DNA of 64,000 nucleotides from the NCBI GenBank assembly GCA_016235455.1, contig JACRKZ010000166.1, positions 845-64,844 on the forward strand, in the 5' to 3' direction. This stretch comes from Armatimonadota bacterium. GTDB taxonomy: Bacteria; Armatimonadota; UBA10988. Shown here piece after piece: positions 1 through 64,000 of the stretch. The position numbers were made by a program, and so were the translations under genes. The notes beneath the pieces are model-generated. The model was not told the DNA's origin. It worked only from the letters and a program-made list of their open reading frames with translations, and did no database searches. Each line of letters starts with the position of its first letter. Position 1 is the stretch's first letter.

Positions 1-1628
1 ACTACGGCCTGGTCGGCGCGGGTGTGGGCACGATCCTGCCCATGCTGCCCATGGCGGCCGGCAAGCCCGTGGCCTACACCGTGTTCCTCAACCAGTGGCT
101 CCAGTTCGATAGGCCGGGCACCTACCGCGTCACCGCGGAGTCGCTGCTGGTGCGGCTGGGTGACACGATCACCAGTCCTCCGGCCTCGGCCCAGAGCCCC
201 ACGGTGATGCTGACCGTGACCGAGCCCGATGAGGCCGGCCGCCAGAAGCGGCTCGCCGCGGCGCAGACAGCCCTGGCCGGCGGGTCAGTCGAAGCCCGTC
301 GCGCGGCCACGCACGACCTGCGCTGCATGAGGGACAACCGCGCCATCGGCATCCTGTTCTCCTACCTCGACGATGCGGACATCATCGCCCGAGCCGACGC
401 CGTGACCGCTCTGTATGAGGTGCGCGACGGCAAGGCGCTTCGCCAGAACCTCGAGGACTACATCGGCGGCGAAGACAAGCTCATCCCGGCAGCGGCGCTC
501 ACCACGCTGGGCGCGCTCGCGGGCCGTGCGGCCGCCGCCGAGGAACCACTGCCCAGCGCGAGGTCGCAACGCTATGTCGCCGCGATCCACGACCTTCATC
601 GCCGGCTCGCCGAGCGCCTGCTGGCGGCGGTACCGACCATGCCGCCCGGTCGCGCGGCGGCCGAGATCGGCTGCTGCCTGGCCAACGAGTACCTGCCGAC
701 CGACCGCCTGGACTACTGGCGCATCGTGTTGCGCGATGCCCCGTTTCTCGCCGCGAACAACACCAGTGAGGTGTACGGCGCGCTCCGCCGCAAGTGCCGC
801 TTGCCCGCGCTGGGCGACGACCTGTCCGCCCTGGCCGAGAACACCCAGGCGCCCGGCGCAATACGTGATGCCGCGCTCGTGGCCCGCGCGCGCATGGAGC
901 TGAGCATGGCGCGCCACCTGGACATGCTGGCCACCGAGGCCATGCTGCCCAAGCCGGGCATCAGCGCCGAGGCCCTGGCGCTGATGGGCAACCACCGCGC
1001 CGACGAGGTGGCGGCGGCGCTGCGCCGGCTGCTCGCCGACCCCGACGCCACGGTCCGCCTCAGCGCCGCCAACCGCGTCTACCGCCTGGGCTCGGCCATC
1101 CAGCCGGCCGAGTTGCTGGCCGCGCTGGACCGCATCGGCGATCCGGCCACCGCCGAGAGCGAGTACCGCTACCTGCTGCTGGCCCTGGCCGAGCGCGACC
1201 CGGCAGCGGCCTGGCCCAAGCTCCGGGCCGTGCTCGACGGTCCACCTCGCCCACGGTCGCTGCTGCCCGGGTCAGCCTGGTCGGCCGCGGTCGCCAGCTC
1301 CCTGCCAGCCGCGCGTGAGTACGTGGCCCAAATCTTTGCCGGCACCGACCTGGCCCGGCTGCTGCCCATGCTGCGCGGCATGGCCGCCGCGGTGGAGCAG
1401 GCCGCCGAGGGCATGGACCCGCAAACGCGCGGTGGCCTTGGCTACTGGGTGCCAGACCTGATCGACGCCTTCTCCGCGGGCCGCACCTCGGAGGTGCGCC
1501 GCCTGGCCCAGGACATGCTGACCACGATCACCGGCGTCAAGCCCACCACGGCGGCGGAGCCGATCGACGCGCTGGCCGCGCGCTACGAGGAATGGCTAGA
1601 AGCGAACAAGCAGCACATAGGGCGGTAG
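1..1628 (+). CDS. HEAT-repeat (PBS-lyase-like) protein, 5'-partial (reading frame open to window edge)
   Basis: ORF 24..1628, in-frame sense codons back to nt 3. Repeated 'AA..L..L.D.D..VR..A..AL' HEAT-like units (e.g. 'DADIIARADAVTALYEV', 'DPDATVRLSAANRVYRLG'). High GC3 coding bias. Confidence 0.55.
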   Translation, partial: YGLVGAGVGTILPMLPMAAGKPVAYTVFLNQWLQFDRPGTYRVTAESLLVRLGDTITSPPASAQSPTVMLTVTEPDEAGRQKRLAAAQTALAGGSVEARRAATHDLRCMRDNRAIGILFSYLDDADIIARADAVTALYEVRDGKALRQNLEDYIGGEDKLIPAAALTTLGALAGRAAAAEEPLPSARSQRYVAAIHDLHRRLAERLLAAVPTMPPGRAAAEIGCCLANEYLPTDRLDYWRIVLRDAPFLAANNTSEVYGALRRKCRLPALGDDLSALAENTQAPGAIRDAALVARARMELSMARHLDMLATEAMLPKPGISAEALALMGNHRADEVAAALRRLLADPDATVRLSAANRVYRLGSAIQPAELLAALDRIGDPATAESEYRYLLLALAERDPAAAWPKLRAVLDGPPRPRSLLPGSAWSAAVASSLPAAREYVAQIFAGTDLARLLPMLRGMAAAVEQAAEGMDPQTRGGLGYWVPDLIDAFSAGRTSEVRRLAQDMLTTITGVKPTTAAEPIDALAARYEEWLEANKQHIGR

Positions 1629-1667
1629 ACAAGGCCACCAGCCGGCCCGAACTCTTCATCCGCCGCG

Positions 1668-1693
1668 AGTGGCACGGCGCAGGTCGTGCCACT
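1668..1693. terminator. GC-rich hairpin between convergent genes (agtggcacg-N8-cgtgccact)
   Basis: 9-bp perfect inverted repeat seen in the 118-bp gap between convergent CDS ends. No U-tract. Confidence 0.3.
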
Positions 1694-1745
1694 CATCGCG
1701 TGTTCCCGCCGGGTGTTCAGGATCCCGCCTTAGGATCGCGTGACG

Positions 1746-4349
1746 CTATGGCGCCGCCAGCCGCTCCAGCGACACGTTGTCCACATAGAAGCGGCCGGGC
1801 CGTTCGCCCGAGCCGACGAAGTAGACGCTGTCGCAGCGGAAGAACCAGTCGGTGGCGTACTTGACCGACCGCGTGGTGCGCGGCGGAGCCCCCGGCGAGG
1901 TGACCGTCACGCTGTAGCCCGGCTGGTCCCCGCCGAGAGCGAACTCGACCTCAAGGCGATGCCATACGCCACGCGCCAGCAAGCCGAGATCCTGGTCCGT
2001 GGCCACCAGGCGTCCGGCGGCGTCGATGCGCAGCGCGGGGCCGGGGCCTTTGCCCTCGTAGCGCAGCTCCATCTGGTTTTCGCAGCCGGCCTCGAACCGC
2101 AGGTCGTAGCGCAGCCGCGCGGTGCCGCGCCGGAACGGCGTCACCGAGCGGTGCAGGAACGGCCAGAAGCGCGAGCCGGCGGCCTCGGTGAACGCCACGA
2201 CCCGGCGGCCCTCGAGCTCGGCGACGGCCACCGTGGCGGCGTCGCGATTCTCCGGCGCCCACGGCCGAGCCGGCGGCTGGCCCGCGGCGACCTGCTCAAA
2301 GTCGTCGCTGAAAACCACACCCACGCGGTCGTCCGCTGGATGGCAGGTCGCCCCGGCCCGCGGCGTGTCGGCTGGCAGGAAGGAGGGCAGACGCGGCGTG
2401 TCCAGGTCGAGCAGCGCCGCGGCGTGGGTCTGCACGGTGTTGAACACCAGACGCAGGTTGCCATTGGCATAGCTGCTGGCCACCAGCGTGCCCGCGGGCA
2501 GCGCGCGTACGCGGGCCGGCGCCGCCGGCAGCGGCATCGTCACCACCACGCCGTTGCGCGGCGGATTGGCGTCGGTGAACTCGGCGGTGTCGACATCCGC
2601 CACCACGCCGTTGACCCGAGCGCTCAGGTCACACAGGTGCAGCACCATCTGGCCACCGCGCCGGCGCGCGGTGCACAGCCAGGCCGCGTCGCCGGCGTTG
2701 TCGATGCGGTACGACGGGCCCACGCCCAGCGCGCGCAACAACTCGGCACTCAGGCCGTCGTCTGGATAGGCCCGCGGCGTGCCGGCGGCCACCGCCACGC
2801 GCCCGCGGCCCAGCGGCTGGGCGGTCAGCGCCGGCCGGCCATCGGTCAGCGACAGCAGCACGCGCGCTGTCGTGGGCTCGAGCTTCCACGGACTGGCCAG
2901 CGAGAAGGGCTCGGTACCGACGTTGAGCCGCCCGGCGTCGCCCGCGGCGGGCTCGCTACGCTTGACGCCGAGCAGGGCCTCGGCGGCGGCCGGCTCGCGC
3001 AGGGCGCCGCCGGTGAGCAGCAGCGTGCCGCCGGCCTGGGCAAAACCGCTCAACGCAGTCAGTGTCTCGGGCGCCACCTGGCGCTGGTCGGGCACGATGA
3101 CCACGGCATAGCGCCCCAGCGCGCCGCGCAGCGTCACCTCGTTGACCACTTCGGCCAGGTAGTGGGCCTCGGACAGCGACCGCGCGATGTCCGGTGCCAA
3201 GCCATCCGAACGCGACCCGCCGGCGGCGCTCCACGAGGTCTCGCTCTCCAGCACCGCCACCTGCGCCAGCGAGCTCGTCGGGCCCAATACCGCCTGGCGG
3301 TCGCGCGCGAAGTTGGCCAGTTGCCGCGCCGTGTCGACGCCGTAGGGCGGCAGCGCGCCGCCGCCAAACGGCCACAGGAACCAGATGCCGCCATGGGCCA
3401 TGGTCACGGCGCCCTCCTGCAGGCTGCGCTGGAGGGAGTAGTTGCGCGTCAGCGACCGTGCCGCGGGCGTGGCGTGACTCATGATGTCGAATGGCTTGCT
3501 GCCCGCGCCCCAGCGCTGCGCGGCGCGCAAGGCCTGCCCGAAGCCACCCACATCGCCGCTCAGCGTGTCGGCGAAGTCGGGCACCGGCTCGGGGTCCCAG
3601 GCCCACGACCAGTTGCTCGTGTACAGCGTGCGCGGGCTGGCCTCGTGGATGGTCTTGGCCACCAGTCGGCGGTAGTCGCGGTAACGCGTACGGTGCCAGG
3701 CCACCCACTTGGCCCAATCGGGCGACGCTGCCTCGCGCGGCGCGGGCCGGCCGACCTCGGCCTGCCACTCAGCCAGGCAGTTGGCGCACCAGCACGGCCG
3801 CGGCAGGATGTAGTCGCCGTCGAACCACAGGCCGTCAGGATCGTACTTGGCGATGATCTCGCGGATCTGCGGCAGGAACTGCTCGTACAGATAGCCCCGA
3901 CCGGCGCGGTTGGGCCGTTGGCAGACGATGGGCTCGCCGTTGATCGAGACCTTGTCGTCGGCCTCGCGCGCGGCCCATTCAGGATGCGCGGCGAGTTGGT
4001 CGGGCCGGCGGTCCACCGACATGTAGACGCACAGCTTCTTGCCTTGGGCCCGCGTGATCTCGCGGAACACCGCCAGCGTGTCATAGCCTCCGGCGTCGGG
4101 GTTGTTCAGCCCGACGCGGGTAGGATACGTGGCCCAGCGGTTGCTCTGGCCCGAGACCTGCACCATGCTCACCGGAATGCTGGCCAGCGCAGCGGCCAGG
4201 TCGTCGCGCGGCACGCCTCGAGCCAGCAACTCGCTGTGGTTGTCGAAATGCAGGTTCACCACCGAGTCGCGGTACCAGGCATCGCGCTCCGCGCTCCGCA
4301 CCGAACCCATCGCCACCAGGGCGCCCGCCAGCATCATCAGTCGTCGCAT
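1746..4349 (-). CDS. secreted glycoside-hydrolase-like protein (TIM-barrel GH-like core, C-terminal LamG/concanavalin-like domain)
   Basis: ORF 1746..4487. Start moved to the M of 'MRRLMMLAGALVAMGSV' (signal peptide). 'DGLWFDGDY' GH-like motif region. C-terminus 'RFYVDNVSLERL' is lectin-like. Confidence 0.5.
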   Translation of the reverse strand: MRRLMMLAGALVAMGSVRSAERDAWYRDSVVNLHFDNHSELLARGVPRDDLAAALASIPVSMVQVSGQSNRWATYPTRVGLNNPDAGGYDTLAVFREITRAQGKKLCVYMSVDRRPDQLAAHPEWAAREADDKVSINGEPIVCQRPNRAGRGYLYEQFLPQIREIIAKYDPDGLWFDGDYILPRPCWCANCLAEWQAEVGRPAPREAASPDWAKWVAWHRTRYRDYRRLVAKTIHEASPRTLYTSNWSWAWDPEPVPDFADTLSGDVGGFGQALRAAQRWGAGSKPFDIMSHATPAARSLTRNYSLQRSLQEGAVTMAHGGIWFLWPFGGGALPPYGVDTARQLANFARDRQAVLGPTSSLAQVAVLESETSWSAAGGSRSDGLAPDIARSLSEAHYLAEVVNEVTLRGALGRYAVVIVPDQRQVAPETLTALSGFAQAGGTLLLTGGALREPAAAEALLGVKRSEPAAGDAGRLNVGTEPFSLASPWKLEPTTARVLLSLTDGRPALTAQPLGRGRVAVAAGTPRAYPDDGLSAELLRALGVGPSYRIDNAGDAAWLCTARRRGGQMVLHLCDLSARVNGVVADVDTAEFTDANPPRNGVVVTMPLPAAPARVRALPAGTLVASSYANGNLRLVFNTVQTHAAALLDLDTPRLPSFLPADTPRAGATCHPADDRVGVVFSDDFEQVAAGQPPARPWAPENRDAATVAVAELEGRRVVAFTEAAGSRFWPFLHRSVTPFRRGTARLRYDLRFEAGCENQMELRYEGKGPGPALRIDAAGRLVATDQDLGLLARGVWHRLEVEFALGGDQPGYSVTVTSPGAPPRTTRSVKYATDWFFRCDSVYFVGSGERPGRFYVDNVSLERLAAP

Positions 4350-4515
4350 GACGACCTTATACCAGATCGAGCGTGGCAGCGTGAGCCTTTGGTGGCATCG
4401 GCCGCCGGGCCGGTGGCCGCACCTGACCGCCACGCAAACGACCGGCCGGGACGCCGCGGCCATCATCGTCGGCGCGGCCGTTGACATTGGCCCGCCGGAT
4501 CGCTACCGTCTGCTC

Positions 4516-7500
4516 ATGAAGCATAGCTTAGCGATCAGGTCGCTGTGCCTGGGGCTGATGCTGGCCTTGGCCAGCAGTGCGGCCCCCAATCTGGCGCCGC
4601 TGGCCACCATCACCGCCGATACCGAGTGGAGCCGCGATTGGGGCCCTGAGTTCGTGGCCGACGGCCGCGTCGTCCCGCCGGGCGGGCACGACAAGGGGCT
4701 CGGCTGGGCGGTGCGCGGTGAGACCCATCGCCAGCACGCCACGCTGACGCTGGCCTGGCCGCAACCGGTGAGGATCGCTGAGCTGGTGGCCTACCAGCGC
4801 GCCTGCTACGGCCTGGGTGACTGCCTGCGGACCTTCGAGCTGCGGCTGGACGACCAACCCGTGATGACTGGCGAGTTGCGGCAGCTCTACGGCGCCCAGC
4901 CCATTCGACTGCCCCAGCCGCGCACCGCGCGGCGGCTGACGCTGCAATTCACCTCATCGTTTGGCGGTGACAATCCCGGTCTGGCCGAGCTGCAGGTGTT
5001 CGCCGACCATCCGCGCGCGAGTGACTTGGTGCCCGGCGTGCCACTGCCGCCCGAATGGCTCAAGGATCTGATGGCCGCGGGCGACACCGAGGCCGTGGCG
5101 CGCTTGCTGTGGCAGCAGGCCGAGACGGGCAACCTGGACGACGCCGGTGCCACGCTGGCCGCGCAGTGGCTGGGCGACCCCGACCCGTGGGTCCGCGCGC
5201 CGGCCGAATGGGCGCTGGCCCTGCGCGTCGGCTACGACAACAACAACGGTGCGGTGGTCTGGCCCGGCGCCGGCGACGCGCCCGCGTGGTACCGCCGTTG
5301 GCAGGCTGTGCCACGATCGAGCTATATCGAGTTGGACTGGGTGCGCCACGCACTAGTCAACGGCCTGGCCGACGATCCGGCGGCGCTGCGTGCCGACTTG
5401 GCCGCGCTTGTCGCCCGCGGCGAACGCACCGCGGCGCTCGCTCAGGACACGCGGCACGCCGAGGTGGCCGAGCACCTGACCGTGCTGCGCGCGGCCTCGA
5501 CGGAGGCTGGCGGCAACCTGTCGGCGGTGCGCGCGCACTGGCTGCTGGCGCGACGGGCGGTGCGCGGCATCGCTTTGGCGCGGCGGGAGCTGGCTTTTGA
5601 CCAGTTGGCCTTCACCACGCGGTTCGCGCCGCATCACAAGTCGAATGTCTGCGGCGTCCACTACAGCTTCGCCTACAAGCCTGGCGGCGACCTCTGCGTG
5701 CTCGACGACCTGCGCGGCGACCAGCCGGCGCGCGGCCTGCTGGCCGACCGGCTCGGACCCGGCCATGTGCATGGCGCCGACCTGTCGTTCGCCGGCGACA
5801 AGCTGGTCTTCGCCTGGGCCAGCCAGCCGGTCTGGCCACCGCGCGACGCGCAGGGCCGGCTGATCGACGTCTGTCACCAGCAGGAGAACCACGCCTTCGA
5901 GTTGATGAAGCTGACCCAGCCGGTGCACCTGTGGGAGATGGGCGCCGACGGCGGCGAGCCGCGGCAGTTGACCCACGACGACTACTGGAGCGATGTCGAG
6001 CCCACTTGGTTGCCCAATGGTGGGGTGGTGTTCTCGTCCGACCGGTCGGCCCACGCGCCATCGTGCGATGGCTGGGAGAACGACATCACCGACCTCAACC
6101 TGTACCGGCTGTCGCCCGACCGCCAGCGCATCCGTCGGTTGGCCAACCACAAAGACATCGACATGCACCCGCACGTGCTGGACAACGGCATGGTCGGCTA
6201 CCTGCGCTGGGAGTACCAGGAGCGAGACTTCTGGGACACGCACTCGTTCTGGGTCATGCGACCCGATGGCACGGGCGTCGATGCGCGGTTCAAGCAGCAC
6301 GTCACGCCGCCGTACAGCGTGCGCGAGGTGCGCTCGATTCCCGGCTCGAGCAAGCTGGCCGGCATCGCCGCGGGCCATCATACGTACCCGGTCGGGCCCC
6401 TGGTGACGCTGAACCCCGGCGCCGGGCTCAACAGTGATGCCGGCATCGGCATTGTGGCCATGGGCTCCGGCCCCCAGGAAGGGCCAATGGGCGGCGCGAT
6501 GGTGCCCGGCGGCGGCGTGCGCGACGCGCGCGGGCTCTATCTGACGCCGTACCCGCTGTCGGAAGACTGCTTCCTGACGTCCTTCGCCTTCCCGCACCGC
6601 TTCCGCCGGCCGACGCCCAACGGCCAGCCCGATGTGCTCAGCAACGACGCCTCGGTGTACCTTGTCGACACGCTGGGGAACAAGGAACTGCTGTACCGCG
6701 ATCCGCTGCTGTGCGTCGTGCAGCCCATGCCGTTCCGGCCGCGGCCGGCGCCGCCGGTGCTGCCCGATGCCACCGACTACACCAGGAACTACGCCACCTG
6801 CCTGATCAACGATGTGCGCGAAGGCGTGCCCGAGCTGGCGGCTGGCCAGGTGCGCTACCTGCGCATCATGGAGGCGTTGCCGTGGCCGGTGACGCGCGAC
6901 GAGGGTTCGCGCTACCTGGGCGGGGCCAGCTTCGACTGGCAGATCCGCCAGGAGCAGGTATGGAACCCTGTGCGGGTCATCGGCACGGTGCCGGTCGACC
7001 CCGACGGCTCCGCGCACTTCAAGGTGCCCGTGGCCAGCAATGCGTCGGTCTACTTCCAGATCCTCGATGAGAACCACATGGAACTGCGGCGCATGCGCAG
7101 TTCGGTATCGTTCCAGCCGGGCGAAGTGCGCGGTTGCCACGGCTGCCATGAGACCCGCGCCAACGCCGGCTACAGCCGACCCGGCACCGCCGCGCAGCGT
7201 CAGCCTGATCTGCCCGACCCGCCGTCGTGGGGCATGCGCCCGCTGGGCTACGAGTGGCTGGTGCAGCCGGTGCTCGATCGCCGCTGCGTGAGCTGCCACG
7301 GCGGCAGCAAGCCGGCCGGCGGGCTCGATCTGACGCCGCGGCCGGTCAAGTATGGGCTGGACACGATGGTCGGCTCGTACCAGGCCATCCGCGACAAAGG
7401 GCTGGTGGCTTGCAGCAATCAGCGGCTCAACGGCGCGGTGACCGGCGTGAAGCAGTTCGGGTCGCACGCCAGCCGCCTGGTCACGCACCTGCGCAGCGAT

Positions 7501-7683
7501 GCCGGGCACGCCGCGCTGGGCCTGACGGCGGACGAGTGGCTGGCGCTGGTGACCTGGGTGGACGCCAATTGCCCGTACAACGACCTGCTCTACAACAAGC
7601 GCCCGGCCGGCGGCGGCGCGCCGCGGCGCGAGCCGTTCCCATGGCACGACCCGTGGGCCGCCCCGAGCGAGTTGAGCAACTGA
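4516..7683 (+). CDS. secreted multidomain protein: F5/8-type-C (discoidin) domain, HEAT-like linker, TolB/PD40 beta-propeller, and a di-haem c-type cytochrome region (CHGCH, CVSCH) with PSCyt1-like C-terminal tail; paralog 1
   Basis: ORF 4102..7683; start at ATG 4516 ('MKHSLAIRSLCLGLMLALASSAAP' signal peptide). Discoidin-like 'LTLQFTSSFGGDNPGLAELQVF'. Propeller 'LYRLSPDRQ...YLRWEY'. CxxCH at 'GCHGCHETR' and 'CVSCHGGSKPAGGLDL'. Tail 'LALVTWVDANCPY'. Confidence 0.7.
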   Translation: MKHSLAIRSLCLGLMLALASSAAPNLAPLATITADTEWSRDWGPEFVADGRVVPPGGHDKGLGWAVRGETHRQHATLTLAWPQPVRIAELVAYQRACYGLGDCLRTFELRLDDQPVMTGELRQLYGAQPIRLPQPRTARRLTLQFTSSFGGDNPGLAELQVFADHPRASDLVPGVPLPPEWLKDLMAAGDTEAVARLLWQQAETGNLDDAGATLAAQWLGDPDPWVRAPAEWALALRVGYDNNNGAVVWPGAGDAPAWYRRWQAVPRSSYIELDWVRHALVNGLADDPAALRADLAALVARGERTAALAQDTRHAEVAEHLTVLRAASTEAGGNLSAVRAHWLLARRAVRGIALARRELAFDQLAFTTRFAPHHKSNVCGVHYSFAYKPGGDLCVLDDLRGDQPARGLLADRLGPGHVHGADLSFAGDKLVFAWASQPVWPPRDAQGRLIDVCHQQENHAFELMKLTQPVHLWEMGADGGEPRQLTHDDYWSDVEPTWLPNGGVVFSSDRSAHAPSCDGWENDITDLNLYRLSPDRQRIRRLANHKDIDMHPHVLDNGMVGYLRWEYQERDFWDTHSFWVMRPDGTGVDARFKQHVTPPYSVREVRSIPGSSKLAGIAAGHHTYPVGPLVTLNPGAGLNSDAGIGIVAMGSGPQEGPMGGAMVPGGGVRDARGLYLTPYPLSEDCFLTSFAFPHRFRRPTPNGQPDVLSNDASVYLVDTLGNKELLYRDPLLCVVQPMPFRPRPAPPVLPDATDYTRNYATCLINDVREGVPELAAGQVRYLRIMEALPWPVTRDEGSRYLGGASFDWQIRQEQVWNPVRVIGTVPVDPDGSAHFKVPVASNASVYFQILDENHMELRRMRSSVSFQPGEVRGCHGCHETRANAGYSRPGTAAQRQPDLPDPPSWGMRPLGYEWLVQPVLDRRCVSCHGGSKPAGGLDLTPRPVKYGLDTMVGSYQAIRDKGLVACSNQRLNGAVTGVKQFGSHASRLVTHLRSDAGHAALGLTADEWLALVTWVDANCPYNDLLYNKRPAGGGAPRREPFPWHDPWAAPSELSN

Positions 7684-7694
7684 CCTGCCCAAAT

Positions 7695-7728
7695 GATCAA
7701 GGCCGGCCGAAGGTTCGGCCGGCCTTGA
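7695..7728. terminator. perfect GC-rich hairpin (atcaaggccggccgaa gg ttcggccggccttgat) between convergent genes
   Basis: 16-bp perfect inverted repeat directly after stop of 4516..7683 and before stop of the minus-strand gene ending 7750. Weak or no U-tract. Confidence 0.4.
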
Positions 7729-7749
7729 TGCTGACTAGGGTGCCTTGGC

Positions 7750-9075
7750 TCAGGCCGTCGGCAGCTTGTAGCGACCGGGGATCGCGACATCGGGGTTGGG
7801 GATGTCGGGGTCCTTGGCCACGTCGAGCAGCTCGGCCGGCGGCAGCAGGCTGAAGTCGCTCTTGAGCAGAGCGTCCCAGGCCACGCGCTTGCCCGAATAC
7901 GCCGCCTCGCGGGCCATGACGGCCATGAAGGTGGACTCGGCGATGCGCTTGGCTTCGTTGATCGGTTTGCCCTCACGGATCGACTTGATCAGCGAGATGT
8001 GCTCCTGGACGTAGCCGTCACCGTGCTCGAGCTTGACGTCCGCGCGCTCAACCTTCTTGCCGTCGAGCAACGTGACGCCGTCGGTGCAGTTCGAGCGGCC
8101 CTTGGTGCCGATGATCTGCTCGCCGCCGTAGCCGTCGATGTTGCCGTGGCCGGACCAGCTCATGCACTTGGCGCCGTTGGGGAAGGTGAACTCCGCCGAG
8201 ATGCCGCTGTACATGTGGCTGTAGGTCGGGCGACCGCCGCCATTGTTGCCGTCAACGCGATAGCCAATGGCGTAGCAGGAGGTCGGATGCACGTCCTTGA
8301 AGGCCCACATGAGCACGTCGAGGTTGTGCACGTGCTGCTCGACGATCTGGTCGCCGCACAGCCAGTTGAAGTGGTACCAGTTGTCCAACTGCCACGACAG
8401 CGCCAGGCTATCGGGGCTCTTGCGCTTGCCCAAGCGCTCCCAGATGCCGCCGCCGCGCCATCCGACGTAACCGGTCTGGATGTCGCCGAGGGCGCCATCA
8501 TGGATCAGCTTCATCGTGCCCTGGTAGTTGGCCTGATAGCGGCGCTGCGTGCCGGTGACGAACGAGAGCTTCTTCTCGTCGGCCATCTTGGCGGCTTCGA
8601 GCATGAGGTTCACGCCGTGCGCGTCGACCGCGACCGGCTTCTCGGCGAAGACATGCTTGCCCTTCTCGATGGCGTAGGCGCAGATGTAGGGGCGCACGCC
8701 TGGAGGAGTGGCGGTAACCAGCACATCGATGCCGCTGTCGATGACCTGCTTGTAGGCGTCCCAGCCGCCGAACATGCGGTCGCCGATCTTGGCCTTGTCG
8801 CCCCAGTTCTTGGTGATGTTGTCGCCAAAGCCCTTGGCCTTGTCCAAGAACACGTCGCCGACCGCCCAGGCCACCATGCCCGGCTGGCCCGAGGCGCGTA
8901 CATGCTGGTCCAACGCGCCGGTGCCGCGACCACCACAACCCACCAGACCGACCTTGAGCGTGTCGGTGCCCTGGGCGAAGGCCCGCGTGCCGATCCCTGC
9001 CGCCAGGGCCGCTACGGTTGCGCCCTTGACGAAATCGCGGCGCCCGAACTCCGCGCCGGTTGCCTTGCTATCCAT
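7750..9075 (-). CDS. Gfo/Idh/MocA-family NAD(P)-dependent oxidoreductase with twin-arginine (TAT) signal, so periplasmic
   Basis: 'RRDFVKGATVAALAAG' TAT motif. 'KVGLVGCGGRG' Rossmann motif. 'EKPVAV' family motif. Confidence 0.85.
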   Translation of the reverse strand: MDSKATGAEFGRRDFVKGATVAALAAGIGTRAFAQGTDTLKVGLVGCGGRGTGALDQHVRASGQPGMVAWAVGDVFLDKAKGFGDNITKNWGDKAKIGDRMFGGWDAYKQVIDSGIDVLVTATPPGVRPYICAYAIEKGKHVFAEKPVAVDAHGVNLMLEAAKMADEKKLSFVTGTQRRYQANYQGTMKLIHDGALGDIQTGYVGWRGGGIWERLGKRKSPDSLALSWQLDNWYHFNWLCGDQIVEQHVHNLDVLMWAFKDVHPTSCYAIGYRVDGNNGGGRPTYSHMYSGISAEFTFPNGAKCMSWSGHGNIDGYGGEQIIGTKGRSNCTDGVTLLDGKKVERADVKLEHGDGYVQEHISLIKSIREGKPINEAKRIAESTFMAVMAREAAYSGKRVAWDALLKSDFSLLPPAELLDVAKDPDIPNPDVAIPGRYKLPTA

Positions 9076-9220
9076 TCCTACTCCTTAGTGGCCCCGCGGA
9101 CGGCGCCGCCTGCGTCGCCCTGTAGCCTGGTCGCCCAAGAACGACCGATTCAATGACTTCGGTGCCATGGTAGCGGTTCCTCTCACAGACCGCAACCCGC
9201 GAACCTTACAGAAGTCGGTG

Positions 9221-11131
9221 CTAGGCGCCCGGCGCGGCTCGGCGCCCGGCGTCGATGACGCCCCGGCGGCGCAACTCGCCCAGCGTCTCGGCGACGAGCG
9301 ACGGCACGTCACGCGAGCCGCTGTCCAGGTGCAGCGCCGGCTGCTCTGGTGCCTCGTACGGCGCCGAGATGCCGGTGAACCCAGGGATCTCGCCGCTGCG
9401 CGCCTTGGCATAGAGCCCCTTGGGGTCGCGCCGTTCGCATTCGGCCAGAGGTGCGTCGACGTAGGCCTCGAGGAAGCGGTCGGCGCCGATGATCTCCCGC
9501 GCGCTGTCACGGTCGGCGCGATAGGGTGAGATGAACGCGGTGATGACGATCAGCCCGGCATCGCAGAACAGCTTGGCCACTTCGGCCAGGCGCCGGATGT
9601 TCTCGGCGCGGTCGGCCGGCGAGAAGCCCAGATCACGGCATAGCCCGTGGCGCAGGTTGTCGCCGTCGAGCACCATGCACGTGTAGCCCAGCGCCACGAG
9701 TTCCTCTTCCAGCGCGTAGGCCACGGTCGACTTGCCGGAGCCGCTGAGGCCGGTCAGCCACAGCGTGGCCGGCTCCTGGCCGAGCAGCGCGGCGCGCTCC
9801 CCGGGGGTCACGCGACCGCGATGGCGGGTGATGTTGCGCGCGGCGCCGCCGCCCGCCACGTGCAGCCGGTCGATGACCATGCCCGCGGCGACGGTGCCAT
9901 TGGTGGTCGGATCGACGAGGATGAAGCTGCCGGTGGCGCGGTTGCGGCTGTACTCATCGCACAGGATCGGTTGGTGCAGGTGCAGCCGCACGCGGCCGAT
10001 CTCGTTCAGCCCCAGCGTGCCCGCCGGCTGGCGATGCAGCGCGTTGGGGTCGATGCGGTACGTGACCTCGCTCACCTCGGCCTTCACCGACCGCGTGGTG
10101 TGCTTGACCAGATAGGGCTGGGCCACGCGCAGCGGCGCCTCGTCCATCCAGACGCAGATGGCTTCGACCTCGCGTGCGGTCCAGGGCAGGTTGCCCGCGC
10201 GCACGATCATGTCGCCCCGCGCGATGTCAATCTCGTCGGCCAGACAGAGCGTCACCGCTTGGGGCCAGAAGGCGTGGTCGACATCGCCCTGCGGCCCGAT
10301 GATGCGCGCCACGCGGCTCCAGCGGCCCGACGGGAGCACCACCACTTCCTCGTCCAGGCGCACCACACCCGAGGCCACCGTCCCGCAGTAGCCGCGGAAC
10401 TCGGCGTTGGGGCGCGAGACATACTGCACGGGGAAGCGGAAATCGATCAGGTTGCCCGTGCCCACCAGCGGCACGCTCTCCAGGTGCCCGAGCAGCGTGG
10501 GCCCGTCGTACCAGGGCATATGCTCGCTGCGGCGCGCCACGTTGTCGCCCAACAGCGCGCTGACGGGGATGAACGTGATGTCGGGACAGCGCAGCTTGGC
10601 CGACCAGGTCAGGTACGCTTCGCGCAGGCGGCAGAACGTGTCCTCCGACCAGTCGACCAGGTCCATCTTGTTGACCGCCACCACCAGGTGCGGGATGCCC
10701 AGCTGGCTGGCGATGAAGCCGTGGCGCTTGCTCTGGGTCAAGACGCCCTGACTGGCGTCCACCAGGATCACCGCCAGATCGGCCGTGGACGAGCCCGTGG
10801 CCATGTTGCGCGTGTACTGCTCGTGGCCCGGCGTGTCGGCGATGATGAAGCGCCGCCGCGGGGTGGAGAAGTGGCGGTAGGCGACGTCGATGGTGATGCG
10901 CTGCTCGCGTTCGGCCTTCAAGCCGTCGGTGACCAAGGCCCAGTCGATCTCCACCTGGCCGTTGCGGGTGGAGGCCGTGCGGACCGCGGCGAGCTGGTCG
11001 TCGTACAGGCCCTGTGCATCGGCCAGCAGCCGCCCGATGAGCGTCGACTTGCCGTCATCGACGCTACCGGCGGTGGCGAATCGCAGCAGGTCGGCGCGCT
11101 GCACCTGAGCTAGCAGGCTGTCCAGGTCCAT
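9221..11131 (-). CDS. cysNC: bifunctional sulfate adenylyltransferase subunit 1 / adenylyl-sulfate kinase (CysN-CysC fusion)
   Basis: ORF 9221..11566. Start re-picked at 'MDLDSLL' (ATG overlapping cysD stop, TGATG). GTP-binding 'GSVDDGKST', 'DTPGHEQY', 'NKMD'. C-terminal APS kinase '[11 protein letters not shown]...[10 protein letters not shown]'. Confidence 0.9.
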
Positions 11132-12090
11132 CAGAAGTAACCCTCGCGCTTCTTCTGCTCCATGGAGGCGTCCTGGTCGTGGTCGATGACGCGCGTGGTG
11201 CGCTCCGACTGCTTGGCTGCCATCATTTCCGCGACGATGGCCTCCAGCGTGTCGGCGGTCGACTCGACCACGCCGGTACACGGATGGCAGCCTAGGGTGC
11301 GGCAGCGGCAGACCACCGGCTCGGGCTGCTCGCCGGGCAGCAGGCGCGTGTCGGCGTAGACCGGGATGAGCTGGCCAGCGCGCCTCACTACCGGTCGCTC
11401 GGCGGCGAAGTAGAGGGGCACCACCTCGATCTGCTCGCGGTGGATGTAGAGCCAGATGTCCAGCTCGGTCCAGTTGGACAGCGGGAAGACGCGGATGGAC
11501 TCGCCCTGGCCCACGCGGCCGTTGTAGAGGTTCCACAGCTCGGGCCGCTGGTTGCGCGGGTCCCACTGGCCGAACCGGTCGCGGAACGAGTAGACCCGCT
11601 CCTTGGCGCGGGAGCGCTCCTCCTCGCGCCGCGCGCCGCCGAAGGCCGCATCGTAGCCACCCGCCGCCAGGGCGTTGAGCAGCGCCTGGGTCTTGAGCTG
11701 CGCGCAGCAGCGCACGGTGCCCAGGTCATAGGGGTTGGCGCCGCCGGCGATGGCCTCCTCGTGGCGATAGACCCGCAGCTCGACGCCCGCCTCGGCGCAC
11801 ACGCGGTCGCGGAAGGCCAGCATCTCGGGGAACTTGAGGCCGGTATCGACATGCAGCAGCGGGAAGGGCACGCGGCCCGGCGCAAAGGCCTTCTGGGCCA
11901 GCCGCAGCATGACCGAGGAGTCTTTGCCGACCGAATAGAGCATCACCGGCCGCTCGAACTCGGCGGCCACCTCGCGCAGGATGTGAATGCTCTCGGCCTC
12001 GAGCTGGTCCAAGGTCGACAGACGCAAGGGTTCGACCAGCACTAGCACGGCTCCTAGGTCAGTACAGGAGTCTAGGACTCGCGCGCGCAA
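11131..12090 (-). CDS. cysD: sulfate adenylyltransferase subunit 2
   Basis: Near full-length colinear similarity to E. coli CysD ('[33 protein letters not shown]', '[21 protein letters not shown]', C-terminal 'KKREGYF'). The true start is probably an internal GTG (~12048) rather than the TTG at 12090. Confidence 0.9.
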
Positions 12091-12096
12091 GCGAAC

Positions 12097-13011
12097 TTGA
12101 CGATGGGGTCAAACTCTAGCACAATCAGGCCAAGAGGAAGCGACGTGCCGCGCGACCAGGTCATCACACGCGACGAGTACTTCGAGCCGGGCCGTCTGCC
12201 GCTGGCCGTGCTGCGTGTCTCGGGTCACCGGCCGACCGCGGTGCATCGGCATGAGTTCTCGGAGCTGGTGGTGGTCTTCCGCGGTCGTGGGCGCCATGTC
12301 ACCGACTCGGGCAACTGGCCGATTCGCGCCGGCGACGTGTTTGTGCTCCATGGCGACCAGGCCCACGGCTACGAGAACACCGACGATCTCGACCTGGCCA
12401 ACATCCTCTTCAGCCTCGACGAACTGCCGCTGCCGCGGGTGGATCTGGGCGCGCTGCCTGGCTACCACGCGCTGTTCGACCTGGAACCGCGCTACCGCTC
12501 GCGCGACGGCTTCGACAGCCGCCTGCGCCTGGGACCCGAGCCGCTGCGCGCGGTGGCGGCGCTGGTCGACCGCCTGGCCGACGAGCTGCGCAGCCGCGAG
12601 CCGGGCTCCGGCTTCGCCAGTCTAGCCACGTTCATGCTGCTGGTGGCCGAGCTGAGCCGGCACTACACCAGCGACCCGCCGCCGGCGGCTCAGCCCCTGC
12701 TCGACCTGGGCCGCGTGGTCAGCTACCTCGAGCAGCATTTCGACGACGAGATCACGCTCGACAGCCTGGCCAAGATGGCCTGCCTGTCGCGCCGCTCGTT
12801 GACCCGCGCCTTCCGTGGCGCGTACGGCTGCTCACCCATCGATCACCTCATCCGGCTGCGCGTGGCGCGAGCCGCGGTGCTGCTCGAGGATCCTCGACTG
12901 AGCATCACCGAGATCGCCGGACGCACCGGGTTCGGCGATGGCAACTACCTGGCGCGTGTGTTCCGTCGGCAGATGGGTTGCACCCCGTCGGCGTACCGGC
13001 GGATGCGATAG
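12097..13011 (+). CDS. AraC-family transcriptional regulator (cupin sensor domain + C-terminal HTH)
   Basis: C-terminal '[33 protein letters not shown]' AraC HTH. N-terminal cupin '[14 protein letters not shown]'. The annotated TTG start is only 6 bp from the cysD start, so the real start is likely the GTG near 12146. Confidence 0.8.
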
Positions 13012-13019
13012 CACGGGAG

Positions 13020-13898
13020 ATGGCGATGCGCGTGGCCCCAGTGGTTCTGCTCCTGCTGGCCAGCGCCGCGCTGGCCGCGCCCGACGACGGGCGCCGACTG
13101 CTGTTTGCCTGCGAAGGGCAGCACCGGATCGTCGAGTTCGGCCCCGACGGCGGCGTGGTCTGGGAGTACCCGGCCGAGATGGCACGCGATGTCTGGCGGT
13201 TGCCCAACGGCAACACGCTGTTCTGCTACAACGATGCCTACGACGGTGGCAACAGCAACCCCAGCGGCGTGATGGAGGTCACGCCCGACAAGCGCGTGGT
13301 CTTCAGGTTCGGCACCACCGGCCAGGTCTGGAGCTGCCAGCGCCTGGCTGACGGCACCACACTGGTCGGCGCCGCCAGCCAGGGCAAGCTGCTCATCGTC
13401 GGACCCGACAGCGCGCTGGTTCGGTCCATCGCCCTCAAGGGCGCGCCCGGCCATAGCTGTTTGCGCAACGCCCGGCAGATCGAGGGCGGGCACTTCCTGG
13501 TGGCCGAGGAGGGATCGCGGGCCGTGCGCGAGTATGCGGCCGACGGCGCGCTGCTGCGCGAGATCACCGTCGACTTCCCACCTTACTCAGCGGTACGACT
13601 GGCCAACGGCAACACACTCGCTTGCGGACAAGGCAAGATGGTCGAGGTCGACGCCACCGAGCAGGTGGTCTGGTCGCTGACCGCCGCAGACGTGGCCGAC
13701 CTGGGCGTTCGCTGGTTCTCTGGGCTGCAGGCGCTGCCGGACGGTCGGGTCCTGGTGTCGAACGCCGGCGGCAAGGTGCCGTTCTTCGAGGTCGACCGTG
13801 CCAAGCAGGTCAGCTGGCGCTGGCCGGCCGACGCGCCGACGGTGGCAATGGGCCATGGCGTGCAGCGTCTGGACGTGGCGGGCGCGCCGATACGCTAG
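13020..13898 (+). CDS. secreted beta-propeller repeat protein (repeated 'NGNTL'/'DGRVL' blades; ASST/PQQ-like fold), function unknown
   Basis: ORF 12978..13898; start at 'MAMRVAPVVLLLLASAALAAP' signal peptide. 5-6 repeats 'LPNGNTLFCY', 'LADGTTLVGAASQG', 'LANGNTLACGQG', 'LPDGRVLVSNAG'. Confidence 0.55.
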   Translation: MAMRVAPVVLLLLASAALAAPDDGRRLLFACEGQHRIVEFGPDGGVVWEYPAEMARDVWRLPNGNTLFCYNDAYDGGNSNPSGVMEVTPDKRVVFRFGTTGQVWSCQRLADGTTLVGAASQGKLLIVGPDSALVRSIALKGAPGHSCLRNARQIEGGHFLVAEEGSRAVREYAADGALLREITVDFPPYSAVRLANGNTLACGQGKMVEVDATEQVVWSLTAADVADLGVRWFSGLQALPDGRVLVSNAGGKVPFFEVDRAKQVSWRWPADAPTVAMGHGVQRLDVAGAPIR

Positions 13899-13914
13899 AG
13901 CCGAGGAGGTACAC

Positions 13915-15411
13915 ATGACCGCGCTCCTGATGACCGCGCTGTTGCTGGCGCCGGGCGATGCTGACCGCTGGACGGCGGAGCAGGCCTGGTCATGGTACAT
14001 GGCTCGGCCGTGGCTGGTTGGCTGCAACTACGTGCCCGCCACGGCGGTGAACGACGTGGCGATGTGGCAGGCGGCCACGTTCGATGCCAAGACCATTGAC
14101 CGCGAACTGGGCCTGGCGCAGGACCTGGGCTTCAACACTGTGCGCGTGTTCCTCAACTACGTGGTGTGGGAGGACAACCCCGTCGCGCTCAAGGCCAACT
14201 TCGGCCAGTTCCTGACGCTTGCCGACAAACACGGGCTGGTGACGCTGCCCATCCTGTTCGATGATTGTTTCAAGCCCGAGCCGCGCGTGGGCCCCCAGGA
14301 GGCACCGGAGCCGGGGGTCCACAACAGCCAGTGGGTGCAGAGCCCCGGCGCCAGCCGTCGCGACAACCGCGCCGCCTGGCCCAAGCTCGAGCAGTACGTC
14401 AAGGACTTGGTCGGCACGTTCGCCGCGGACCCGCGCGTGCTGGCCTGGGAGCTGTACAACGAGCCCACCGCTTCGCTGCCGTTGGTGGAGGCGGCTTTCG
14501 GCTGGGCTCGCGCCGCCAAGCCGAGCCAGCCGCTGACCACGACCGTCTACGGCGATGAGGCCATGCAGAGGCGCATCGCCGCCTTGTCCGACGTGCTGAG
14601 CTTCCACAACTACGGCCCGCTGCCCGAGGTCACCGACCAGGCCGCGAGGCTGCTGGCCCAAGGCCGGCCCGTGCTCTGCACCGAATGGCTGGCGCGCGGG
14701 GTGGGCAGTCAGGTCGAGAGCCATCTGCCGTACTTCCGCGAGAACAAGGTCGCCTGCTGGAACTGGGGCTTGGTGGCCGGCCGCACGCAGACCATGTACC
14801 CCTGGGGCTCACCCAAGGGCGCGCCGGAGCCGGCGGTGTGGCACCATGACCTGTTGCGGCCCGACGGCACGCCGTACAGCAAGCGTGAGGTGCAGGTGAT
14901 CAAGGTGGTCACCGGCCGGTTGCCGGCCAGCGCGGTGCCGGTGCGCACCGTGCTGGTGGCCACCGCCGAGCGCACGCCGCAGCCGTGGCGCTTCACCTTG
15001 GCCCAGCCGGCTGCCGACTGGTTCAGCCCGACCTTCGCCGACACCGGCTGGCAGCTCGGCGCGGCGCCGTTCGGCACGGAGGAGGCCCGCTATGCCCGTC
15101 GGCCAATGACGATCTGGACCACGCCGGACATCTGGTTGCGGCGTGCGTTCACGCTGCCCGAAGGCGGCTGGGGCGAGCCGGTGGTCGTCTGCCACCATGA
15201 TGAGGACGTGGAGGTCTACCTGAACGGCGTGCTGGCGGCGCGCCTCCCCGGCTACAACGCGACCTACGACCGCTTCGACATCGCGCCAGCGGCGCGCGCC
15301 GCATTGCGGCCCGGGCGCAACCTGCTGGCTGTGCACTGCCGCCAGACCCGCGGTGGGCAGTATGTGGATGTGGGCATCGAGGGCGAGCCGCCCTCCAACG
15401 CGCCGCGCTAG
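13915..15411 (+). CDS. glycoside hydrolase, GH5-like (clan GH-A) catalytic domain + C-terminal galactose-binding-like beta-sandwich
   Basis: ORF 13798..15411; ATG 13915 preceded by 'gaggaggt' SD. 'WLVGCNYVP', acid/base 'WELYNEPT', nucleophile region 'PVLCTEWLARG'. Paralogous to both halves of 33137..35590. Confidence 0.75.
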   Translation: MTALLMTALLLAPGDADRWTAEQAWSWYMARPWLVGCNYVPATAVNDVAMWQAATFDAKTIDRELGLAQDLGFNTVRVFLNYVVWEDNPVALKANFGQFLTLADKHGLVTLPILFDDCFKPEPRVGPQEAPEPGVHNSQWVQSPGASRRDNRAAWPKLEQYVKDLVGTFAADPRVLAWELYNEPTASLPLVEAAFGWARAAKPSQPLTTTVYGDEAMQRRIAALSDVLSFHNYGPLPEVTDQAARLLAQGRPVLCTEWLARGVGSQVESHLPYFRENKVACWNWGLVAGRTQTMYPWGSPKGAPEPAVWHHDLLRPDGTPYSKREVQVIKVVTGRLPASAVPVRTVLVATAERTPQPWRFTLAQPAADWFSPTFADTGWQLGAAPFGTEEARYARRPMTIWTTPDIWLRRAFTLPEGGWGEPVVVCHHDEDVEVYLNGVLAARLPGYNATYDRFDIAPAARAALRPGRNLLAVHCRQTRGGQYVDVGIEGEPPSNAPR

Positions 15412-15412
15412 C

Positions 15413-15802
15413 TCAGCCCACCATCGGCTGTGCGCGCTTGACCAGCTGGATGGCGAAGCCGAACGGGTCGCGCATCATGCAGATCACATCGCCGCTGGGA
15501 ATGGTGCGGGCAGCTTCCTGCACTTCGGCACCGGCGGCCAGCAGGCGATCGCGCTCGGCTTCCACATCCTCGACGCTGAAGGCGATGTGCAGCACCAGCG
15601 GGTTCTGCTCGCGGTAGTCGGGCAGCGGCGCGGTGGGGTTGCAGTAGAACTCGACCATCACCTGGCCCGAGGCGTCGGCCAGGAAGGTGGTGTACGGCGG
15701 CTCGGGTTGGGCGCGCCGCACCTGGAAGCCGAGGTGCTTCGTGTACCACTCGGCGACCGCTTGGGGATCGGCCACCTGATAGCCGACGTGTTCGATACGC
15801 AT
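15413..15802 (-). CDS. VOC/glyoxalase-family protein
   Basis: ORF 15413..16018, start re-picked at 'MRIEHVGYQVAD'. Glyoxalase fold motifs 'HIAFSVEDVE', 'GFAIQLV'. Confidence 0.7.
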   Translation of the reverse strand: MRIEHVGYQVADPQAVAEWYTKHLGFQVRRAQPEPPYTTFLADASGQVMVEFYCNPTAPLPDYREQNPLVLHIAFSVEDVEAERDRLLAAGAEVQEAARTIPSGDVICMMRDPFGFAIQLVKRAQPMVG

Positions 15803-15870
15803 GGTTACGTCTCCGGAAACAGCCAGGCCGACCCCACGGGCCGGCCTGGCGCGATCAGCCTGGCTGACAC

Positions 15871-16791
15871 CTACTTGGGCTTCTGCTTGTCGGCTTCGGG
15901 CTGGAAGCGCTCGATGAGCCCTTGGATCTGCTCGGCGTTGTCGCTCTTGGGGTCCACCGCGAGAGCCTTCTTGAGCAGGGCCACAAGCCCGACGAAGTCC
16001 TTGGTGTTGAAGAAGCATTCGCCCTCTTCGAGCATGGCCTGCTGCTTCTGCTCAGCGGTCACGCCGTCGAGCTTGGCGGCCTTCTCGAAGGCGGCCTTGG
16101 CCTCTTCGTTCTTGTCCGCGGCCAGCAGCGCGCGCGCGGCGTCCATGGCGGCCCGGTAGGCGTACTTCTTCTTCAGGCCGGCCTTGCCATCGGCGTCGAG
16201 CTTGACGATCTCCGCGGAATAGGCGGGGATGTCCTCGGTGCCCACTTCGAGCGCGTCCAATGCGGTCACCACCTGGTCGAGCAGCTTGGCGCGCTCGACG
16301 CCCTTGGCGGCGTCAGCCTTGGTCTTAAGGTCTTTGACGTCCTTGGCCGCCTTGACCAGTTCGCCCAGGTGCGCGATGTACTTCTCGGGGCCGCCCTCCT
16401 GATAGCCGGTCTTGGCCACGGCCTTGCCCTCGGCGTCGAGCAGCAGGATGGTCGGGAAGCCCTCAATCTTGAACTGCGCCTGCAGCTTCTCGTTCTGGGC
16501 CTTGAGCGGCGCGGGCAGCTCCTTCTTGTTGGGGAAGTCCAGCTCCAACAGCACGAAGCTCTTGGGCGCGGCGGCCTTGAACTCGTCCTTGTCGAAGACT
16601 TCGCCCTTGAGCTTGATGCACCAGCCGCACCAGTCCGAGCCGGTGAAGTCGGCTAGGATCAGCTTACCGTCGGCCTTGGCCCGGGTCTTGGCGGCCTCAA
16701 AATCGGTGATCCACAGGCTCTCTTCGGCCAATGCCGGCAACACCAGCACACCGAGCAGCAGCAAGAGCGAAGCGAGAGAACGTTGTCGCAT
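15871..16791 (-). CDS. secreted thioredoxin-like protein (WCGWC active site) with Lys/Ala-rich TPR-like C-terminal domain
   Basis: ORF 15871..17349, start at 'MRQRSLASLLLLLGVLVLPALA' signal. 'FTGSDWCGWCIKL' CxxC thioredoxin motif. Confidence 0.75.
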   Translation of the reverse strand: MRQRSLASLLLLLGVLVLPALAEESLWITDFEAAKTRAKADGKLILADFTGSDWCGWCIKLKGEVFDKDEFKAAAPKSFVLLELDFPNKKELPAPLKAQNEKLQAQFKIEGFPTILLLDAEGKAVAKTGYQEGGPEKYIAHLGELVKAAKDVKDLKTKADAAKGVERAKLLDQVVTALDALEVGTEDIPAYSAEIVKLDADGKAGLKKKYAYRAAMDAARALLAADKNEEAKAAFEKAAKLDGVTAEQKQQAMLEEGECFFNTKDFVGLVALLKKALAVDPKSDNAEQIQGLIERFQPEADKQKPK

Positions 16792-17014
16792 ACGGGTCAC
16801 TCCATGGCCCAGGCAGCGGCCCGAGCGGCTGGTAGAGCATACACTGCGGCGCACACCGGGCACAAGGGCGGGATGTGACCGGCCAGTGATCCGTGTGGGT
16901 ACGACGCGGCCGCCCTGGCACCGGCTCGTCGCCACGCCGGGGCCCCCTCGCCGCCGTGCCGCACCCCGGTTCGGCCAACTCGCGACTGGTTCGACGGCAG
17001 ACCCAGAAAAGGCC

Positions 17015-17043
17015 TTGACGGCCCGCGTCACTCGTACGATAAT
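17015..17043 (+). promoter_or_regulatory. sigma70-like promoter (TTGACG -17 nt- GATAAT) placing the transcription start site at or near the arsR ATG (leaderless mRNA)
   Basis: -35 TTGACG at 17015, 17-nt spacer, -10 GATAAT ending 17043. The arsR ATG is at 17050. Confidence 0.4.
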
Positions 17044-17049
17044 ACGTGC

Positions 17050-17412
17050 ATGGGTGTGCAACTGGACAAACAGGAGACGCAGGAGCCGGAGGGCACGACG
17101 GGCGGTTGCGGCTGCATGACAGGCATGCCCGACGCGCGGTTCTTCAAGGCGTTGTGCGAGCCGACGCGGCTGCGTATCCTGGCGGTGCTGCTCGAGGCGG
17201 GCGCGCCGCGCGCCGTGTCGGATATCGCCCAGGGGTTCGACGTCGATGTGTCGGTGGTCTCCCGGCATCTGGCGATGCTGCGTGACCAGCGGATCCTCAC
17301 CGCCACGCGCCAGGGACGCGAGATCTACTACAGCGTCGACCATGCGCATCTGGTGGCGGCGCTACGCGACTTCGCCGCCGCCATCGAGGTCTGCTGCCCG
17401 CCTTCGGGCTGA
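17050..17412 (+). CDS. arsR: ArsR/SmtB-family metalloregulatory repressor
   Basis: HTH 'CEPTRLRILAVLLEAGAPRAVSDIAQGFDVDVSVVSRHLAMLRDQRIL'. Cys pairs at the N-terminus ('GGCGCMTG') and C-terminus ('EVCCPPSG'). Confidence 0.8.
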   Translation: MGVQLDKQETQEPEGTTGGCGCMTGMPDARFFKALCEPTRLRILAVLLEAGAPRAVSDIAQGFDVDVSVVSRHLAMLRDQRILTATRQGREIYYSVDHAHLVAALRDFAAAIEVCCPPSG

Positions 17413-17464
17413 TCAAGGCACAGCTTGGTCCCGTGCGCCCATCGTGTGCGCAAAGACATGCATA

Positions 17465-17480
17465 TGTGCACAATTGCACA
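17465..17480. promoter_or_regulatory. dyad TGTGCA-caat-TGCACA in the low-GC arsR-arsM spacer; candidate ArsR operator
   Basis: Perfect 6-bp inverted arms with 4-bp spacer in an AT-richer 130-bp gap immediately upstream of arsM. Confidence 0.3.
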
Positions 17481-17541
17481 GACATACCATTCAGAGCGGC
17501 CGCGTCGGCGAGGAAGCCGGCGCGGCAGGAAGGGAAGACCG

Positions 17542-18396
17542 ATGAGTGAGAAGCAGAGCGTGGTAGACGCCGATGCCGTCCGGACCTCCGTGGCGGAGTC
17601 CTACACGGCGCGTGTGGCGCAGGCGGGCGGCTGCGGTTGCGGCTGTGGTGACAGCGGCGCGAAGTCGGCGGGCTACACCGCGGACGACCTGAGCCGGGTG
17701 CCCGAGAGCGCCGCGGTGCCGTCGTTCGGGTGTGGCAACCCGCTGGCCTTCAGCGAGGTGCGGCCGGGCCAGACGGTGCTTGATCTGGGCTCCGGGGCTG
17801 GCCTGGATCTGCTCATCGCCGCGGAGAAGGTCGGCCCCGAGGGCCGGGTGATCGGCGTCGACATGACCGAGGCCATGGTCGACCGCGCGCGGCGCAATGT
17901 GGCGGCTGCCGGGCTGGGGCAGGTGGAGGTCAGGCAGGGCCTGATCGAAGCGCTGCCCGTGGAATCGGGCAGCGTCGACTGGGTCATCTCCAACTGCGTG
18001 ATCAACCTCTCCCCGGAGAAGGAGCGCGTGTTTGCCGAGATCGCCCGCGTGCTGCGGCCGGGCGGGCGGATGCTGGTCTCGGACATCGTGGCGGAGAACC
18101 TGCCGGAGTGGCTGCGGGCCAGCGTAGCGGCCCACGCCGCGTGCGTGGGCGGGGCGCTCAGCGAGGCGGAGTACCTGGCGGGGTTGCGGGCGGCCGGCCT
18201 GACCGAGGTGGCCGTGATCGGGCGGCATGACTTCGGCGAGCAGGAGTTGCGGGCCGTCGCGGCGTCCGAGGGGCTGGCGTCATTGGACACGGGCGGCGCT
18301 GGTGCGGCGTCCGTCGACGACGTCCTGGCCACGCCGGGCCTGAACGTGGCCAGCATCAAGGTCAGCGCTCGCAAGCCGAGTTGCTGCTCGGGCTAA
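17542..18396 (+). CDS. arsM: arsenite S-adenosylmethionine methyltransferase
   Basis: ORF 17425..18396; ATG 17542 after 'aagggaag' SD. 'FGCGNP', SAM motif 'VLDLGSGAGLD', conserved Cys in 'VISNCVINLS' and 'AAHAACVGG'. Cys-rich N-terminus 'GGCGCGCGD'. Confidence 0.85.
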   Translation: MSEKQSVVDADAVRTSVAESYTARVAQAGGCGCGCGDSGAKSAGYTADDLSRVPESAAVPSFGCGNPLAFSEVRPGQTVLDLGSGAGLDLLIAAEKVGPEGRVIGVDMTEAMVDRARRNVAAAGLGQVEVRQGLIEALPVESGSVDWVISNCVINLSPEKERVFAEIARVLRPGGRMLVSDIVAENLPEWLRASVAAHAACVGGALSEAEYLAGLRAAGLTEVAVIGRHDFGEQELRAVAASEGLASLDTGGAGAASVDDVLATPGLNVASIKVSARKPSCCSG

Positions 18397-18442
18397 CCGA
18401 AGGCTGTGAGCACGGCTCGGTGCGTGCTGCGCCGGGCCGTGC

Positions 18443-20002
18443 TCACGGCTTGACCCGAATGCCCACATCATCCACCCACGCCGCTCCGCCGCGCGCGACG
18501 ACCTCCAGGTCGATCTTGGCCGCCTCGGCCTCGGCCCAGGTCAGCGCCCTGGCCACACGCGTCCACTCGGTGCCGGCGGTGGCACCGATCTCGAGGTAGC
18601 GGCCCAGCCAGCGGCCGTCGTCGCCAAACAGCGCGCACTTGAGCTCGGCGCTCGCGCCCGGCGCGCAGCGGATCCAGGCCCACACCTCCACCGTCGCGCC
18701 GACCTTGACCGGCACCGGCGTCGCCGACTTCAGGTTGGGCTCCGGCGCGTCGAGCTTGACCGATCGGCGCCCACCGTGGGGGCCAGTCTCGTCGAACACG
18801 ACGTCGCCGCCGCCGTAGTTGACCCAGCCCCAGCGTCGCTCGAAGCCCGGGTTGTAGAGCAGGTTGCCGTCTTGGGCAGCCAGGTCGGCGGCGGTGAACA
18901 CCGGGATGTCGTCGTACACCGGCACACTGACGCCCAGCGAGTGCGGCGTCGGGTCGACGTGGTTGGGGCTGTCGGGGCAGAAGGCGTCGCGCAGTGCGTC
19001 GAGGTAGCCGAAGCCGTGCTGCTCAGTTGGCTCCAGGTAGCTGCCTTCGCCAAACTCGTTCCAGCACTCGGCGATGACGGCATTCACCTCCGGGTCGACA
19101 TAGCGCTTGGCCGCCTCGCACATGGCGCGGAACTTCTCGGGCCGGGCGCCGGTGCGCACCATGGCCTTGTCGCCATACCACGGCCGCGAGTCCCAGCCGG
19201 GCGAGACCGGCGGGATGAACGGCAGCACGCCTTCGTCGCGCGCCTGCCGCCACATCGTCTCGTAGCCGCTGACCATGGTGTCATACGGCGCCTGCCGGGC
19301 GCCGGGCGGCAGGTTGATGCTGGCGTAGTTGTAGGCCGAGCAGGCGCTGTAGCCGGCGGCCTTGAGCGACTTCTGGTCGTGCTGGGCCAGCGCCACCAGG
19401 AACAGCCGGGTGCCGGCCTCGGCTTCCATGCGGCGGATGAGCGCGGCGCAGCCCTCGACGCCGAAGCGCTCGATGAGCCGCCGCGGCTGGGACACCCAGA
19501 CCACCGCGCCGTCCTTGATCTTCAGGTAGTTGGGCTGGCCAAGGTAGCGCTCGCGCCAGACGCGCGCCATGCGCAGCATCTGCTCCTCGGTATAGTCGAC
19601 CGGGCCGGCCTCCTCGTTGCACCAGAAGACGCCGAAGCGCATCTGGTCGCGGTAGCGGGCGCGCAGGAAGCCCTGATCCAGCGCGCTGTTGTGGATGCTG
19701 ACCTGGCCGGACCGGTAGTCGTAGTACCAGTCGAAGGCGAAGAAGTCGATGCCGTGCTCGACCGCCCATTTGATATGCCAGTCGGCCACCTCGGGCTCGC
19801 CGTCGCGATACCAGCCGAGCACGGGCACCGGCCAGCCGTTCTGCGCCATGGGCACCCAGCGGGCGGCGTTGAAGTGGCCGGGGAAGTAGTAGCTGCCGAC
19901 GAGCAGCGGGCTGGCGGCGGGTTGCGGCGTCGGCGGCAAATCGGTCTGGCCAACCCCGGCCAGGCCGAGCAGCGCGATCAACACCAGGGCCAGGCTGGTC
20001 AT
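18443..20002 (-). CDS. secreted glycoside-hydrolase-like protein (TIM-barrel, 'DFFAFDWYYDY') with C-terminal CBM4/9-like domain
   Basis: Signal peptide 'MTSLALVLIALLGLAGV'. C-terminal 'GFERRWGWVNYGGGDVVFDE...VEVWAWIR' CBM-like. Confidence 0.55.
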   Translation of the reverse strand: MTSLALVLIALLGLAGVGQTDLPPTPQPAASPLLVGSYYFPGHFNAARWVPMAQNGWPVPVLGWYRDGEPEVADWHIKWAVEHGIDFFAFDWYYDYRSGQVSIHNSALDQGFLRARYRDQMRFGVFWCNEEAGPVDYTEEQMLRMARVWRERYLGQPNYLKIKDGAVVWVSQPRRLIERFGVEGCAALIRRMEAEAGTRLFLVALAQHDQKSLKAAGYSACSAYNYASINLPPGARQAPYDTMVSGYETMWRQARDEGVLPFIPPVSPGWDSRPWYGDKAMVRTGARPEKFRAMCEAAKRYVDPEVNAVIAECWNEFGEGSYLEPTEQHGFGYLDALRDAFCPDSPNHVDPTPHSLGVSVPVYDDIPVFTAADLAAQDGNLLYNPGFERRWGWVNYGGGDVVFDETGPHGGRRSVKLDAPEPNLKSATPVPVKVGATVEVWAWIRCAPGASAELKCALFGDDGRWLGRYLEIGATAGTEWTRVARALTWAEAEAAKIDLEVVARGGAAWVDDVGIRVKP

Positions 20003-20011
20003 GGGCGGCTC

Positions 20012-21697
20012 CTAGCGCGCGGAGAAGGGCTTGGTCTCAGTCACTGTGAAGGTGTGGGAGTCGTTGCCAATGTCCCTTGCGCCAGCGGGCAGATCGGTCA
20101 CTTCGTTGGCTTCCAGCGTGGCGGCACCGACGGCTTTGTCGTCGATGTGGATGGCTTCCTGGCCGGGCGCCTGGATGCGGTTGCGGCGGATCAGCGCGGT
20201 CTGGGGGTGGCCGCCGGTGAAGTGGATGCCGCGGAACAGCGCGCCGGCGATGGTGTTGTCCGCCAGCGTCAGGTTGTCGACCCCGGTCGACCCCGCATAC
20301 AGCCACATCGCGCCACGCCGCTGCCCGGCGAAGTTGCTGCCACCACGCAGGATGCGGTTGTCGCGTATGACGGTGTCGGACAGTGGGTGCATGGGGTAGG
20401 CGCCCGGCAGGTTCACCGTGAACGGCGACATGTAGCCGTCGGCGAAGGTGTTGCGCTCCACCAGATGGCCGCGGCCGCCGGCGATGTCGCAACCATGGCC
20501 CCACCACGGGGCGACCACGGTGTTGAGCGTCACCGTCACGCGCTCGGTGAGGTTGGGCGAGGAAGCGTTGGACAGCACGGCAATGCCATCGTCGCCTGTG
20601 CCGCGCACATGGCAGCCGGCGACCAGCGTGTCGCGTGTGGTCAGGTTCTTGCCGTTGTTGACGTTGATGCCATCGGCATACGTCTGGCGCACCCGGCAGT
20701 CGCGGATGGTGCCGCGTTCGCCGGCGATCCAGAAGCCGCAGTGGACATGCGTCATCCAGACCCTCTCGACCACATAGTCGTTGGCCAGGCCGATGAAGGC
20801 GCTGGCGGTGTCGCCACGGCGGGTACAGTCGAGCGCCTCGATGGTCAGGTCGCGCACCTGCGGGCCGTTGCCTTTGAGGGCGAACCCGCCGTAGCCGCCG
20901 AACGGGCCTCTGGCCGCCGGGGCGGTGAGCAGCAGCTTGGTGTGCCACATGCCGGCGCCGTCGACCTTCACGCTGTCGAGCGTGACGCGGCGCAGGTTGA
21001 GCCAGGTGCCCGGCGGCAGCCAGACGCTCTTGCCCTCAGCCTTGGCCTGCTCCACACAGCGCTCCAACGCCTTGGTGTCGGCCTCCGCATCCCTGCCAGT
21101 GGCGCCGAAGTCGGTGATGGATAGCGAGCCCGCGGGCTGCGCCAAGGGCGCGCCGAAGGGTTCGGGCTCGACGAGATCGATGCGGTAGTAGGCGGCAGTG
21201 TCCTCGGCGTCGCGGCGCAGTGCCAGCTTGTCGCCGCGCGCTAGCGGGGTGTCGAGCCGGTAGGCGGTCTCGTCCCAGAAGACGTGCGGCCAGGCGCTCG
21301 GCGTGTTGCTTTGGCCGTTCTCGGCCGGCTTTCCCTCGCCATAGAGCCAGTTGTACCGCGAGTTGAGCGTCAGCGTCTGGCGTCGCTGGCCATTCACGTA
21401 CAGGCCGAGCGTGGCGCTTTGGCCACCGCCCTCGGGGGCGTCGGGGATGCAGTGGCGGATGACCAGGCCCTGGGCCGGTGCGCCAACGGCGAACTCGACG
21501 CTCTGCCCGGTCTGGCTCAGCTCCACATAGCCACGACCGGCGGCCTCGATCTCGGGGGTGATCTGGTTGGGCTTGGGCAGGCCGACGAGGCGGACGACGC
21601 GGCCGTTGGTCGGTGCGTCCTCGGCCTCGAACGTGAAGGTGGATGGCGTTCGGATAGGCGCGGCAAAGACGGTCAGCAGAGCGAATATCGACAGCAC
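20012..21697 (-). CDS. secreted right-handed parallel beta-helix protein (pectate-lyase-fold glycanase) with N-terminal beta-sandwich domain
   Basis: ORF 20012..21778. GTG start 21697 after GGAG gives the signal peptide 'MLSIFALLTVFAAP'. Beta-helix repeats 'GINVNNGKNLT', 'GTGDDGIAV', 'HGCDIAGG'. Confidence 0.6.
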   Translation of the reverse strand: MLSIFALLTVFAAPIRTPSTFTFEAEDAPTNGRVVRLVGLPKPNQITPEIEAAGRGYVELSQTGQSVEFAVGAPAQGLVIRHCIPDAPEGGGQSATLGLYVNGQRRQTLTLNSRYNWLYGEGKPAENGQSNTPSAWPHVFWDETAYRLDTPLARGDKLALRRDAEDTAAYYRIDLVEPEPFGAPLAQPAGSLSITDFGATGRDAEADTKALERCVEQAKAEGKSVWLPPGTWLNLRRVTLDSVKVDGAGMWHTKLLLTAPAARGPFGGYGGFALKGNGPQVRDLTIEALDCTRRGDTASAFIGLANDYVVERVWMTHVHCGFWIAGERGTIRDCRVRQTYADGINVNNGKNLTTRDTLVAGCHVRGTGDDGIAVLSNASSPNLTERVTVTLNTVVAPWWGHGCDIAGGRGHLVERNTFADGYMSPFTVNLPGAYPMHPLSDTVIRDNRILRGGSNFAGQRRGAMWLYAGSTGVDNLTLADNTIAGALFRGIHFTGGHPQTALIRRNRIQAPGQEAIHIDDKAVGAATLEANEVTDLPAGARDIGNDSHTFTVTETKPFSAR

Positions 21698-21758
21698 GGG
21701 CAACTCCAAGGTTCTGGACCTGGAGTTGCCCGCGCCGCTGCGGAGTCCTGCCGTCAGC

Positions 21759-23240
21759 TCACCCGCACCACATTCCAACCACCGTCATCCGCCCACCATC
21801 GACGGTCGGCGCCGCCAGCGTGGTCGGCACCACCGTCGACTGCGCGTCGATCGTGTTCGTCGCCAGCAGGTCGTCATGCCGCAGCACCTCGTGGCTGGCC
21901 GTCGCGAACGCGCCGAACGAGCGCGCGTCGAGGTCGACCGCCAGCGGCTCAGTCAGGCTGCGGTTGACCGCGAACAGCGTCAGGCCGCCCTCGTCGTCGC
22001 GGACGACCGACAGGCCCAGCAGGTCGGCGCCGGCGCGCTCCTTGCAGTCGTACTTGGGGCTGTCGACCAGGGCCCGGAGCACCGTGCCGCGGCCGAGCGT
22101 GGAGGCTTGTTGCAGCGGCCAGAAGATGGGCTGGCGCCAGGCGGGGCCGCCTTTCTGGGTGAGGATGGGCGCGATGACGTTGACCACCTGGGCGATGCAG
22201 CCGATCTTCACGCGGTCGCAGTGGTTGAGCAGCGTGATCAACATGCCGCCGACCACCAGCGCGTCCTCCATGGTGTACTGGTCCTCGAGGATCGGCGGGG
22301 CCAGCTCCCAGTCCTTGATCTTGCGCTTCTCGCGGTCGTTGCTGCTGCGGAACCAGACGTTCCACTCGTCGAACGACAGCATGATGCGCTTGCGGCTGTG
22401 GCGCACGGCGGCCACGTGGTCGGCGGTGCAGACCACCTCGTCGATGAACTCGCCCATGGAATCGGGTTTGGCCAGGAAGCTGGGCGTGTCGCCCTCGCCG
22501 TTGCCGTAGTAGGTGTGGATGGAGACGTAGTCGACATGATCGAAGGTGTGGGTCAGCACCTCGCGTTCCCAGTCGCCGAACGTGGGCATGTGGCGGTGCG
22601 AGCTGCCGCAGGCGATCATTTCGATGCTCGGGTCGGTCCACTTCATCAGCTTAGCGGCCTCGCAGGCCACGCGGCCATACTCCGTGGCGGTCTTGTGGCC
22701 CATCTGCCAGGGGCCGTCGACCTCGTTGCCCAGGCACCACAGCTTCACCCCGTGCGGCTCGGCGTAGCCGTTGGCGCGGCGCAGGTCCGACAGTTCGCTG
22801 CCGCCGGGGTGGTTGCAGTACTCGACCAGCCGGCGCGCGTCCTCGGGTCCGCGGGTGCCCAGGTTGACCGCCAGCATCGGCGCGGTGCCGACCTTGCGAC
22901 ACCAGGCGGCGAACTCGTCGGTGCCGAACAGGTTGGGCTCGGTGCTCTTCCAGGCCAGGTCCAGCCGGCTCGGCCGCTGTTCGCGCGGGCCGATGCCGTC
23001 TTCCCACTGGTAGCCGGAGACGAAGTTGCCGCCGGGATACCGCATGACCGGCATGTCCAGCTCGCGCACCAGCGCCAGCACATCGCCGCGGAAGCCGTCG
23101 GCGTCGGCGGTGGGGTGGTCGGGCTCGTAGATGCCCTCGTAGATGCAGCGGCCCAGGTGCTCGGCGAAGCCACCGAACAGCCGCGGGTCGACGCGGTCGA
23201 TCACGAAGTCGCGGTCAACGGTCACCTTGGCGGTCAGCAT
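21759..23240 (-). CDS. abfA: alpha-L-arabinofuranosidase, GH51
   Basis: Start 'MLTAKVTVDRDFVIDRVDPRLFGGFAEHLGRCIYEGIYEP' matches the AbfA N-terminus. 'WCLGNEVDGPWQ' acid/base. Full-length ~493 aa. Confidence 0.85.
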   Translation of the reverse strand: MLTAKVTVDRDFVIDRVDPRLFGGFAEHLGRCIYEGIYEPDHPTADADGFRGDVLALVRELDMPVMRYPGGNFVSGYQWEDGIGPREQRPSRLDLAWKSTEPNLFGTDEFAAWCRKVGTAPMLAVNLGTRGPEDARRLVEYCNHPGGSELSDLRRANGYAEPHGVKLWCLGNEVDGPWQMGHKTATEYGRVACEAAKLMKWTDPSIEMIACGSSHRHMPTFGDWEREVLTHTFDHVDYVSIHTYYGNGEGDTPSFLAKPDSMGEFIDEVVCTADHVAAVRHSRKRIMLSFDEWNVWFRSSNDREKRKIKDWELAPPILEDQYTMEDALVVGGMLITLLNHCDRVKIGCIAQVVNVIAPILTQKGGPAWRQPIFWPLQQASTLGRGTVLRALVDSPKYDCKERAGADLLGLSVVRDDEGGLTLFAVNRSLTEPLAVDLDARSFGAFATASHEVLRHDDLLATNTIDAQSTVVPTTLAAPTVDGGRMTVVGMWCG

Positions 23241-23387
23241 GTCGGTCTCCCAGCGGCGGAGTATAGCGAATCGCGACCGACGTGGCGACGGGTTGAGCGG
23301 ATAGGTCAACTATTCGCTGCTCGCGCCGCCGATGCGGCCAAAGGGATGCAGCGACCGACACCGTATCTGCCTCTGGAGTAACCTGAG

Positions 23388-25247
23388 ATGGGCGGCGAGC
23401 GGAATGAAGAAGCGCGATGGCCGGGCGACCTGCGCCTCGCGGTCTGTGCGCTCGTGGCCTGGCTCTGGCTCTGGCTACGGGTCGACCCGAGCGGCATGTA
23501 TCACGGCTCGGGCCTGACTCTGCTGCCCACGTACAGCGTCGATCCCGTGTCCCGCGCGGGCCAGTTGGCGCTCATCGGCGGGCCGCTGGGTTACGCTTCG
23601 GCCTGGCTGGCGCAGTGGTTCGTCTGGCCAGCGGCGGGGGCGGGGCTGCTGACGCTCTGCGCACTGGCCGCGGCGTTGGCGGCCGATCGTGCCGCCACCT
23701 GCCTGGCCGGGAAGCGCGTGCCCGGTGTGCGCTACGTGCCGTGGCTGATGTTCCTGTTGGCCGATGGCCAGTACCTCTACCTGCTCGACTGGCAGGCGGG
23801 CTGGGCGGTGGCGCTGGGCGCCGCGGCCACCTACCTGTCATGGTCGCAGCCACGGCCGGCGGTGCGAGCCCTGGTCGGGCTGGCCGCGCTGGCGGCCCTG
23901 TACCGCCTGTTGGGCGGCGCGGCGCTGGTGGCGGTGCCGCTGGCCGCTGTCGGCGAGACGCGCTGGCGCGGGAGGCGTTGGGTGTCGGTAACCGCGGTCG
24001 TCGCGGGTCTGGCCATGCCGTGGGTGGCTTGCCGGCTCGGCTTCGACCAGGCGCCGGCCCAGGCCTACCGCAATCTGCTGCCACTCGCTGCCTTCAACGA
24101 CCAGTTCGGCATCGCCCGAGCCATCGGCTTGGGCATGTTGGCCTTCGGCGTGCTGGCCGGCGCGCTGGCGGTCAGCACCGCGACTCAAGCGCGGCGGGCA
24201 CCGCGGCCGGCGGTGGCTTGGGCTGGTGTCAGCGCCATGCTGCTGCTGGTGCTCGTCGGCTTTCGCGACGGGTCGCAGGCGGTGAGCCTCGATCTCTGCC
24301 GCCGGGCCGCGGACGGCGACTGGGCCGGGTTGCTGGCCTCCTCCCAGCGGTTGGAGCCGCTGACTCGGACCTGCTGGGAGGACGCCAACATTCTGCTGGC
24401 GCTGGCGCATACCGGGCAGGTGGGCGACCAGCTCCTCGCGCGCGGCGTGCGCACGCTGGCCTTCCTGCGCGACGCGCCCGTCTTCGGCGACCAGGTGGCG
24501 GTCACGCGCATGAGGGGCCAAGGCGGGCTTCAGTTGCGTGATCTGATGCTCGACCTCGGCCTGGTGAACCACGCCGAGCACGACAACGAGGAGGCGCTGG
24601 AGACTCAGGGCATCTACGCGCCGGTGGCGGTGTCGATGGCGCGCATCCAGGTGCTCCAGGGCCGGCCGGAGACCGCGCGTGTGCTGCTGCGCCTGGCCGC
24701 CGCGCAGCCGGGCGATCCGGCTGGCGCCGGTCGACTGCTGCACGCCCTGCGCGGCGACCCCAGCCTGGCGGGCGACCCCGCGCAGGTGGCGCTGAGTCAG
24801 AACCGGCTGCACACCGACCTGTACCGGGCCGCGCAGCTCCTGCCGGTGCTGGAGCAAGCGACGATCGAACACCCCGAGAACCGCCTCGCCTGGGAGTACC
24901 TGATGGCCGCCTGCCTGCTGTTCAATGAGGTGCCGCGGTTGGTGGCCGCGTTGCCTCGGATGACGGCCTATGGCCGCACGGCGCTGCCCCGGCACTGCGA
25001 GGAGGCTGTGCTCTGTCACGAACTGCTCACGGGCCGGCCGGCCGAACTGGGCCGCTGGTCGGTGCGGCCGGAGGCGCGGGCGCGGTTCGCTGCGTTCGGT
25101 CAGGCGCTCGGCGGCGCCGACAGCGTGGCGGACGCACTGTGGCAGCCGAACCACCCCAAGCCCAACGCGGCGCGCGTCTGGCAGGGGGCGTGGACCGATA
25201 CCTACTACTACTATCGCCTGTTTGGCATGTCGGGGGCGGTGCGATGA
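23388..25247 (+). CDS. polytopic integral membrane protein (>=10 TM) with C-terminal soluble helical domain; function unknown
   Basis: Hydrophobic helices throughout residues 20-300. Stop overlaps the next gene's start (ATGA). Confidence 0.5.
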   Translation: MGGERNEEARWPGDLRLAVCALVAWLWLWLRVDPSGMYHGSGLTLLPTYSVDPVSRAGQLALIGGPLGYASAWLAQWFVWPAAGAGLLTLCALAAALAADRAATCLAGKRVPGVRYVPWLMFLLADGQYLYLLDWQAGWAVALGAAATYLSWSQPRPAVRALVGLAALAALYRLLGGAALVAVPLAAVGETRWRGRRWVSVTAVVAGLAMPWVACRLGFDQAPAQAYRNLLPLAAFNDQFGIARAIGLGMLAFGVLAGALAVSTATQARRAPRPAVAWAGVSAMLLLVLVGFRDGSQAVSLDLCRRAADGDWAGLLASSQRLEPLTRTCWEDANILLALAHTGQVGDQLLARGVRTLAFLRDAPVFGDQVAVTRMRGQGGLQLRDLMLDLGLVNHAEHDNEEALETQGIYAPVAVSMARIQVLQGRPETARVLLRLAAAQPGDPAGAGRLLHALRGDPSLAGDPAQVALSQNRLHTDLYRAAQLLPVLEQATIEHPENRLAWEYLMAACLLFNEVPRLVAALPRMTAYGRTALPRHCEEAVLCHELLTGRPAELGRWSVRPEARARFAAFGQALGGADSVADALWQPNHPKPNAARVWQGAWTDTYYYYRLFGMSGAVR

Positions 25248-26761
25248 CCCGACGACGATGGCTGGTCCTGGCTGGCGTGGCCGTGGCACTGGCGGCGGCC
25301 ATCGCCACCCGCCTGCCGGGCCCGAGGCCCAGCGGTCAAGTGGCTCAGGAAGCTGCGGCGCCGCGGCTGTGGCCAGCGCTCGACGGCGTCGTGCTGCCGC
25401 CGAACATCGCGCCGCCCGGCCTGCGCATCGACGAGCCGGGCACAGCCTGGCACGTGCTGGTCAAGGGCGAGCGTGGCGCTGCGGTGCAGGCCTCGGGCAC
25501 GCGGCCCGGACTGAGCCTGCCCCTGCGCGGGTGGCGCCGCCTGCTGGCGGCCAATGCCGGCGGCCAGTTGGCGCTGGTCGTCAGCGCGCGCCGGGCGGCA
25601 GGCGGCTGGACGCGGTACGCGCCGGTGGCGCTGAGCGTGGCTCGCGAGCCGATCGACCGTTACCTGGTCTACCGCATGTTGCCGCCGGCCTACAGCCTGG
25701 TCTCCGATACGGGTATCTACGAGCGCGACCTGACCAGCTACCGGCAGCGTCTGGTGGTCCACGGTCGCCAGGTGAACGGCTGCGTCAACTGCCACACGTT
25801 CTGGCAGGGCTCGGGCCGGCGCTTCACGCTGGGCACCCGCAGCGACACCTGGGGCAACCGGACGCTGCTGGCCAACGGCGGCAAAGTGGTCTCGCTCGCG
25901 CAGCCTGTGGGCTTCGGCACGTGGCACCCCGACGGCAAGATGGTGACCTTCTCGGCCAACAAGGTGGTGCAGTTCTTCCACACGGCCGGCAACGAGACGC
26001 GTGAGGTGATGGACATGCACGGCGCGCTGGCCTGCTTCGACATCGCGCAACAGCGCTTCGTCAGCAGCCCCGAGCTGTCTCAGCCCGAATACCTGAACAG
26101 CTATCCGTGCTGGGCACCGGATGGCCGCACACTCTACTTCGTCCGCGCGCGCCGGCCGTGGGGGCCCGGTGAGCCCTATCCGCCGAAGCAGTATGACCAG
26201 GTGCGCTACGACCTGGCGCGCATCAGCTACGACCCGGCGACGAGCACCTGGGGCCATGTCGAGACGCTGCGTTCGGGCCGGGCGGCGGGCCGCAGCTTCG
26301 TCTTCCCGCGCGTCTCGCCCGATGGACGCTGGTTGCTCTACACATCGTGCGAGTTCGGCTGCTTCCCCGCCTTCAAGGCGTCAGCCGACCTGGGTCTGAT
26401 CGACCTGCGCACCGGACGCGACCAGCCGGTCGAGGTCAACAGTGACCGGTCGGAGAGCTGGCACACCTGGTCACGCAACGGTCGCTGGGTCGTGTTCTCC
26501 AGCAAGCGCGCCGACGGCCTGCTCACCAAGCTCTACCTGGCCTACTTCGATGCCGACGGCCGGATGCATCCGCCGTTGCTGCTGCCCCAACGCCGAGCCG
26601 ACTACTACGACCGGCTGTACCACAACTACAACGTGCCCGAGTTGGTCGAATCGCCGGTGGCGGCCTCCGCTGGTCAGCTCGGTCGGGCCGGTCGTGAGCC
26701 GACGCAGGTCAAGGCCAAACTGCCAGACGGTGTCGGACCCGCGGCAGTCACCGCGCAGTGA
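25244..26761 (+). CDS. secreted TolB/PD40-like beta-propeller protein carrying one CxxCH haem-c motif
   Basis: ORF 25139..26761, start 'MTRRRWLVLAGVAVALAAAIA'. 'GCVNCHTF' CxxCH. PD40 repeats 'WAPDGRTLYFV', 'SPDGRWLLYTS', 'WSRNGRWVVFSS'. Confidence 0.6.
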   Translation: MTRRRWLVLAGVAVALAAAIATRLPGPRPSGQVAQEAAAPRLWPALDGVVLPPNIAPPGLRIDEPGTAWHVLVKGERGAAVQASGTRPGLSLPLRGWRRLLAANAGGQLALVVSARRAAGGWTRYAPVALSVAREPIDRYLVYRMLPPAYSLVSDTGIYERDLTSYRQRLVVHGRQVNGCVNCHTFWQGSGRRFTLGTRSDTWGNRTLLANGGKVVSLAQPVGFGTWHPDGKMVTFSANKVVQFFHTAGNETREVMDMHGALACFDIAQQRFVSSPELSQPEYLNSYPCWAPDGRTLYFVRARRPWGPGEPYPPKQYDQVRYDLARISYDPATSTWGHVETLRSGRAAGRSFVFPRVSPDGRWLLYTSCEFGCFPAFKASADLGLIDLRTGRDQPVEVNSDRSESWHTWSRNGRWVVFSSKRADGLLTKLYLAYFDADGRMHPPLLLPQRRADYYDRLYHNYNVPELVESPVAASAGQLGRAGREPTQVKAKLPDGVGPAAVTAQ

Positions 26762-26879
26762 CCGCCGGCTTGGCGCCGCGGGTGGCGCTCCTGCCGGCAG
26801 GCGACCTCGGTAGGCGCGCGCCAGACGCCATGGAGAGTCGCCCTCGGCCGCCCTCCAGGGTGTCTGGCGCTAGCCGAGG

Positions 26880-28166
26880 CTACGGATACAGCGCCATCAA
26901 CGCATCCGCGAACAGCTTCATGCCGTGCGGATCCGGATGGTTGATGGCGTTGGACAGCAGCGTCGAGTAGGGGATGCCCTGGCGCCACAACCTGCCCCAG
27001 CGCAATGACGCGTCGGCCAGGGCGATGTTGTGCTTGGCGGCGAAGGCGCGCAGCCCGGCCACGTAGGGACGCGGGTCGGCATCGATGTCGCGTTCGCGGT
27101 CGAGCCCCATCCAGTCGCCGCGCACGTAGTGCGGCGTGATGATGATCCACTCGGCGCCGATGCCCTGGAAGTCTCCGAGCAGCTTGGTGTACTTGGTCTC
27201 CACCACCTCGGGCGTCATGTAAGCGTCGTTGACGAACTCGGAGACGATCAGGTCAGGCTTGCAGCCCAGCACCTTCTCGGCGTAGTTCCACTGGCTGCCG
27301 GCCGGCTCGCCCAGGAAGCTGTCGGTGTTGCGACCGCCCCAGCCCAGGTTGATCAGCTCGATGTTGGCCTTTGGGAAGCGCTCTTTGAGGCGCGTGACGA
27401 ACTGCGCCTGCCAGCGCTGCGTGGCCGGATTGGGCAGGTAGCCCGCGTCGGTGACGCTGTCGCCCCAGGCCAGAATGCGGATCTTCTCGCCCGACTGCAG
27501 CTTGGCCAGGCTCTTGGGCGTGAGCTTCTCGGCGATGCTCGGCGTGGGCTTGGCGGCCTCGGGGTAGGCCGCCTCGAGCACGGGCAGGATGCTGGCGGGC
27601 ACCAGCCTTTCGGCGCGGCCGGGCACCCAGATGTTGACCACGCGGGTTTCGCCCTCGCCCAGCGGTGTCTGCTGCGGCAGCGACTGGTGCGGCTGACCGA
27701 TGCGGTAGGCTGGCCGGCCGTCGCGGGCGATGACCACGCTGTCGATGCGGCCCATGCCATGACGGTAGCTCATCCACACCGGCTTGCCGTCGGGCCAGCC
27801 ATCGGCCAGGCGGCCCACGGTGCCCCAGTCCAGGTCGGCTTCGTAGTCCTTGCCCTTGACCAGCGCCGGCGCGTCGGGCGTTGGCCCACCGCGCAGCACG
27901 AGCGTGTCCGGGAACAGGTAGGTGCGCGCGGAGCACTCGTCGGACTTGATGCCGCGCAGCACGACGCCCTTGCACCAACCGCCGGCGCCAGGGTTGAAGA
28001 CTGGCAGCGAATCGTACTTCTCGCCGGTCACCACGGCGCCCGAGGCGACCGGCACGGTGTAGGTGTAGGTGGCCTCGCCCGCGACCACGCGGATGGACCA
28101 GTCACCCACGACTTCGACGTTGGGCGCGGCCAACAGGGCCAAGGCAGGCAGACAGAACAGCGTCAT
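26880..28166 (-). CDS. SGNH/GDSL-family hydrolase (carbohydrate esterase-like) with N-terminal beta-rich domain
   Basis: ORF 26880..28247, start at 'MTLFCLPALALLAAP'. 'ILAWGDSVTDAGY' (GDS block), 'GWGGRNTD'. Confidence 0.75.
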   Translation of the reverse strand: MTLFCLPALALLAAPNVEVVGDWSIRVVAGEATYTYTVPVASGAVVTGEKYDSLPVFNPGAGGWCKGVVLRGIKSDECSARTYLFPDTLVLRGGPTPDAPALVKGKDYEADLDWGTVGRLADGWPDGKPVWMSYRHGMGRIDSVVIARDGRPAYRIGQPHQSLPQQTPLGEGETRVVNIWVPGRAERLVPASILPVLEAAYPEAAKPTPSIAEKLTPKSLAKLQSGEKIRILAWGDSVTDAGYLPNPATQRWQAQFVTRLKERFPKANIELINLGWGGRNTDSFLGEPAGSQWNYAEKVLGCKPDLIVSEFVNDAYMTPEVVETKYTKLLGDFQGIGAEWIIITPHYVRGDWMGLDRERDIDADPRPYVAGLRAFAAKHNIALADASLRWGRLWRQGIPYSTLLSNAINHPDPHGMKLFADALMALYP

Positions 28167-28198
28167 CGTCGTCTCCCGAGTCGCGGAACCCGAGCAGC

Positions 28199-28278
28199 GC
28201 ACATCCGCAGATGACGCAGATGAACGCAGATGGTTCTGTGTTCTCATCTGCGCTTATCTGCGTCATCTGCGGATGTGC
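28199..28278. repeat. ~34-bp near-perfect inverted repeat with ~12-nt loop, arms containing 3x tandem CGCAGATGA
   Basis: Left arm 'gcacatccgcagatgacgcagatgaacgcagatgg', right arm 'tcatctgcgcttatctgcgtcatctgcggatgtgc', 2 mismatches. Locally low GC. Lies in the gap between two minus-strand genes. Confidence 0.6.
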
Positions 28279-28303
28279 TTCTCGCAGTGCACGGGGTGCA
28301 GGC

Positions 28304-29425
28304 CTAGATCGTCGTCGGGTCGCCGTGGCGAGGCGGCAGCGGGTGAGGCCGGACCAGGGCGCCGCCCTGTTCGTAGCTCTCGATGGCAGCCCAGGTGTAC
28401 TCCAGCACAGCCAGGGCATCGCGGCCCGAGGCGCGCAGGTTCTGCGGCGAGACACCGTTGGTCACGTCTTCGAGGAAGGCGTGGATGCGCCGCGGGAAGG
28501 TCTGGCCGAAGTCGGTGATACCGGTGTTGGTCTCTTCGACACCACCGGTGCCGCCGCCGGACATCTTGCTCGGGTCACCGGCCTTCTCGGCGCCAGGCGC
28601 GGGCCAGTAGGTGATCTTCTCGATGCAGTTCTCGATGCAGAAGGCGCCCTTGGTGCCCGACAGCTCGAAGCTCCACCAGCCACCCAGGCCATACGGCGCG
28701 TCGCCGCGCTGGCTCAGCAGGTAGCCTAGCGCGCCGCTCTCGAACTGCAGGTGGATGCTGACGCTCGAGACCATCACGTCGCCCGCCTGCCGACGCACGC
28801 CGGGGCGGTTGGCGAAGCACTGCACGTGGGTCACGTTGCCGCAGTAGTGGCGCATGACGCTGAAGGGATGCGTCAGAAAGGCCTTGAAGTGCGCGTAGGG
28901 GAAGCCCCACCAGCGCGGATCCTTGTTGGGGGCGTAGTTGTACTCGCCACCAGAGAAGCCCATCTTGTGCAGGCAGTAGACCAGCTCGCCCACCTGCCCG
29001 TTCCTGATGTATTCCTCGCCCTTGGCCGCGGTCTCGGTGAAGAAGTGGTTGAGGTTGCAGCCCAGCAGCAGGTTCTTCTCCGCGGCCTTGGCCACCATCT
29101 GCCGAGCCTCGGTGATCTCGTTGCTCAGCGGCTTCTCGCACAGCACGGCCTTGCCGGCTTCGAGCGCTTCCATGGTGGGCTCAAAGTGCCAGGAGCCGTT
29201 CTCGAAACCGCCGGTGGTGACGTCGACGATGTCGAGGTCCTCGTTGCGCAGCATGTCGGTCAGCGAGTAGTAGGCCTTCACGCCATACTTCTCCGCGGCC
29301 TCGTCAGCCCGCGCCTTGACCACGTCGCACACCGCCACCAGATCCGCCAGGTCATCGTCCGTGTGGCACTGGGCGTGGTGGTTGCCAATGCCTCTCAAGC
29401 CGACCACGCCGACCTTCAACGCCAT
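28304..29425 (-). CDS. Gfo/Idh/MocA-family oxidoreductase (cytoplasmic)
   Basis: ORF 28304..29635, start re-picked at 'MALKVGVVGLRGIGNHH'. 'CEKPLS' family motif. Confidence 0.8.
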   Translation of the reverse strand: MALKVGVVGLRGIGNHHAQCHTDDDLADLVAVCDVVKARADEAAEKYGVKAYYSLTDMLRNEDLDIVDVTTGGFENGSWHFEPTMEALEAGKAVLCEKPLSNEITEARQMVAKAAEKNLLLGCNLNHFFTETAAKGEEYIRNGQVGELVYCLHKMGFSGGEYNYAPNKDPRWWGFPYAHFKAFLTHPFSVMRHYCGNVTHVQCFANRPGVRRQAGDVMVSSVSIHLQFESGALGYLLSQRGDAPYGLGGWWSFELSGTKGAFCIENCIEKITYWPAPGAEKAGDPSKMSGGGTGGVEETNTGITDFGQTFPRRIHAFLEDVTNGVSPQNLRASGRDALAVLEYTWAAIESYEQGGALVRPHPLPPRHGDPTTI

Positions 29426-29706
29426 GGGTATCTCCCTATCCTGGGCGCCGCATCCGAGTGCGTCGCGTTGGTAGGATCGGTTCCGCGCGGCCGGTCGGGG
29501 TCCTTCCCGCGGGTTAGGATTACCGGGCCAGTTCGTAGCACATGCGGGCCAAGGTGGCAGTTGCAGCGCCGTTGCCGGACGTTCACAACCTGGCAGCAAA
29601 GCGCGCTGAACCGTGTCCCGACGGCCGCGTCTCATGGTGCCGAAGTGGTTTCGTGGCCCGGGATGGTCCGAGCCGCGCTCGGTTCAGTCAACAAGGAGAC
29701 ACGACG

Positions 29707-30225
29707 ATGAAGAGCCCGCTCAAGTGGACCGCGCTGGCTGGCGTGGTGCTGATAGCTGCTATCGCGACGGCGGTCACGACGCCGGCACCCCTGCCCTGGA
29801 GTGCCACGGCCGGCAAGCCCAAGGTGGAGCCCGGTAGCACGACTGGCTGCTTCCTGTGGAGTGACAAGGACACGGTCACGGTGATGACGACCACGCAGAG
29901 CAAGAAGGGACTGCGCTGGAACGGCCGCATCGAGGTGCGCGGTGCCACCATCGTCGCGCCGCGCGGCATGAAGGACGAGAAGCGTGACGGCTTCAGCCAG
30001 CCCAAACCCAACGTGCTGGAGTTCAGCTTCGACACCCATACCAACGTCGACGGTGTGAAGTTTGGCCTGAAGCCCGACCCCAAGGCCACCCCCTCGGGCG
30101 ACACGCCCAAGCCGGTGCTCTGTGCCGGTGTGAAGCTGGAGGGCAATGTGACGCCGAAGCTGTACTACGGCGCCAAGCCCACCGCCGCTCCGAGCAACCC
30201 GGTGGCCTTCGACCTGACCAGGTGA
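29707..30225 (+). CDS. small secreted protein of unknown function
   Basis: ATG 29707 after 'aaggagac'. Signal/TM 'MKSPLKWTALAGVVLIAAIATAV'. Beta-rich. No recognisable family. Confidence 0.4.
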   Translation: MKSPLKWTALAGVVLIAAIATAVTTPAPLPWSATAGKPKVEPGSTTGCFLWSDKDTVTVMTTTQSKKGLRWNGRIEVRGATIVAPRGMKDEKRDGFSQPKPNVLEFSFDTHTNVDGVKFGLKPDPKATPSGDTPKPVLCAGVKLEGNVTPKLYYGAKPTAAPSNPVAFDLTR

Positions 30226-30318
30226 TGGCCGTCCTGCGCGGCGACGCCAGTCCCTGTGGCGCCGCCACGCAGCGTAGATAGGGCGGGCCGCCGGCAGGAG
30301 TGCCGGCGGCCCGCTGGC

Positions 30319-33087
30319 TTATTGCGCGTCGCGGCAGACGGTCGCGTCCGGCACCGCGCCGGGCATGTCGTCCCGCGGCTTGACGGCCAGTTGCTGCCGT
30401 ACCGGCGCGAACACGGCCAGGATGGCCTGATAGTCCGGGTCACTGGTGCCCGCGAAGACTGCCTGACCGCACTTGCCGCTGCCGCCCTGGGCTTTGGCCA
30501 GCGGCGCGGCAGCGAAGCCGTTGAGTTCGGGCCGGTCGAGCCGGGTCCATACCGGCCGCGGCAGCGACTGCGCATGGCACGAGGCGCAGCGCCGCTGGCG
30601 TACGTCGGCCAGCACCTTGTCGAGCCCAGCGGGATAGATGCGGCGGCAGCCGACGGCCAGCGGGTAGGCGGTCTCGCTGGTGCCGTAGTAGGGCACGTTG
30701 AGGTCGATCCAGCTCAGGATGCGTTGCCGCTCGCCGGCCTCGAGCTTCACCCGGGCCTGGCCGTCGGCGCCGGCATGGCCGCCGATGACGATGTCGGCCA
30801 GCCGGCTGCGCGGCGAGCCCCAGGCGCGCGGCGTGATCTCCAGGATGTTGGCCTCCTGGCCGTTGTAGGTGGGGATCCACGACGTGTATGGGTTGTCCAG
30901 CTCGCCCTCGCCGATGGACCGTCTCCCGCGCGCCAGCGTCTCATACGAGACGTTGAAGAAGTCGGTCTTGTCGCCGGCCAGATCGACCCCGCCCGCGGGC
31001 GCCACGCCGTCATGGCAACTCACACAATGCCGGTCCAGCACCGGCTGCACCACCGACGCGTAGTCGAAGCCGACGCCTTGGCCCCAGTCGGGAGGCGTGA
31101 GCGCCGCGGGAGGCGAGGCCAGCGCCGACGGTCGACGTGGCGGCGTGGTCGTCGTGCGCTGCTCGTGACAGCCGACGCAACCTTGCGTCTCGCCCGGCAT
31201 GAGGTGGGTGAAGGTCCTCATGCGCTGGACGGCACGGCCTTCGGCGTCGAGCGCCATGAAGTAGATGGGTACGCCCGCGGGCACCTGGAAGTGCGCCGAG
31301 CCGTCGTCGGCCACGGGTGCGAAGCCCCAGACCTTCTTGCCCGCGTAGGTTGCGCCGCAGGAGATCACCGGGAACTGGAACCCGAAGGCGCGGTTGGCCA
31401 CGTCGGTGCGGACCGGCTTCTCCATCTCCTGCACCACGGCGATGCGCTTCACCTCGCCGCGCTTCACCACTGGCTCCAACCCGCGATAGACGTCCTCGAC
31501 GAACATCGTGGCCCACCCGCCCACGCCCGCCGACGCTGGTTCTGACAACTTCGTGGCGATGGCCGGCACCGCCCGCGCTCGCACCGGCGCGGCGTTGTGG
31601 AAGCCCATGCCGTCGCGCGGCGCGACCACCTCGGCTTCGCTGGTGCGGGCATAGTCGCGCAGCAGCACGGTGCCATCGCGCGACACCAGGTACCACTGGT
31701 CGTCGAGCGGGTAGGGTGTGGCATAGGGCCCGCGGATGTGGTTGCCGCTGCCCTGGTCGACCTTGCCGGCATCGATCTCGGGCGTGAGGTTGGTCAGCGC
31801 GGCCTGGGTGTTGTCGCCGTAGCCACGGTCGATCAGCCCGATGGCGCCGCGAGCCGGGCCGTTGTGCGCGGTCAGCGTGCACAACACCTTGGTGCTGCCG
31901 GGCACCGCGCGAGCTTCCATGATGGTGGCGGGACTGAGCACGCGATTGCCCCAGAATCCGGCCAGACCCGTGCCGTCGGGACTGATGGTCCACAGGCTCT
32001 GGATGGGGATGGCCGGCCGGTCGACGTATTCCCACCGGGAGTAGATGATACGCCCGTCGTTCAGCACGCTCGGCGTGAAGTCGTTGACCAGATTGGCGCT
32101 CAGCCGACGCGCATCGCTGCCGTCGGCGTTCATCCTGAACAGCAGGCCGACGGGCGACACCCAGCAGTAAGCGAACCGGGCCGCGCGCGTGGACAGGAAG
32201 GCGATGCCGCCATCCGGCAGCCAGCAGCCGTTGTAGTCATGCCAGCGGCCGGTGGTCAGTTGCCGGAGTCCGGTGCCGTCGGCGGCGACGGTCCACAGGT
32301 GATAGCCCTGGTCGGTGGCCTGGCGCCAACTGAAGAGGATGGTCCGCGCGTCGGGCGAGACGTCGCAGTCGAGGATCTGCCCCGCGCCGGCGTCGACCAG
32401 CCGTGTCATCGCACCGTCGGGCTCGCGCCGCCACAGGCCGCCGCCGGCCCGGAAGCCCTCGGTGTGGTAGGTGTAGACGTGGCTGGAATCGATGGGGTAG
32501 CGCTGCACCATGACCAGCGGGTCGAGCTTGACCGGGAGTTCGGCCAGCGCCTTGACATCGAGCGTCGACTCGCCGGGCAGCGAGCGCTTGGGCGCCGGCG
32601 TGGCAAAGACCATGATCTCCGATGCGCCGGGGTTGGAGCCGCCATAGGAGCTGCCAAAGACGAAACGGAGCGACTTGGTGACCACTGGCTGGGCCAGCGT
32701 GATCCGCTGCGGGTCGCTGCGCTGCCGGAACTGGCCTGCAGCCAGTTCCTTACTGTCCGCGTCGAGCAGCCGATAGCCCTGCCAGGCTTCGGCCATCTCC
32801 CAGGCGTTGCGCGCGTAGTAGACCACCTCGGCCACGGTGACCGGCTCGGGCCAGGTCAGTGTGAACTCGGCGCCCTGCCGATGCGTGCTCCCGTTGACCG
32901 CCCAGGCCCGGCCGACGTCGTCGTGCGAGCCCGCGCCGGGAATGACGCCGTCGATGGCGCGGTCGGCGCCGTAGGTGTCGTTGAACGCCGACGTGGCGGT
33001 CGCCGTGGCGTGACGAGCCAGGTTCTCGGGCATCTCGGCGGCGGTCAGGCCGCCGAGCGACAGCAGGCAAGCGATCAATGCGCGCAT
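30319..33087 (-). CDS. paralog 2 of discoidin / PD40-propeller / multi-haem c-type cytochrome protein (three CxxCH: GCVGCHE, CVSCHD, RCASCHA)
   Basis: ORF 30319..33510, start at 'MRALIACLLSLGGLTAAE'. Colinear with 4516..7683 ('GETQGCVGCHEQRT...HCVSCHDG...SWIDLNVPYYG'). Confidence 0.7.
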   Translation of the reverse strand: MRALIACLLSLGGLTAAEMPENLARHATATATSAFNDTYGADRAIDGVIPGAGSHDDVGRAWAVNGSTHRQGAEFTLTWPEPVTVAEVVYYARNAWEMAEAWQGYRLLDADSKELAAGQFRQRSDPQRITLAQPVVTKSLRFVFGSSYGGSNPGASEIMVFATPAPKRSLPGESTLDVKALAELPVKLDPLVMVQRYPIDSSHVYTYHTEGFRAGGGLWRREPDGAMTRLVDAGAGQILDCDVSPDARTILFSWRQATDQGYHLWTVAADGTGLRQLTTGRWHDYNGCWLPDGGIAFLSTRAARFAYCWVSPVGLLFRMNADGSDARRLSANLVNDFTPSVLNDGRIIYSRWEYVDRPAIPIQSLWTISPDGTGLAGFWGNRVLSPATIMEARAVPGSTKVLCTLTAHNGPARGAIGLIDRGYGDNTQAALTNLTPEIDAGKVDQGSGNHIRGPYATPYPLDDQWYLVSRDGTVLLRDYARTSEAEVVAPRDGMGFHNAAPVRARAVPAIATKLSEPASAGVGGWATMFVEDVYRGLEPVVKRGEVKRIAVVQEMEKPVRTDVANRAFGFQFPVISCGATYAGKKVWGFAPVADDGSAHFQVPAGVPIYFMALDAEGRAVQRMRTFTHLMPGETQGCVGCHEQRTTTTPPRRPSALASPPAALTPPDWGQGVGFDYASVVQPVLDRHCVSCHDGVAPAGGVDLAGDKTDFFNVSYETLARGRRSIGEGELDNPYTSWIPTYNGQEANILEITPRAWGSPRSRLADIVIGGHAGADGQARVKLEAGERQRILSWIDLNVPYYGTSETAYPLAVGCRRIYPAGLDKVLADVRQRRCASCHAQSLPRPVWTRLDRPELNGFAAAPLAKAQGGSGKCGQAVFAGTSDPDYQAILAVFAPVRQQLAVKPRDDMPGAVPDATVCRDAQ

Positions 33088-33136
33088 GAGGGTGTCCTCA
33101 GACGAGAGTGTGGCAGAGCGCGGTGGCAGACGCAAG

Positions 33137-35590
33137 CTACTTGCCGGCAATGCGCCGTATTGCTTCCACTTCGGCCGGGTCAAACGCTGTCCCATCGGCC
33201 CGCAGCAGGTCGTGATGCCAGACCTTGGGCGCCGGGTCACCGGGCTTGGAGCCCCACGGCATGTAGGTCTGCGTGCGCCCGGCGACCAAGCCCCAGCAGT
33301 AGCTGCCCACCTGCTTCTCCCGCAGCAGTGCCAGATCCGTGGCCCAGCGACTGCCCAGCACACGCGACATCCATTCGGTGCAGAGCAACGGCCGGCCCTG
33401 TGCGGCGAACTCATCGATGGCCGACCGCAGGGCCTGGACGTCGCCGTAACGGTGGAAGGAGACCACGTCCGACAAGGCCAGCATGGTCCTGGCGCAGCCC
33501 GCGGGGCCACCCCACGGCCCGGCGGTCAACGGCTGGCTCGGCGCGGCGGCGCGGGCCCAGCCGAAGGTCGCGGCCAAGAAGGGTTCGCTGCCATCGCCAT
33601 GCGCGCAGTTGCCCGGCTCGTTGTACAGGTCCCAGGCGACAATACGCGGGTCGTCGGCGTGGGTGCCTACCAGATCCTTGACAAACGCCTCGGGCCCCGC
33701 CCATCGGGTCCTGTCGGCGACGATCCCGTGGCCGGGGCTGGGCACCCAGCCGCTGTTGTGGACCCCAGTCACGGGGTCGGGCTGCGGGCCGACGCTCGGC
33801 TCTCGCCCGGCGAACGCGCAGTCGTCGAACAGCACGGGCATCACGCTCTGGCCATGCTTCGCGGCGAGTGCCAGGAAAGCCTCGAAGCGCGCGCGGAAGC
33901 CAGCGGGGTCGTCGGCCCACACCACGTAGTTGAGGAACACGCGCAGCGAGTTGAAGCCCAGACCTTGGGCCCAGCCGAGTTCGCGGTCCATGGTGGGCTG
34001 ATCGAAGGTGGCGGCCTGCCACATCTCGACATCGTTCACGGCGCTGGATGGCAGGTAGTTGCAGCCGACCAGCCAGCCCGCGCGCGCCGACCACTGCGCG
34101 GCGCGTTCCGTTGTCCACCGCGTCGCGGGCAGCGGCTCGGCGGCCACCAACTGCACGTAGGCATCGGTCGCATCGGCCCGCTTGTCGCCGGTCACGCTAA
34201 CCACGAGCTCATGCTGGCCAGGGGCCAGCCCGGTCAGCCGGTGACGCTGGTTCCAGGCCACGGTGGGGCCAAAGGTGTCCAGCGGAGGCAGATCGCGGCC
34301 GTCGAGCGCGAGGCCGGCGATGCCGCAGTCCGGGCCGGACTTGTGCACCAGAGCCAGGCCGGTTCCCGCAAACCTGATCCTGGCTGTGCCACCGGCCTCG
34401 CGGCAGAAATGCAGCGCGCCACCCAACGGGCCGCTGCCTGTCCAGCGTGTCCAGCCGTCGCCGAAGGCGATGCCGGCGTCGTCGTGCGCGGGCAGGCCAG
34501 GCCTGGTCTGCATCTGGCGGTAGTCGCGGTGGGCGAAGTCGAGCGCGGTGTCGTGCGTCAGCGCTCGAATGGCCGTGTGCTCCGCCGGGTCGTACGGTTG
34601 ACCATCACGGTGGTACAGGTCGTGAAACCAGACGGCGGGTTGCGGGGCGCCGCGCTTGCTCGACCAGCCGAACTGGCATTGGGTGCGGCCGTTGACCAGG
34701 CCCCAACTCAGGCAACCGACACCTTCGTCGCGCAGCAGCGACAGGTCGGTCGACCAGACGCTGCCGAGGGGCCTCGCCATCCATTCGGTGCAGACCACCG
34801 GCCGGCCGTGGCGCTTGAAGCGCTCGATGGCCGAACGCAGGCCGTCGCGGTTGCCGTAACAGTGAAAGCTGACGATGTCCGACAGCTCGATCTGCCGCTG
34901 GCTGAGGGCGGCCGACGCACCCCATGGCCCCATGGTCAACGGCTGGCTTGGCCGCGACTCGCGTGCCCAGGTGAAGGTGGCCTCAACCAGGGGCAGGCTG
35001 CGGTCACCCAGGCCGCTGTTGCCCGGCTCGTTGTACAGGTCCCACAGCACGACGCGGGGGTCCTGGCCGAAGCGGCCGACCATGGCCCGCACGTACTTCT
35101 CGAGGTCGGGCCAGGCGCCGCGGTCCTCGACGGCGCGGAGGCCAGGACTCGGTGTCCAGCTCGGCAGGATCATGCCGGGGACAGGTTCGCGTTGCGGGCC
35201 GAGGTGGGGCTCGGTGACCGGTGGGTCGCCAAAGCTGCAGTCGTCGAACAGCACGGGCATGACACGGATGTGGTGCCGGTTGGCTATTGCCAGAAACTGG
35301 TCGAAGCGCCGCTCGGTGCCAGCCGGGTCATCGTGCCACACCAGGTACTGCACAAACACCCGCACAACATTGAAGCCGAGCGTCTGCGCCCAGCCCAGCT
35401 CGCGGTCGATGGTCACGGCGTCGAAGGTGGCAGCCGACCAGAATTCGGTCGTGTTGGCCGCGCTCGAAGGCACGTAGTTGCAGCCCACCAGCCACGGCTG
35501 CGCGCGATACCACTCCCAGGCGCGTTCGGCCGGCCAGGTGGTCGGACCAGCCAGCAGGCTGGACATGATCAGGGGCACGGCGGGGGTCAT
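33137..35590 (-). CDS. secreted protein with two tandem GH5-like (clan GH-A) catalytic modules, each followed by a beta-sandwich domain
   Basis: Internal duplication: 'AERAWEWYRAQPWLVGCNYVPSSAAN...WDLYNEPGNSG...VVCTEWMARP' and 'TERAAQWSARAGWLVGCNYLPSSAVN...WDLYNEPGNCA...LLCTEWMSRV'. Confidence 0.75.
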   Translation of the reverse strand: MTPAVPLIMSSLLAGPTTWPAERAWEWYRAQPWLVGCNYVPSSAANTTEFWSAATFDAVTIDRELGWAQTLGFNVVRVFVQYLVWHDDPAGTERRFDQFLAIANRHHIRVMPVLFDDCSFGDPPVTEPHLGPQREPVPGMILPSWTPSPGLRAVEDRGAWPDLEKYVRAMVGRFGQDPRVVLWDLYNEPGNSGLGDRSLPLVEATFTWARESRPSQPLTMGPWGASAALSQRQIELSDIVSFHCYGNRDGLRSAIERFKRHGRPVVCTEWMARPLGSVWSTDLSLLRDEGVGCLSWGLVNGRTQCQFGWSSKRGAPQPAVWFHDLYHRDGQPYDPAEHTAIRALTHDTALDFAHRDYRQMQTRPGLPAHDDAGIAFGDGWTRWTGSGPLGGALHFCREAGGTARIRFAGTGLALVHKSGPDCGIAGLALDGRDLPPLDTFGPTVAWNQRHRLTGLAPGQHELVVSVTGDKRADATDAYVQLVAAEPLPATRWTTERAAQWSARAGWLVGCNYLPSSAVNDVEMWQAATFDQPTMDRELGWAQGLGFNSLRVFLNYVVWADDPAGFRARFEAFLALAAKHGQSVMPVLFDDCAFAGREPSVGPQPDPVTGVHNSGWVPSPGHGIVADRTRWAGPEAFVKDLVGTHADDPRIVAWDLYNEPGNCAHGDGSEPFLAATFGWARAAAPSQPLTAGPWGGPAGCARTMLALSDVVSFHRYGDVQALRSAIDEFAAQGRPLLCTEWMSRVLGSRWATDLALLREKQVGSYCWGLVAGRTQTYMPWGSKPGDPAPKVWHHDLLRADGTAFDPAEVEAIRRIAGK

Positions 35591-35697
35591 GGCGGCGGCT
35601 CCATTGCGCTGCCAGTTCGAGCGCGGGCGCGCGCCTCCTTCACGCTTGACGCCACGCCCCTCCTTGCCTAGAGTTGAGGGTGTCAGGGAGGTCAGCC

Positions 35698-37152
35698 ATG
35701 GTCAGGCGTACCGCTGTGCTGGTGGTTGGAGGTCTGCTGCTGCTCGGCGCGGCCCGGGCACAGGTGGTGTTCCCGCAGTTCGCCTTCCCGGCCAAAGTCG
35801 CGGGCGGGCATATCGTCTTCAGTCGCCTGATGCCCGTCAAACTGGCGGCTGGGGGGCTCACGGCCGACACCATCGTCTCCAAGCTGTTCGTCATGAACGG
35901 CGACGGCACGAACCCGCAGCCGTTCCTGGTCACGGCCGACCTGACCCAGTTCAAGGAGCCGCGCTGGTCGCCGCAGTTCGACCGGCTGGCCTTCAGCTCC
36001 AACTTCGCCAGCTCGCGCTCGGCCTGCATGACCGACATTTTCGAGGCACGAGCCGGCGGCGTGGTGCGTCGCGTGACCGGCAACGACCTGGTCGGCGCCG
36101 CGCCCATCGGCTATGGGTCGGTGGTCGGCCGCGTTGACCCGCAGTTCAAGGACGACCCCACGGCTGTGCATAAGGGCGGCGAGATCAGCGTCACCGCCCA
36201 GGGCATGGACGGCGCGGTGGTGCATCCGTCGCTGACCGACAACAGCTTCACGCTGCCCCGCGTCGCCGCGGGCGACACGGTGTGGGTCAAGGTCTGGGTC
36301 ACGGAGCGGCTGGGCACGCTGACCATGATCAAGGTGCGCCCCGGCGAGGTCACCAACATCGGCACGGTCAAGCTCAACGAGGGCACGTTCACCGCCTCCA
36401 AGCCCAGCCTCTCGGTGGGCGGGCAGCATGTGGTCGGCATGGGCGGGCTGACTCAGGTGGCGTTGACCGACAACCCCATCGGCGGGGTGATCGGCGAGAC
36501 GGTGCCGGGCTTCCAGGCGGGCAAGCAGAAGACGATCAGCGGCGCCGAGAGCATTTGTGTCTACGAAGGCCGCACCGGCGCGCTGCTGGGCAGTATCGAC
36601 CTGGGCAAGCTGGGCTACGAGCAGGCCAAGGAACCGGCGCTGTCGCCAGACGGCACGGCCATCGCGTGCGCCTGGGGCAAGATGACGCAGGAGAACCTGG
36701 CGCTGGTGCCCGTGGCCAGCGTGCTGGCCAATGCTCCCGCGCCGAAGGTGCTGGTGCCGGGCCAGATGCTCATGTTCCAGCCCGGTGCGCCGATGATCGG
36801 CTGTGGCGGGCCGGTCTGGTCGCCCGACGGCAAGCGCCTCGCCTTCACCCGCACCATCGTCATCGGCGATGGTACGGTCAGCGCGGGCATCTGGGTGGTC
36901 AACGTCGACGGCTCCGGCCTGAAGGAAGTGGCCGCCCAAGGGCTTGAACACCTGTGCTGTCAGCCCTGCTTCTCGCCTGATGGCACGAAGCTGGCGTTCA
37001 CGGCGCTGACCGGCCGGCGGGGCCCGCTGAAGGTCGAGCAGCTCATCGCATCGCAGTTTGGTCTGGACATCTTCAGCGTGGATCTGGCCTCGGGCAAGCA
37101 GACGCGGCTCACGCAGGATGGCGCGAGCTGCGAGCCGGCCTGGGGGCCGTAG
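35698..37152 (+). CDS. secreted TolB/PD40-like beta-propeller repeat protein
   Basis: ATG 35698 after 'agggaggt'. Signal 'MVRRTAVLVVGGLLLLGAARAQ'. 'WSPQFDRLAFSSN', 'WSPDGKRLAFT', 'FSPDGTKLAFTA'. Confidence 0.6.
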   Translation: MVRRTAVLVVGGLLLLGAARAQVVFPQFAFPAKVAGGHIVFSRLMPVKLAAGGLTADTIVSKLFVMNGDGTNPQPFLVTADLTQFKEPRWSPQFDRLAFSSNFASSRSACMTDIFEARAGGVVRRVTGNDLVGAAPIGYGSVVGRVDPQFKDDPTAVHKGGEISVTAQGMDGAVVHPSLTDNSFTLPRVAAGDTVWVKVWVTERLGTLTMIKVRPGEVTNIGTVKLNEGTFTASKPSLSVGGQHVVGMGGLTQVALTDNPIGGVIGETVPGFQAGKQKTISGAESICVYEGRTGALLGSIDLGKLGYEQAKEPALSPDGTAIACAWGKMTQENLALVPVASVLANAPAPKVLVPGQMLMFQPGAPMIGCGGPVWSPDGKRLAFTRTIVIGDGTVSAGIWVVNVDGSGLKEVAAQGLEHLCCQPCFSPDGTKLAFTALTGRRGPLKVEQLIASQFGLDIFSVDLASGKQTRLTQDGASCEPAWGP

Positions 37153-37233
37153 CCGCGAGCGCCAGGCGGCCCCGTCCGACGCCGTCGCGTGTGTTATACT
37201 GACCGACGATCTCATCCGACGGCGGAGTGGCTC

Positions 37234-38751
37234 ATGAGCACTGGACGATGGCGACCCTTTGTGCTGCTGGCGACGCTGGCGCTGAGCGCCTTGGCGCTGC
37301 GCACCGTGGCCCAGGAAGCGGCCAAGCCCAAGGCGGCCCAGAGCAATGCCAGCCTGCTGACCGCGGACCGCGCGGTCATCGACGCCACCAACGCCGTCGC
37401 CAAGCCGGGCAAGACGACCGCCGCGCCGACCGCGGAGCAGGCCGTCGCCGCCGCGCCGCAGGGCTTTGTGCCGCCTGACCTGGGCAACTACCAGGTCACG
37501 GTCTTCGCCGATGGCGTGGGCCTGGTGCGGCGCGTCGAGGACATCGACCTGTCGGTCGGCCGCAACGAGTTCGCCGTGAGTGAGGTGGCCCGCCGCATCG
37601 ACAGCGGCTCGGCTCGCCTGCGTCCGCTGGACGATCCGAACCGCTTCGTGGTGCTCGAGCAGTCGGGCGGAGCGCCGCGCGACGCCAAGCAGTTGCTCAA
37701 CGCCGCCGTGGGCCGCGACATCCGCGTCCGCGACGGCGACTACACGGTATCTGGCAAGCTGGTCAGCGTGGACGACGAGGGCGTCATCCTGGCCGCCGAC
37801 GGCGAGGTGCATGTGCATCCCAAGGGCCAGGTCATCCTGCCCAAGGAGGCCGCGCTGCCCGACCTGACGCCCAAGCTCTCGTGGATGCTCGACACCGAGC
37901 GCGCGGGCAAGGCGCCGGCCGAGATCACCTACCTGACCCACGGCCTGACCTGGTCCGCCGACTACGCGGTGACGGTGCTGCCCCAAGGCCAGTTGGTCAG
38001 CTTCGACGCCTGGGTCAACCTCGACAACACCTGCGGTGTCGACTTCGACAACGTCGGCTTCATCTTCGCCGGTGACGCGGCCCTGCCGACGCCGCCGGCT
38101 CCCGCCGCCGGCGCAGCGCCGAACGCGGTGCCCATGGAGTCGGCCGCCGGCAAGCGCTTCTACCTGCCGCGCCGGGCCAGCCTGGCCAACGGCAGCGCCC
38201 GTCGCTACCAACTCGCGCAGGCCACCGCGGCGCGTGGCGCGCTGCGCTACGTGGCCACGGTCGGGCCCGAGGGCCTGCAGGGGCTGCGCTCGGCGGTGCG
38301 GCTGGTCAACAATGGCGCCGCCGGCCTGGGCGTCCCGCTGCCGCCGGGCCCGGTACGCATCTATGCGCCCGACGCGTTGGGCCGCCTGCAGTTGGTCGGC
38401 CGGCAGACGCTGGCCACCGTGTCGCCCGATGCGCCGTTCACCTTCGAACTGGGCGGCGACGCGCCGGAGGGCTTGACCGCCACGGTCGAGACCGCCAACG
38501 ACGGCGGCGCCCTGCGCCGCACGGTCCGCCTGCGCAACCAGCGGGCTGAAGATGCCGCCGTGACCGTCGTCGAGAAGCGCGCCGCCGGCTGGCAGTTCGT
38601 CTCGGCCAGCAGCACGTTCAGCCCGGTCAGCGGTGGTCAGTCGAGCACCGAAGTGACCGTGCCCGCCGGCGGTGCCGTCGAGGTCCGCTACCAGATCCAA
38701 TTGCCGGGCGCCCCGACCACGGGAGCTCGCGGACGCGCCGGAGGCGCCTGA
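37234..38751 (+). CDS. secreted DUF4140/DUF4139-like (MuiA-family) protein
   Basis: Signal 'MSTGRWRPFVLLATLALSALALRTVAQE'. Architecture and length (~505 aa) typical of COG5316-like proteins. Identified by pattern recognition only. Confidence 0.4.
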   Translation: MSTGRWRPFVLLATLALSALALRTVAQEAAKPKAAQSNASLLTADRAVIDATNAVAKPGKTTAAPTAEQAVAAAPQGFVPPDLGNYQVTVFADGVGLVRRVEDIDLSVGRNEFAVSEVARRIDSGSARLRPLDDPNRFVVLEQSGGAPRDAKQLLNAAVGRDIRVRDGDYTVSGKLVSVDDEGVILAADGEVHVHPKGQVILPKEAALPDLTPKLSWMLDTERAGKAPAEITYLTHGLTWSADYAVTVLPQGQLVSFDAWVNLDNTCGVDFDNVGFIFAGDAALPTPPAPAAGAAPNAVPMESAAGKRFYLPRRASLANGSARRYQLAQATAARGALRYVATVGPEGLQGLRSAVRLVNNGAAGLGVPLPPGPVRIYAPDALGRLQLVGRQTLATVSPDAPFTFELGGDAPEGLTATVETANDGGALRRTVRLRNQRAEDAAVTVVEKRAAGWQFVSASSTFSPVSGGQSSTEVTVPAGGAVEVRYQIQLPGAPTTGARGRAGGA

Positions 38752-38755
38752 TACC

Positions 38756-39586
38756 ATGACCTTCACCGTCGCCCACAGCCCCGATGCTGATGACGCTTTC
38801 ATGTTCTATGCCCTGGCCCACCGCAAGGTGGACACGGGCGACCGCCGCTATGAGCACGAGCTCAACGACATCGAAACGCTGAACCGATGGGCACTCGAGG
38901 GCCGTTACGAAGTCACCGCCGTCAGCATTCACGCCTATGCCTACCTGGCCGACAAGTACGCGCTGCTCAGCGCCGGCGCCAGCATGGGCGAGGCCAACTA
39001 CGGGCCGCGGCTCGTCGCGCGCCGGCCGATGACGCTCGACGAGGTGAAGGGCGTGACCGTGGCCGTGCCTGGCACGCTGACGTCTGCCTATCTTGTGCTC
39101 AAGCTGTTCGCGCCCGACGTCGAAACCGTCGTCATGCCGTTCGACACCATCCCCGAGGCCGTGGCCACGGGCCAGGTGGAGGCCGGCGTGCTGATCCACG
39201 AAGCGCAGCTCACCTATGCCGAGCAGGCGCTGACCCTGGTGCTCGACTTCGGCAAGTGGTGGTACGACCGGCACCAGCTGCCGCTGCCGCTGGGCGGCAA
39301 CGTCGTGCGGCGTGACCTTGGCGATGAGCTCATTGCGCACATCGGTGCCGACCTCAAGGCGTCCATCCAGTATGCGTTGGCCCATCGTGATGAGGCCCTG
39401 GACTACGCGCTGGGCTTCTCGGGCGGGCTCGACCGTGGACGCGGTGACGAGTTCGTGGGCATGTATGTCAACGACCGCACCGTGGACTACGGCGACGAGG
39501 GCCGCGAGGCCGTGCGCCGGCTGCTGGCCGAAGGCGCTGAGCGGGGCATCATCCCGCACGCGGTGACGCCGCACTTCGTGGGTTAG
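38756..39586 (+). CDS. mqnD: MqnA/MqnD-family protein, most like 1,4-dihydroxy-6-naphthoate synthase (futalosine pathway)
   Basis: 'MTFTVAHSPDADDAFMFYAL', 'ETLNRWALEGRYEVT', 'GVLIHEAQLTYAEQ', 'LPLPLGGNVVRRDLG' match conserved MqnD blocks. Start 5 nt after the preceding stop. Confidence 0.55.
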   Translation: MTFTVAHSPDADDAFMFYALAHRKVDTGDRRYEHELNDIETLNRWALEGRYEVTAVSIHAYAYLADKYALLSAGASMGEANYGPRLVARRPMTLDEVKGVTVAVPGTLTSAYLVLKLFAPDVETVVMPFDTIPEAVATGQVEAGVLIHEAQLTYAEQALTLVLDFGKWWYDRHQLPLPLGGNVVRRDLGDELIAHIGADLKASIQYALAHRDEALDYALGFSGGLDRGRGDEFVGMYVNDRTVDYGDEGREAVRRLLAEGAERGIIPHAVTPHFVG

Positions 39587-39616
39587 GCGGCGCGGGTCGC
39601 GGGGAACAGACCCATC

Positions 39617-40498
39617 ATGCGAGCGACCCTGCGCCAGGTTCTGGTCATTGCCCGGCTGACCGCGGCCGATGCGTTGCGGTCGCCGCTCTATCACCTCGTC
39701 TGGCTGACTGCCCTGTGCGTCGCCGGCACGCTGCCACTGCTCGACTACCTGGCGCTGCATGAGAAGCGCCGGCTGGTGGTCGACAGTTTGCTGGCCCTGG
39801 CCCTCACCGGTGGCTCACTGCTGGGCATCCTGCTGGCGGCCGACGGTGTGGGCGGCGAGGTGCGCCGCGGCACGCTGGCCCTGCTGCGCACGCGTGGCGC
39901 GGAGCCCGCGGCGTGGCTCGGCGGCAAGCTGCTTGGCCTGGCCGCGGCGCTGCTGCCCTTCGCCTTCACACTTGGTCTGGCCGTTATCTTCGGCTCGCGC
40001 GTGGCGGCTCAGCCCTTCCACAACGACGCAATGGCCGCGCGCGGCTGGTGGCTGGCGCTGCTCGGCGCGACCGCGCTGTGGGCGGGCAGCCGCGGCCGGC
40101 TCAGGTTGGCCTGGCTGCTGCCGCTGTCATTGGCGTTGGCTTTCGCCCTTTTGCGCGGTGGGTGGGAGCGAGACGATCTCGCCGTCCTGCCGGCGGTGGT
40201 AGGCACGGGCTGCGGCATGGTGCTGGCGGCCTGGGTGGCGGCTGTTCTGGCGCTGGCCGTCGATGTCGTCACGACGGTGTGGCTGGGCGTCGTCATCTTC
40301 CTGGTCGGCGTGGCGGCCGATAGCTGGCTGACCGGCGCGGGTCGCCTGCTGTGGTTGGTGGGGCCGAGCTGGTCGCTCTTCCAGCAGACCGATGCGGGCT
40401 GGCCAGCGACGGCGCGCGCGGCGGGCTATCTGCTGGCCTACGGCCTGGCGTTGGTGGCCTTTGGCGCCGGCCTGCGGGCCGCGAAGGAGCCGCGATGA
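39617..40498 (+). CDS. ABC-2-type transporter permease-like membrane protein
   Basis: 6 predicted TM helices. Stop overlaps the next start (ATGA). Confidence 0.5.
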   Translation: MRATLRQVLVIARLTAADALRSPLYHLVWLTALCVAGTLPLLDYLALHEKRRLVVDSLLALALTGGSLLGILLAADGVGGEVRRGTLALLRTRGAEPAAWLGGKLLGLAAALLPFAFTLGLAVIFGSRVAAQPFHNDAMAARGWWLALLGATALWAGSRGRLRLAWLLPLSLALAFALLRGGWERDDLAVLPAVVGTGCGMVLAAWVAAVLALAVDVVTTVWLGVVIFLVGVAADSWLTGAGRLLWLVGPSWSLFQQTDAGWPATARAAGYLLAYGLALVAFGAGLRAAKEPR

Positions 40499-41343
40499 GC
40501 GCCGTGCTGCGAGCCGACAGCCTGACTCGCGTCTTCCGCGACGCCTGGGGCCGGCCGCGGGTGACGGCGGTCAGCGACGTCAGCTTCGAGGTCGGCCGCG
40601 GTGAGGTGGTGGGGCTGCTAGGCCCCAACGGTGCGGGCAAGTCGACCACTGTCAAGCTGCTACTCGGCCTGCTGCGGCCGACGGCCGGAGCCGCACGCAT
40701 CCTTGGCCAGCCGCCCGACAGTCGCGCGGCGCGAGCCGCGGTGGGCTACCTGCCGGAGGAGACGCGCCTTTACCCGCACCTGACGGCGACCGAGACGCTG
40801 GCCTTCTTTGCCCAGGTCGCCGGTGTGAAGGCCGACCTGCCCGCACTGCTGGCGCGTGTCGGCCTGACCGGCGCGGCCCACCGGCGGGTCGGCGAGTACA
40901 GCAAGGGCATGAACCGCCGGCTGGGCCTGGCGCAGGCGCTGCTGGGCTCGCCGGAGCTGCTGGTGCTCGACGAGCCCACTTCGGGGCTCGATCCACTGGG
41001 CCGGCGCGATGTGAAGCAGCTCATCGGCGAGTTGGCCGCGGGCGGCACCACCATCCTGCTGTCCAGCCACCTGCTGGCCGAGGTGGAGGACGTCTGCGAC
41101 CGCGTGCTCATCCTCTGTGGCGGCCGGTTGGCGGCGCAGGGCAGCCTGTGGGAACTGCTGAGCGATCCCGATGAGTTGACGCTACGCCTGCCGCGGCTTG
41201 ATGCCGAGACGCTGGCGCGCGTGCTGGCGGCCGTGCGCGCCGAGACCGGCGCCGCGGTCACCGTCCAGCCCGCATCGCTGGGGCTGGAAGCCTACTTCCT
41301 CGACCTGGTGGCGCGTCTGGGCGCTGGAGGGGGCCAGCCATGA
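40495..41343 (+). CDS. ABC transporter ATP-binding protein
   Basis: Walker A 'GPNGAGKST', signature 'YSKGMNRRLGLAQAL', Walker B 'LLVLDEPTSGLD'. Confidence 0.85.
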   Translation: MSAVLRADSLTRVFRDAWGRPRVTAVSDVSFEVGRGEVVGLLGPNGAGKSTTVKLLLGLLRPTAGAARILGQPPDSRAARAAVGYLPEETRLYPHLTATETLAFFAQVAGVKADLPALLARVGLTGAAHRRVGEYSKGMNRRLGLAQALLGSPELLVLDEPTSGLDPLGRRDVKQLIGELAAGGTTILLSSHLLAEVEDVCDRVLILCGGRLAAQGSLWELLSDPDELTLRLPRLDAETLARVLAAVRAETGAAVTVQPASLGLEAYFLDLVARLGAGGGQP

Positions 41344-42467
41344 GGCCCGCGCTGGCGGTGGCGCATGCGACGCTGGTCGCCGCTTGGCGCGGTGGCCCAG
41401 CGCCGGCCATGGCCGGGCTGCTGGCGGCGCTGCTGCTGTGGCTGCCGAGCCAGGTCGGCCGTGACGACGTCGGGCTGTGGCAGATCACGTTGAGCGTGGC
41501 GCAAGCGTTGCTGCTGCTTGGCACCGGCTGGTTGGCGGTGGATAGCGTCGGCCGCGACTTGCGCGAGGGCCAGGCCGCCCTGCTGGCCACGCGCCCGCTG
41601 AGCCGCGGCGCCTGGTGGCTGGGCCGCTGGCTGGGCGTCGTGGCCGTGGCCTGGGTGCTGTTGGCAGGCGTCGTGATGCTGGTCCTGGCGCAGGCCCGCG
41701 GGCGGTGCCCACTGCCGCACACCGAGACGCGCGCGGCCATCGACCGCTCGCTCGTGCTGCAGCCCGACCAGCCCGTGACCGTGTCATTGCCCGGCGGGCC
41801 GGGCGAGTTGCGGCTGACCGTGCGCGCGCCCGAGCCGCTGAGCCGACCGGCACGCCTTGACCTTGCCGCCGCCAGCGCGCCTGACCGCGCCGTCGACGTT
41901 TGGCCCGACCGCCTCTACCGGCTGCCGTGGCCCGGCGGCGGGTCGATCACGCTGACCAATCGCGGCGCCGGGGCGCTGGCGGTGATGTCGCGCGACGATC
42001 TGCGGCTGCGCTGCGCCGCGGGCAACCCGTGGGCCAACCTGGGCCGCGTGGTCGTGCTGATGGCGCTGCAACTCGCCTTCATCGCGGCGCTGGGTGCGGC
42101 GGCGGCCAGTTGCCTGAGCCATCCGGTGGCGCTGTTCGCGGTGCTGGCCTGGCTGGTGGCGGCGGCGCATGCGCCGTTGCTGCCCGATGCGCCGATCGTG
42201 GCACCAGGCGAGCCGGGCCACCATGAAGCGGCTCCCTCGCCGCTGTGGCTGGTCACGCTCAACGGCGGTCGGCTGACCGGGCTGTGGGTGACCGACGCGC
42301 TGCACCACACCTGGCGGCTGGGCGACCTGGGGGATGGCCGGCTGGTGCCCGGCGGTGACCTTGTCGCGTCCTGCTGGCGGCTGGGGCTGGGCCAGACCGG
42401 CGCCGTGTTGCTCATCGGCGTGCTGCTCTGGCGGCGGCGCGAGTTCGGGCTGGAGGACCGGCCATGA
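41340..42467 (+). CDS. membrane protein with large extracytoplasmic loop (putative second permease component)
   Basis: N- and C-terminal TM clusters flanking a ~150-aa soluble segment. ATGA-coupled on both sides. Confidence 0.45.
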   Translation: MRPALAVAHATLVAAWRGGPAPAMAGLLAALLLWLPSQVGRDDVGLWQITLSVAQALLLLGTGWLAVDSVGRDLREGQAALLATRPLSRGAWWLGRWLGVVAVAWVLLAGVVMLVLAQARGRCPLPHTETRAAIDRSLVLQPDQPVTVSLPGGPGELRLTVRAPEPLSRPARLDLAAASAPDRAVDVWPDRLYRLPWPGGGSITLTNRGAGALAVMSRDDLRLRCAAGNPWANLGRVVVLMALQLAFIAALGAAAASCLSHPVALFAVLAWLVAAAHAPLLPDAPIVAPGEPGHHEAAPSPLWLVTLNGGRLTGLWVTDALHHTWRLGDLGDGRLVPGGDLVASCWRLGLGQTGAVLLIGVLLWRRREFGLEDRP

Positions 42468-43606
42468 GGCGTTGGCTGGTCATCATAGCCGCGTTGGCTG
42501 TCGCCGCGAGCCTGCGACCGGTGCCGCGGCCGCGACGGGCCATGCCCGACGCGCCGCCCGGCGTGTCGCTGGCGGCCACGGCGCTGGGCGGGTTCAACGG
42601 CGTTGCAGCCAGTTACGTGTGGCTCTACGCTTCACGCCGCGAGGAGGCCGGCCAGCCCTTTGAGTTGGTGCGCGCCGCGCGCTGGGTGTCGGCGTTGCAG
42701 CCCAACCTCGGCTCGCTCTACGACTTCCAGGCCTGGAACCTGGCCACCAACGTGGCGGACACCTTCGGCTCGCCGCCCGAGCGCTGGCCGTGGGTGGAGG
42801 CCGGTCTGAACCTGCTGTACGACGAGGGCCTGGCCCGGCGTGGCGACGACCCGCGGCTGCCCGGCGCTCTGGCCTCGCTGCTGCTGGGTCGCGTGTGTGG
42901 CGGCCAGGACGATGCGGCTGAGTACTTCCGCCAGGCCTTCGCGGCGCGCTGGACACCCATCGTCGGTCCACCACCGACGCGCTGGCCGGCGGTCGCCGGG
43001 TTGGAGCGCTGGCGCATGGAGGCGCGTTCGTGCGCCGAGATCGACAGCCGGTTCGGCCCGCTCGACTGGCGCACGGGTTGGGCGCATGCGTTGTACTGGG
43101 CGCGGCGCGGGGCGCTGGCTTCGCCTTCACGGCGGCAGTCGCGGCCGCTCTGGTCGTGGCAGATCGAAGCCCTGCGCGGCGCCTGCCTGGACGGTCGCAT
43201 CATCACCGCGCCCGGCCAGGGGGTGTTCGTCACGGTGCCCATGCCGGAACTCGCGGTCAAGGTGGAGGCGCTGTACGACGAGGCACTGGCGCGGCTGCCC
43301 CGCGACCAGGGCCTGCGCGCTGGTCGCCAGGCATGGCGCGACGAGGCGGCGCTGATGCTGGTCGCGTATGGCCTGTCGAGCGATGAGTCCGCCGCCGAGC
43401 GCACCGTGGCCGCACTCACCGACGGCGATGCCGGGATGGCGCAGTCCGTGGCCGACAGCTACGCACTCAGGGCGCTGCTCTGCGGCCGGTTGGGCGATGC
43501 CGCGGCGGCTCGTGGGCTGACTGGCATGGCACAGCGCGTGGCGCGGTCCGCGGGGCTGGACTGGTCGGCGGTGCAGCGCCGGGCTGGCGAGGCGCTCGGT
43601 CGTTAG
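42464..43606 (+). CDS. secreted alpha-helical hypothetical protein
   Basis: Signal 'MRRWLVIIAALAVAASLRP'. Last gene of the coupled block, followed by a terminator. Confidence 0.4.
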   Translation: MRRWLVIIAALAVAASLRPVPRPRRAMPDAPPGVSLAATALGGFNGVAASYVWLYASRREEAGQPFELVRAARWVSALQPNLGSLYDFQAWNLATNVADTFGSPPERWPWVEAGLNLLYDEGLARRGDDPRLPGALASLLLGRVCGGQDDAAEYFRQAFAARWTPIVGPPPTRWPAVAGLERWRMEARSCAEIDSRFGPLDWRTGWAHALYWARRGALASPSRRQSRPLWSWQIEALRGACLDGRIITAPGQGVFVTVPMPELAVKVEALYDEALARLPRDQGLRAGRQAWRDEAALMLVAYGLSSDESAAERTVAALTDGDAGMAQSVADSYALRALLCGRLGDAAAARGLTGMAQRVARSAGLDWSAVQRRAGEALGR

Positions 43607-43630
43607 CCTGGGCCAACGGGGGACTCGACC

Positions 43631-43662
43631 CCAAAAGCAAAAGCTCCGGCCGAAGCCGGAGC
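43631..43662 (-). terminator. rho-independent terminator of rpsT (gctccggc-ttcg-gccggagc followed by UUUUGCUUUUG on the minus strand); also ends the converging plus-strand operon
   Basis: Perfect 8-bp stem with 4-nt loop, followed by a T-rich run on the minus strand. Confidence 0.65.
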
Positions 43663-43698
43663 CAAACCGTTATGTAGCCAACCGAGCCTAGGCCAAGC

Positions 43699-43965
43699 CT
43701 ATTCAGCGCTCGTGTCGACAGCCTTGTGCAGGCGAGCAGCGCGGCGGCGAGCATGGTTGATGTGGACAATCCCGCGCTTGGCGGCCTTGGCCAACTTGCT
43801 CTCCGCGGCGGCGGCGAGCTTCTGCGCCTCGGCGGTATCGCCGGCAGCCACAGCCTCGCGGGCCTTCTTGATGATGGTCTTGATCTCGGACTTGGCCGCG
43901 ACGTTGCGCAGGCGGCGGCGTTCGCTCTGCAGTACTCGCTTCTTCGCCGATGCTTTGTTGGGCAC
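43699..43965 (-). CDS. rpsT: 30S ribosomal protein S20
   Basis: 'MPNKASAKKRVLQSERRRLRNVAAKSEIKTIIKK...AKRGIVHINHARRRAARL' is the canonical S20 sequence. Confidence 0.9.
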   Translation of the reverse strand: MPNKASAKKRVLQSERRRLRNVAAKSEIKTIIKKAREAVAAGDTAEAQKLAAAAESKLAKAAKRGIVHINHARRRAARLHKAVDTSAE

Positions 43966-44128
43966 GTTCCGGACTCCTCAATGGGCTCAATCAACCCGGC
44001 AAAGATAGCACGGTCACACGAATCTGGCAAGGATGCGTTGGTGGACGAGAGGCAGAGGACGCTGGAGACGTCCAGGGTGCCGCGTCGCACCCAAACCTAC
44101 GACTCGCGTCCGCCATCCCGCGGGCGGC

Positions 44129-45160
44129 TCACAGCTTCAGCGTGACCGCCTCGCCGCTCTGCGCCGACAGCCGGCCGGCCTCCAGCACGGCGATCTGGCG
44201 CCGCAGTTCGTGGTGCTTGACCAGCGGCGCCGCGCCGTCCAGTAGCACTGCGGCGATGTTGGCGTAGTAGTCGCGCCAGCGGCCGCGCAGCGTGGGCACC
44301 ACGCGCTCGCCTTGGCCGTCGCTGATCTTCCCGTCCTGGGCGGGGTCGACCACCGCGGAGTCGATGTCGCCGGCGTTCATAGCGCCTTCCTGGGGGTCCA
44401 GGCCGTACTTGGCGTAAGTGCCCAGCGTGCCCTTGACCAGCCAGCGCGGCTTGCTGAGAGCACACATCGACGATACATCGACGATGCCCGTGCGGCCGCC
44501 CTCGAAGGCTACGGTGAGGTGGGCGTCGCTCTCCACATCAAACTCGGGGTAGGCCCAGTCCATGCGCCCGTAGACCGATTGGATCGTCTCGGGGAACAGC
44601 AACAGCAACTGGTCGACGAGGTGGGCGCCGAGGTCGAGGTAGCGTCCGCCGCCCATGGCGGCCTGACCACGCCAGCCGCCCCACGGCCGCAGGCCTTGCC
44701 AGGCCAGCTCCAGCCAGCGCACGTCGCCCAGCTCGCCCGAGTCCATGAGCGTGCGCACGGTCTGGTAATCGCCGTCGCAACGCCGGTTCTGGAACACGCT
44801 GAGCATCACGCCGCAGCGCTCGGCGGTGGCGATCATGCGGTCGCAATCGGCCAGCGAGAGGCACATGACCTTGTCGGTGACGACATGCTTGCCGGCCTCC
44901 ATGGCCGCGCAGGCCAGGTCGGCGTGGGTGCTGTTGGGCGTGGCGACCACCACCAACTGCACGCTGTCGTCGGCCAGCGCCGCGTCGAGGCTGGGGATGA
45001 CCGGGCAGCCGCGTTCGTCGGCGATGCGCTGGGCCACCTCCGGCCGGCGGGCGACGATGCCGGCCAACTCCAGTCGCGGCTCCAGGCCGATCAGGTACGA
45101 GTGGAAGTTACGGCCGGCATAGCCGTAGCCCACGACCACGGTGCGGATCTGCTGCTCCAT
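44129..45160 (-). CDS. Gfo/Idh/MocA-family oxidoreductase
   Basis: Start re-picked at 'MEQQIRTVVVGYGYAGRNFH'. 'TDKVMCLS' motif region. Confidence 0.8.
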   Translation of the reverse strand: MEQQIRTVVVGYGYAGRNFHSYLIGLEPRLELAGIVARRPEVAQRIADERGCPVIPSLDAALADDSVQLVVVATPNSTHADLACAAMEAGKHVVTDKVMCLSLADCDRMIATAERCGVMLSVFQNRRCDGDYQTVRTLMDSGELGDVRWLELAWQGLRPWGGWRGQAAMGGGRYLDLGAHLVDQLLLLFPETIQSVYGRMDWAYPEFDVESDAHLTVAFEGGRTGIVDVSSMCALSKPRWLVKGTLGTYAKYGLDPQEGAMNAGDIDSAVVDPAQDGKISDGQGERVVPTLRGRWRDYYANIAAVLLDGAAPLVKHHELRRQIAVLEAGRLSAQSGEAVTLKL

Positions 45161-45162
45161 GC

Positions 45163-46224
45163 TCAAGCCTCCAGAACCGGCCGCGTCAGGCCGGCGGCCA
45201 ATGGCGCGGGCCGCTCGCAGGTGCTCTCGATGGCCACGTGACGGCCTTCGTCGGACGAGCGGTGGATGCCGTCCATGACCTCCAGCACGTGGAAGATCAG
45301 GTCGGCGCCGGCGCGTGCCGGCCGGCCGAAGCGGATGGCGCAGGCCATGTCGGCGATGGCCAGGCCGCGCGAGTTGTCGTCGAAGCCGTGGCTCAGCGGC
45401 ATGGTCACCGGTTCTTTGTGACGCGGCTGCAGCACCACTGGCCCGCCAAACATGTTGGGGTCCGGGCAGGTCAGGTTGGCTTCGCTGCCCCACAGTTCGA
45501 GCCGCGGTTGATAGCCGAAGGACGCGGCGGTCGCGGTGATCACGCCGCGCACACCACAGGCGAAGTCGAGCGTGCCGCAGCTCAGGCCGGGCATTTCGTA
45601 TTCGGCGGGGTCGTGCTCCGAGACACGCGGGCTGGCCGTGCTGCCCGAGACCCGCGTGACCGGCCCCAGCAGCGCCACCAGCGCGGTCAGGTAGTAGACG
45701 CCGAGGTCGAACATCGGGCCCGCGCCGCGCCGGTGATAGCGCACTGAGGGCACACCGAAGGCAAAGAACGCGGCGCTGGTGATCAGTTCGCCCAGCCAGC
45801 CATCGTCGATGAGCTTGCGGCAGGTCTGCAGCCCCGCGCCGAGGAAGGTGTCCGGCGCGCCACCGAGCGTCAGCTCGCGCATGGCGGCCTCAGCCAGCAG
45901 CAGCCGGCCTTCGGCGGCGGTGGCGGCCAGCGGCTTCTCGGTGAAGACATGCTTGCCAGCGCGCAGGGCGGCCAGGTTGACCTCGTAATGGGCGAAGGCA
46001 TTGGTCAGATTGACGACCATCTCCACCGCGTCGTCCGCCAGCAGTTCGTCGGGCGTGCAAGCCCGCGGCACGCCATACTCCGCGGCTCGCGCCGCGGCGG
46101 CCTCGGGCAGCAGGTCGGCCACGGCCAGCACCTCGACCTGCGAGGTGAAGCGGCGGGTCAGGTTCTCCAGATAGCGCGCACTGATGGCGCCGCAGCCGAT
46201 GACTCCGAGTCGCAATCGCTCCAT
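45163..46224 (-). CDS. Gfo/Idh/MocA-family oxidoreductase
   Basis: 'MERLRLGVIGCGAISARY', 'FTEKPLA'. Confidence 0.8.
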   Translation of the reverse strand: MERLRLGVIGCGAISARYLENLTRRFTSQVEVLAVADLLPEAAAARAAEYGVPRACTPDELLADDAVEMVVNLTNAFAHYEVNLAALRAGKHVFTEKPLAATAAEGRLLLAEAAMRELTLGGAPDTFLGAGLQTCRKLIDDGWLGELITSAAFFAFGVPSVRYHRRGAGPMFDLGVYYLTALVALLGPVTRVSGSTASPRVSEHDPAEYEMPGLSCGTLDFACGVRGVITATAASFGYQPRLELWGSEANLTCPDPNMFGGPVVLQPRHKEPVTMPLSHGFDDNSRGLAIADMACAIRFGRPARAGADLIFHVLEVMDGIHRSSDEGRHVAIESTCERPAPLAAGLTRPVLEA

Positions 46225-46244
46225 CCGGCTTCTCCTGGTTCGGG

Positions 46245-47282
46245 CTAGACCTGCTTGAAGTGGACCTCGCTGACCTCACGCAGCTTCGCGGCGGCCTGTT
46301 CGGCCGTCACGTCGCGCTGGGCCTCCGCCAGCATCTCGTAGCCCACCATGAACTTCTTGACGGTGGCCGACCGCAGCAGCGGCGGGTAGAAGTGGGCGTG
46401 CAACTGCCAATGGCTCTGGTCGCCGGCGAGCGTCGGCGCGCCGTGCCAGCCCATGGAGTAGGGGAAGGTGCACTCGAACAGGTTGTCGTAGCGGGTGAGC
46501 ATGCGCTTGAGGATGTCGGCCAGTCCATCGCGCTCTGCCTGGTCCAGGTCCGGCAGCCGCAGCACATGGCGGCGCGGCACGAGCAGGACCTCATAGGGCC
46601 ACAAGGCCCACCAGGGCACCACCGCCACCCAGGTGTCGTTGGCGACGACGATGCGCTCGCCGCTCTCGGTCTCGGTGGCCAGGTAGTCGACCAGCAGTGG
46701 CAGGCCGTGCTCGGCGGCGTAGGCGCGCTGGCGGGCGTCCTCCTTGAGGATCTCGTTGGGCAGCGCCGAGCCGGCCCAGACCTGGCCGTGCGGATGCGGG
46801 TTGGAACAGCCCATCACCGCGCCCTTGTTCTCGAACACCTGCACCCACGGGTAGGTCGCGCCCAGTTCGGTGATCTGGTCAGCCCACAGGTCGACCACCG
46901 AGCGGATGGCCGGTAGTTCCATCTCGGGCAAGGTCAGGTCGTGCCGCGGCGAGAAGCAGATGACGCGGCAGGTGCCGCTCTCGGCCTCGGCGCGCAGCAG
47001 GCGATGCTCGGCGGCGCCGACGTCGGGCGAATCGGTCAGCAGCGCGGCGAAATCGTTGGTGAACACGAAGGTGGAGTCGTACTTGGGGTTGGTCAACCCG
47101 CCCGCGCGCTCATTGCCGGGACAGAGGTAGCAGCGGGGATCGTGTGCCAGCCGCTGCTCGACGGCGGGCTTCTCCACCTGGCCCTGCCAGGGGCGCTTGG
47201 TGCGGTGCGGCGAGACGAGGATCCAGTCGCCGGTCAACGCGTTCAGCCGGCGGTGCGGGTGTTCGGTCGGGTCAAACAGCAT
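46245..47282 (-). CDS. galT: galactose-1-phosphate uridylyltransferase (HIT-family, class I)
   Basis: '[34 protein letters not shown]' matches the E. coli GalT N-terminus. Zn/Fe ligands 'CYLCPGN'. Active site 'HPHGQ'. Confidence 0.9.
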
Positions 47283-47338
47283 GATCGAGCAGCCTCCCAG
47301 CAAGGCTGCCATGGTACCACGGACCCAGGGGTTTGTCC

Positions 47339-47399
47339 TGCCGCCTTTGGGCGGTCAGCGGGCCGGAATGCGGCGCTGCTGACCGCCCAAAGGCGGCAC
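47339..47399. repeat. perfect 20-bp inverted repeat (gccgcctttgggcggtcagc / gctgaccgcccaaaggcggc) with 15-nt loop upstream of galT
   Basis: Read directly from the sequence. No adjoining U-tract on either strand. Confidence 0.55.
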
Positions 47400-47411
47400 G
47401 GCAAACGTCGG

Positions 47412-48341
47412 TCAGCGCAGCTTGTCGAGGGCGCGGATGGCGGGCATCATGCCGGCCTGATCAGCGGCGTCGAGCATGACGAACTTGCGTACGCCAACCT
47501 CGATCATCGGCTTGATGGCGGCCTTGATGCGGGCCTGGGTCTCGGGGTCGGCCTTGGCGATGGTCTGGGCCAGGCGGTCGATGCGCGAGACGAAGCCCTG
47601 CACCGCGTTGGCGCGCTCCTGGGGCGACAGCTTGCGGTACTCGGAGAAGGCCGTCTCAACGCCCTGCTCCATCATCTTCTGGCGCTGCTCGGCCGGCAGC
47701 TTCTCGAACATGCTCAACCCGTTGAGCATGTCCTGCGGGTTGACCGGCATGAGCACCCAGCCATAGACCCACTTACACTTGGCCTTCTCGGCCACGCCGT
47801 TGAGCACGTCGACCAGCGGCTGCTCGGTGTCGTTCTTGGCGGTGGCCAGCAGGTCGGCGGCCTCCGGCGTGCAGCGCACGGTCTCCTTGGTGGCGGCGGC
47901 CAGCACCAGGGCGATGGTGGACAGCTTGGTGTCCTTCTCCAGGCCCATCTTGACCTTGACGTCGGTCTTCAGCTCTTCGGCGCCGCGAGCCTGCTCCGTG
48001 GTGCAGAAGATGATGCAGCGCTTGGGCTGGGCCTGCGCCTGCCCGGCCACGGCCATCAGCGCCAGGCGAGCTGGCACTTCGCGGCTGGCGGTCACCGTGC
48101 CCTCGACCTTGGAGTCGACCAGGATGACCGTGTCCAGCAGTTCACCGAGTTTGACCGCCGCGTCGGCGATGGGCGTGTCCTTGAAGTTCAAGGTCACGGT
48201 CTTCTCGCCAGGCTGCGGCGCCAAGAAGCCCCCGGCCGCCGGCTGGGCGGGCTGCTGCTGAGGTTGGGTAGCGAACTGCGCCTGCGCGGCCGTGAGGGCC
48301 AGCAGGGACAGCAGCACCAGCGGTAGATGTCGACTCACCAT
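47412..48341 (-). CDS. secreted hypothetical protein (Gln/Ala-rich linker; STN/secretin-N-like beta-alpha module)
   Basis: Signal 'MVSRHLPLVLLSLLALTAAQA'. 'TVTLNFKDTPIADAAVKLGELLDTVILVD' module. Confidence 0.45.
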   Translation of the reverse strand: MVSRHLPLVLLSLLALTAAQAQFATQPQQQPAQPAAGGFLAPQPGEKTVTLNFKDTPIADAAVKLGELLDTVILVDSKVEGTVTASREVPARLALMAVAGQAQAQPKRCIIFCTTEQARGAEELKTDVKVKMGLEKDTKLSTIALVLAAATKETVRCTPEAADLLATAKNDTEQPLVDVLNGVAEKAKCKWVYGWVLMPVNPQDMLNGLSMFEKLPAEQRQKMMEQGVETAFSEYRKLSPQERANAVQGFVSRIDRLAQTIAKADPETQARIKAAIKPMIEVGVRKFVMLDAADQAGMMPAIRALDKLR

Positions 48342-48457
48342 GGGTTCTCTCCAGAATCCGTAACCTGTATTGTGTCCGTTGGACGCGCGCTGGTCAACCG
48401 ATGTTCATCGGCAGCGGGTGTCTGAAGGAACTCGGCGATCGCTGGGCGGTGGTGCGG

Positions 48458-51400
48458 CTAGCGCGACTCCGCCCACAACTCGGCCGGGGGCTCCTTCAGC
48501 AGCCGTACCGGCCCCAGCAACCCAGACTCCCGCAAGTCGCCATAGCTGTTGTTGATCAGGTTGGCCACACGGATACGAACCGTGTTGCGGCCGGGCCGCA
48601 ACACCTTGCTCACGTCGAACCGGTATGGCCCCCACAGCCGGTCGCCGACGCTCTGGCCGTTGACCCAGACCTGCGCGGCGGCCGCCACGCGGCCCAGGTC
48701 CAGGTACACCGAACCGTCGACCTTCGGCGCGTCCATCTCGCACGTGTAGTCCAGCCGGCCCGAGAAGCGCGCCAGGCCCCAGGCCTTCCAGTCCTCCAGC
48801 GGCTTGACGCAGCCGGCCAGGAGGTCGGCGGGCACGGGCTGGGGGTGTTCGAGCCGGGGCTGGTCGGCGGCAACGCAGCGCACGGTCCACGGGCCGCTGA
48901 GCTTGGCCAGCTCGGCGTCGGGCGGGCTCGGACGCGTTTCCGGCCGGCCCTGGCGCACGGTCGGGTCGAGCGAGAGCCACAGCCCTTCCAGCGGCTGCAG
49001 GACGAGCGCGACACGCGCCCCGGCGGGCGCCGCCATGGTGACCACCGAGTGCCGGCTGCCGTCCTCGGGATTCCACACGTCCGCGCCGCCGTGGAGGCCG
49101 CGGAACTGCAGCTCGAGGCGCTGTACCGAGGTGGTGTTGTTGGCCAGCCAGAATACGTCGCGCCCGCCGATGCGGCGGTGGGCCTGGAGCAGCGGGAGGG
49201 TGCCGCTGACGATGCGCACCGGAGAGCACAGCCACGCCGGCTCGCCCGCCATCAACGGCTTGACCGAGCCCGCCGACGCATGGAACGTCTTCTGCCGCCG
49301 GAGCTCGGCCATGACCAGCGCCAGCCGCGCATCACCGCCGCCGTGCTCCGCCGACGCTGTGGGCAGCTCGCCCAGTGCCACCACATGCCCGCCAGCGCGC
49401 GCAAAGGCCAGCATCTTCTCGGCCACGGCGCCGGTAATCAGGTCCAGCGGCGGCAGCACCACGGTCGAGAAGGCGAAGTCGCCGCGCCGCAGCTTGCCGT
49501 CACGGATCGTCATCTGGCCCACATAGTGCCGGTCGCCCACCAGAAACTCGATGCGGCCGGCGGCCAGCTCGTCGATGGCCTGAGCGTAGACGCGGTTGAT
49601 CTCATTGATGCGTCGGCCAGCGGCGCTGGTCTCGGGCATGGACCACAGGTCCTTGTCCAGCAGCCCGGCGTTGGCATTGGCCCAGACGCTCTCCAGCGGG
49701 TTGTACAGCAGCACGTCGGGCACGGCATGGCCCACGGAGTTCAGGTAGCTCGAGCGCCGCGCGAAGTCGGCATAGTGGTGCATCATCGGGTACATCGGGC
49801 TATCGCTGTACCAGTCGGGCATCCACGGGTTGCCATCCATCTTCCGCGCGGCGAACACGCCGTGCGGGATCTGATGGGCCACGCCCCAGGCGGTCATGGC
49901 GTTGAGCGCCTGCTTGAGGAAGGTCGGGTTGAAGGTGCCCCAGCCGCCGGCGCCCAGGACCTCGCTCATGGCCCGCGTGCCCTCGAACTCGGCCACCGAC
50001 ACGGCCTCCTTGAAGTCGTGGACCCGGATGGCCTTGTCGCCCAGGCAGTCCTGGCCGGGCATGGTCAGCGCGCGCAGCATCTTGAGGTGGTCGCCCACGG
50101 CGTTGAGCTGCGGCTGCAGGCCCTCTTCCCAGAAGTGCGCCGTGGTGTACATGCCGCGCTTCTCGTGCCAGTCGGTGACGGCGCGGAAGGTCGCCGCGTA
50201 GCAGTCGCTGACCGCCTCGAACCACTCGTAGCGCAGGCGCTTCTCGGCGCCGCGCGTGTCGCGATCGATCATCAACGGCATCAGCGCGCGCATGTCCCGA
50301 CCAAAGCGCTGGGCAAAGTGCCGCTCCAGCGTCTCCGACCAGGCCAGCCCGCGGCCGTAGTCGCCTTCGTTGTCGATGAAGTCGCCGGGGATGGACCGGC
50401 CCAGCTTGTCACCGTAGCGCTTGGCATAGGGCTCCAGCGCGATCTGGGTGAAGGCCGGCGCGAGCCGCTCGTCGATGTAGTTGACGCCGCCGCCATCGAC
50501 GCCCGGCGCGTGGTACTGGGTGAACACGTAGACCCGCTGGTCACCATCGGCCGGCGCCTGCCAGTCGAACGCAGCGCCGTCGCCAATGACCTTCAGCGTG
50601 CCCGCGTCGATGATTGCCGTGGCCTGCTCCTCCGACGTCGCTGCCAGGTGGTAGGGCGCCGCGGTGGATTCCCCCAGGTCGCGGACCGCCACCCAGCCAG
50701 GCGCCGCCAGGTCGGCTCGCGGCCAGCCGGCCGGCTTGTCAAGGCGCGCGCGCCAAGTGCCGTCGGTCAGCGCACGGATCTCGCGACCGTCGGCCAGGCG
50801 CGCGGCCAGGCCGACGTTCAGGGCCGCCGGGCCATCCAGGTTGCGTGCCTCTACGGTGAGCGTGTGCCGGCCGGGCGTCAGCTTGCCGGTCAGGTCGAAG
50901 CTCTGCGGGGTCATCCACACATCGCCGCCGCCGACTTCGCGGCCGTCCAGGTACAGCTTGTAGGCGTTGTCCGCGGTGGCCTGCGCCGCGGCGGCGGTGA
51001 TCGTCTGGCCCGCAGGTAGCTCGAAGCCGGTCGCGAACCACACCGTGCCTTCACTGGTCACCCTGTCGGGATGCCACACCCAGTGGCCCAGTCGAGCCGT
51101 CAGCGGCGCGGCGCCCAGCGGCTGCGCCAGGCGCGCGGCGACCGCGTAGAAGCTCTGCGGCACCTTCACTGTCTGGCCGGCACGCACGTCGAGTGTCTCG
51201 CAGGCCAGCGACGTCGCCGCCAGTTCGGGGTGCTGTTTGACCACGCGGCCGTTGGCCTGCATGCTCGGCCACCAATACTCGTCGCAGTAGCCCAGGTAAG
51301 TCTTGGCCTGCTCAGCCTGACCCAGCGCGCCCGAGAACGCAGAGAACCAGGGCTCGCCGAGCCACTGCGCGTCGGGCAGGTCGGGCGTGCCCACCATCGA

Positions 51401-51649
51401 GCGCCGCGCGTGGGCATAGCCCGGCGCGAAGCCCTGCTCTGTCATGACTCGGGCCATCTCGGTCATCTTGGCCGTGTTCAGCGGCTCATCCCAAAACCAG
51501 AACATGAATGGCGCATAGGCCATGTCCGGGTTGGCGAAAGTCTTGGCGGCCTGGTCGAAGGTGACCTGAGGGCGCTGACCCCAGTTTGCGGGCTTGGGCT
51601 GGGCGACGGCCGCGGTGGCCACGGCCAGCGCGAAGAGCAGACGGAACAT
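48458..51649 (-). CDS. large (~1060 aa) secreted glycoside-hydrolase-like protein with C-terminal galactose-binding-like jelly roll (GH106/GH2-like architecture)
   Basis: ORF 48458..51742, start at 'MFRLLFALAVATAAVAQ'. C-terminal 'VWVNGQSVGDRLWGPYRFDVSKVLRPGRNTVRIRV'. Family assignment is tentative. Confidence 0.5.
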   Translation of the reverse strand: MFRLLFALAVATAAVAQPKPANWGQRPQVTFDQAAKTFANPDMAYAPFMFWFWDEPLNTAKMTEMARVMTEQGFAPGYAHARRSMVGTPDLPDAQWLGEPWFSAFSGALGQAEQAKTYLGYCDEYWWPSMQANGRVVKQHPELAATSLACETLDVRAGQTVKVPQSFYAVAARLAQPLGAAPLTARLGHWVWHPDRVTSEGTVWFATGFELPAGQTITAAAAQATADNAYKLYLDGREVGGGDVWMTPQSFDLTGKLTPGRHTLTVEARNLDGPAALNVGLAARLADGREIRALTDGTWRARLDKPAGWPRADLAAPGWVAVRDLGESTAAPYHLAATSEEQATAIIDAGTLKVIGDGAAFDWQAPADGDQRVYVFTQYHAPGVDGGGVNYIDERLAPAFTQIALEPYAKRYGDKLGRSIPGDFIDNEGDYGRGLAWSETLERHFAQRFGRDMRALMPLMIDRDTRGAEKRLRYEWFEAVSDCYAATFRAVTDWHEKRGMYTTAHFWEEGLQPQLNAVGDHLKMLRALTMPGQDCLGDKAIRVHDFKEAVSVAEFEGTRAMSEVLGAGGWGTFNPTFLKQALNAMTAWGVAHQIPHGVFAARKMDGNPWMPDWYSDSPMYPMMHHYADFARRSSYLNSVGHAVPDVLLYNPLESVWANANAGLLDKDLWSMPETSAAGRRINEINRVYAQAIDELAAGRIEFLVGDRHYVGQMTIRDGKLRRGDFAFSTVVLPPLDLITGAVAEKMLAFARAGGHVVALGELPTASAEHGGGDARLALVMAELRRQKTFHASAGSVKPLMAGEPAWLCSPVRIVSGTLPLLQAHRRIGGRDVFWLANNTTSVQRLELQFRGLHGGADVWNPEDGSRHSVVTMAAPAGARVALVLQPLEGLWLSLDPTVRQGRPETRPSPPDAELAKLSGPWTVRCVAADQPRLEHPQPVPADLLAGCVKPLEDWKAWGLARFSGRLDYTCEMDAPKVDGSVYLDLGRVAAAAQVWVNGQSVGDRLWGPYRFDVSKVLRPGRNTVRIRVANLINNSYGDLRESGLLGPVRLLKEPPAELWAESR

Positions 51650-51908
51650 GGCAGGCTCCCACGGCCGAGCCACAGGCCTCGGCGCGTCCCACATCGGTCG
51701 ATGCCACCGTGTTCGTCGCGCTGGCCGCCGCACCTCCGCCACGCGCAGGAGCCAGCCGCCGCGCCGCGAAGCATGGGGCGCCGCGCCGCGACAGCGGCCG
51801 GCGCCACAGGCGATGAGTCGGCGCCCAGCGAGGTAAGTAAGCGCTCATTCACCTGTTCTGCTACACTCGGCGGGCGGCCCGGTCACACTGGGTCCAGAGA
51901 ACGATGAC

Positions 51909-53951
51909 ATGAAGCATCCTGCCATCAAGCGTATCGCTATCGTGCTGCTCCTGGTCGGCGTCGGGTTGGTGGTCAACCGCGTGCGTCATCCGCGCGAGGA
52001 TCCCACGCTGGTCAAGGGCAGCGGCACGGTCGAAGCCACGGAGATTGGTGTGGCCTCGCAGGCCACGGGTCGCATCGACAAGCTGTTGGTGGCCGAAGGC
52101 GACGCCGTGACCGAGGGTCAGGTGCTGGCTCAGCTGAGCGCCGATGCGCTGAGCGCCGACCACGAGCGCACGGAGGCGGCGGCCTTCTCGGCGCGCATGA
52201 GGCTGGCCAACCTGGCGCGCGGCAGCCGCTCGGAGGAAGTCCGGGCCCGCGCCGCCGCGTTGTCGGAGGCGCTGGCCAACGTGCAGGGCGCGCGGCGACA
52301 GATGGCCAATGCGCGGGATGCCTACCAGCGCCCGCCCGACCTGCGGGCCGCTTACGACACGGCGCACACGCAGGTGCGGGCCAGCGGCGCGCAGCTCGAC
52401 CAGGCGCGAGCCCAGTTGGCCGAGGCCAAGGCCGGCGCGCGGCCCGAGGAGCTGAGCGCTACGCGCGCGGCGCGCGCCGCCGCAGGTTCGGCGGCCGTGG
52501 GTGCCGGCGCGGCGGTGGACCAGGCTGACGCTGCCCGGCGCGCGGCGGCCGCGCAGTTGGCCGAGGCCGACGCCGCGATCAAGGGCGCCCAGGCCGATCT
52601 GGCCCAAGCCCAGGAGATTCTGGCCCAGCGTAGCGCCGCCACGACGCAAGTCGCCGCGGCGACGTTGCAGCTGGAGAGCGCGCAGGCGGCGCAGGCGGCG
52701 GCGCAGGCGCGCCGCGACACCGTGGAGTCGCCGCCGCGACCCGACCGGCGCGACCAGGCCGAGCAGGCCCTGAGCCAGGCCCGCGCGGCGCAGGCGTTGG
52801 CTGAGGCCGAGGCCAAGCGCCAGCGCAACCTGTTCGAGCAAGGCGCGATCAGCCGGCGCATTCTGGACCAGGCCAGCACGACGCTGGACCAGGCCCGCGC
52901 CGCCACGAAGTCGGCCGAAGCCGGGCTGCGCGATCTCGATGCCGGTGCGCGCGACAGCGAACGCCGTGAGGCCAGCGCCTCGCTGACCGGCGCGCAGGCG
53001 GGCGTACGCGGCGCCGAGGCGGCCCTGGCCAACGCCAAGCACGAGCAGGCTATCGCCGTGGCCGCCGCGCAGCAGGCGGTCGAGCGCGCCAAGGCGACGC
53101 TGGCCGGGGCCAACGAACGCCGCGCGCAGGCGGTGGCCAACCAGGACCAGTCGGCCGACCGACTGCGCGGCTCACGCGCCACGGCCGAGCAGGCCAAGGC
53201 CCAGAGCGAGCAAAGCCAGGCCGCGCTGGACCTGGCGTTGGCCGGCACGCGCGCCGAGCGTCTGGCGCAGAGCAGCGCCGCCGTGCGCACCGCCGAGGCC
53301 CAGAGCGCCGGCGCCCAGGTGGCGTTGAGCAATGCCGAGCGGGCCTACCAGGACCGCTTCACCTATCGCGCCAACCTGCTGGCCGCGGAGCAGTCGGCCA
53401 GCGCCGCGGCGGCACGGGTCGACCAGGCCCAGGCGCAACTGGACCTGGCGCTCGCGGGCAACACCTCCGAGGTGATCGAAGCGGCGCGCGGTGAGCTGAA
53501 CCAGGCCACCGCCGCGGAGAAGACGGCCAAGGCCCGGCTGGACGACACGGTCATCCGCGCGCCGGCCACGGGCACGGTGAGCGAGCTGATCCTGCGCCAG
53601 GGCGAGGCCTGTACGCCGGGCTCCGTCGTGGTGCGCATGCTGGACCTGGCGCACTTGTGGGTGCGGGTCTATCTGCCGACGACGGCGTTCACCAAGGTCA
53701 AGCGCGGTCAGGACGTCGACGTGCTGGCGGACGCCTTCGCCAAGCCCGTGCGTGGCCAGGCCAGCCGCCGGTTCGCCGGCCGGGTGCTGACCGTCAGCGA
53801 CCAGGCCGAGTTCACGCCGAAGAACGCGCAGACCGTGGAGGAGCGGGTCAAGCAGGTGTTCTGGGTCAAGATCGATGTGGGCGACGGCCAAGGGTTGCTC
53901 AAGCCGGGCATTCCCGTGGACGTGCGGCTGCGCGTGGGTCAGGGCGGCTGA
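51909..53951 (+). CDS. HlyD/YbhG-family membrane-fusion (periplasmic adaptor) protein with ~480-residue Ala/Gln/Arg-rich coiled-coil hairpin
   Basis: N-terminal TM 'IAIVLLLVGVGLVV'. Repeats of 'L.AGxRxEE(V/L)' HlyD_D23-type units. C-terminal beta-barrel 'VIRAPATGTVSEL...VKIDV'. Confidence 0.8.
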   Translation: MKHPAIKRIAIVLLLVGVGLVVNRVRHPREDPTLVKGSGTVEATEIGVASQATGRIDKLLVAEGDAVTEGQVLAQLSADALSADHERTEAAAFSARMRLANLARGSRSEEVRARAAALSEALANVQGARRQMANARDAYQRPPDLRAAYDTAHTQVRASGAQLDQARAQLAEAKAGARPEELSATRAARAAAGSAAVGAGAAVDQADAARRAAAAQLAEADAAIKGAQADLAQAQEILAQRSAATTQVAAATLQLESAQAAQAAAQARRDTVESPPRPDRRDQAEQALSQARAAQALAEAEAKRQRNLFEQGAISRRILDQASTTLDQARAATKSAEAGLRDLDAGARDSERREASASLTGAQAGVRGAEAALANAKHEQAIAVAAAQQAVERAKATLAGANERRAQAVANQDQSADRLRGSRATAEQAKAQSEQSQAALDLALAGTRAERLAQSSAAVRTAEAQSAGAQVALSNAERAYQDRFTYRANLLAAEQSASAAAARVDQAQAQLDLALAGNTSEVIEAARGELNQATAAEKTAKARLDDTVIRAPATGTVSELILRQGEACTPGSVVVRMLDLAHLWVRVYLPTTAFTKVKRGQDVDVLADAFAKPVRGQASRRFAGRVLTVSDQAEFTPKNAQTVEERVKQVFWVKIDVGDGQGLLKPGIPVDVRLRVGQGG

Positions 53952-54874
53952 TGCAGGCCGTCAGCGTCACCGGGCTCAGTCGCCACTACGGCACCACGCG
54001 GGCCGTGGACGACGTGAGCTTCGAGGTGGCCAGCGGCGAGATCTTCGGCATCGTCGGCCCTGACGGCGCCGGCAAGACCACGCTCATGCGGCTGCTGGCG
54101 GGCATCGTCACGCCCACGTCCGGCGGCGCCATGGTCGCCGGGTGCGACGTGGTGGCCGATCCCGAGGCCGTCAAGCAGCGCATCGGCTACCTGTCCCAGG
54201 TCTTCTCGCTGTACCGTGATCTGACGATCGGAGAGAACATCGACTTCGTGGCCGACCTCTACAGCGAGGACCTGGTCCGCGCGGGCGAAGCCAAGGCCCG
54301 CATGTTGGCCATGACCGGCCTGGCGCCGTTCGTCGACCGCCAGGCGGGCCGGTTGTCGGGCGGCATGAAACAGAAGCTGGGTCTGATGTGCGCGCTGATT
54401 CACCGGCCCACGGTTCTGCTGCTGGATGAGCCGACGACGGGTGTCGACCCGCTCTCACGGCGCGACTTCTGGCGCATTCTGGCCGACCTGCCGAGCCAGG
54501 GCGTGACCATTGTGCTCAGCTCGCCGTACATGGACGAAGCGTCACGCTGCCATCGGCTGGCGCTCATGGACCATGGTCGCGTGCTGGCGGTGGGCAGCGC
54601 CGCCGAGCTGGCCGCGCGGGTCAGCGGCCAGATGGTCGAGGTGGTCACACCCGACCCGCGTGGCGCGCTGCGCGTGCTGGAGGGCCTGCCGGGCCTGCTC
54701 AGCGCCACGCCGTTTGGCGATGCGCTGCATGTGCGGCTGGACGGCGACGACGCCGTGGCGCGGGTGAGCGCGGTGTTGGCCGGCGCCGGCGTGGTGTTCA
54801 GTGAAGCCCGCCCGGCCGAGGCCAGCCTGGAAGACGCCTTCATCGACCTCGTGGGCCGGGGGGAGACGGCATGA
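53951..54874 (+). CDS. ABC transporter ATP-binding protein (YbhF N-half-like)
   Basis: ATG overlaps the HlyD stop (TGATG). 'GPDGAGKTT', 'LSGGMKQKLGLMCAL', 'LLLDEPTTGVD'. Confidence 0.85.
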   Translation: MQAVSVTGLSRHYGTTRAVDDVSFEVASGEIFGIVGPDGAGKTTLMRLLAGIVTPTSGGAMVAGCDVVADPEAVKQRIGYLSQVFSLYRDLTIGENIDFVADLYSEDLVRAGEAKARMLAMTGLAPFVDRQAGRLSGGMKQKLGLMCALIHRPTVLLLDEPTTGVDPLSRRDFWRILADLPSQGVTIVLSSPYMDEASRCHRLALMDHGRVLAVGSAAELAARVSGQMVEVVTPDPRGALRVLEGLPGLLSATPFGDALHVRLDGDDAVARVSAVLAGAGVVFSEARPAEASLEDAFIDLVGRGETA

Positions 54875-55812
54875 GCGAGCCAGCCCCGGCCATCGTGGTG
54901 CGCGACCTGGTCAAGCGCTTCGGCGCCTTCGCCGCGGTGGACCACGTCTCGCTGAGCGTCGCGCGCGGCGAGGTATTCGGCTTCCTCGGGCCCAACGGCT
55001 GCGGCAAGTCGACCACCATCCGCATGATCTGCGGGCTGCTGGGGCCGACCAGCGGCAGCATCGAGGTGGCCGGCCTGGATGTGCGCACCCATGCCGAGCA
55101 GATCCGCGCGCGGGTGGGGTACGTGGCGCAGTTCTTCAACCTGTACCGCGACCTGACGGTCTATGAGAACCTGACCTTCTACGGCGGGGTCTACGGTGTG
55201 CCGCGCGCCGAGCTGCGGTCGCGCGTCGAGCACTGGTGTGAGCGGCTAGACCTGAGCCGATACGGACGGGTGCTGTCGGGCGAGCTGTCGACCGGCGTGC
55301 AGCGCAGCCTCGCGCTGGCCGCGGCGGTGCTGCACGAGCCGGCGGTGCTGCTGCTCGACGAGCCCACCAGCGGCGTTGACCCCATTGCGCGGCGTGCCTT
55401 CTTCGATGTCATCGGCGAACTGGCCGACGGCGGCACCAGCATCCTGGTCACCACGCACGTCATGGACGAAGCGGACCGCTGCGGGCGGCTGGCGCTGATG
55501 GATCGCGGCAAGCTGGTGGCCGAAGGCACGCCCAGTGAGATCCGCGCCATGGGCGGCACCGACATCTGGCAGGTGTCGGCCGACCCGCCCAGCCGCGCGC
55601 TGACGCTGGCCGAGCAGCATCCGGGCGTCGACGCGCCGGCGCTGTTTGGCACGCGGCTGCAGTTCAGGGTGAGCGACGGCACCACCGCGGTTGCCGTGGC
55701 GCAGTGGCTGCGCGACCAGGGCGTGACCTGCGATGAGCCGCGGCCGGTGCGCGCCACCATCGAGCACGCCTTCCTGCAACTGCTGCGCCGGGACGACGGA
55801 GACAACGAATGA
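54871..55812 (+). CDS. ABC transporter ATP-binding protein (YbhF C-half-like)
   Basis: 'GPNGCGKST', '[15 protein letters not shown]', '[11 protein letters not shown]'. ATGA-coupled. Confidence 0.85.
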
Positions 55813-56939
55813 GGCGCACCCGCGCCATCGCGCGCAAGGAGTGGATCCACATCCTGCGGGACAAGCGCAGCCTGGCGGCGGTGCTGACGCTGCCCGTCGT
55901 GCTGGTGCTGCTCTATGGGTACGCGGTCAACTTCGACCTCAACGCGCTGTCGTTTGCCCTGGTGGACGACGACCACAGCGCCGCCTCGCGCCACTTGGCC
56001 GAGAACCTGAGCGGGGTGCGGCCGTTCGTCTTCAAGGGCACGCTGGCCAACGCCGCCGAGGCCGATAGCGTTTTCCAGCGCGGCATCGCACGCGTGGTGG
56101 TGGTCGTGCCGGCGGGCTTCGAGCGGCTGCTCGACAGCGGCCGGCCGTCGCCGGTGCAGGTGCTCGTCGATGGCTCCGAAGGCACCATCGCCACCATTGC
56201 CCAGACCTACACGGTCGGCGCGATCAGTACGCTCGGCCGCACACTGACCAAGGCACAGGCCCAAGGTCGCGGCATCTCCAAGCGGTTGCTCGAGCCGGCC
56301 ATCGATGTGCGCGTGCGCGTGCTGTACAACCCCGACCTGCTCAGCCGCATGTTCCTCGTGCCGGGCCTCATCGGCATCATCCTGATGATGCTCGCGGCAC
56401 TGCTCACCTCGGGCATCATCGTGCGCGAGCGGGAGAGCGGCACGTTTGAGCTGCTGGCGGCCAGCCCCATCGGGCCGATGGAACTGCTGGTGGGCAAGAT
56501 GCTGCCCTACCTGATCATCGGCGCGGCCGATGTGGTGGTGGCGGTGGGCATGGGCTGGGCGGTGTTCGGTGTGGAGCCCAAGGGCAGCCTGCTGCTCCTC
56601 TTCGCACTGTCGCTGGTCTACGTGCTGGCCAGCTCGGCCATTGGGCTGTTCTTCTCGTGCGTGGCGCGCAGCCAGCAGACGGCGATGATGATGGCCTTCG
56701 TGGCCACCGTCATCCCGACCATGATCCTCTCGGGCTTCGCCTTCCCGGTGCGCAACATCCCGCTGGTGCTGCAGGGCCTGTCGCAGATGCTGCCGGCCAC
56801 GCACTACATCGCGATCGCCCGCGGCATCATCCTCAAAGGCATCGGCCTGGGACCCATCTGGTGGCATGGCCTGGCCCTGGCGCTGCTGACCGTGTTCTGG
56901 ATGCGGCTGGCGCTGCGCAAGTTCAGCAAGACGCTCTGA
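55809..56939 (+). CDS. ABC-2-type exporter permease (YbhS/YbhR-like)
   Basis: '[22 protein letters not shown]' N-terminus. 6 TM. Large first periplasmic loop. Confidence 0.8.
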   Translation: MRRTRAIARKEWIHILRDKRSLAAVLTLPVVLVLLYGYAVNFDLNALSFALVDDDHSAASRHLAENLSGVRPFVFKGTLANAAEADSVFQRGIARVVVVVPAGFERLLDSGRPSPVQVLVDGSEGTIATIAQTYTVGAISTLGRTLTKAQAQGRGISKRLLEPAIDVRVRVLYNPDLLSRMFLVPGLIGIILMMLAALLTSGIIVRERESGTFELLAASPIGPMELLVGKMLPYLIIGAADVVVAVGMGWAVFGVEPKGSLLLLFALSLVYVLASSAIGLFFSCVARSQQTAMMMAFVATVIPTMILSGFAFPVRNIPLVLQGLSQMLPATHYIAIARGIILKGIGLGPIWWHGLALALLTVFWMRLALRKFSKTL

Positions 56940-56952
56940 GGACGGAGACACC

Positions 56953-58071
56953 ATGCGGTTGCGCTATCTGCTGGTCAAGGAGCTGCTCCAGATGCGGCGT
57001 AACCCGGCCATGCTGCGCATGGCTGTGTTCATGCCCATCATGCAGACGCTGCTGCTGTCCTTCGCGGCCAACATGGACGTGACCAACGTGCCGCTGACCA
57101 TCTGGGACGCCGACCGCAGCCCGCAGAGCCGGGCGCTGGTGCAGATGGTCGGCTCCTCCAACGCCTTTGTCCTGAAGGGCTACCGCATGTCGCCCGAGGA
57201 GCTGGAGCACGACCTGGACTCGGCGCGGGCCTCGCTGTGTCTGGTCATCCCCGCCGGATTCGCGCGCGACGTGGAGCGTGGCGAGGCGACGCTGCAGGTG
57301 CTGGTCGACGGCACGGAATCCACGACCACGACCGTGGCCGCGGCCTACATCGCGCAGATGGCGGGCGACTTTGGCGCGCAGGTGCAGCGCAAGCTCGTGG
57401 CGCGGCGTGGCTTGCACCTCAACCTGGGCCAGATCACGCCCGTGCCGCGCGTGCTCTACAACCCCGACGCGCGCACGCTGTGGTTCATGGCGCCGGCCAT
57501 CATGGCGCTCGTGCTGACCACGCTCATGCAGAACATCACCGCCCTGTCCATCGCTCGTGAGCGCGAACTGGGCACGCTGGAGCAGTTGGTGATGACGCCG
57601 GTGCGGCCCGCGGAGATCCTGCTGGGCAAGCTGGTGCCCGTGGGGGTGATTGGTCTGTTCGACGCCGGCCTGGTCAGTGTCATCGTGGTGCATGCGCTGC
57701 ATGTGCCGTTTCGCGGCAGCGTGGCGCTGCTGGCCCTGGCCACGATCATCTTCTTGTTCGCCGTGCTCGGGTTGGGGTTGCTCGTGTCCACCGTGTCGCA
57801 CAATCAGCAGCAGGCGCAGCTGACCAACTTCTTCCTGTCGTACCCCTCGATGCTGCTGTCGGGCTTCATCTTCCCCGTGTGGAACCTGCCGGCCCCGCTG
57901 CAGCCGGTCAGTCGGCTGGTGCCGATGACGCATTTCCTGGAGATCACGCGCGGCGTGTTTCTACGGGGCTCCGACGCCTCCGCGCTGGCCGGCCATCTGG
58001 CGTGGATGGCCGGCCTGGCGACTGCATTCTTCGTCGTGGGCGCCTTGCGCTTCCACAAGCGACTCGACTGA
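56953..58071 (+). CDS. ABC-2-type exporter permease (YbhS/YbhR-like), second copy
   Basis: 'MRLRYLLVKELLQMRRNPAMLRM'. Same architecture as the preceding permease. Confidence 0.8.
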   Translation: MRLRYLLVKELLQMRRNPAMLRMAVFMPIMQTLLLSFAANMDVTNVPLTIWDADRSPQSRALVQMVGSSNAFVLKGYRMSPEELEHDLDSARASLCLVIPAGFARDVERGEATLQVLVDGTESTTTTVAAAYIAQMAGDFGAQVQRKLVARRGLHLNLGQITPVPRVLYNPDARTLWFMAPAIMALVLTTLMQNITALSIARERELGTLEQLVMTPVRPAEILLGKLVPVGVIGLFDAGLVSVIVVHALHVPFRGSVALLALATIIFLFAVLGLGLLVSTVSHNQQQAQLTNFFLSYPSMLLSGFIFPVWNLPAPLQPVSRLVPMTHFLEITRGVFLRGSDASALAGHLAWMAGLATAFFVVGALRFHKRLD

Positions 58072-58140
58072 GCCCTCACCCGCGCCGCGCTGGCCGGCCG
58101 CTCGATCGCTCGGCGGGCCGGGCAGAACGCACACGTTGGC

Positions 58141-58599
58141 TCAATCGGCCGTGGGCGGGGTGGGGGCCGTGTCGCCAACCGGGCCGAGCTTGCGCAGGTA
58201 GACCCAGCCGCGCTGTGGATAGGTGGTGCGGCCGGTCCGCGCACCGATCCAATCGGCTACCTTCTGCGAGGTCCACTTGCCGCCGCCGGGCGGCGCCTGG
58301 TGCAGTGCCGCAGCCAGTTCGGCCTGTTGCGCGGGTGACAGCATGGGCGTGGCGCCGGGGTTGGCGTGGCGCCGGTCGGTCAGACAGCCGGGGCCGTTCT
58401 CGTTGTACTCATGCACCAAACGGCGGACCCAAGGGATCGAATACCCGGTCGTCTCGGCTACTTTGCGCGTGGACGAGCCGCTCGACATCAGAAAGATGAC
58501 CTGATAGCGGAGACGCTCGACGGGATCTCTGCTGGCACGGAATCTGCTTTCCAGTTCGTCTGGCGTCAAATGCGGCTTCACAATCGGACGTCGCGGCAT
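58141..58599 (-). CDS. orphan IS630-family transposase N-terminal HTH/winged-helix domain (no DDE catalytic ORF follows); likely insertion-sequence remnant
   Basis: ORF 58141..58698, start at 'MPRRPIVKPHLTPDELESRFRA'. 'STRKVAETTGYSIPWVRRLVHEYNENG' HTH typical of IS630/Tc1 OrfA. The adjacent region holds no transposase core. Confidence 0.55.
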   Translation of the reverse strand: MPRRPIVKPHLTPDELESRFRASRDPVERLRYQVIFLMSSGSSTRKVAETTGYSIPWVRRLVHEYNENGPGCLTDRRHANPGATPMLSPAQQAELAAALHQAPPGGGKWTSQKVADWIGARTGRTTYPQRGWVYLRKLGPVGDTAPTPPTAD

Positions 58600-58737
58600 G
58601 TGGGATCCTCCTACCCAGGCCGACAGGGGCACGCTACGGTCCCCGCAGGTCGGTATTATTGCCCACGCACCGCGGATTACGGGATACGTTGAATTCACAT
58701 AGGCGACATGTTCGGCCAGGAGCCGACTCGTCGGCGT

Positions 58738-61689
58738 TTAGGTGGTGGGTTGCCACCAAAGCGACTCCCAGTAGCGTCGCTCAACTGCGTATGGATCAAT
58801 GGGCTCGCCATCGGTTCGTCCGGGCGCCAGGATGCCATAGCGTTGCATCTCGCGAACCCAGGCTGCACGGGGCTGGAAACCCGGCATGTCGAACCGCCGG
58901 ATGGTGTTGAGCTGAGTGGAGGCCGCCTGCACCATGGCCAGGATGGCCTGGTAGTCGGTGTCGTCGGTGCTGGGCAGTACCGCCTGGCCGCAGCGTTGCC
59001 AGCCGCCCGCCGCCTTGGCCAGCGGCGCCAGCAGCAGCGCCGACTGGGCCGGTTCGGTGAGGTCGTAGAGCAAGTGGCGCGCGAAGCGACGGCGCGGGTC
59101 GTTGGGGCCCATGTCCTCCCACGGGGGGCCGGTGATCTCGTCGGTGGCCGATTGGGGCAAGGCCTTGGCGCCGGTGTGGCAGCTGTTGCAGCGGCGCCCG
59201 AGCGCTGCCATGCCGGCCTTCGTGACGGGCTGCTGCAGGTCGGCGCGGTCCAGGTTGTTCTGGGCGTAGCCGCCGATCATGCCGCAACCCAGCGCGGCGT
59301 AAGTGCCTGGGTGCGGTGCGCCGACCTCTATCCAGAGGCGCACGGTACGTCGTTCCTGGTCGGTCAGGCGCACGCCGTGGTGGGCCTCGGTGAGCTTGGC
59401 CATGAGCGGGCTGGCGCTGCTGCCGAGCTTGCGCGGCGGGTAGTTGCTGATCGGCCGGTTGCGTCCGTCGGCCACCTGACTGCGCGCGGTCAGCGCGAAG
59501 TAGCTGAGGGTGAACAGCGGGCCGCGATGGTTGATCAGGTTGACGTCGCCGTCACGGCGCTGCGGGTTGTGGCAACTCACGCAGTGGCGGTCCCAGATGG
59601 GTTGGATGTCGCGCGGGTAGTCCAGCACGTCGGGCACGTCGCTGATCGGCGTGATGGCCGACGGCGCGCGCATCACGGCCGCGGGCATGGCCGTCGCCGT
59701 CCGTGGCGGTGCCTTGGTGCGGTGCTCGTGGCAGCCGACGCAGCCCAACGTCTCGCCCGGCTGCACGGTGGCGAAGCTCTGCATGCGCTTGACGGCCAGA
59801 TCGTCCTGGTCGAGTGCGACGAAGATCAGGCTGCGTAGCGCCGGCGCCTCGAAGTAGGCGGAGCCGTCGGGCTCGACGGGCACGGTGCCCAGCACGCGTT
59901 CCAGGGTGAACGTGCCGCCGTAGCTCAACGGCTCCATGCCGCCGGTGAAGTTGACCGGCTTGGGCAGGCTTTCGAGCACCAGCAGCTTCTTGATCTCGCC
60001 GCGCGTCACGCCCTCCATGTTGCGGCCCAGGTGCACGTCCTGGAGCATGAAGCGGCCGGTAGTGCGGGCCAGTTCGGCGCGCGCGGGAATGACCCGCTCG
60101 CGCCCGCGGACGATCACCGGACGCGGCTCGTTGAGCCAGTAGCCTGCCTGCTGGTCGGCCGCGGGCAAGGCGAACAACTCGGCGGTGCGGCCGCGCTCGT
60201 CGCACAGCATCAGCGAACTGCCGCGCGCGGCCATGATGGTGTCTTCGCCAAACGCCCACGGGTCGCGGAAGTCATCGCCGCGGGTCAGCGCGCGGGCCGA
60301 GCGGTTCTGGTCGGGCCCGGCCTTGGGGTCGATGATGCCGATGCGACCCTCGTGTTCGGTCTTGCCGTGGCCGGGCGAGAAGCTGGCCACGATCTTGTGG
60401 CTGCCGGGGATGGGTTTGGCGTCGATGAACACGTCGCCGGCGCGCTGGTTGCCGAACCACACCTCCTGCACCGTGCCGTCGGGGTAGGCCGACCACAGGT
60501 GGTGGTAGTGCACCTGGCTGCGATCGACATACTCCCAGCGCGTGTAGAGAATGCGGCCGTCGGGCATGACCCAGGGCGTGTTGTCGTGCTCGTTGTTGCT
60601 CGATATCGGCCGCAGATTCGTGCCGTCGGCATCGCAGCGGTAGAGAATCGCCACCTGCGTCAGCCAGCAGTTCACCCACCGCTTGCAGCGCGTGGAGACG
60701 AACACGATGCCGCCGTCGGGCAGGTAGGCGGGTTCGATATCGTCCCAGTCGCCGGTGGTGATCGGGCGCACGGAACGATCGGCCAACGTCATCTCGTACA
60801 GGTTGTAGTGGTCGCTGGTGCCGCGGCGCCAGCTGAACAGCATCTTCTGGCCGTCGTAGCTGACCTGCGGGTCGCGCAGGCCGCCCTGCGGGTCGTCCAG
60901 CAGCGTCTCCAGCGCCTTGGTGCGCAGATTGAGCCGGCACAGCCGCCCGCCAGGTCGGTAGAGCTTGGCCGCGCTGTCGGCCGCGTAGTACGAGAAGTTG
61001 GCGTACCAGTGCTCGCCGACAGGCTTGCGTAGTGCAAAGACCACCGAGTCCACGGGCGCCATGGTGCCCGTCAGCGCGCGCTCCACCAGATCCCCCGAGC
61101 CGCCGTTGACGGCCGGCGCCGCCTGCTCGGCGCTCAGCAGCAGGTAGTCGTAGATGATCCAACTGCCGTCGTCCATCGTTACGGTCAGTTCGTTCGTCCC
61201 GGCCTTGGCCCCGCCGGCCGCCACGGGCACGGCCAGGTCGCTAGGCTCGCTGAGTAGGAATGGATCGAAGGCCAGTTCGGTGCCGTTCTTCGCCGGCAGG
61301 CGCTGCTCGAGCAGCTTGTTGCCGTTGATCGCGATGCGGATCAGGCTCGGTTCCCAGCTGGCCAGGTAGCCCAGGTGCAGCCACAGCGGTCTGGTCGGCG
61401 CGTCCTTCAAATTGAAGCGCAGCGTGAAGGTCTGCGGCTTCCCGCCGGCCCAGCTATCGTGCGTGCTGGGGTGGATGTAGGGCCAATCGGTCAGCTTGCT
61501 CTGGCCGAGCGTGACCACCACCGGCTGCCGGTACGTTTCCGCGTAGCCGGTCCAGGTGCGGTCACACAGCCCAAACTCCGCGCACGACCCGTCGGGCGTG
61601 CCCAGTTGCATGAGCGGCGCCTCCGCGGCCACCAGCCGCCCAGCGATCAGCACGACCAGCCACCAACGCAGTGATCTCAACCAATTCAT
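58738..61689 (-). CDS. paralog 3 of PD40-propeller / tri-haem c-type cytochrome protein with a different N-terminal beta-sandwich domain (three CxxCH: GCVGCHE, CVSCHN, CNSCHT; PSCyt1-like 'RLWIEVGAP')
   Basis: Signal 'MNWLRSLRWWLVVLIAGRLVAA'. The propeller and cytochrome part is colinear with the other two paralogs ('RWEYVDR', 'GETLGCVGCHEHRT', 'HCVSCHNP'). Confidence 0.7.
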   Translation of the reverse strand: MNWLRSLRWWLVVLIAGRLVAAEAPLMQLGTPDGSCAEFGLCDRTWTGYAETYRQPVVVTLGQSKLTDWPYIHPSTHDSWAGGKPQTFTLRFNLKDAPTRPLWLHLGYLASWEPSLIRIAINGNKLLEQRLPAKNGTELAFDPFLLSEPSDLAVPVAAGGAKAGTNELTVTMDDGSWIIYDYLLLSAEQAAPAVNGGSGDLVERALTGTMAPVDSVVFALRKPVGEHWYANFSYYAADSAAKLYRPGGRLCRLNLRTKALETLLDDPQGGLRDPQVSYDGQKMLFSWRRGTSDHYNLYEMTLADRSVRPITTGDWDDIEPAYLPDGGIVFVSTRCKRWVNCWLTQVAILYRCDADGTNLRPISSNNEHDNTPWVMPDGRILYTRWEYVDRSQVHYHHLWSAYPDGTVQEVWFGNQRAGDVFIDAKPIPGSHKIVASFSPGHGKTEHEGRIGIIDPKAGPDQNRSARALTRGDDFRDPWAFGEDTIMAARGSSLMLCDERGRTAELFALPAADQQAGYWLNEPRPVIVRGRERVIPARAELARTTGRFMLQDVHLGRNMEGVTRGEIKKLLVLESLPKPVNFTGGMEPLSYGGTFTLERVLGTVPVEPDGSAYFEAPALRSLIFVALDQDDLAVKRMQSFATVQPGETLGCVGCHEHRTKAPPRTATAMPAAVMRAPSAITPISDVPDVLDYPRDIQPIWDRHCVSCHNPQRRDGDVNLINHRGPLFTLSYFALTARSQVADGRNRPISNYPPRKLGSSASPLMAKLTEAHHGVRLTDQERRTVRLWIEVGAPHPGTYAALGCGMIGGYAQNNLDRADLQQPVTKAGMAALGRRCNSCHTGAKALPQSATDEITGPPWEDMGPNDPRRRFARHLLYDLTEPAQSALLLAPLAKAAGGWQRCGQAVLPSTDDTDYQAILAMVQAASTQLNTIRRFDMPGFQPRAAWVREMQRYGILAPGRTDGEPIDPYAVERRYWESLWWQPTT

Positions 61690-61824
61690 CCGATATCTGC
61701 CTGCTAGACCCTGGGTGTTTCGACGCCCATCCTGGGTTCCTTGTTGTCACACCTTCATCGCAAACGATCAATGTGAAAAAGGAGTTGGGCGCCTGAGCGC
61801 CAACCTCCGGTGCGGGAGCTGATC

Positions 61825-64000
61825 ATGAAGGTGTTGCGCGCGATGCTGCTGGGCGCCGGGCTGGTCACGGCCTGTGCGGCGGAACCGAACACGCCCGCCG
61901 AGCTGGCCATTCTGCCGACGGTGCTGCGGCCGGCGGCGAAGGTGCCGCCGTTGGGACCCAACAACTGGGGCGGCTGTGGCGCGGTGGAGTGGGCGGCCAA
62001 CAACTTCGTCCGCAACGCGGGCAACGAGCCGGTCTACTGGCGCAACCTGCACCGCGCGGCGCGCGTGGGTCCGAACTGGTTCGAGATCGACGGACCAGGC
62101 ACGAGTTGGTGGGACTTGTGGGCCAGCGGCTTCCTCAGTGGCGCCGACCTGCGCATCTACCGCCTGGTGGACGCCAAGGGCCAGCCGGTACCGGCGCAGG
62201 GCGACTACCTCGACACGGCGGCGGCAGCCCGCGCGCAGTTCGTGGGTAACGGCCGCATTGTGCCCGAGGGCGACCCGAACCTGCCCGACGGAGGCTGGGT
62301 GGCCAACCAGTATGCGGATGTGAGCCCCAACGCCTGGATCCGGCATCGCAACCTCAGCGCCACGGACGCGAGTTGGTTCGCGCCGGGCCGGGCGGTGTGG
62401 TACGCCGTGGTGGCGGTCAGCGCCGACGGCAAGGAATCCGAGCTGTCGGGCGAGGTCAGCGCCACGCCCACCGCCGGGGGCAACCCGCCGCCGAGGCTGC
62501 TGGTCTCAAGCGGCGACGACAAGACTCCCGACTGCGCCACCGGCCAGGACTTCCGGCTGGCGACCAAGGTCTACGGCGGCAAGGCGCCGCTTCGCTATAC
62601 CGCCACGCTGCCGCCTGGGCTGAGCATCGATGCGGGCGGCGTGATCAGCGGTAAGCCCACGGGCGAGGTCAAGGGCTTCGCCGCCAAGGTGACCGTGACC
62701 GACGCGGACGGCCGTTCGGACCAGCGCACCTGGCTGCTGGCCGCGCCGGGCCCGGCCGGGGCCGGCAAGCCCGAGCCGCCCAGCAACGTCAAGGCGGTGG
62801 CCGGCGACGGCTTCGTCACGCTGTCGTGGACGGCCAGCCCTTCGCCCAACGTGGTGGCCTACCGGCTCAAGCGCTCGACGGCGCCCAAGGCCCAGCAGGT
62901 GCAGCGCGTCTATGTGACGGCGGACACCCCCAAGCTGCTGCCGTGGGACTACATCGTGCTCAGCAAGCGCTTCGGCAACTTCGACATGAAGTATGTGAAC
63001 ACGCGCGTGCGCGGGATTGACGGCAACTTCGACCGCCCCGCGTGGTACTGGGACAAGGGGCAGAGCAAGGTCAAGATGGGCTTGGCGCCACATGGCGGCA
63101 AACTGCCAGCCGACTTCGTCGACCCCGGCGAGACCTGCCTCAAGGTGGTGGCCGAGGCGGGCGAGCAGAGCATCCGCCAGATCGTCTTCATCGACAACAA
63201 CAAGGGTGGCGAATCGCTGTGGTACGGCCAGTTCGAGCCGGGCCGGCACTACCGCCTCGAGGTGTGGATGAAGGCCGAGGGCCTGGCCGACCCGACGGTG
63301 CGCTTCGGCTATGGCACCCAGTACCCCGAGGCAGCCAAGTCGTTCCAGCTCACGGGTGAGTGGCGCAAGTACACGCATGAATGGGATGCTGGTGAGCGGC
63401 CGACCAACACCTGGCATTTCGGCCACACCTTCACCTTCAGCGGGCCGGGGACGCTGTACCTGGACAACGCGCGTATCTATCGCTGCGACCAGCCGACCGA
63501 CGCGGCCAAGCCGTATGTGCCGGGCCGCACGGTGCTCGACGAGCTGCTGGCCAGCCAGCCGGCGACCGGCGGCAAGTCGGCGCACCGCATCTGGTTCCTG
63601 GATCGCGATGCCACCATGGACTCCATCCTGAGCTGGCATGCCAACGCCAAAGTGCAGCCCAACTGGCGCACCGCGGTCGAGGGCACCATGGAGATGACGC
63701 TGCCCATGGGCCTGGCCTTCGACCTGGCAACTGGCGACTCCCCGGCCAATCGTTGCCGGCCCTGGCTGGTGCTGCAACATGTGTTGCACTCCGAGGCCGA
63801 CTGGCAGGCGCTGGTCGAGTATCTGGCGGCACCTTACGACCCGGCCAAGGACAGTGCTCGGACCAAGCCGTGGGCAGCCCGCCGCGCGGCACAGAAGGGC
63901 GACAACCGCCCGTGGACCGACGAGTTCGCCAGCATTACCATCGAGTTCGGCAACGAGACGTGGCACAACGGTGCCTTCGACGACTGGCTGGGCTTCAACC
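61825..64000 (+). CDS. secreted multidomain protein, 3'-partial (runs off window): He_PIG/dystroglycan-type Ig-like domain + fibronectin-III + C-terminal GH-like region
   Basis: Open frame from ATG 61825 ('MKVLRAMLLGAGLVTACAAEP') to the window end. It is absent from the ORF track only because it lacks a stop. Strong GC3 bias. 'LRYTATLPPGLSIDAGGVISGKP' (He_PIG). 'PEPPSNVKAVAGDGFVTLSWTAS' (FN3). Confidence 0.55.
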   Translation, partial: MKVLRAMLLGAGLVTACAAEPNTPAELAILPTVLRPAAKVPPLGPNNWGGCGAVEWAANNFVRNAGNEPVYWRNLHRAARVGPNWFEIDGPGTSWWDLWASGFLSGADLRIYRLVDAKGQPVPAQGDYLDTAAAARAQFVGNGRIVPEGDPNLPDGGWVANQYADVSPNAWIRHRNLSATDASWFAPGRAVWYAVVAVSADGKESELSGEVSATPTAGGNPPPRLLVSSGDDKTPDCATGQDFRLATKVYGGKAPLRYTATLPPGLSIDAGGVISGKPTGEVKGFAAKVTVTDADGRSDQRTWLLAAPGPAGAGKPEPPSNVKAVAGDGFVTLSWTASPSPNVVAYRLKRSTAPKAQQVQRVYVTADTPKLLPWDYIVLSKRFGNFDMKYVNTRVRGIDGNFDRPAWYWDKGQSKVKMGLAPHGGKLPADFVDPGETCLKVVAEAGEQSIRQIVFIDNNKGGESLWYGQFEPGRHYRLEVWMKAEGLADPTVRFGYGTQYPEAAKSFQLTGEWRKYTHEWDAGERPTNTWHFGHTFTFSGPGTLYLDNARIYRCDQPTDAAKPYVPGRTVLDELLASQPATGGKSAHRIWFLDRDATMDSILSWHANAKVQPNWRTAVEGTMEMTLPMGLAFDLATGDSPANRCRPWLVLQHVLHSEADWQALVEYLAAPYDPAKDSARTKPWAARRAAQKGDNRPWTDEFASITIEFGNETWHNGAFDDWLGFN

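Follow-up and report, generated by a model that had tools for sequence, protein, structure and literature searches.

The window, that is, the whole 64-kb stretch of DNA that was analysed, holds three genes for related haem proteins, a small open reading frame (ORF) derived from an IS630 element and a cluster of transporter genes (Table 1). The main gene, labelled paralog 3 in an earlier note on this DNA, has as neighbours the ABC transporter cluster and a gene for a secreted Ig-domain protein. Its GC3 of 0.90 matches that of adjacent genes. Genes for GH106-like, GH5, fucosidase-like and GDSL proteins and for several GFO_IDH_MocA proteins are also found in the window. No promoter or terminator was detected on the minus strand between 57900 and 62000.

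Table 1. Positions of the genes, domains and motifs discussed, numbered along the window.
Feature	Coordinates	Strand	Description
Paralog	4516..7683	(+)	DUF7402 N-terminal module, two CxxCH; listed ORF 4102..7683
Paralog	30319..33087	(-)	DUF7402/discoidin-type N-terminal module, three CxxCH; listed ORF 30319..33510
HlyD-like gene, two ABC ATPase and two ABC-2 permease genes	51909..58071	(+)	Assigned by Pfam; converge on the locus
HTH ORF, IS630-derived	58141..58599	(-)	152 aa, without DDE; HTH_23/29/32/33 Pfam matches
Spacer, cytochrome gene to HTH ORF	58600..58737	(-)	138 nt
Main gene (paralog 3)	58738..61689	(-)	983-aa HzsA-like tri-haem protein, ATG start
Haem motif 3, CNSCH	59176..59190	(-)	aa 834-838
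Haem motif 2, CVSCH	59569..59583	(-)	aa 703-707; aligns with second HZS alpha motif (CAMCH)
Haem motif 1, CVGCH	59728..59742	(-)	aa 650-654; aligns with CSGCH of HZS alpha
HZS_alpha middle domain	59725..60000	(-)	aa 564-655; PF18582, E 2.1e-19; haem motif 1 at its end
Beta-propeller, TolB/PD40-like	60010..61047	(-)	aa ~215-560; PD40 and TolB matches
Linker/junction	61048..61104	(-)	aa 196-214; slot for module presence, absence or exchange across the family
CBM-like jelly-roll module, PL4 domain III type	61105..61620	(-)	aa 24-195
Signal peptide, probable Sec	61624..61689	(-)	aa 1-22, MNWLRSLRWWLVVLIAGRLVAA; read off the sequence

An exported three-haem protein and its in-window paralogs

The main gene belongs, as an ordinary member, to a widespread family of exported three-haem proteins with kinship to HzsA, the alpha subunit of anammox hydrazine synthase (HZS). 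Its product is laid out as a signal peptide, a jelly-roll, a beta-propeller, an HZS_alpha middle domain and three CxxCH motifs. For the full-length protein, AF2 gives a model with a pLDDT of 92.1 and a pTM of 0.88, in which pLDDT is low over the signal peptide region (residues 1-22). Attachment of c-type haem requires export. The propeller region is all-beta in the model and aligns with the propeller of HZS alpha, and the PF18582 match scores 70.3 bits, above the gathering threshold of 26.6, making this an HZS_alpha domain-containing protein. The three CxxCH motifs (starting at residues 650, 703 and 834) are invariant in a 20-sequence alignment. Among 99 sequences, C650, G652, C653 and H654 of the first motif do not vary, and the second motif is likewise invariant. 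The third is nearly invariant within the subfamily and missing from paralog 4102..7683; no counterpart of it was found in HZS alpha.

As listed, the two paralog ORFs are over-extended. Signal-peptide-like starts lie at 33087 and 4516, so all three proteins consist of a signal peptide, a beta-sandwich module and the core. ORF 30319..33510(-) aligns with residues 197-949 of the main protein at 33% identity (tblastn, E 7e-99) and ORF 4102..7683(+) with residues 244-793 at 27% identity (E 2e-49), while neither aligns with the first ~200 residues. Pfam assigns DUF7402 to both paralogs and gives a sub-threshold F5_F8_type_C match in the 30319 paralog. The earlier note had proposed a distinct N-terminal module for the main protein, and this is borne out, with PF14683 in the main protein, DUF7402 in the paralogs and the core alone shared. 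The note's conserved propeller and tri-haem region stands as far as the core is common to the paralogs, but one of them (4102..7683) has just two CxxCH. The 'RLWIEVGAP' tail, also described as conserved, is not: the exact string 'RLWIEVGA' occurs in the main copy only, and the paralogs show W[IV]D..xPY, a looser motif. Judged from the sequences, the module difference would reflect ancient subfamily divergence (27-33% identity) and not a local swap.

Identity, age and turnover of the N-terminal module

Pfam places a CBM-like domain, PF14683, at residues 26-184 of the main protein. This is domain III of polysaccharide lyase family PL4, a membership feature of that family, and the module profile matches 1nkg within residues 326-489 only. 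Compared with the rhamnogalacturonan lyase RhgB of Aspergillus aculeatus (PDB 1NKG), the main protein is without the PL4 catalytic domain I and the Fn3-like domain II (no Pfam match at E <= 0.01), and its module is N-terminal and joined to a cytochrome. The nearest relatives of the module outside HzsA-like proteins are carried by GH38, GH92 and GH5 enzymes.

Of the 120 best database matches (51-66% identity, 95-100% coverage), 116 are built in the same way over their full length, which means that the N-terminal swap is neither local nor recent. The MAGs with this architecture carry labels such as Planctomycetota, Verrucomicrobiota and Armatimonadota, among others, and all but one of these relatives have three CxxCH, the exception having four. 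The closest relatives, P0001, P0002/L004 and P0003 (61-66% identity), each have a CBM-like module. The main protein forms a clade with P0001 and P0002 in 55 of 60 bootstraps of a neighbour-joining (NJ) tree of the core. A sister relation between this trio and the discoidin-bearing clade, seen in the point-estimate NJ tree, was dropped at 3/60 bootstraps.

Synteny links the locus to a UBA5419-like Armatimonadetes genome (L003) through six collinear genes, among them the 51909..58071 cluster at 58-69% amino acid identity. There, the ortholog has the CBM-like N-terminus and overlaps the ABC-2 gene by 4 bp, and the IS630/HTH piece is absent. Synteny in relatives was among the findings that the earlier note had named as speaking against its reading. 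Of two further loci, L084 gives a contiguous 2985-bp alignment with the window at 79% nucleotide identity, HTH ORF included, and L085 is 73% identical, both comparisons covering the sequence up to a point short of the 5′ end of the gene and hence not the N-termini. Synteny with L002, the locus of P0001 (66% identity), does not extend outside the gene itself. Along with the rest of the gene, the N-terminal module would be vertically inherited. The module is old and common to relatives, and is not the result of a recent swap due to a transposon remnant.

At the level of the family, module shuffling is real, as the earlier note had anticipated. The 86 core relatives comprise 28 with a CBM-like module, 12 with discoidin and 46 with none, 'no module' being called from the first start codon past an in-frame stop on MAG contigs. 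Fitch parsimony counts 16-19 state changes over 40 bootstrap trees, thus at least 16 in every tree, although weak deep nodes in the NJ core tree, among them a seven-member clade recovered in 3 of 60 bootstraps, make the exact count and the direction of the changes uncertain. The expectation is 2 changes for a single origin per state and ~34 for random states. The discoidin clade is basal in 0/50 bootstraps. Depending on the relative, the helix that starts the core ('LLxxxLAGPMxGVxEIVFAxR') is preceded by a signal peptide, a CBM-like module or a discoidin module. The slot between signal peptide and first core helix would thus be a site of repeated gain, loss or exchange of a glycan-binding-type module.

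Three other accounts of the N-terminus have been weighed. According to one, which comes close to the suspicion of the earlier note, a discoidin-type N-terminus was swapped recently, possibly in this strain alone, with help from the adjacent IS630. The module does differ from those of the paralogs, an IS630-derived ORF lies 139 bp away and the family does exchange modules. Such a swap is nevertheless very improbable, given the architecture of 116 of the 120 nearest homologs, an IS-free syntenic relative (L003) that is already CBM-like, and paralogs that are just 27-33% identical. Moreover, the remnant is old (dS 0.8-1.1 between syntenic copies) and is found past the C-terminal end of the protein, with 2.9 kb separating it from the junction of the module; being at the 3′ end of the gene, it had no part in the N-terminal difference. 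The earlier note had itself raised the alternative that the domain is a discoidin (F5/8 type C) that has diverged strongly, which would abolish the module difference. It was rejected and retains hardly any probability, since Pfam returns no discoidin or DUF7402 match for the module and the CBM-like profile is unrelated to the discoidin and DUF7402 profiles (hhalign probability 0.1%). A role as polysaccharide lyase is suggested by NCBI, where P0006, P0025 and P0029 are named 'polysaccharide lyase family protein', and by the PL4 origin of PF14683. It is exceedingly improbable, as domain III is non-catalytic and stands alone, and outside it the protein adopts the HZS-alpha fold and carries three haem motifs. 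The main protein is not a polysaccharide lyase; the label on such proteins stems solely from a non-catalytic domain and is misleading.

The IS630-derived HTH ORF

The IS630 HTH fragment that the earlier note had recognized beside the main gene is indeed there. It begins 139 bp past the stop codon and matches NF033545, the IS630 transposase model, over model positions 2-109 of 299 (64.4 bits, cut-off 100). No DDE domain was found for it, and 69 bp are left before the next gene. The ORF occupies the identical syntenic position in L084 and L085. The spacer measures 138, 138 and 140 nt in the window, L084 and L085, respectively, with 63-68% identity and conserved blocks that include GATAATACC and GGTAGGAG ahead of the ATG. 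The syntenic copies from these three lineages share 76-82% amino acid identity at ~75% nucleotide identity, and their dN/dS of 0.12-0.22 (dS 0.77-1.08) is at or below that of the flanking genes. None has a frame-breaking indel, and L084 and L085 are free of indels relative to each other over 462 nt. P0124 is a fourth 152-aa homolog, 77% identical. A search for IS630 inverted or direct repeats at 57950-58850 gave only weak, GC-rich, chance-like matches; the same holds for weak matches between the region upstream of the HTH ORF and the left end common to L086 and L087.

Two-ORF IS630 elements, exemplified by L087, consist of an orfA and, behind it in a different frame, an orfB of the DDE type. 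The HTH ORF has the HTH_23/29/32/33 layout of orfA and shares 46-60% identity with orfA proteins that are 154-180 aa long. Unlike these, it ends ~25 aa short of the natural orfA end, has no orfB and, in three or more lineages, keeps a fixed syntenic site and is subject to purifying selection. Once the UBA5419 lineage had split off, a two-ORF IS630 would have landed between the cytochrome gene and the ABC-2 gene, which converge here, and would then have lost its DDE part, the orfA-derived HTH being kept by purifying selection. From its sequence record, the ORF looks domesticated rather than decaying, and its product is probably a DNA-binding regulator. It would be a clear-cut case, in a bacterium, of purifying selection preserving the DNA-binding domain of a transposase at a fixed locus.

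Solo genes and their partners

Beside many module-less relatives lies a fused beta-gamma gene, coding for a propeller and a CCP/MauG dihaem domain. Adjacency was scored at loci with adequate flanks (at least 2.2 kb for the 17 module-bearing ones), and a beta-gamma neighbour was found at 19 of 32 module-less loci against 0 of 17 module-bearing loci (Fisher p = 2.6e-5, kinship ignored). A tblastn search at E 1e-3 found no beta-gamma homolog in the window. The module-bearing proteins would accordingly be 'solo', acting without this neighbour. A Pfam scan of 101 proteins flanking module-bearing loci revealed no recurrent partner, the top families occurring in 3-4 members, with a mild carbohydrate flavour (3-keto-disaccharide hydrolase 3, GH127 3, GFO_IDH_MocA 2). 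Once exported by Sec and loaded with haem, the three-haem redox protein would be tethered to a glycan, or oriented on it, by its N-terminal module. Around its gene, glycoside hydrolases and sugar oxidoreductases are abundantly encoded. Such a glycan-tethered redox role is likely, judging by domain content and neighbourhood.

In the reading that is favoured here and considered probable, the main gene is an orthologous, solo member of a large and old HzsA-like subfamily, with vertical inheritance of the module, recurrent turnover of the slot and an HTH ORF that is under selection and unrelated to the module. Two alternatives bear on the last points. The main protein could instead act as alpha subunit in an HZS-like alpha-beta-gamma complex, with the partner gene lying in another part of the genome, of which the window covers 64 kb. 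Its core indeed shares 54-63% identity with module-less relatives, and many of these are encoded beside beta-gamma homologs. The lack of such a neighbour at every module-bearing locus scored, and of a homolog in the window, renders this improbable. A neutral, decaying IS630 fragment, its frame open by chance, would account for the missing DDE, the GC3 of 0.75-0.78 against 0.90 in adjacent genes and the variable C-terminal ~14 aa of the HTH ORF, in a window of 70% GC that is rich in long spurious ORFs. The chance of this is smaller still, considering the fixed position in three lineages, the low dN/dS, the intact frame and the 77% identity of P0124. Going beyond the favoured reading, solo module-tagged HzsA-like tri-haem proteins might make up a widely distributed but overlooked class of redox enzymes that are targeted to glycans in the periplasm or at the surface of Planctomycetota, Verrucomicrobiota and Armatimonadota, the module replacing beta-gamma substrate delivery and the adjacent HTH serving as a domesticated regulator of the locus. 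Taken as a whole, this proposal is rather unlikely. More narrowly, the non-anammox relatives of HzsA come in two mutually exclusive forms, either partnered by beta-gamma or solo with a glycan-binding-type module. This split offers a testable clue to what a family of thousands of proteins does.

The best Foldseek match in the PDB is HzsA of Kuenenia stuttgartiensis (5C2V chain A, E 1.3e-30), with 790 aligned columns and a target-normalised TM of 0.63 across the propeller, middle and C-terminal haem domains. HzsA is also hit by the family profile (E 5.7e-17), has the PF18582 domain in common, and aligns its two haem motifs with the first two CxxCH of the main protein. The two proteins are nonetheless 19% identical, and the main protein scores 46.7 bits against the NCBIfam equivalog NF052339 (cut-off 800). 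Unlike HzsA, it has a third haem motif, a longer C-terminus and the N-terminal CBM-like module. HzsA comes from an anammox bacterium, whereas the host here is an Armatimonadetes MAG. The main protein is not a hydrazine synthase. Haem alpha-I of HzsA is reportedly unusual: Dietl et al. are said to have described in 2015 a Tyr ligand to it, with the CxxCH histidine binding zinc. HzsA reads CSGCH-YG at this motif and the main protein CVGCH-EHRT, with no Tyr within four residues of the motif in the sequence, which may point to ordinary His ligation.

The main protein belongs to the same family as the HzsA-related or 'HZS_alpha domain-containing' proteins of non-anammox bacteria; NCBI names its homolog P0082 'HzsA-related protein'. 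The main gene is thus one more member of a family already named "HzsA-related" or "polysaccharide lyase family protein". Hundreds of structural homologs of HZS alpha have been described, none with an experimentally confirmed function, in an article that concentrates on those encoded together with a fused beta-gamma homolog (PMC12758564, Genome Biol Evol 2025). Relative to that set, the main gene is of the solo, module-bearing type. A term search of that article gave 0 mentions of carbohydrate-binding or discoidin modules, and a literature search found nothing relevant tying such modules to hydrazine synthase homologs.

Secreted fusions of CBM and haem domains occur in fungi, namely cellobiose dehydrogenase and the AA12 PQQ pyranose dehydrogenase with AA8 cytochrome and CBM1. 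Their haems are b-type and those of the main protein c-type, and in the latter neither a PQQ nor a FAD site was recognized. As a functional analogy, the fungal enzymes and the main protein would share a modular logic in which a secreted protein joins a CBM and a catalytic body (a propeller) to a cytochrome domain for electron transfer.

The tri-haem protein and its N-terminal module

ORF 58738..61689 is a genuine gene for 983 aa with an ATG start and a GC3 of 0.90, as in adjoining genes (the window is ~70% GC). It bears out the earlier note's description of a third paralog, with CxxCH motifs at residues 650, 703 and 834 and a core common to the two other copies. The full-length structure is confidently predicted (pLDDT 92.1, pTM 0.88), and among PDB structures the model most closely matches 5c2v_A, hydrazine synthase alpha (E 1.3e-30, 19% identity across 790 aligned columns; TM 0.63, normalised to the target). 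Both haem motifs of HzsA align with haem motifs 1 and 2 of this protein; no counterpart of the third was found in HzsA. Hundreds of HZS-alpha structural homologs, none with experimentally confirmed function, are described outside anammox bacteria (PMC12758564, 2025), with no mention of carbohydrate-binding modules. The protein is a new member of this known but uncharacterised HzsA-like family. A hydrazine synthase proper was considered and rejected on the NCBIfam equivalog score (46.7 against a cut-off of 800), and is further opposed by the host, an Armatimonadetes MAG, and by the lack of any beta-gamma homolog within the 64-kb window. The nearest genome match to the locus is Armatimonadetes UBA5419.

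Features of the locus and its surroundings (aa, residues of the ORF 58738..61689 protein)
Feature	Position	Strand	Remarks
Tri-haem HzsA-like gene	58738..61689	-	
CBM-like PF14683 (polysaccharide lyase family 4 domain III)	aa 26-184		Pfam
PD40 propeller repeats			Pfam, same protein
HZS_alpha middle domain PF18582	aa 564-655		Pfam
HTH ORF	58141..58599	-	starts 139 bp past cytochrome stop; IS630 transposase model positions 2-109 of 299 (N-terminal HTH third)
Spacer, cytochrome stop to HTH start	58600-58737		
Paralog	30319..33510	-	ORF as listed
Paralog	4102..7683	+	ORF as listed
GH106-like rhamnosidase	48458-51742		
GH5	33137-35590		
GHL6/fucosidase-like	1746-4487		
GDSL esterase	26880-28247		
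GalT	46245-47312		
CysN/CysC sulfate-activation fusion	9221-11566		
Large secreted protein	61825-64000	+	divergent; extends past window edge

The N-terminus does differ as the earlier note had observed, being CBM-like here and DUF7402 in both paralogs, with an additional sub-threshold F5_F8_type_C match in the 30319 copy (Pfam). Its identity as a diverged discoidin domain is rejected, since profile-profile comparison finds no similarity to the discoidin N-termini of relatives or to the paralogs' DUF7402 (probability 0.1%); discoidin and DUF7402 match each other at E 0.0024. By SCOP/Pfam clan, the module does share the broad jelly-roll fold class of discoidin. Searched exhaustively with HMMER, residues 23-195 return 418 representative clusters at E <= 1e-3. 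Sampled matches outside the HzsA-like family lie on GH38 and GH92 mannosidases and one GH5 enzyme, mostly right behind the signal peptide, so the module is an accessory one of CAZyme type.

By tblastn, the 30319 paralog is 33% identical to the tri-haem protein over residues 197-949 and the 4102 paralog 27% over residues 244-793. At such distances they represent ancient subfamilies, not recent duplicates. Conservation of the tri-haem region and its 'RLWIEVGA' tail holds only in part: three CxxCH motifs are present here, but the 4102 paralog has two only and the literal tail is unique to this copy. Both paralog ORFs as listed are too long, running into the GH5 and the fucosidase-like gene, respectively. 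Their true starts, each with a signal-peptide-like sequence, are at 33087 and 4516, and all three proteins therefore comprise signal peptide, beta-sandwich module and core.

Age of the architecture and module turnover

Was the module acquired recently at this locus? Of the 120 best matches from a search of 5.8 billion proteins, 116 combine a CBM-like N-terminus (31-57% identity) with the core (54-70%). Every one of the 120 has three CxxCH motifs, except for one with four, and their MAG labels include Planctomycetota, Verrucomicrobiota, Armatimonadota and others. The gene forms a clade with the database proteins P0001 and P0002, both module-bearing, in 55 of 60 bootstraps. Together with the divergence of the paralogs, this shared architecture shows that the copy is no recent swap. 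On contig L003, which encodes P0002 and is practically identical to UBA5419 contig L004, the next five genes after the ortholog are those of the window (two ABC-2 permeases, two ABC ATPases, HlyD-like), collinear and 58-69% identical. The locus is therefore syntenic in a relative, contrary to a strain-specific copy, and synteny was an outcome that the earlier note itself had named as refuting its reading; no synteny is found with the P0001 contig, L002. The cytochrome and ABC-2 genes of L003 are convergent and overlap by 4 bp, with no HTH ORF between them.

The module shuffling proposed in the earlier note fails as a local event and holds for the family. Scanning one genome per GTDB species recovers this core, 50-67% identical, at 80 loci, of which 24 have CBM-like and 9 discoidin-type N-termini, the remainder carrying a signal peptide only. 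On NJ core trees of these loci and key database matches (86 ingroup sequences, rooted on the in-window paralogs), Fitch parsimony counts 16-19 changes of N-terminal state per tree across 40 bootstrap trees, against 2 if each state arose once and about 34 with random labels, counts that rest on distance trees with weak deep support and on inferred start codons in MAG contigs. A clade with discoidin N-termini (P0086, P0096, P0113, L014), 63-64% identical to this gene in the core, is always nested among CBM-like members (basal in 0/50), with no well-supported exact sister. The core opens with the same helix, LLxxxLAGPMxGVxEIVFAxR, in all three N-terminal states, so the module occupies a slot between signal peptide and helix. 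Diversification of the HzsA-like family by N-terminal module exchange is supported.

The IS630-derived HTH ORF

The IS630 fragment noted beside the gene is indeed there, and no DDE domain was found in it; only 69 bp separate it from the convergent ABC-2 permease gene. It cannot have mediated the N-terminal difference, as had been suggested, because it lies at the cytochrome 3′ end and the IS-free L003 relative has the same N-terminus. Its closest homologs are all 152-180 aa. In a mobile-type relative (contig L087), a 167-aa orfA precedes a DDE-type orfB in another frame; the window copy stops ~25 aa short of the natural orfA end and lacks orfB. The identical 167-aa protein (P0127) occurs at L087:323-826, with orfB following, and at L086:740-1243, where similarity stops ~30 bp past orfA and unrelated convergent genes ensue; the latter is a second, independent orphan orfA.

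Contigs L084 and L085 share the window's layout of cytochrome C-terminus, 138-140-nt spacer, 153-aa HTH ORF and convergent ABC-2 gene. The window aligns contiguously with L084 over 2985 bp at 79% nucleotide identity, and with L085 at 73%. Pairwise dN/dS is 0.12-0.22 for the HTH ORF (dS 0.77-1.08), 0.21-0.24 for the cytochrome C-terminus (dS 0.79-1.15) and 0.11-0.23 for the ABC-2 permease (dS 0.53-0.90), and the HTH frame is kept with 0 indels in 462 nt between L084 and L085. Low dN/dS and an intact frame at a shared position look like domestication, not decay. On this evidence an IS630 element inserted after the UBA5419-lineage split and later shed its catalytic portion, while selection retained the domain that binds DNA. 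Terminal repeats and a promoter were looked for at the IS630 piece and not found. The spacer keeps its length (138/138/140 nt in three lineages) and the blocks ACGAGTCGG, ATATGTC..ATGTGA, GATAATACC and GGTAGGAG at a dS of about 1, which suggests regulatory or structural constraint. An independent public assembly (Logan SRR12113397, contig L001) matches window 58059-63206 at 100% identity over 5148 bp. It ends within the ABC-2 gene and not at the HTH piece, which therefore did not break the assembly in the way expected of a multi-copy repeat.

Partner genes, genomic setting and possible action

Clustering of the ORFs around these 80 loci shows one neighbour more often than any other, the fused beta-gamma homolog of PMC12758564 (~609 aa), which joins a seven-bladed propeller to a CCP/MauG dihaem domain. 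It flanks 25 of the 80 loci and is usual beside module-less members. Where both flanks reach at least 2.2 kb, it adjoins on the same strand 19/32 module-less but 0/17 module-bearing loci (Fisher p = 2.6e-5, kinship among loci ignored). This mutual exclusion and the apparently domesticated HTH are by-products worth recording. Module-less genes often adjoin a ~1161-aa fusion of another HZS_alpha protein with an FGE-sulfatase (SUMF1-like) domain (16 loci), and a RidA-domain fusion lies near them at 8 loci; with the core and beta-gamma, these look like a conserved multi-gene HZS-like system (L018-L068, e.g. L035:4724-6553, L047:6525-10010). No conserved partner gene was found for module-bearing loci, whose neighbours are only scattered 3-keto-disaccharide hydrolase, GH127, GFO_IDH_MocA and AXE1 genes.

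The window is rich in CAZyme-related genes (GH106-like, GH5, fucosidase-like, GDSL, several GFO_IDH_MocA), and at least four GFO_IDH_MocA oxidoreductases lie within positions 1-48000. The secreted protein encoded divergently from the tri-haem gene has a He_PIG Ig-like domain and, in its C-terminal region, a motif of the 'FGNETWHNG' type that recalls glycoside hydrolases, with no catalytic Pfam match; its gene is not conserved upstream of the L003 ortholog.

The tri-haem protein would be exported by Sec and receive its haems in the periplasm, where the N-terminal module may tether it to glycan. Haem 1, within the HZS_alpha domain, would serve for electron transfer or catalysis, with haems 2 and 3 as a relay. 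A loose functional analogy may be drawn with fungal CBM-cytochrome-dehydrogenase fusions.
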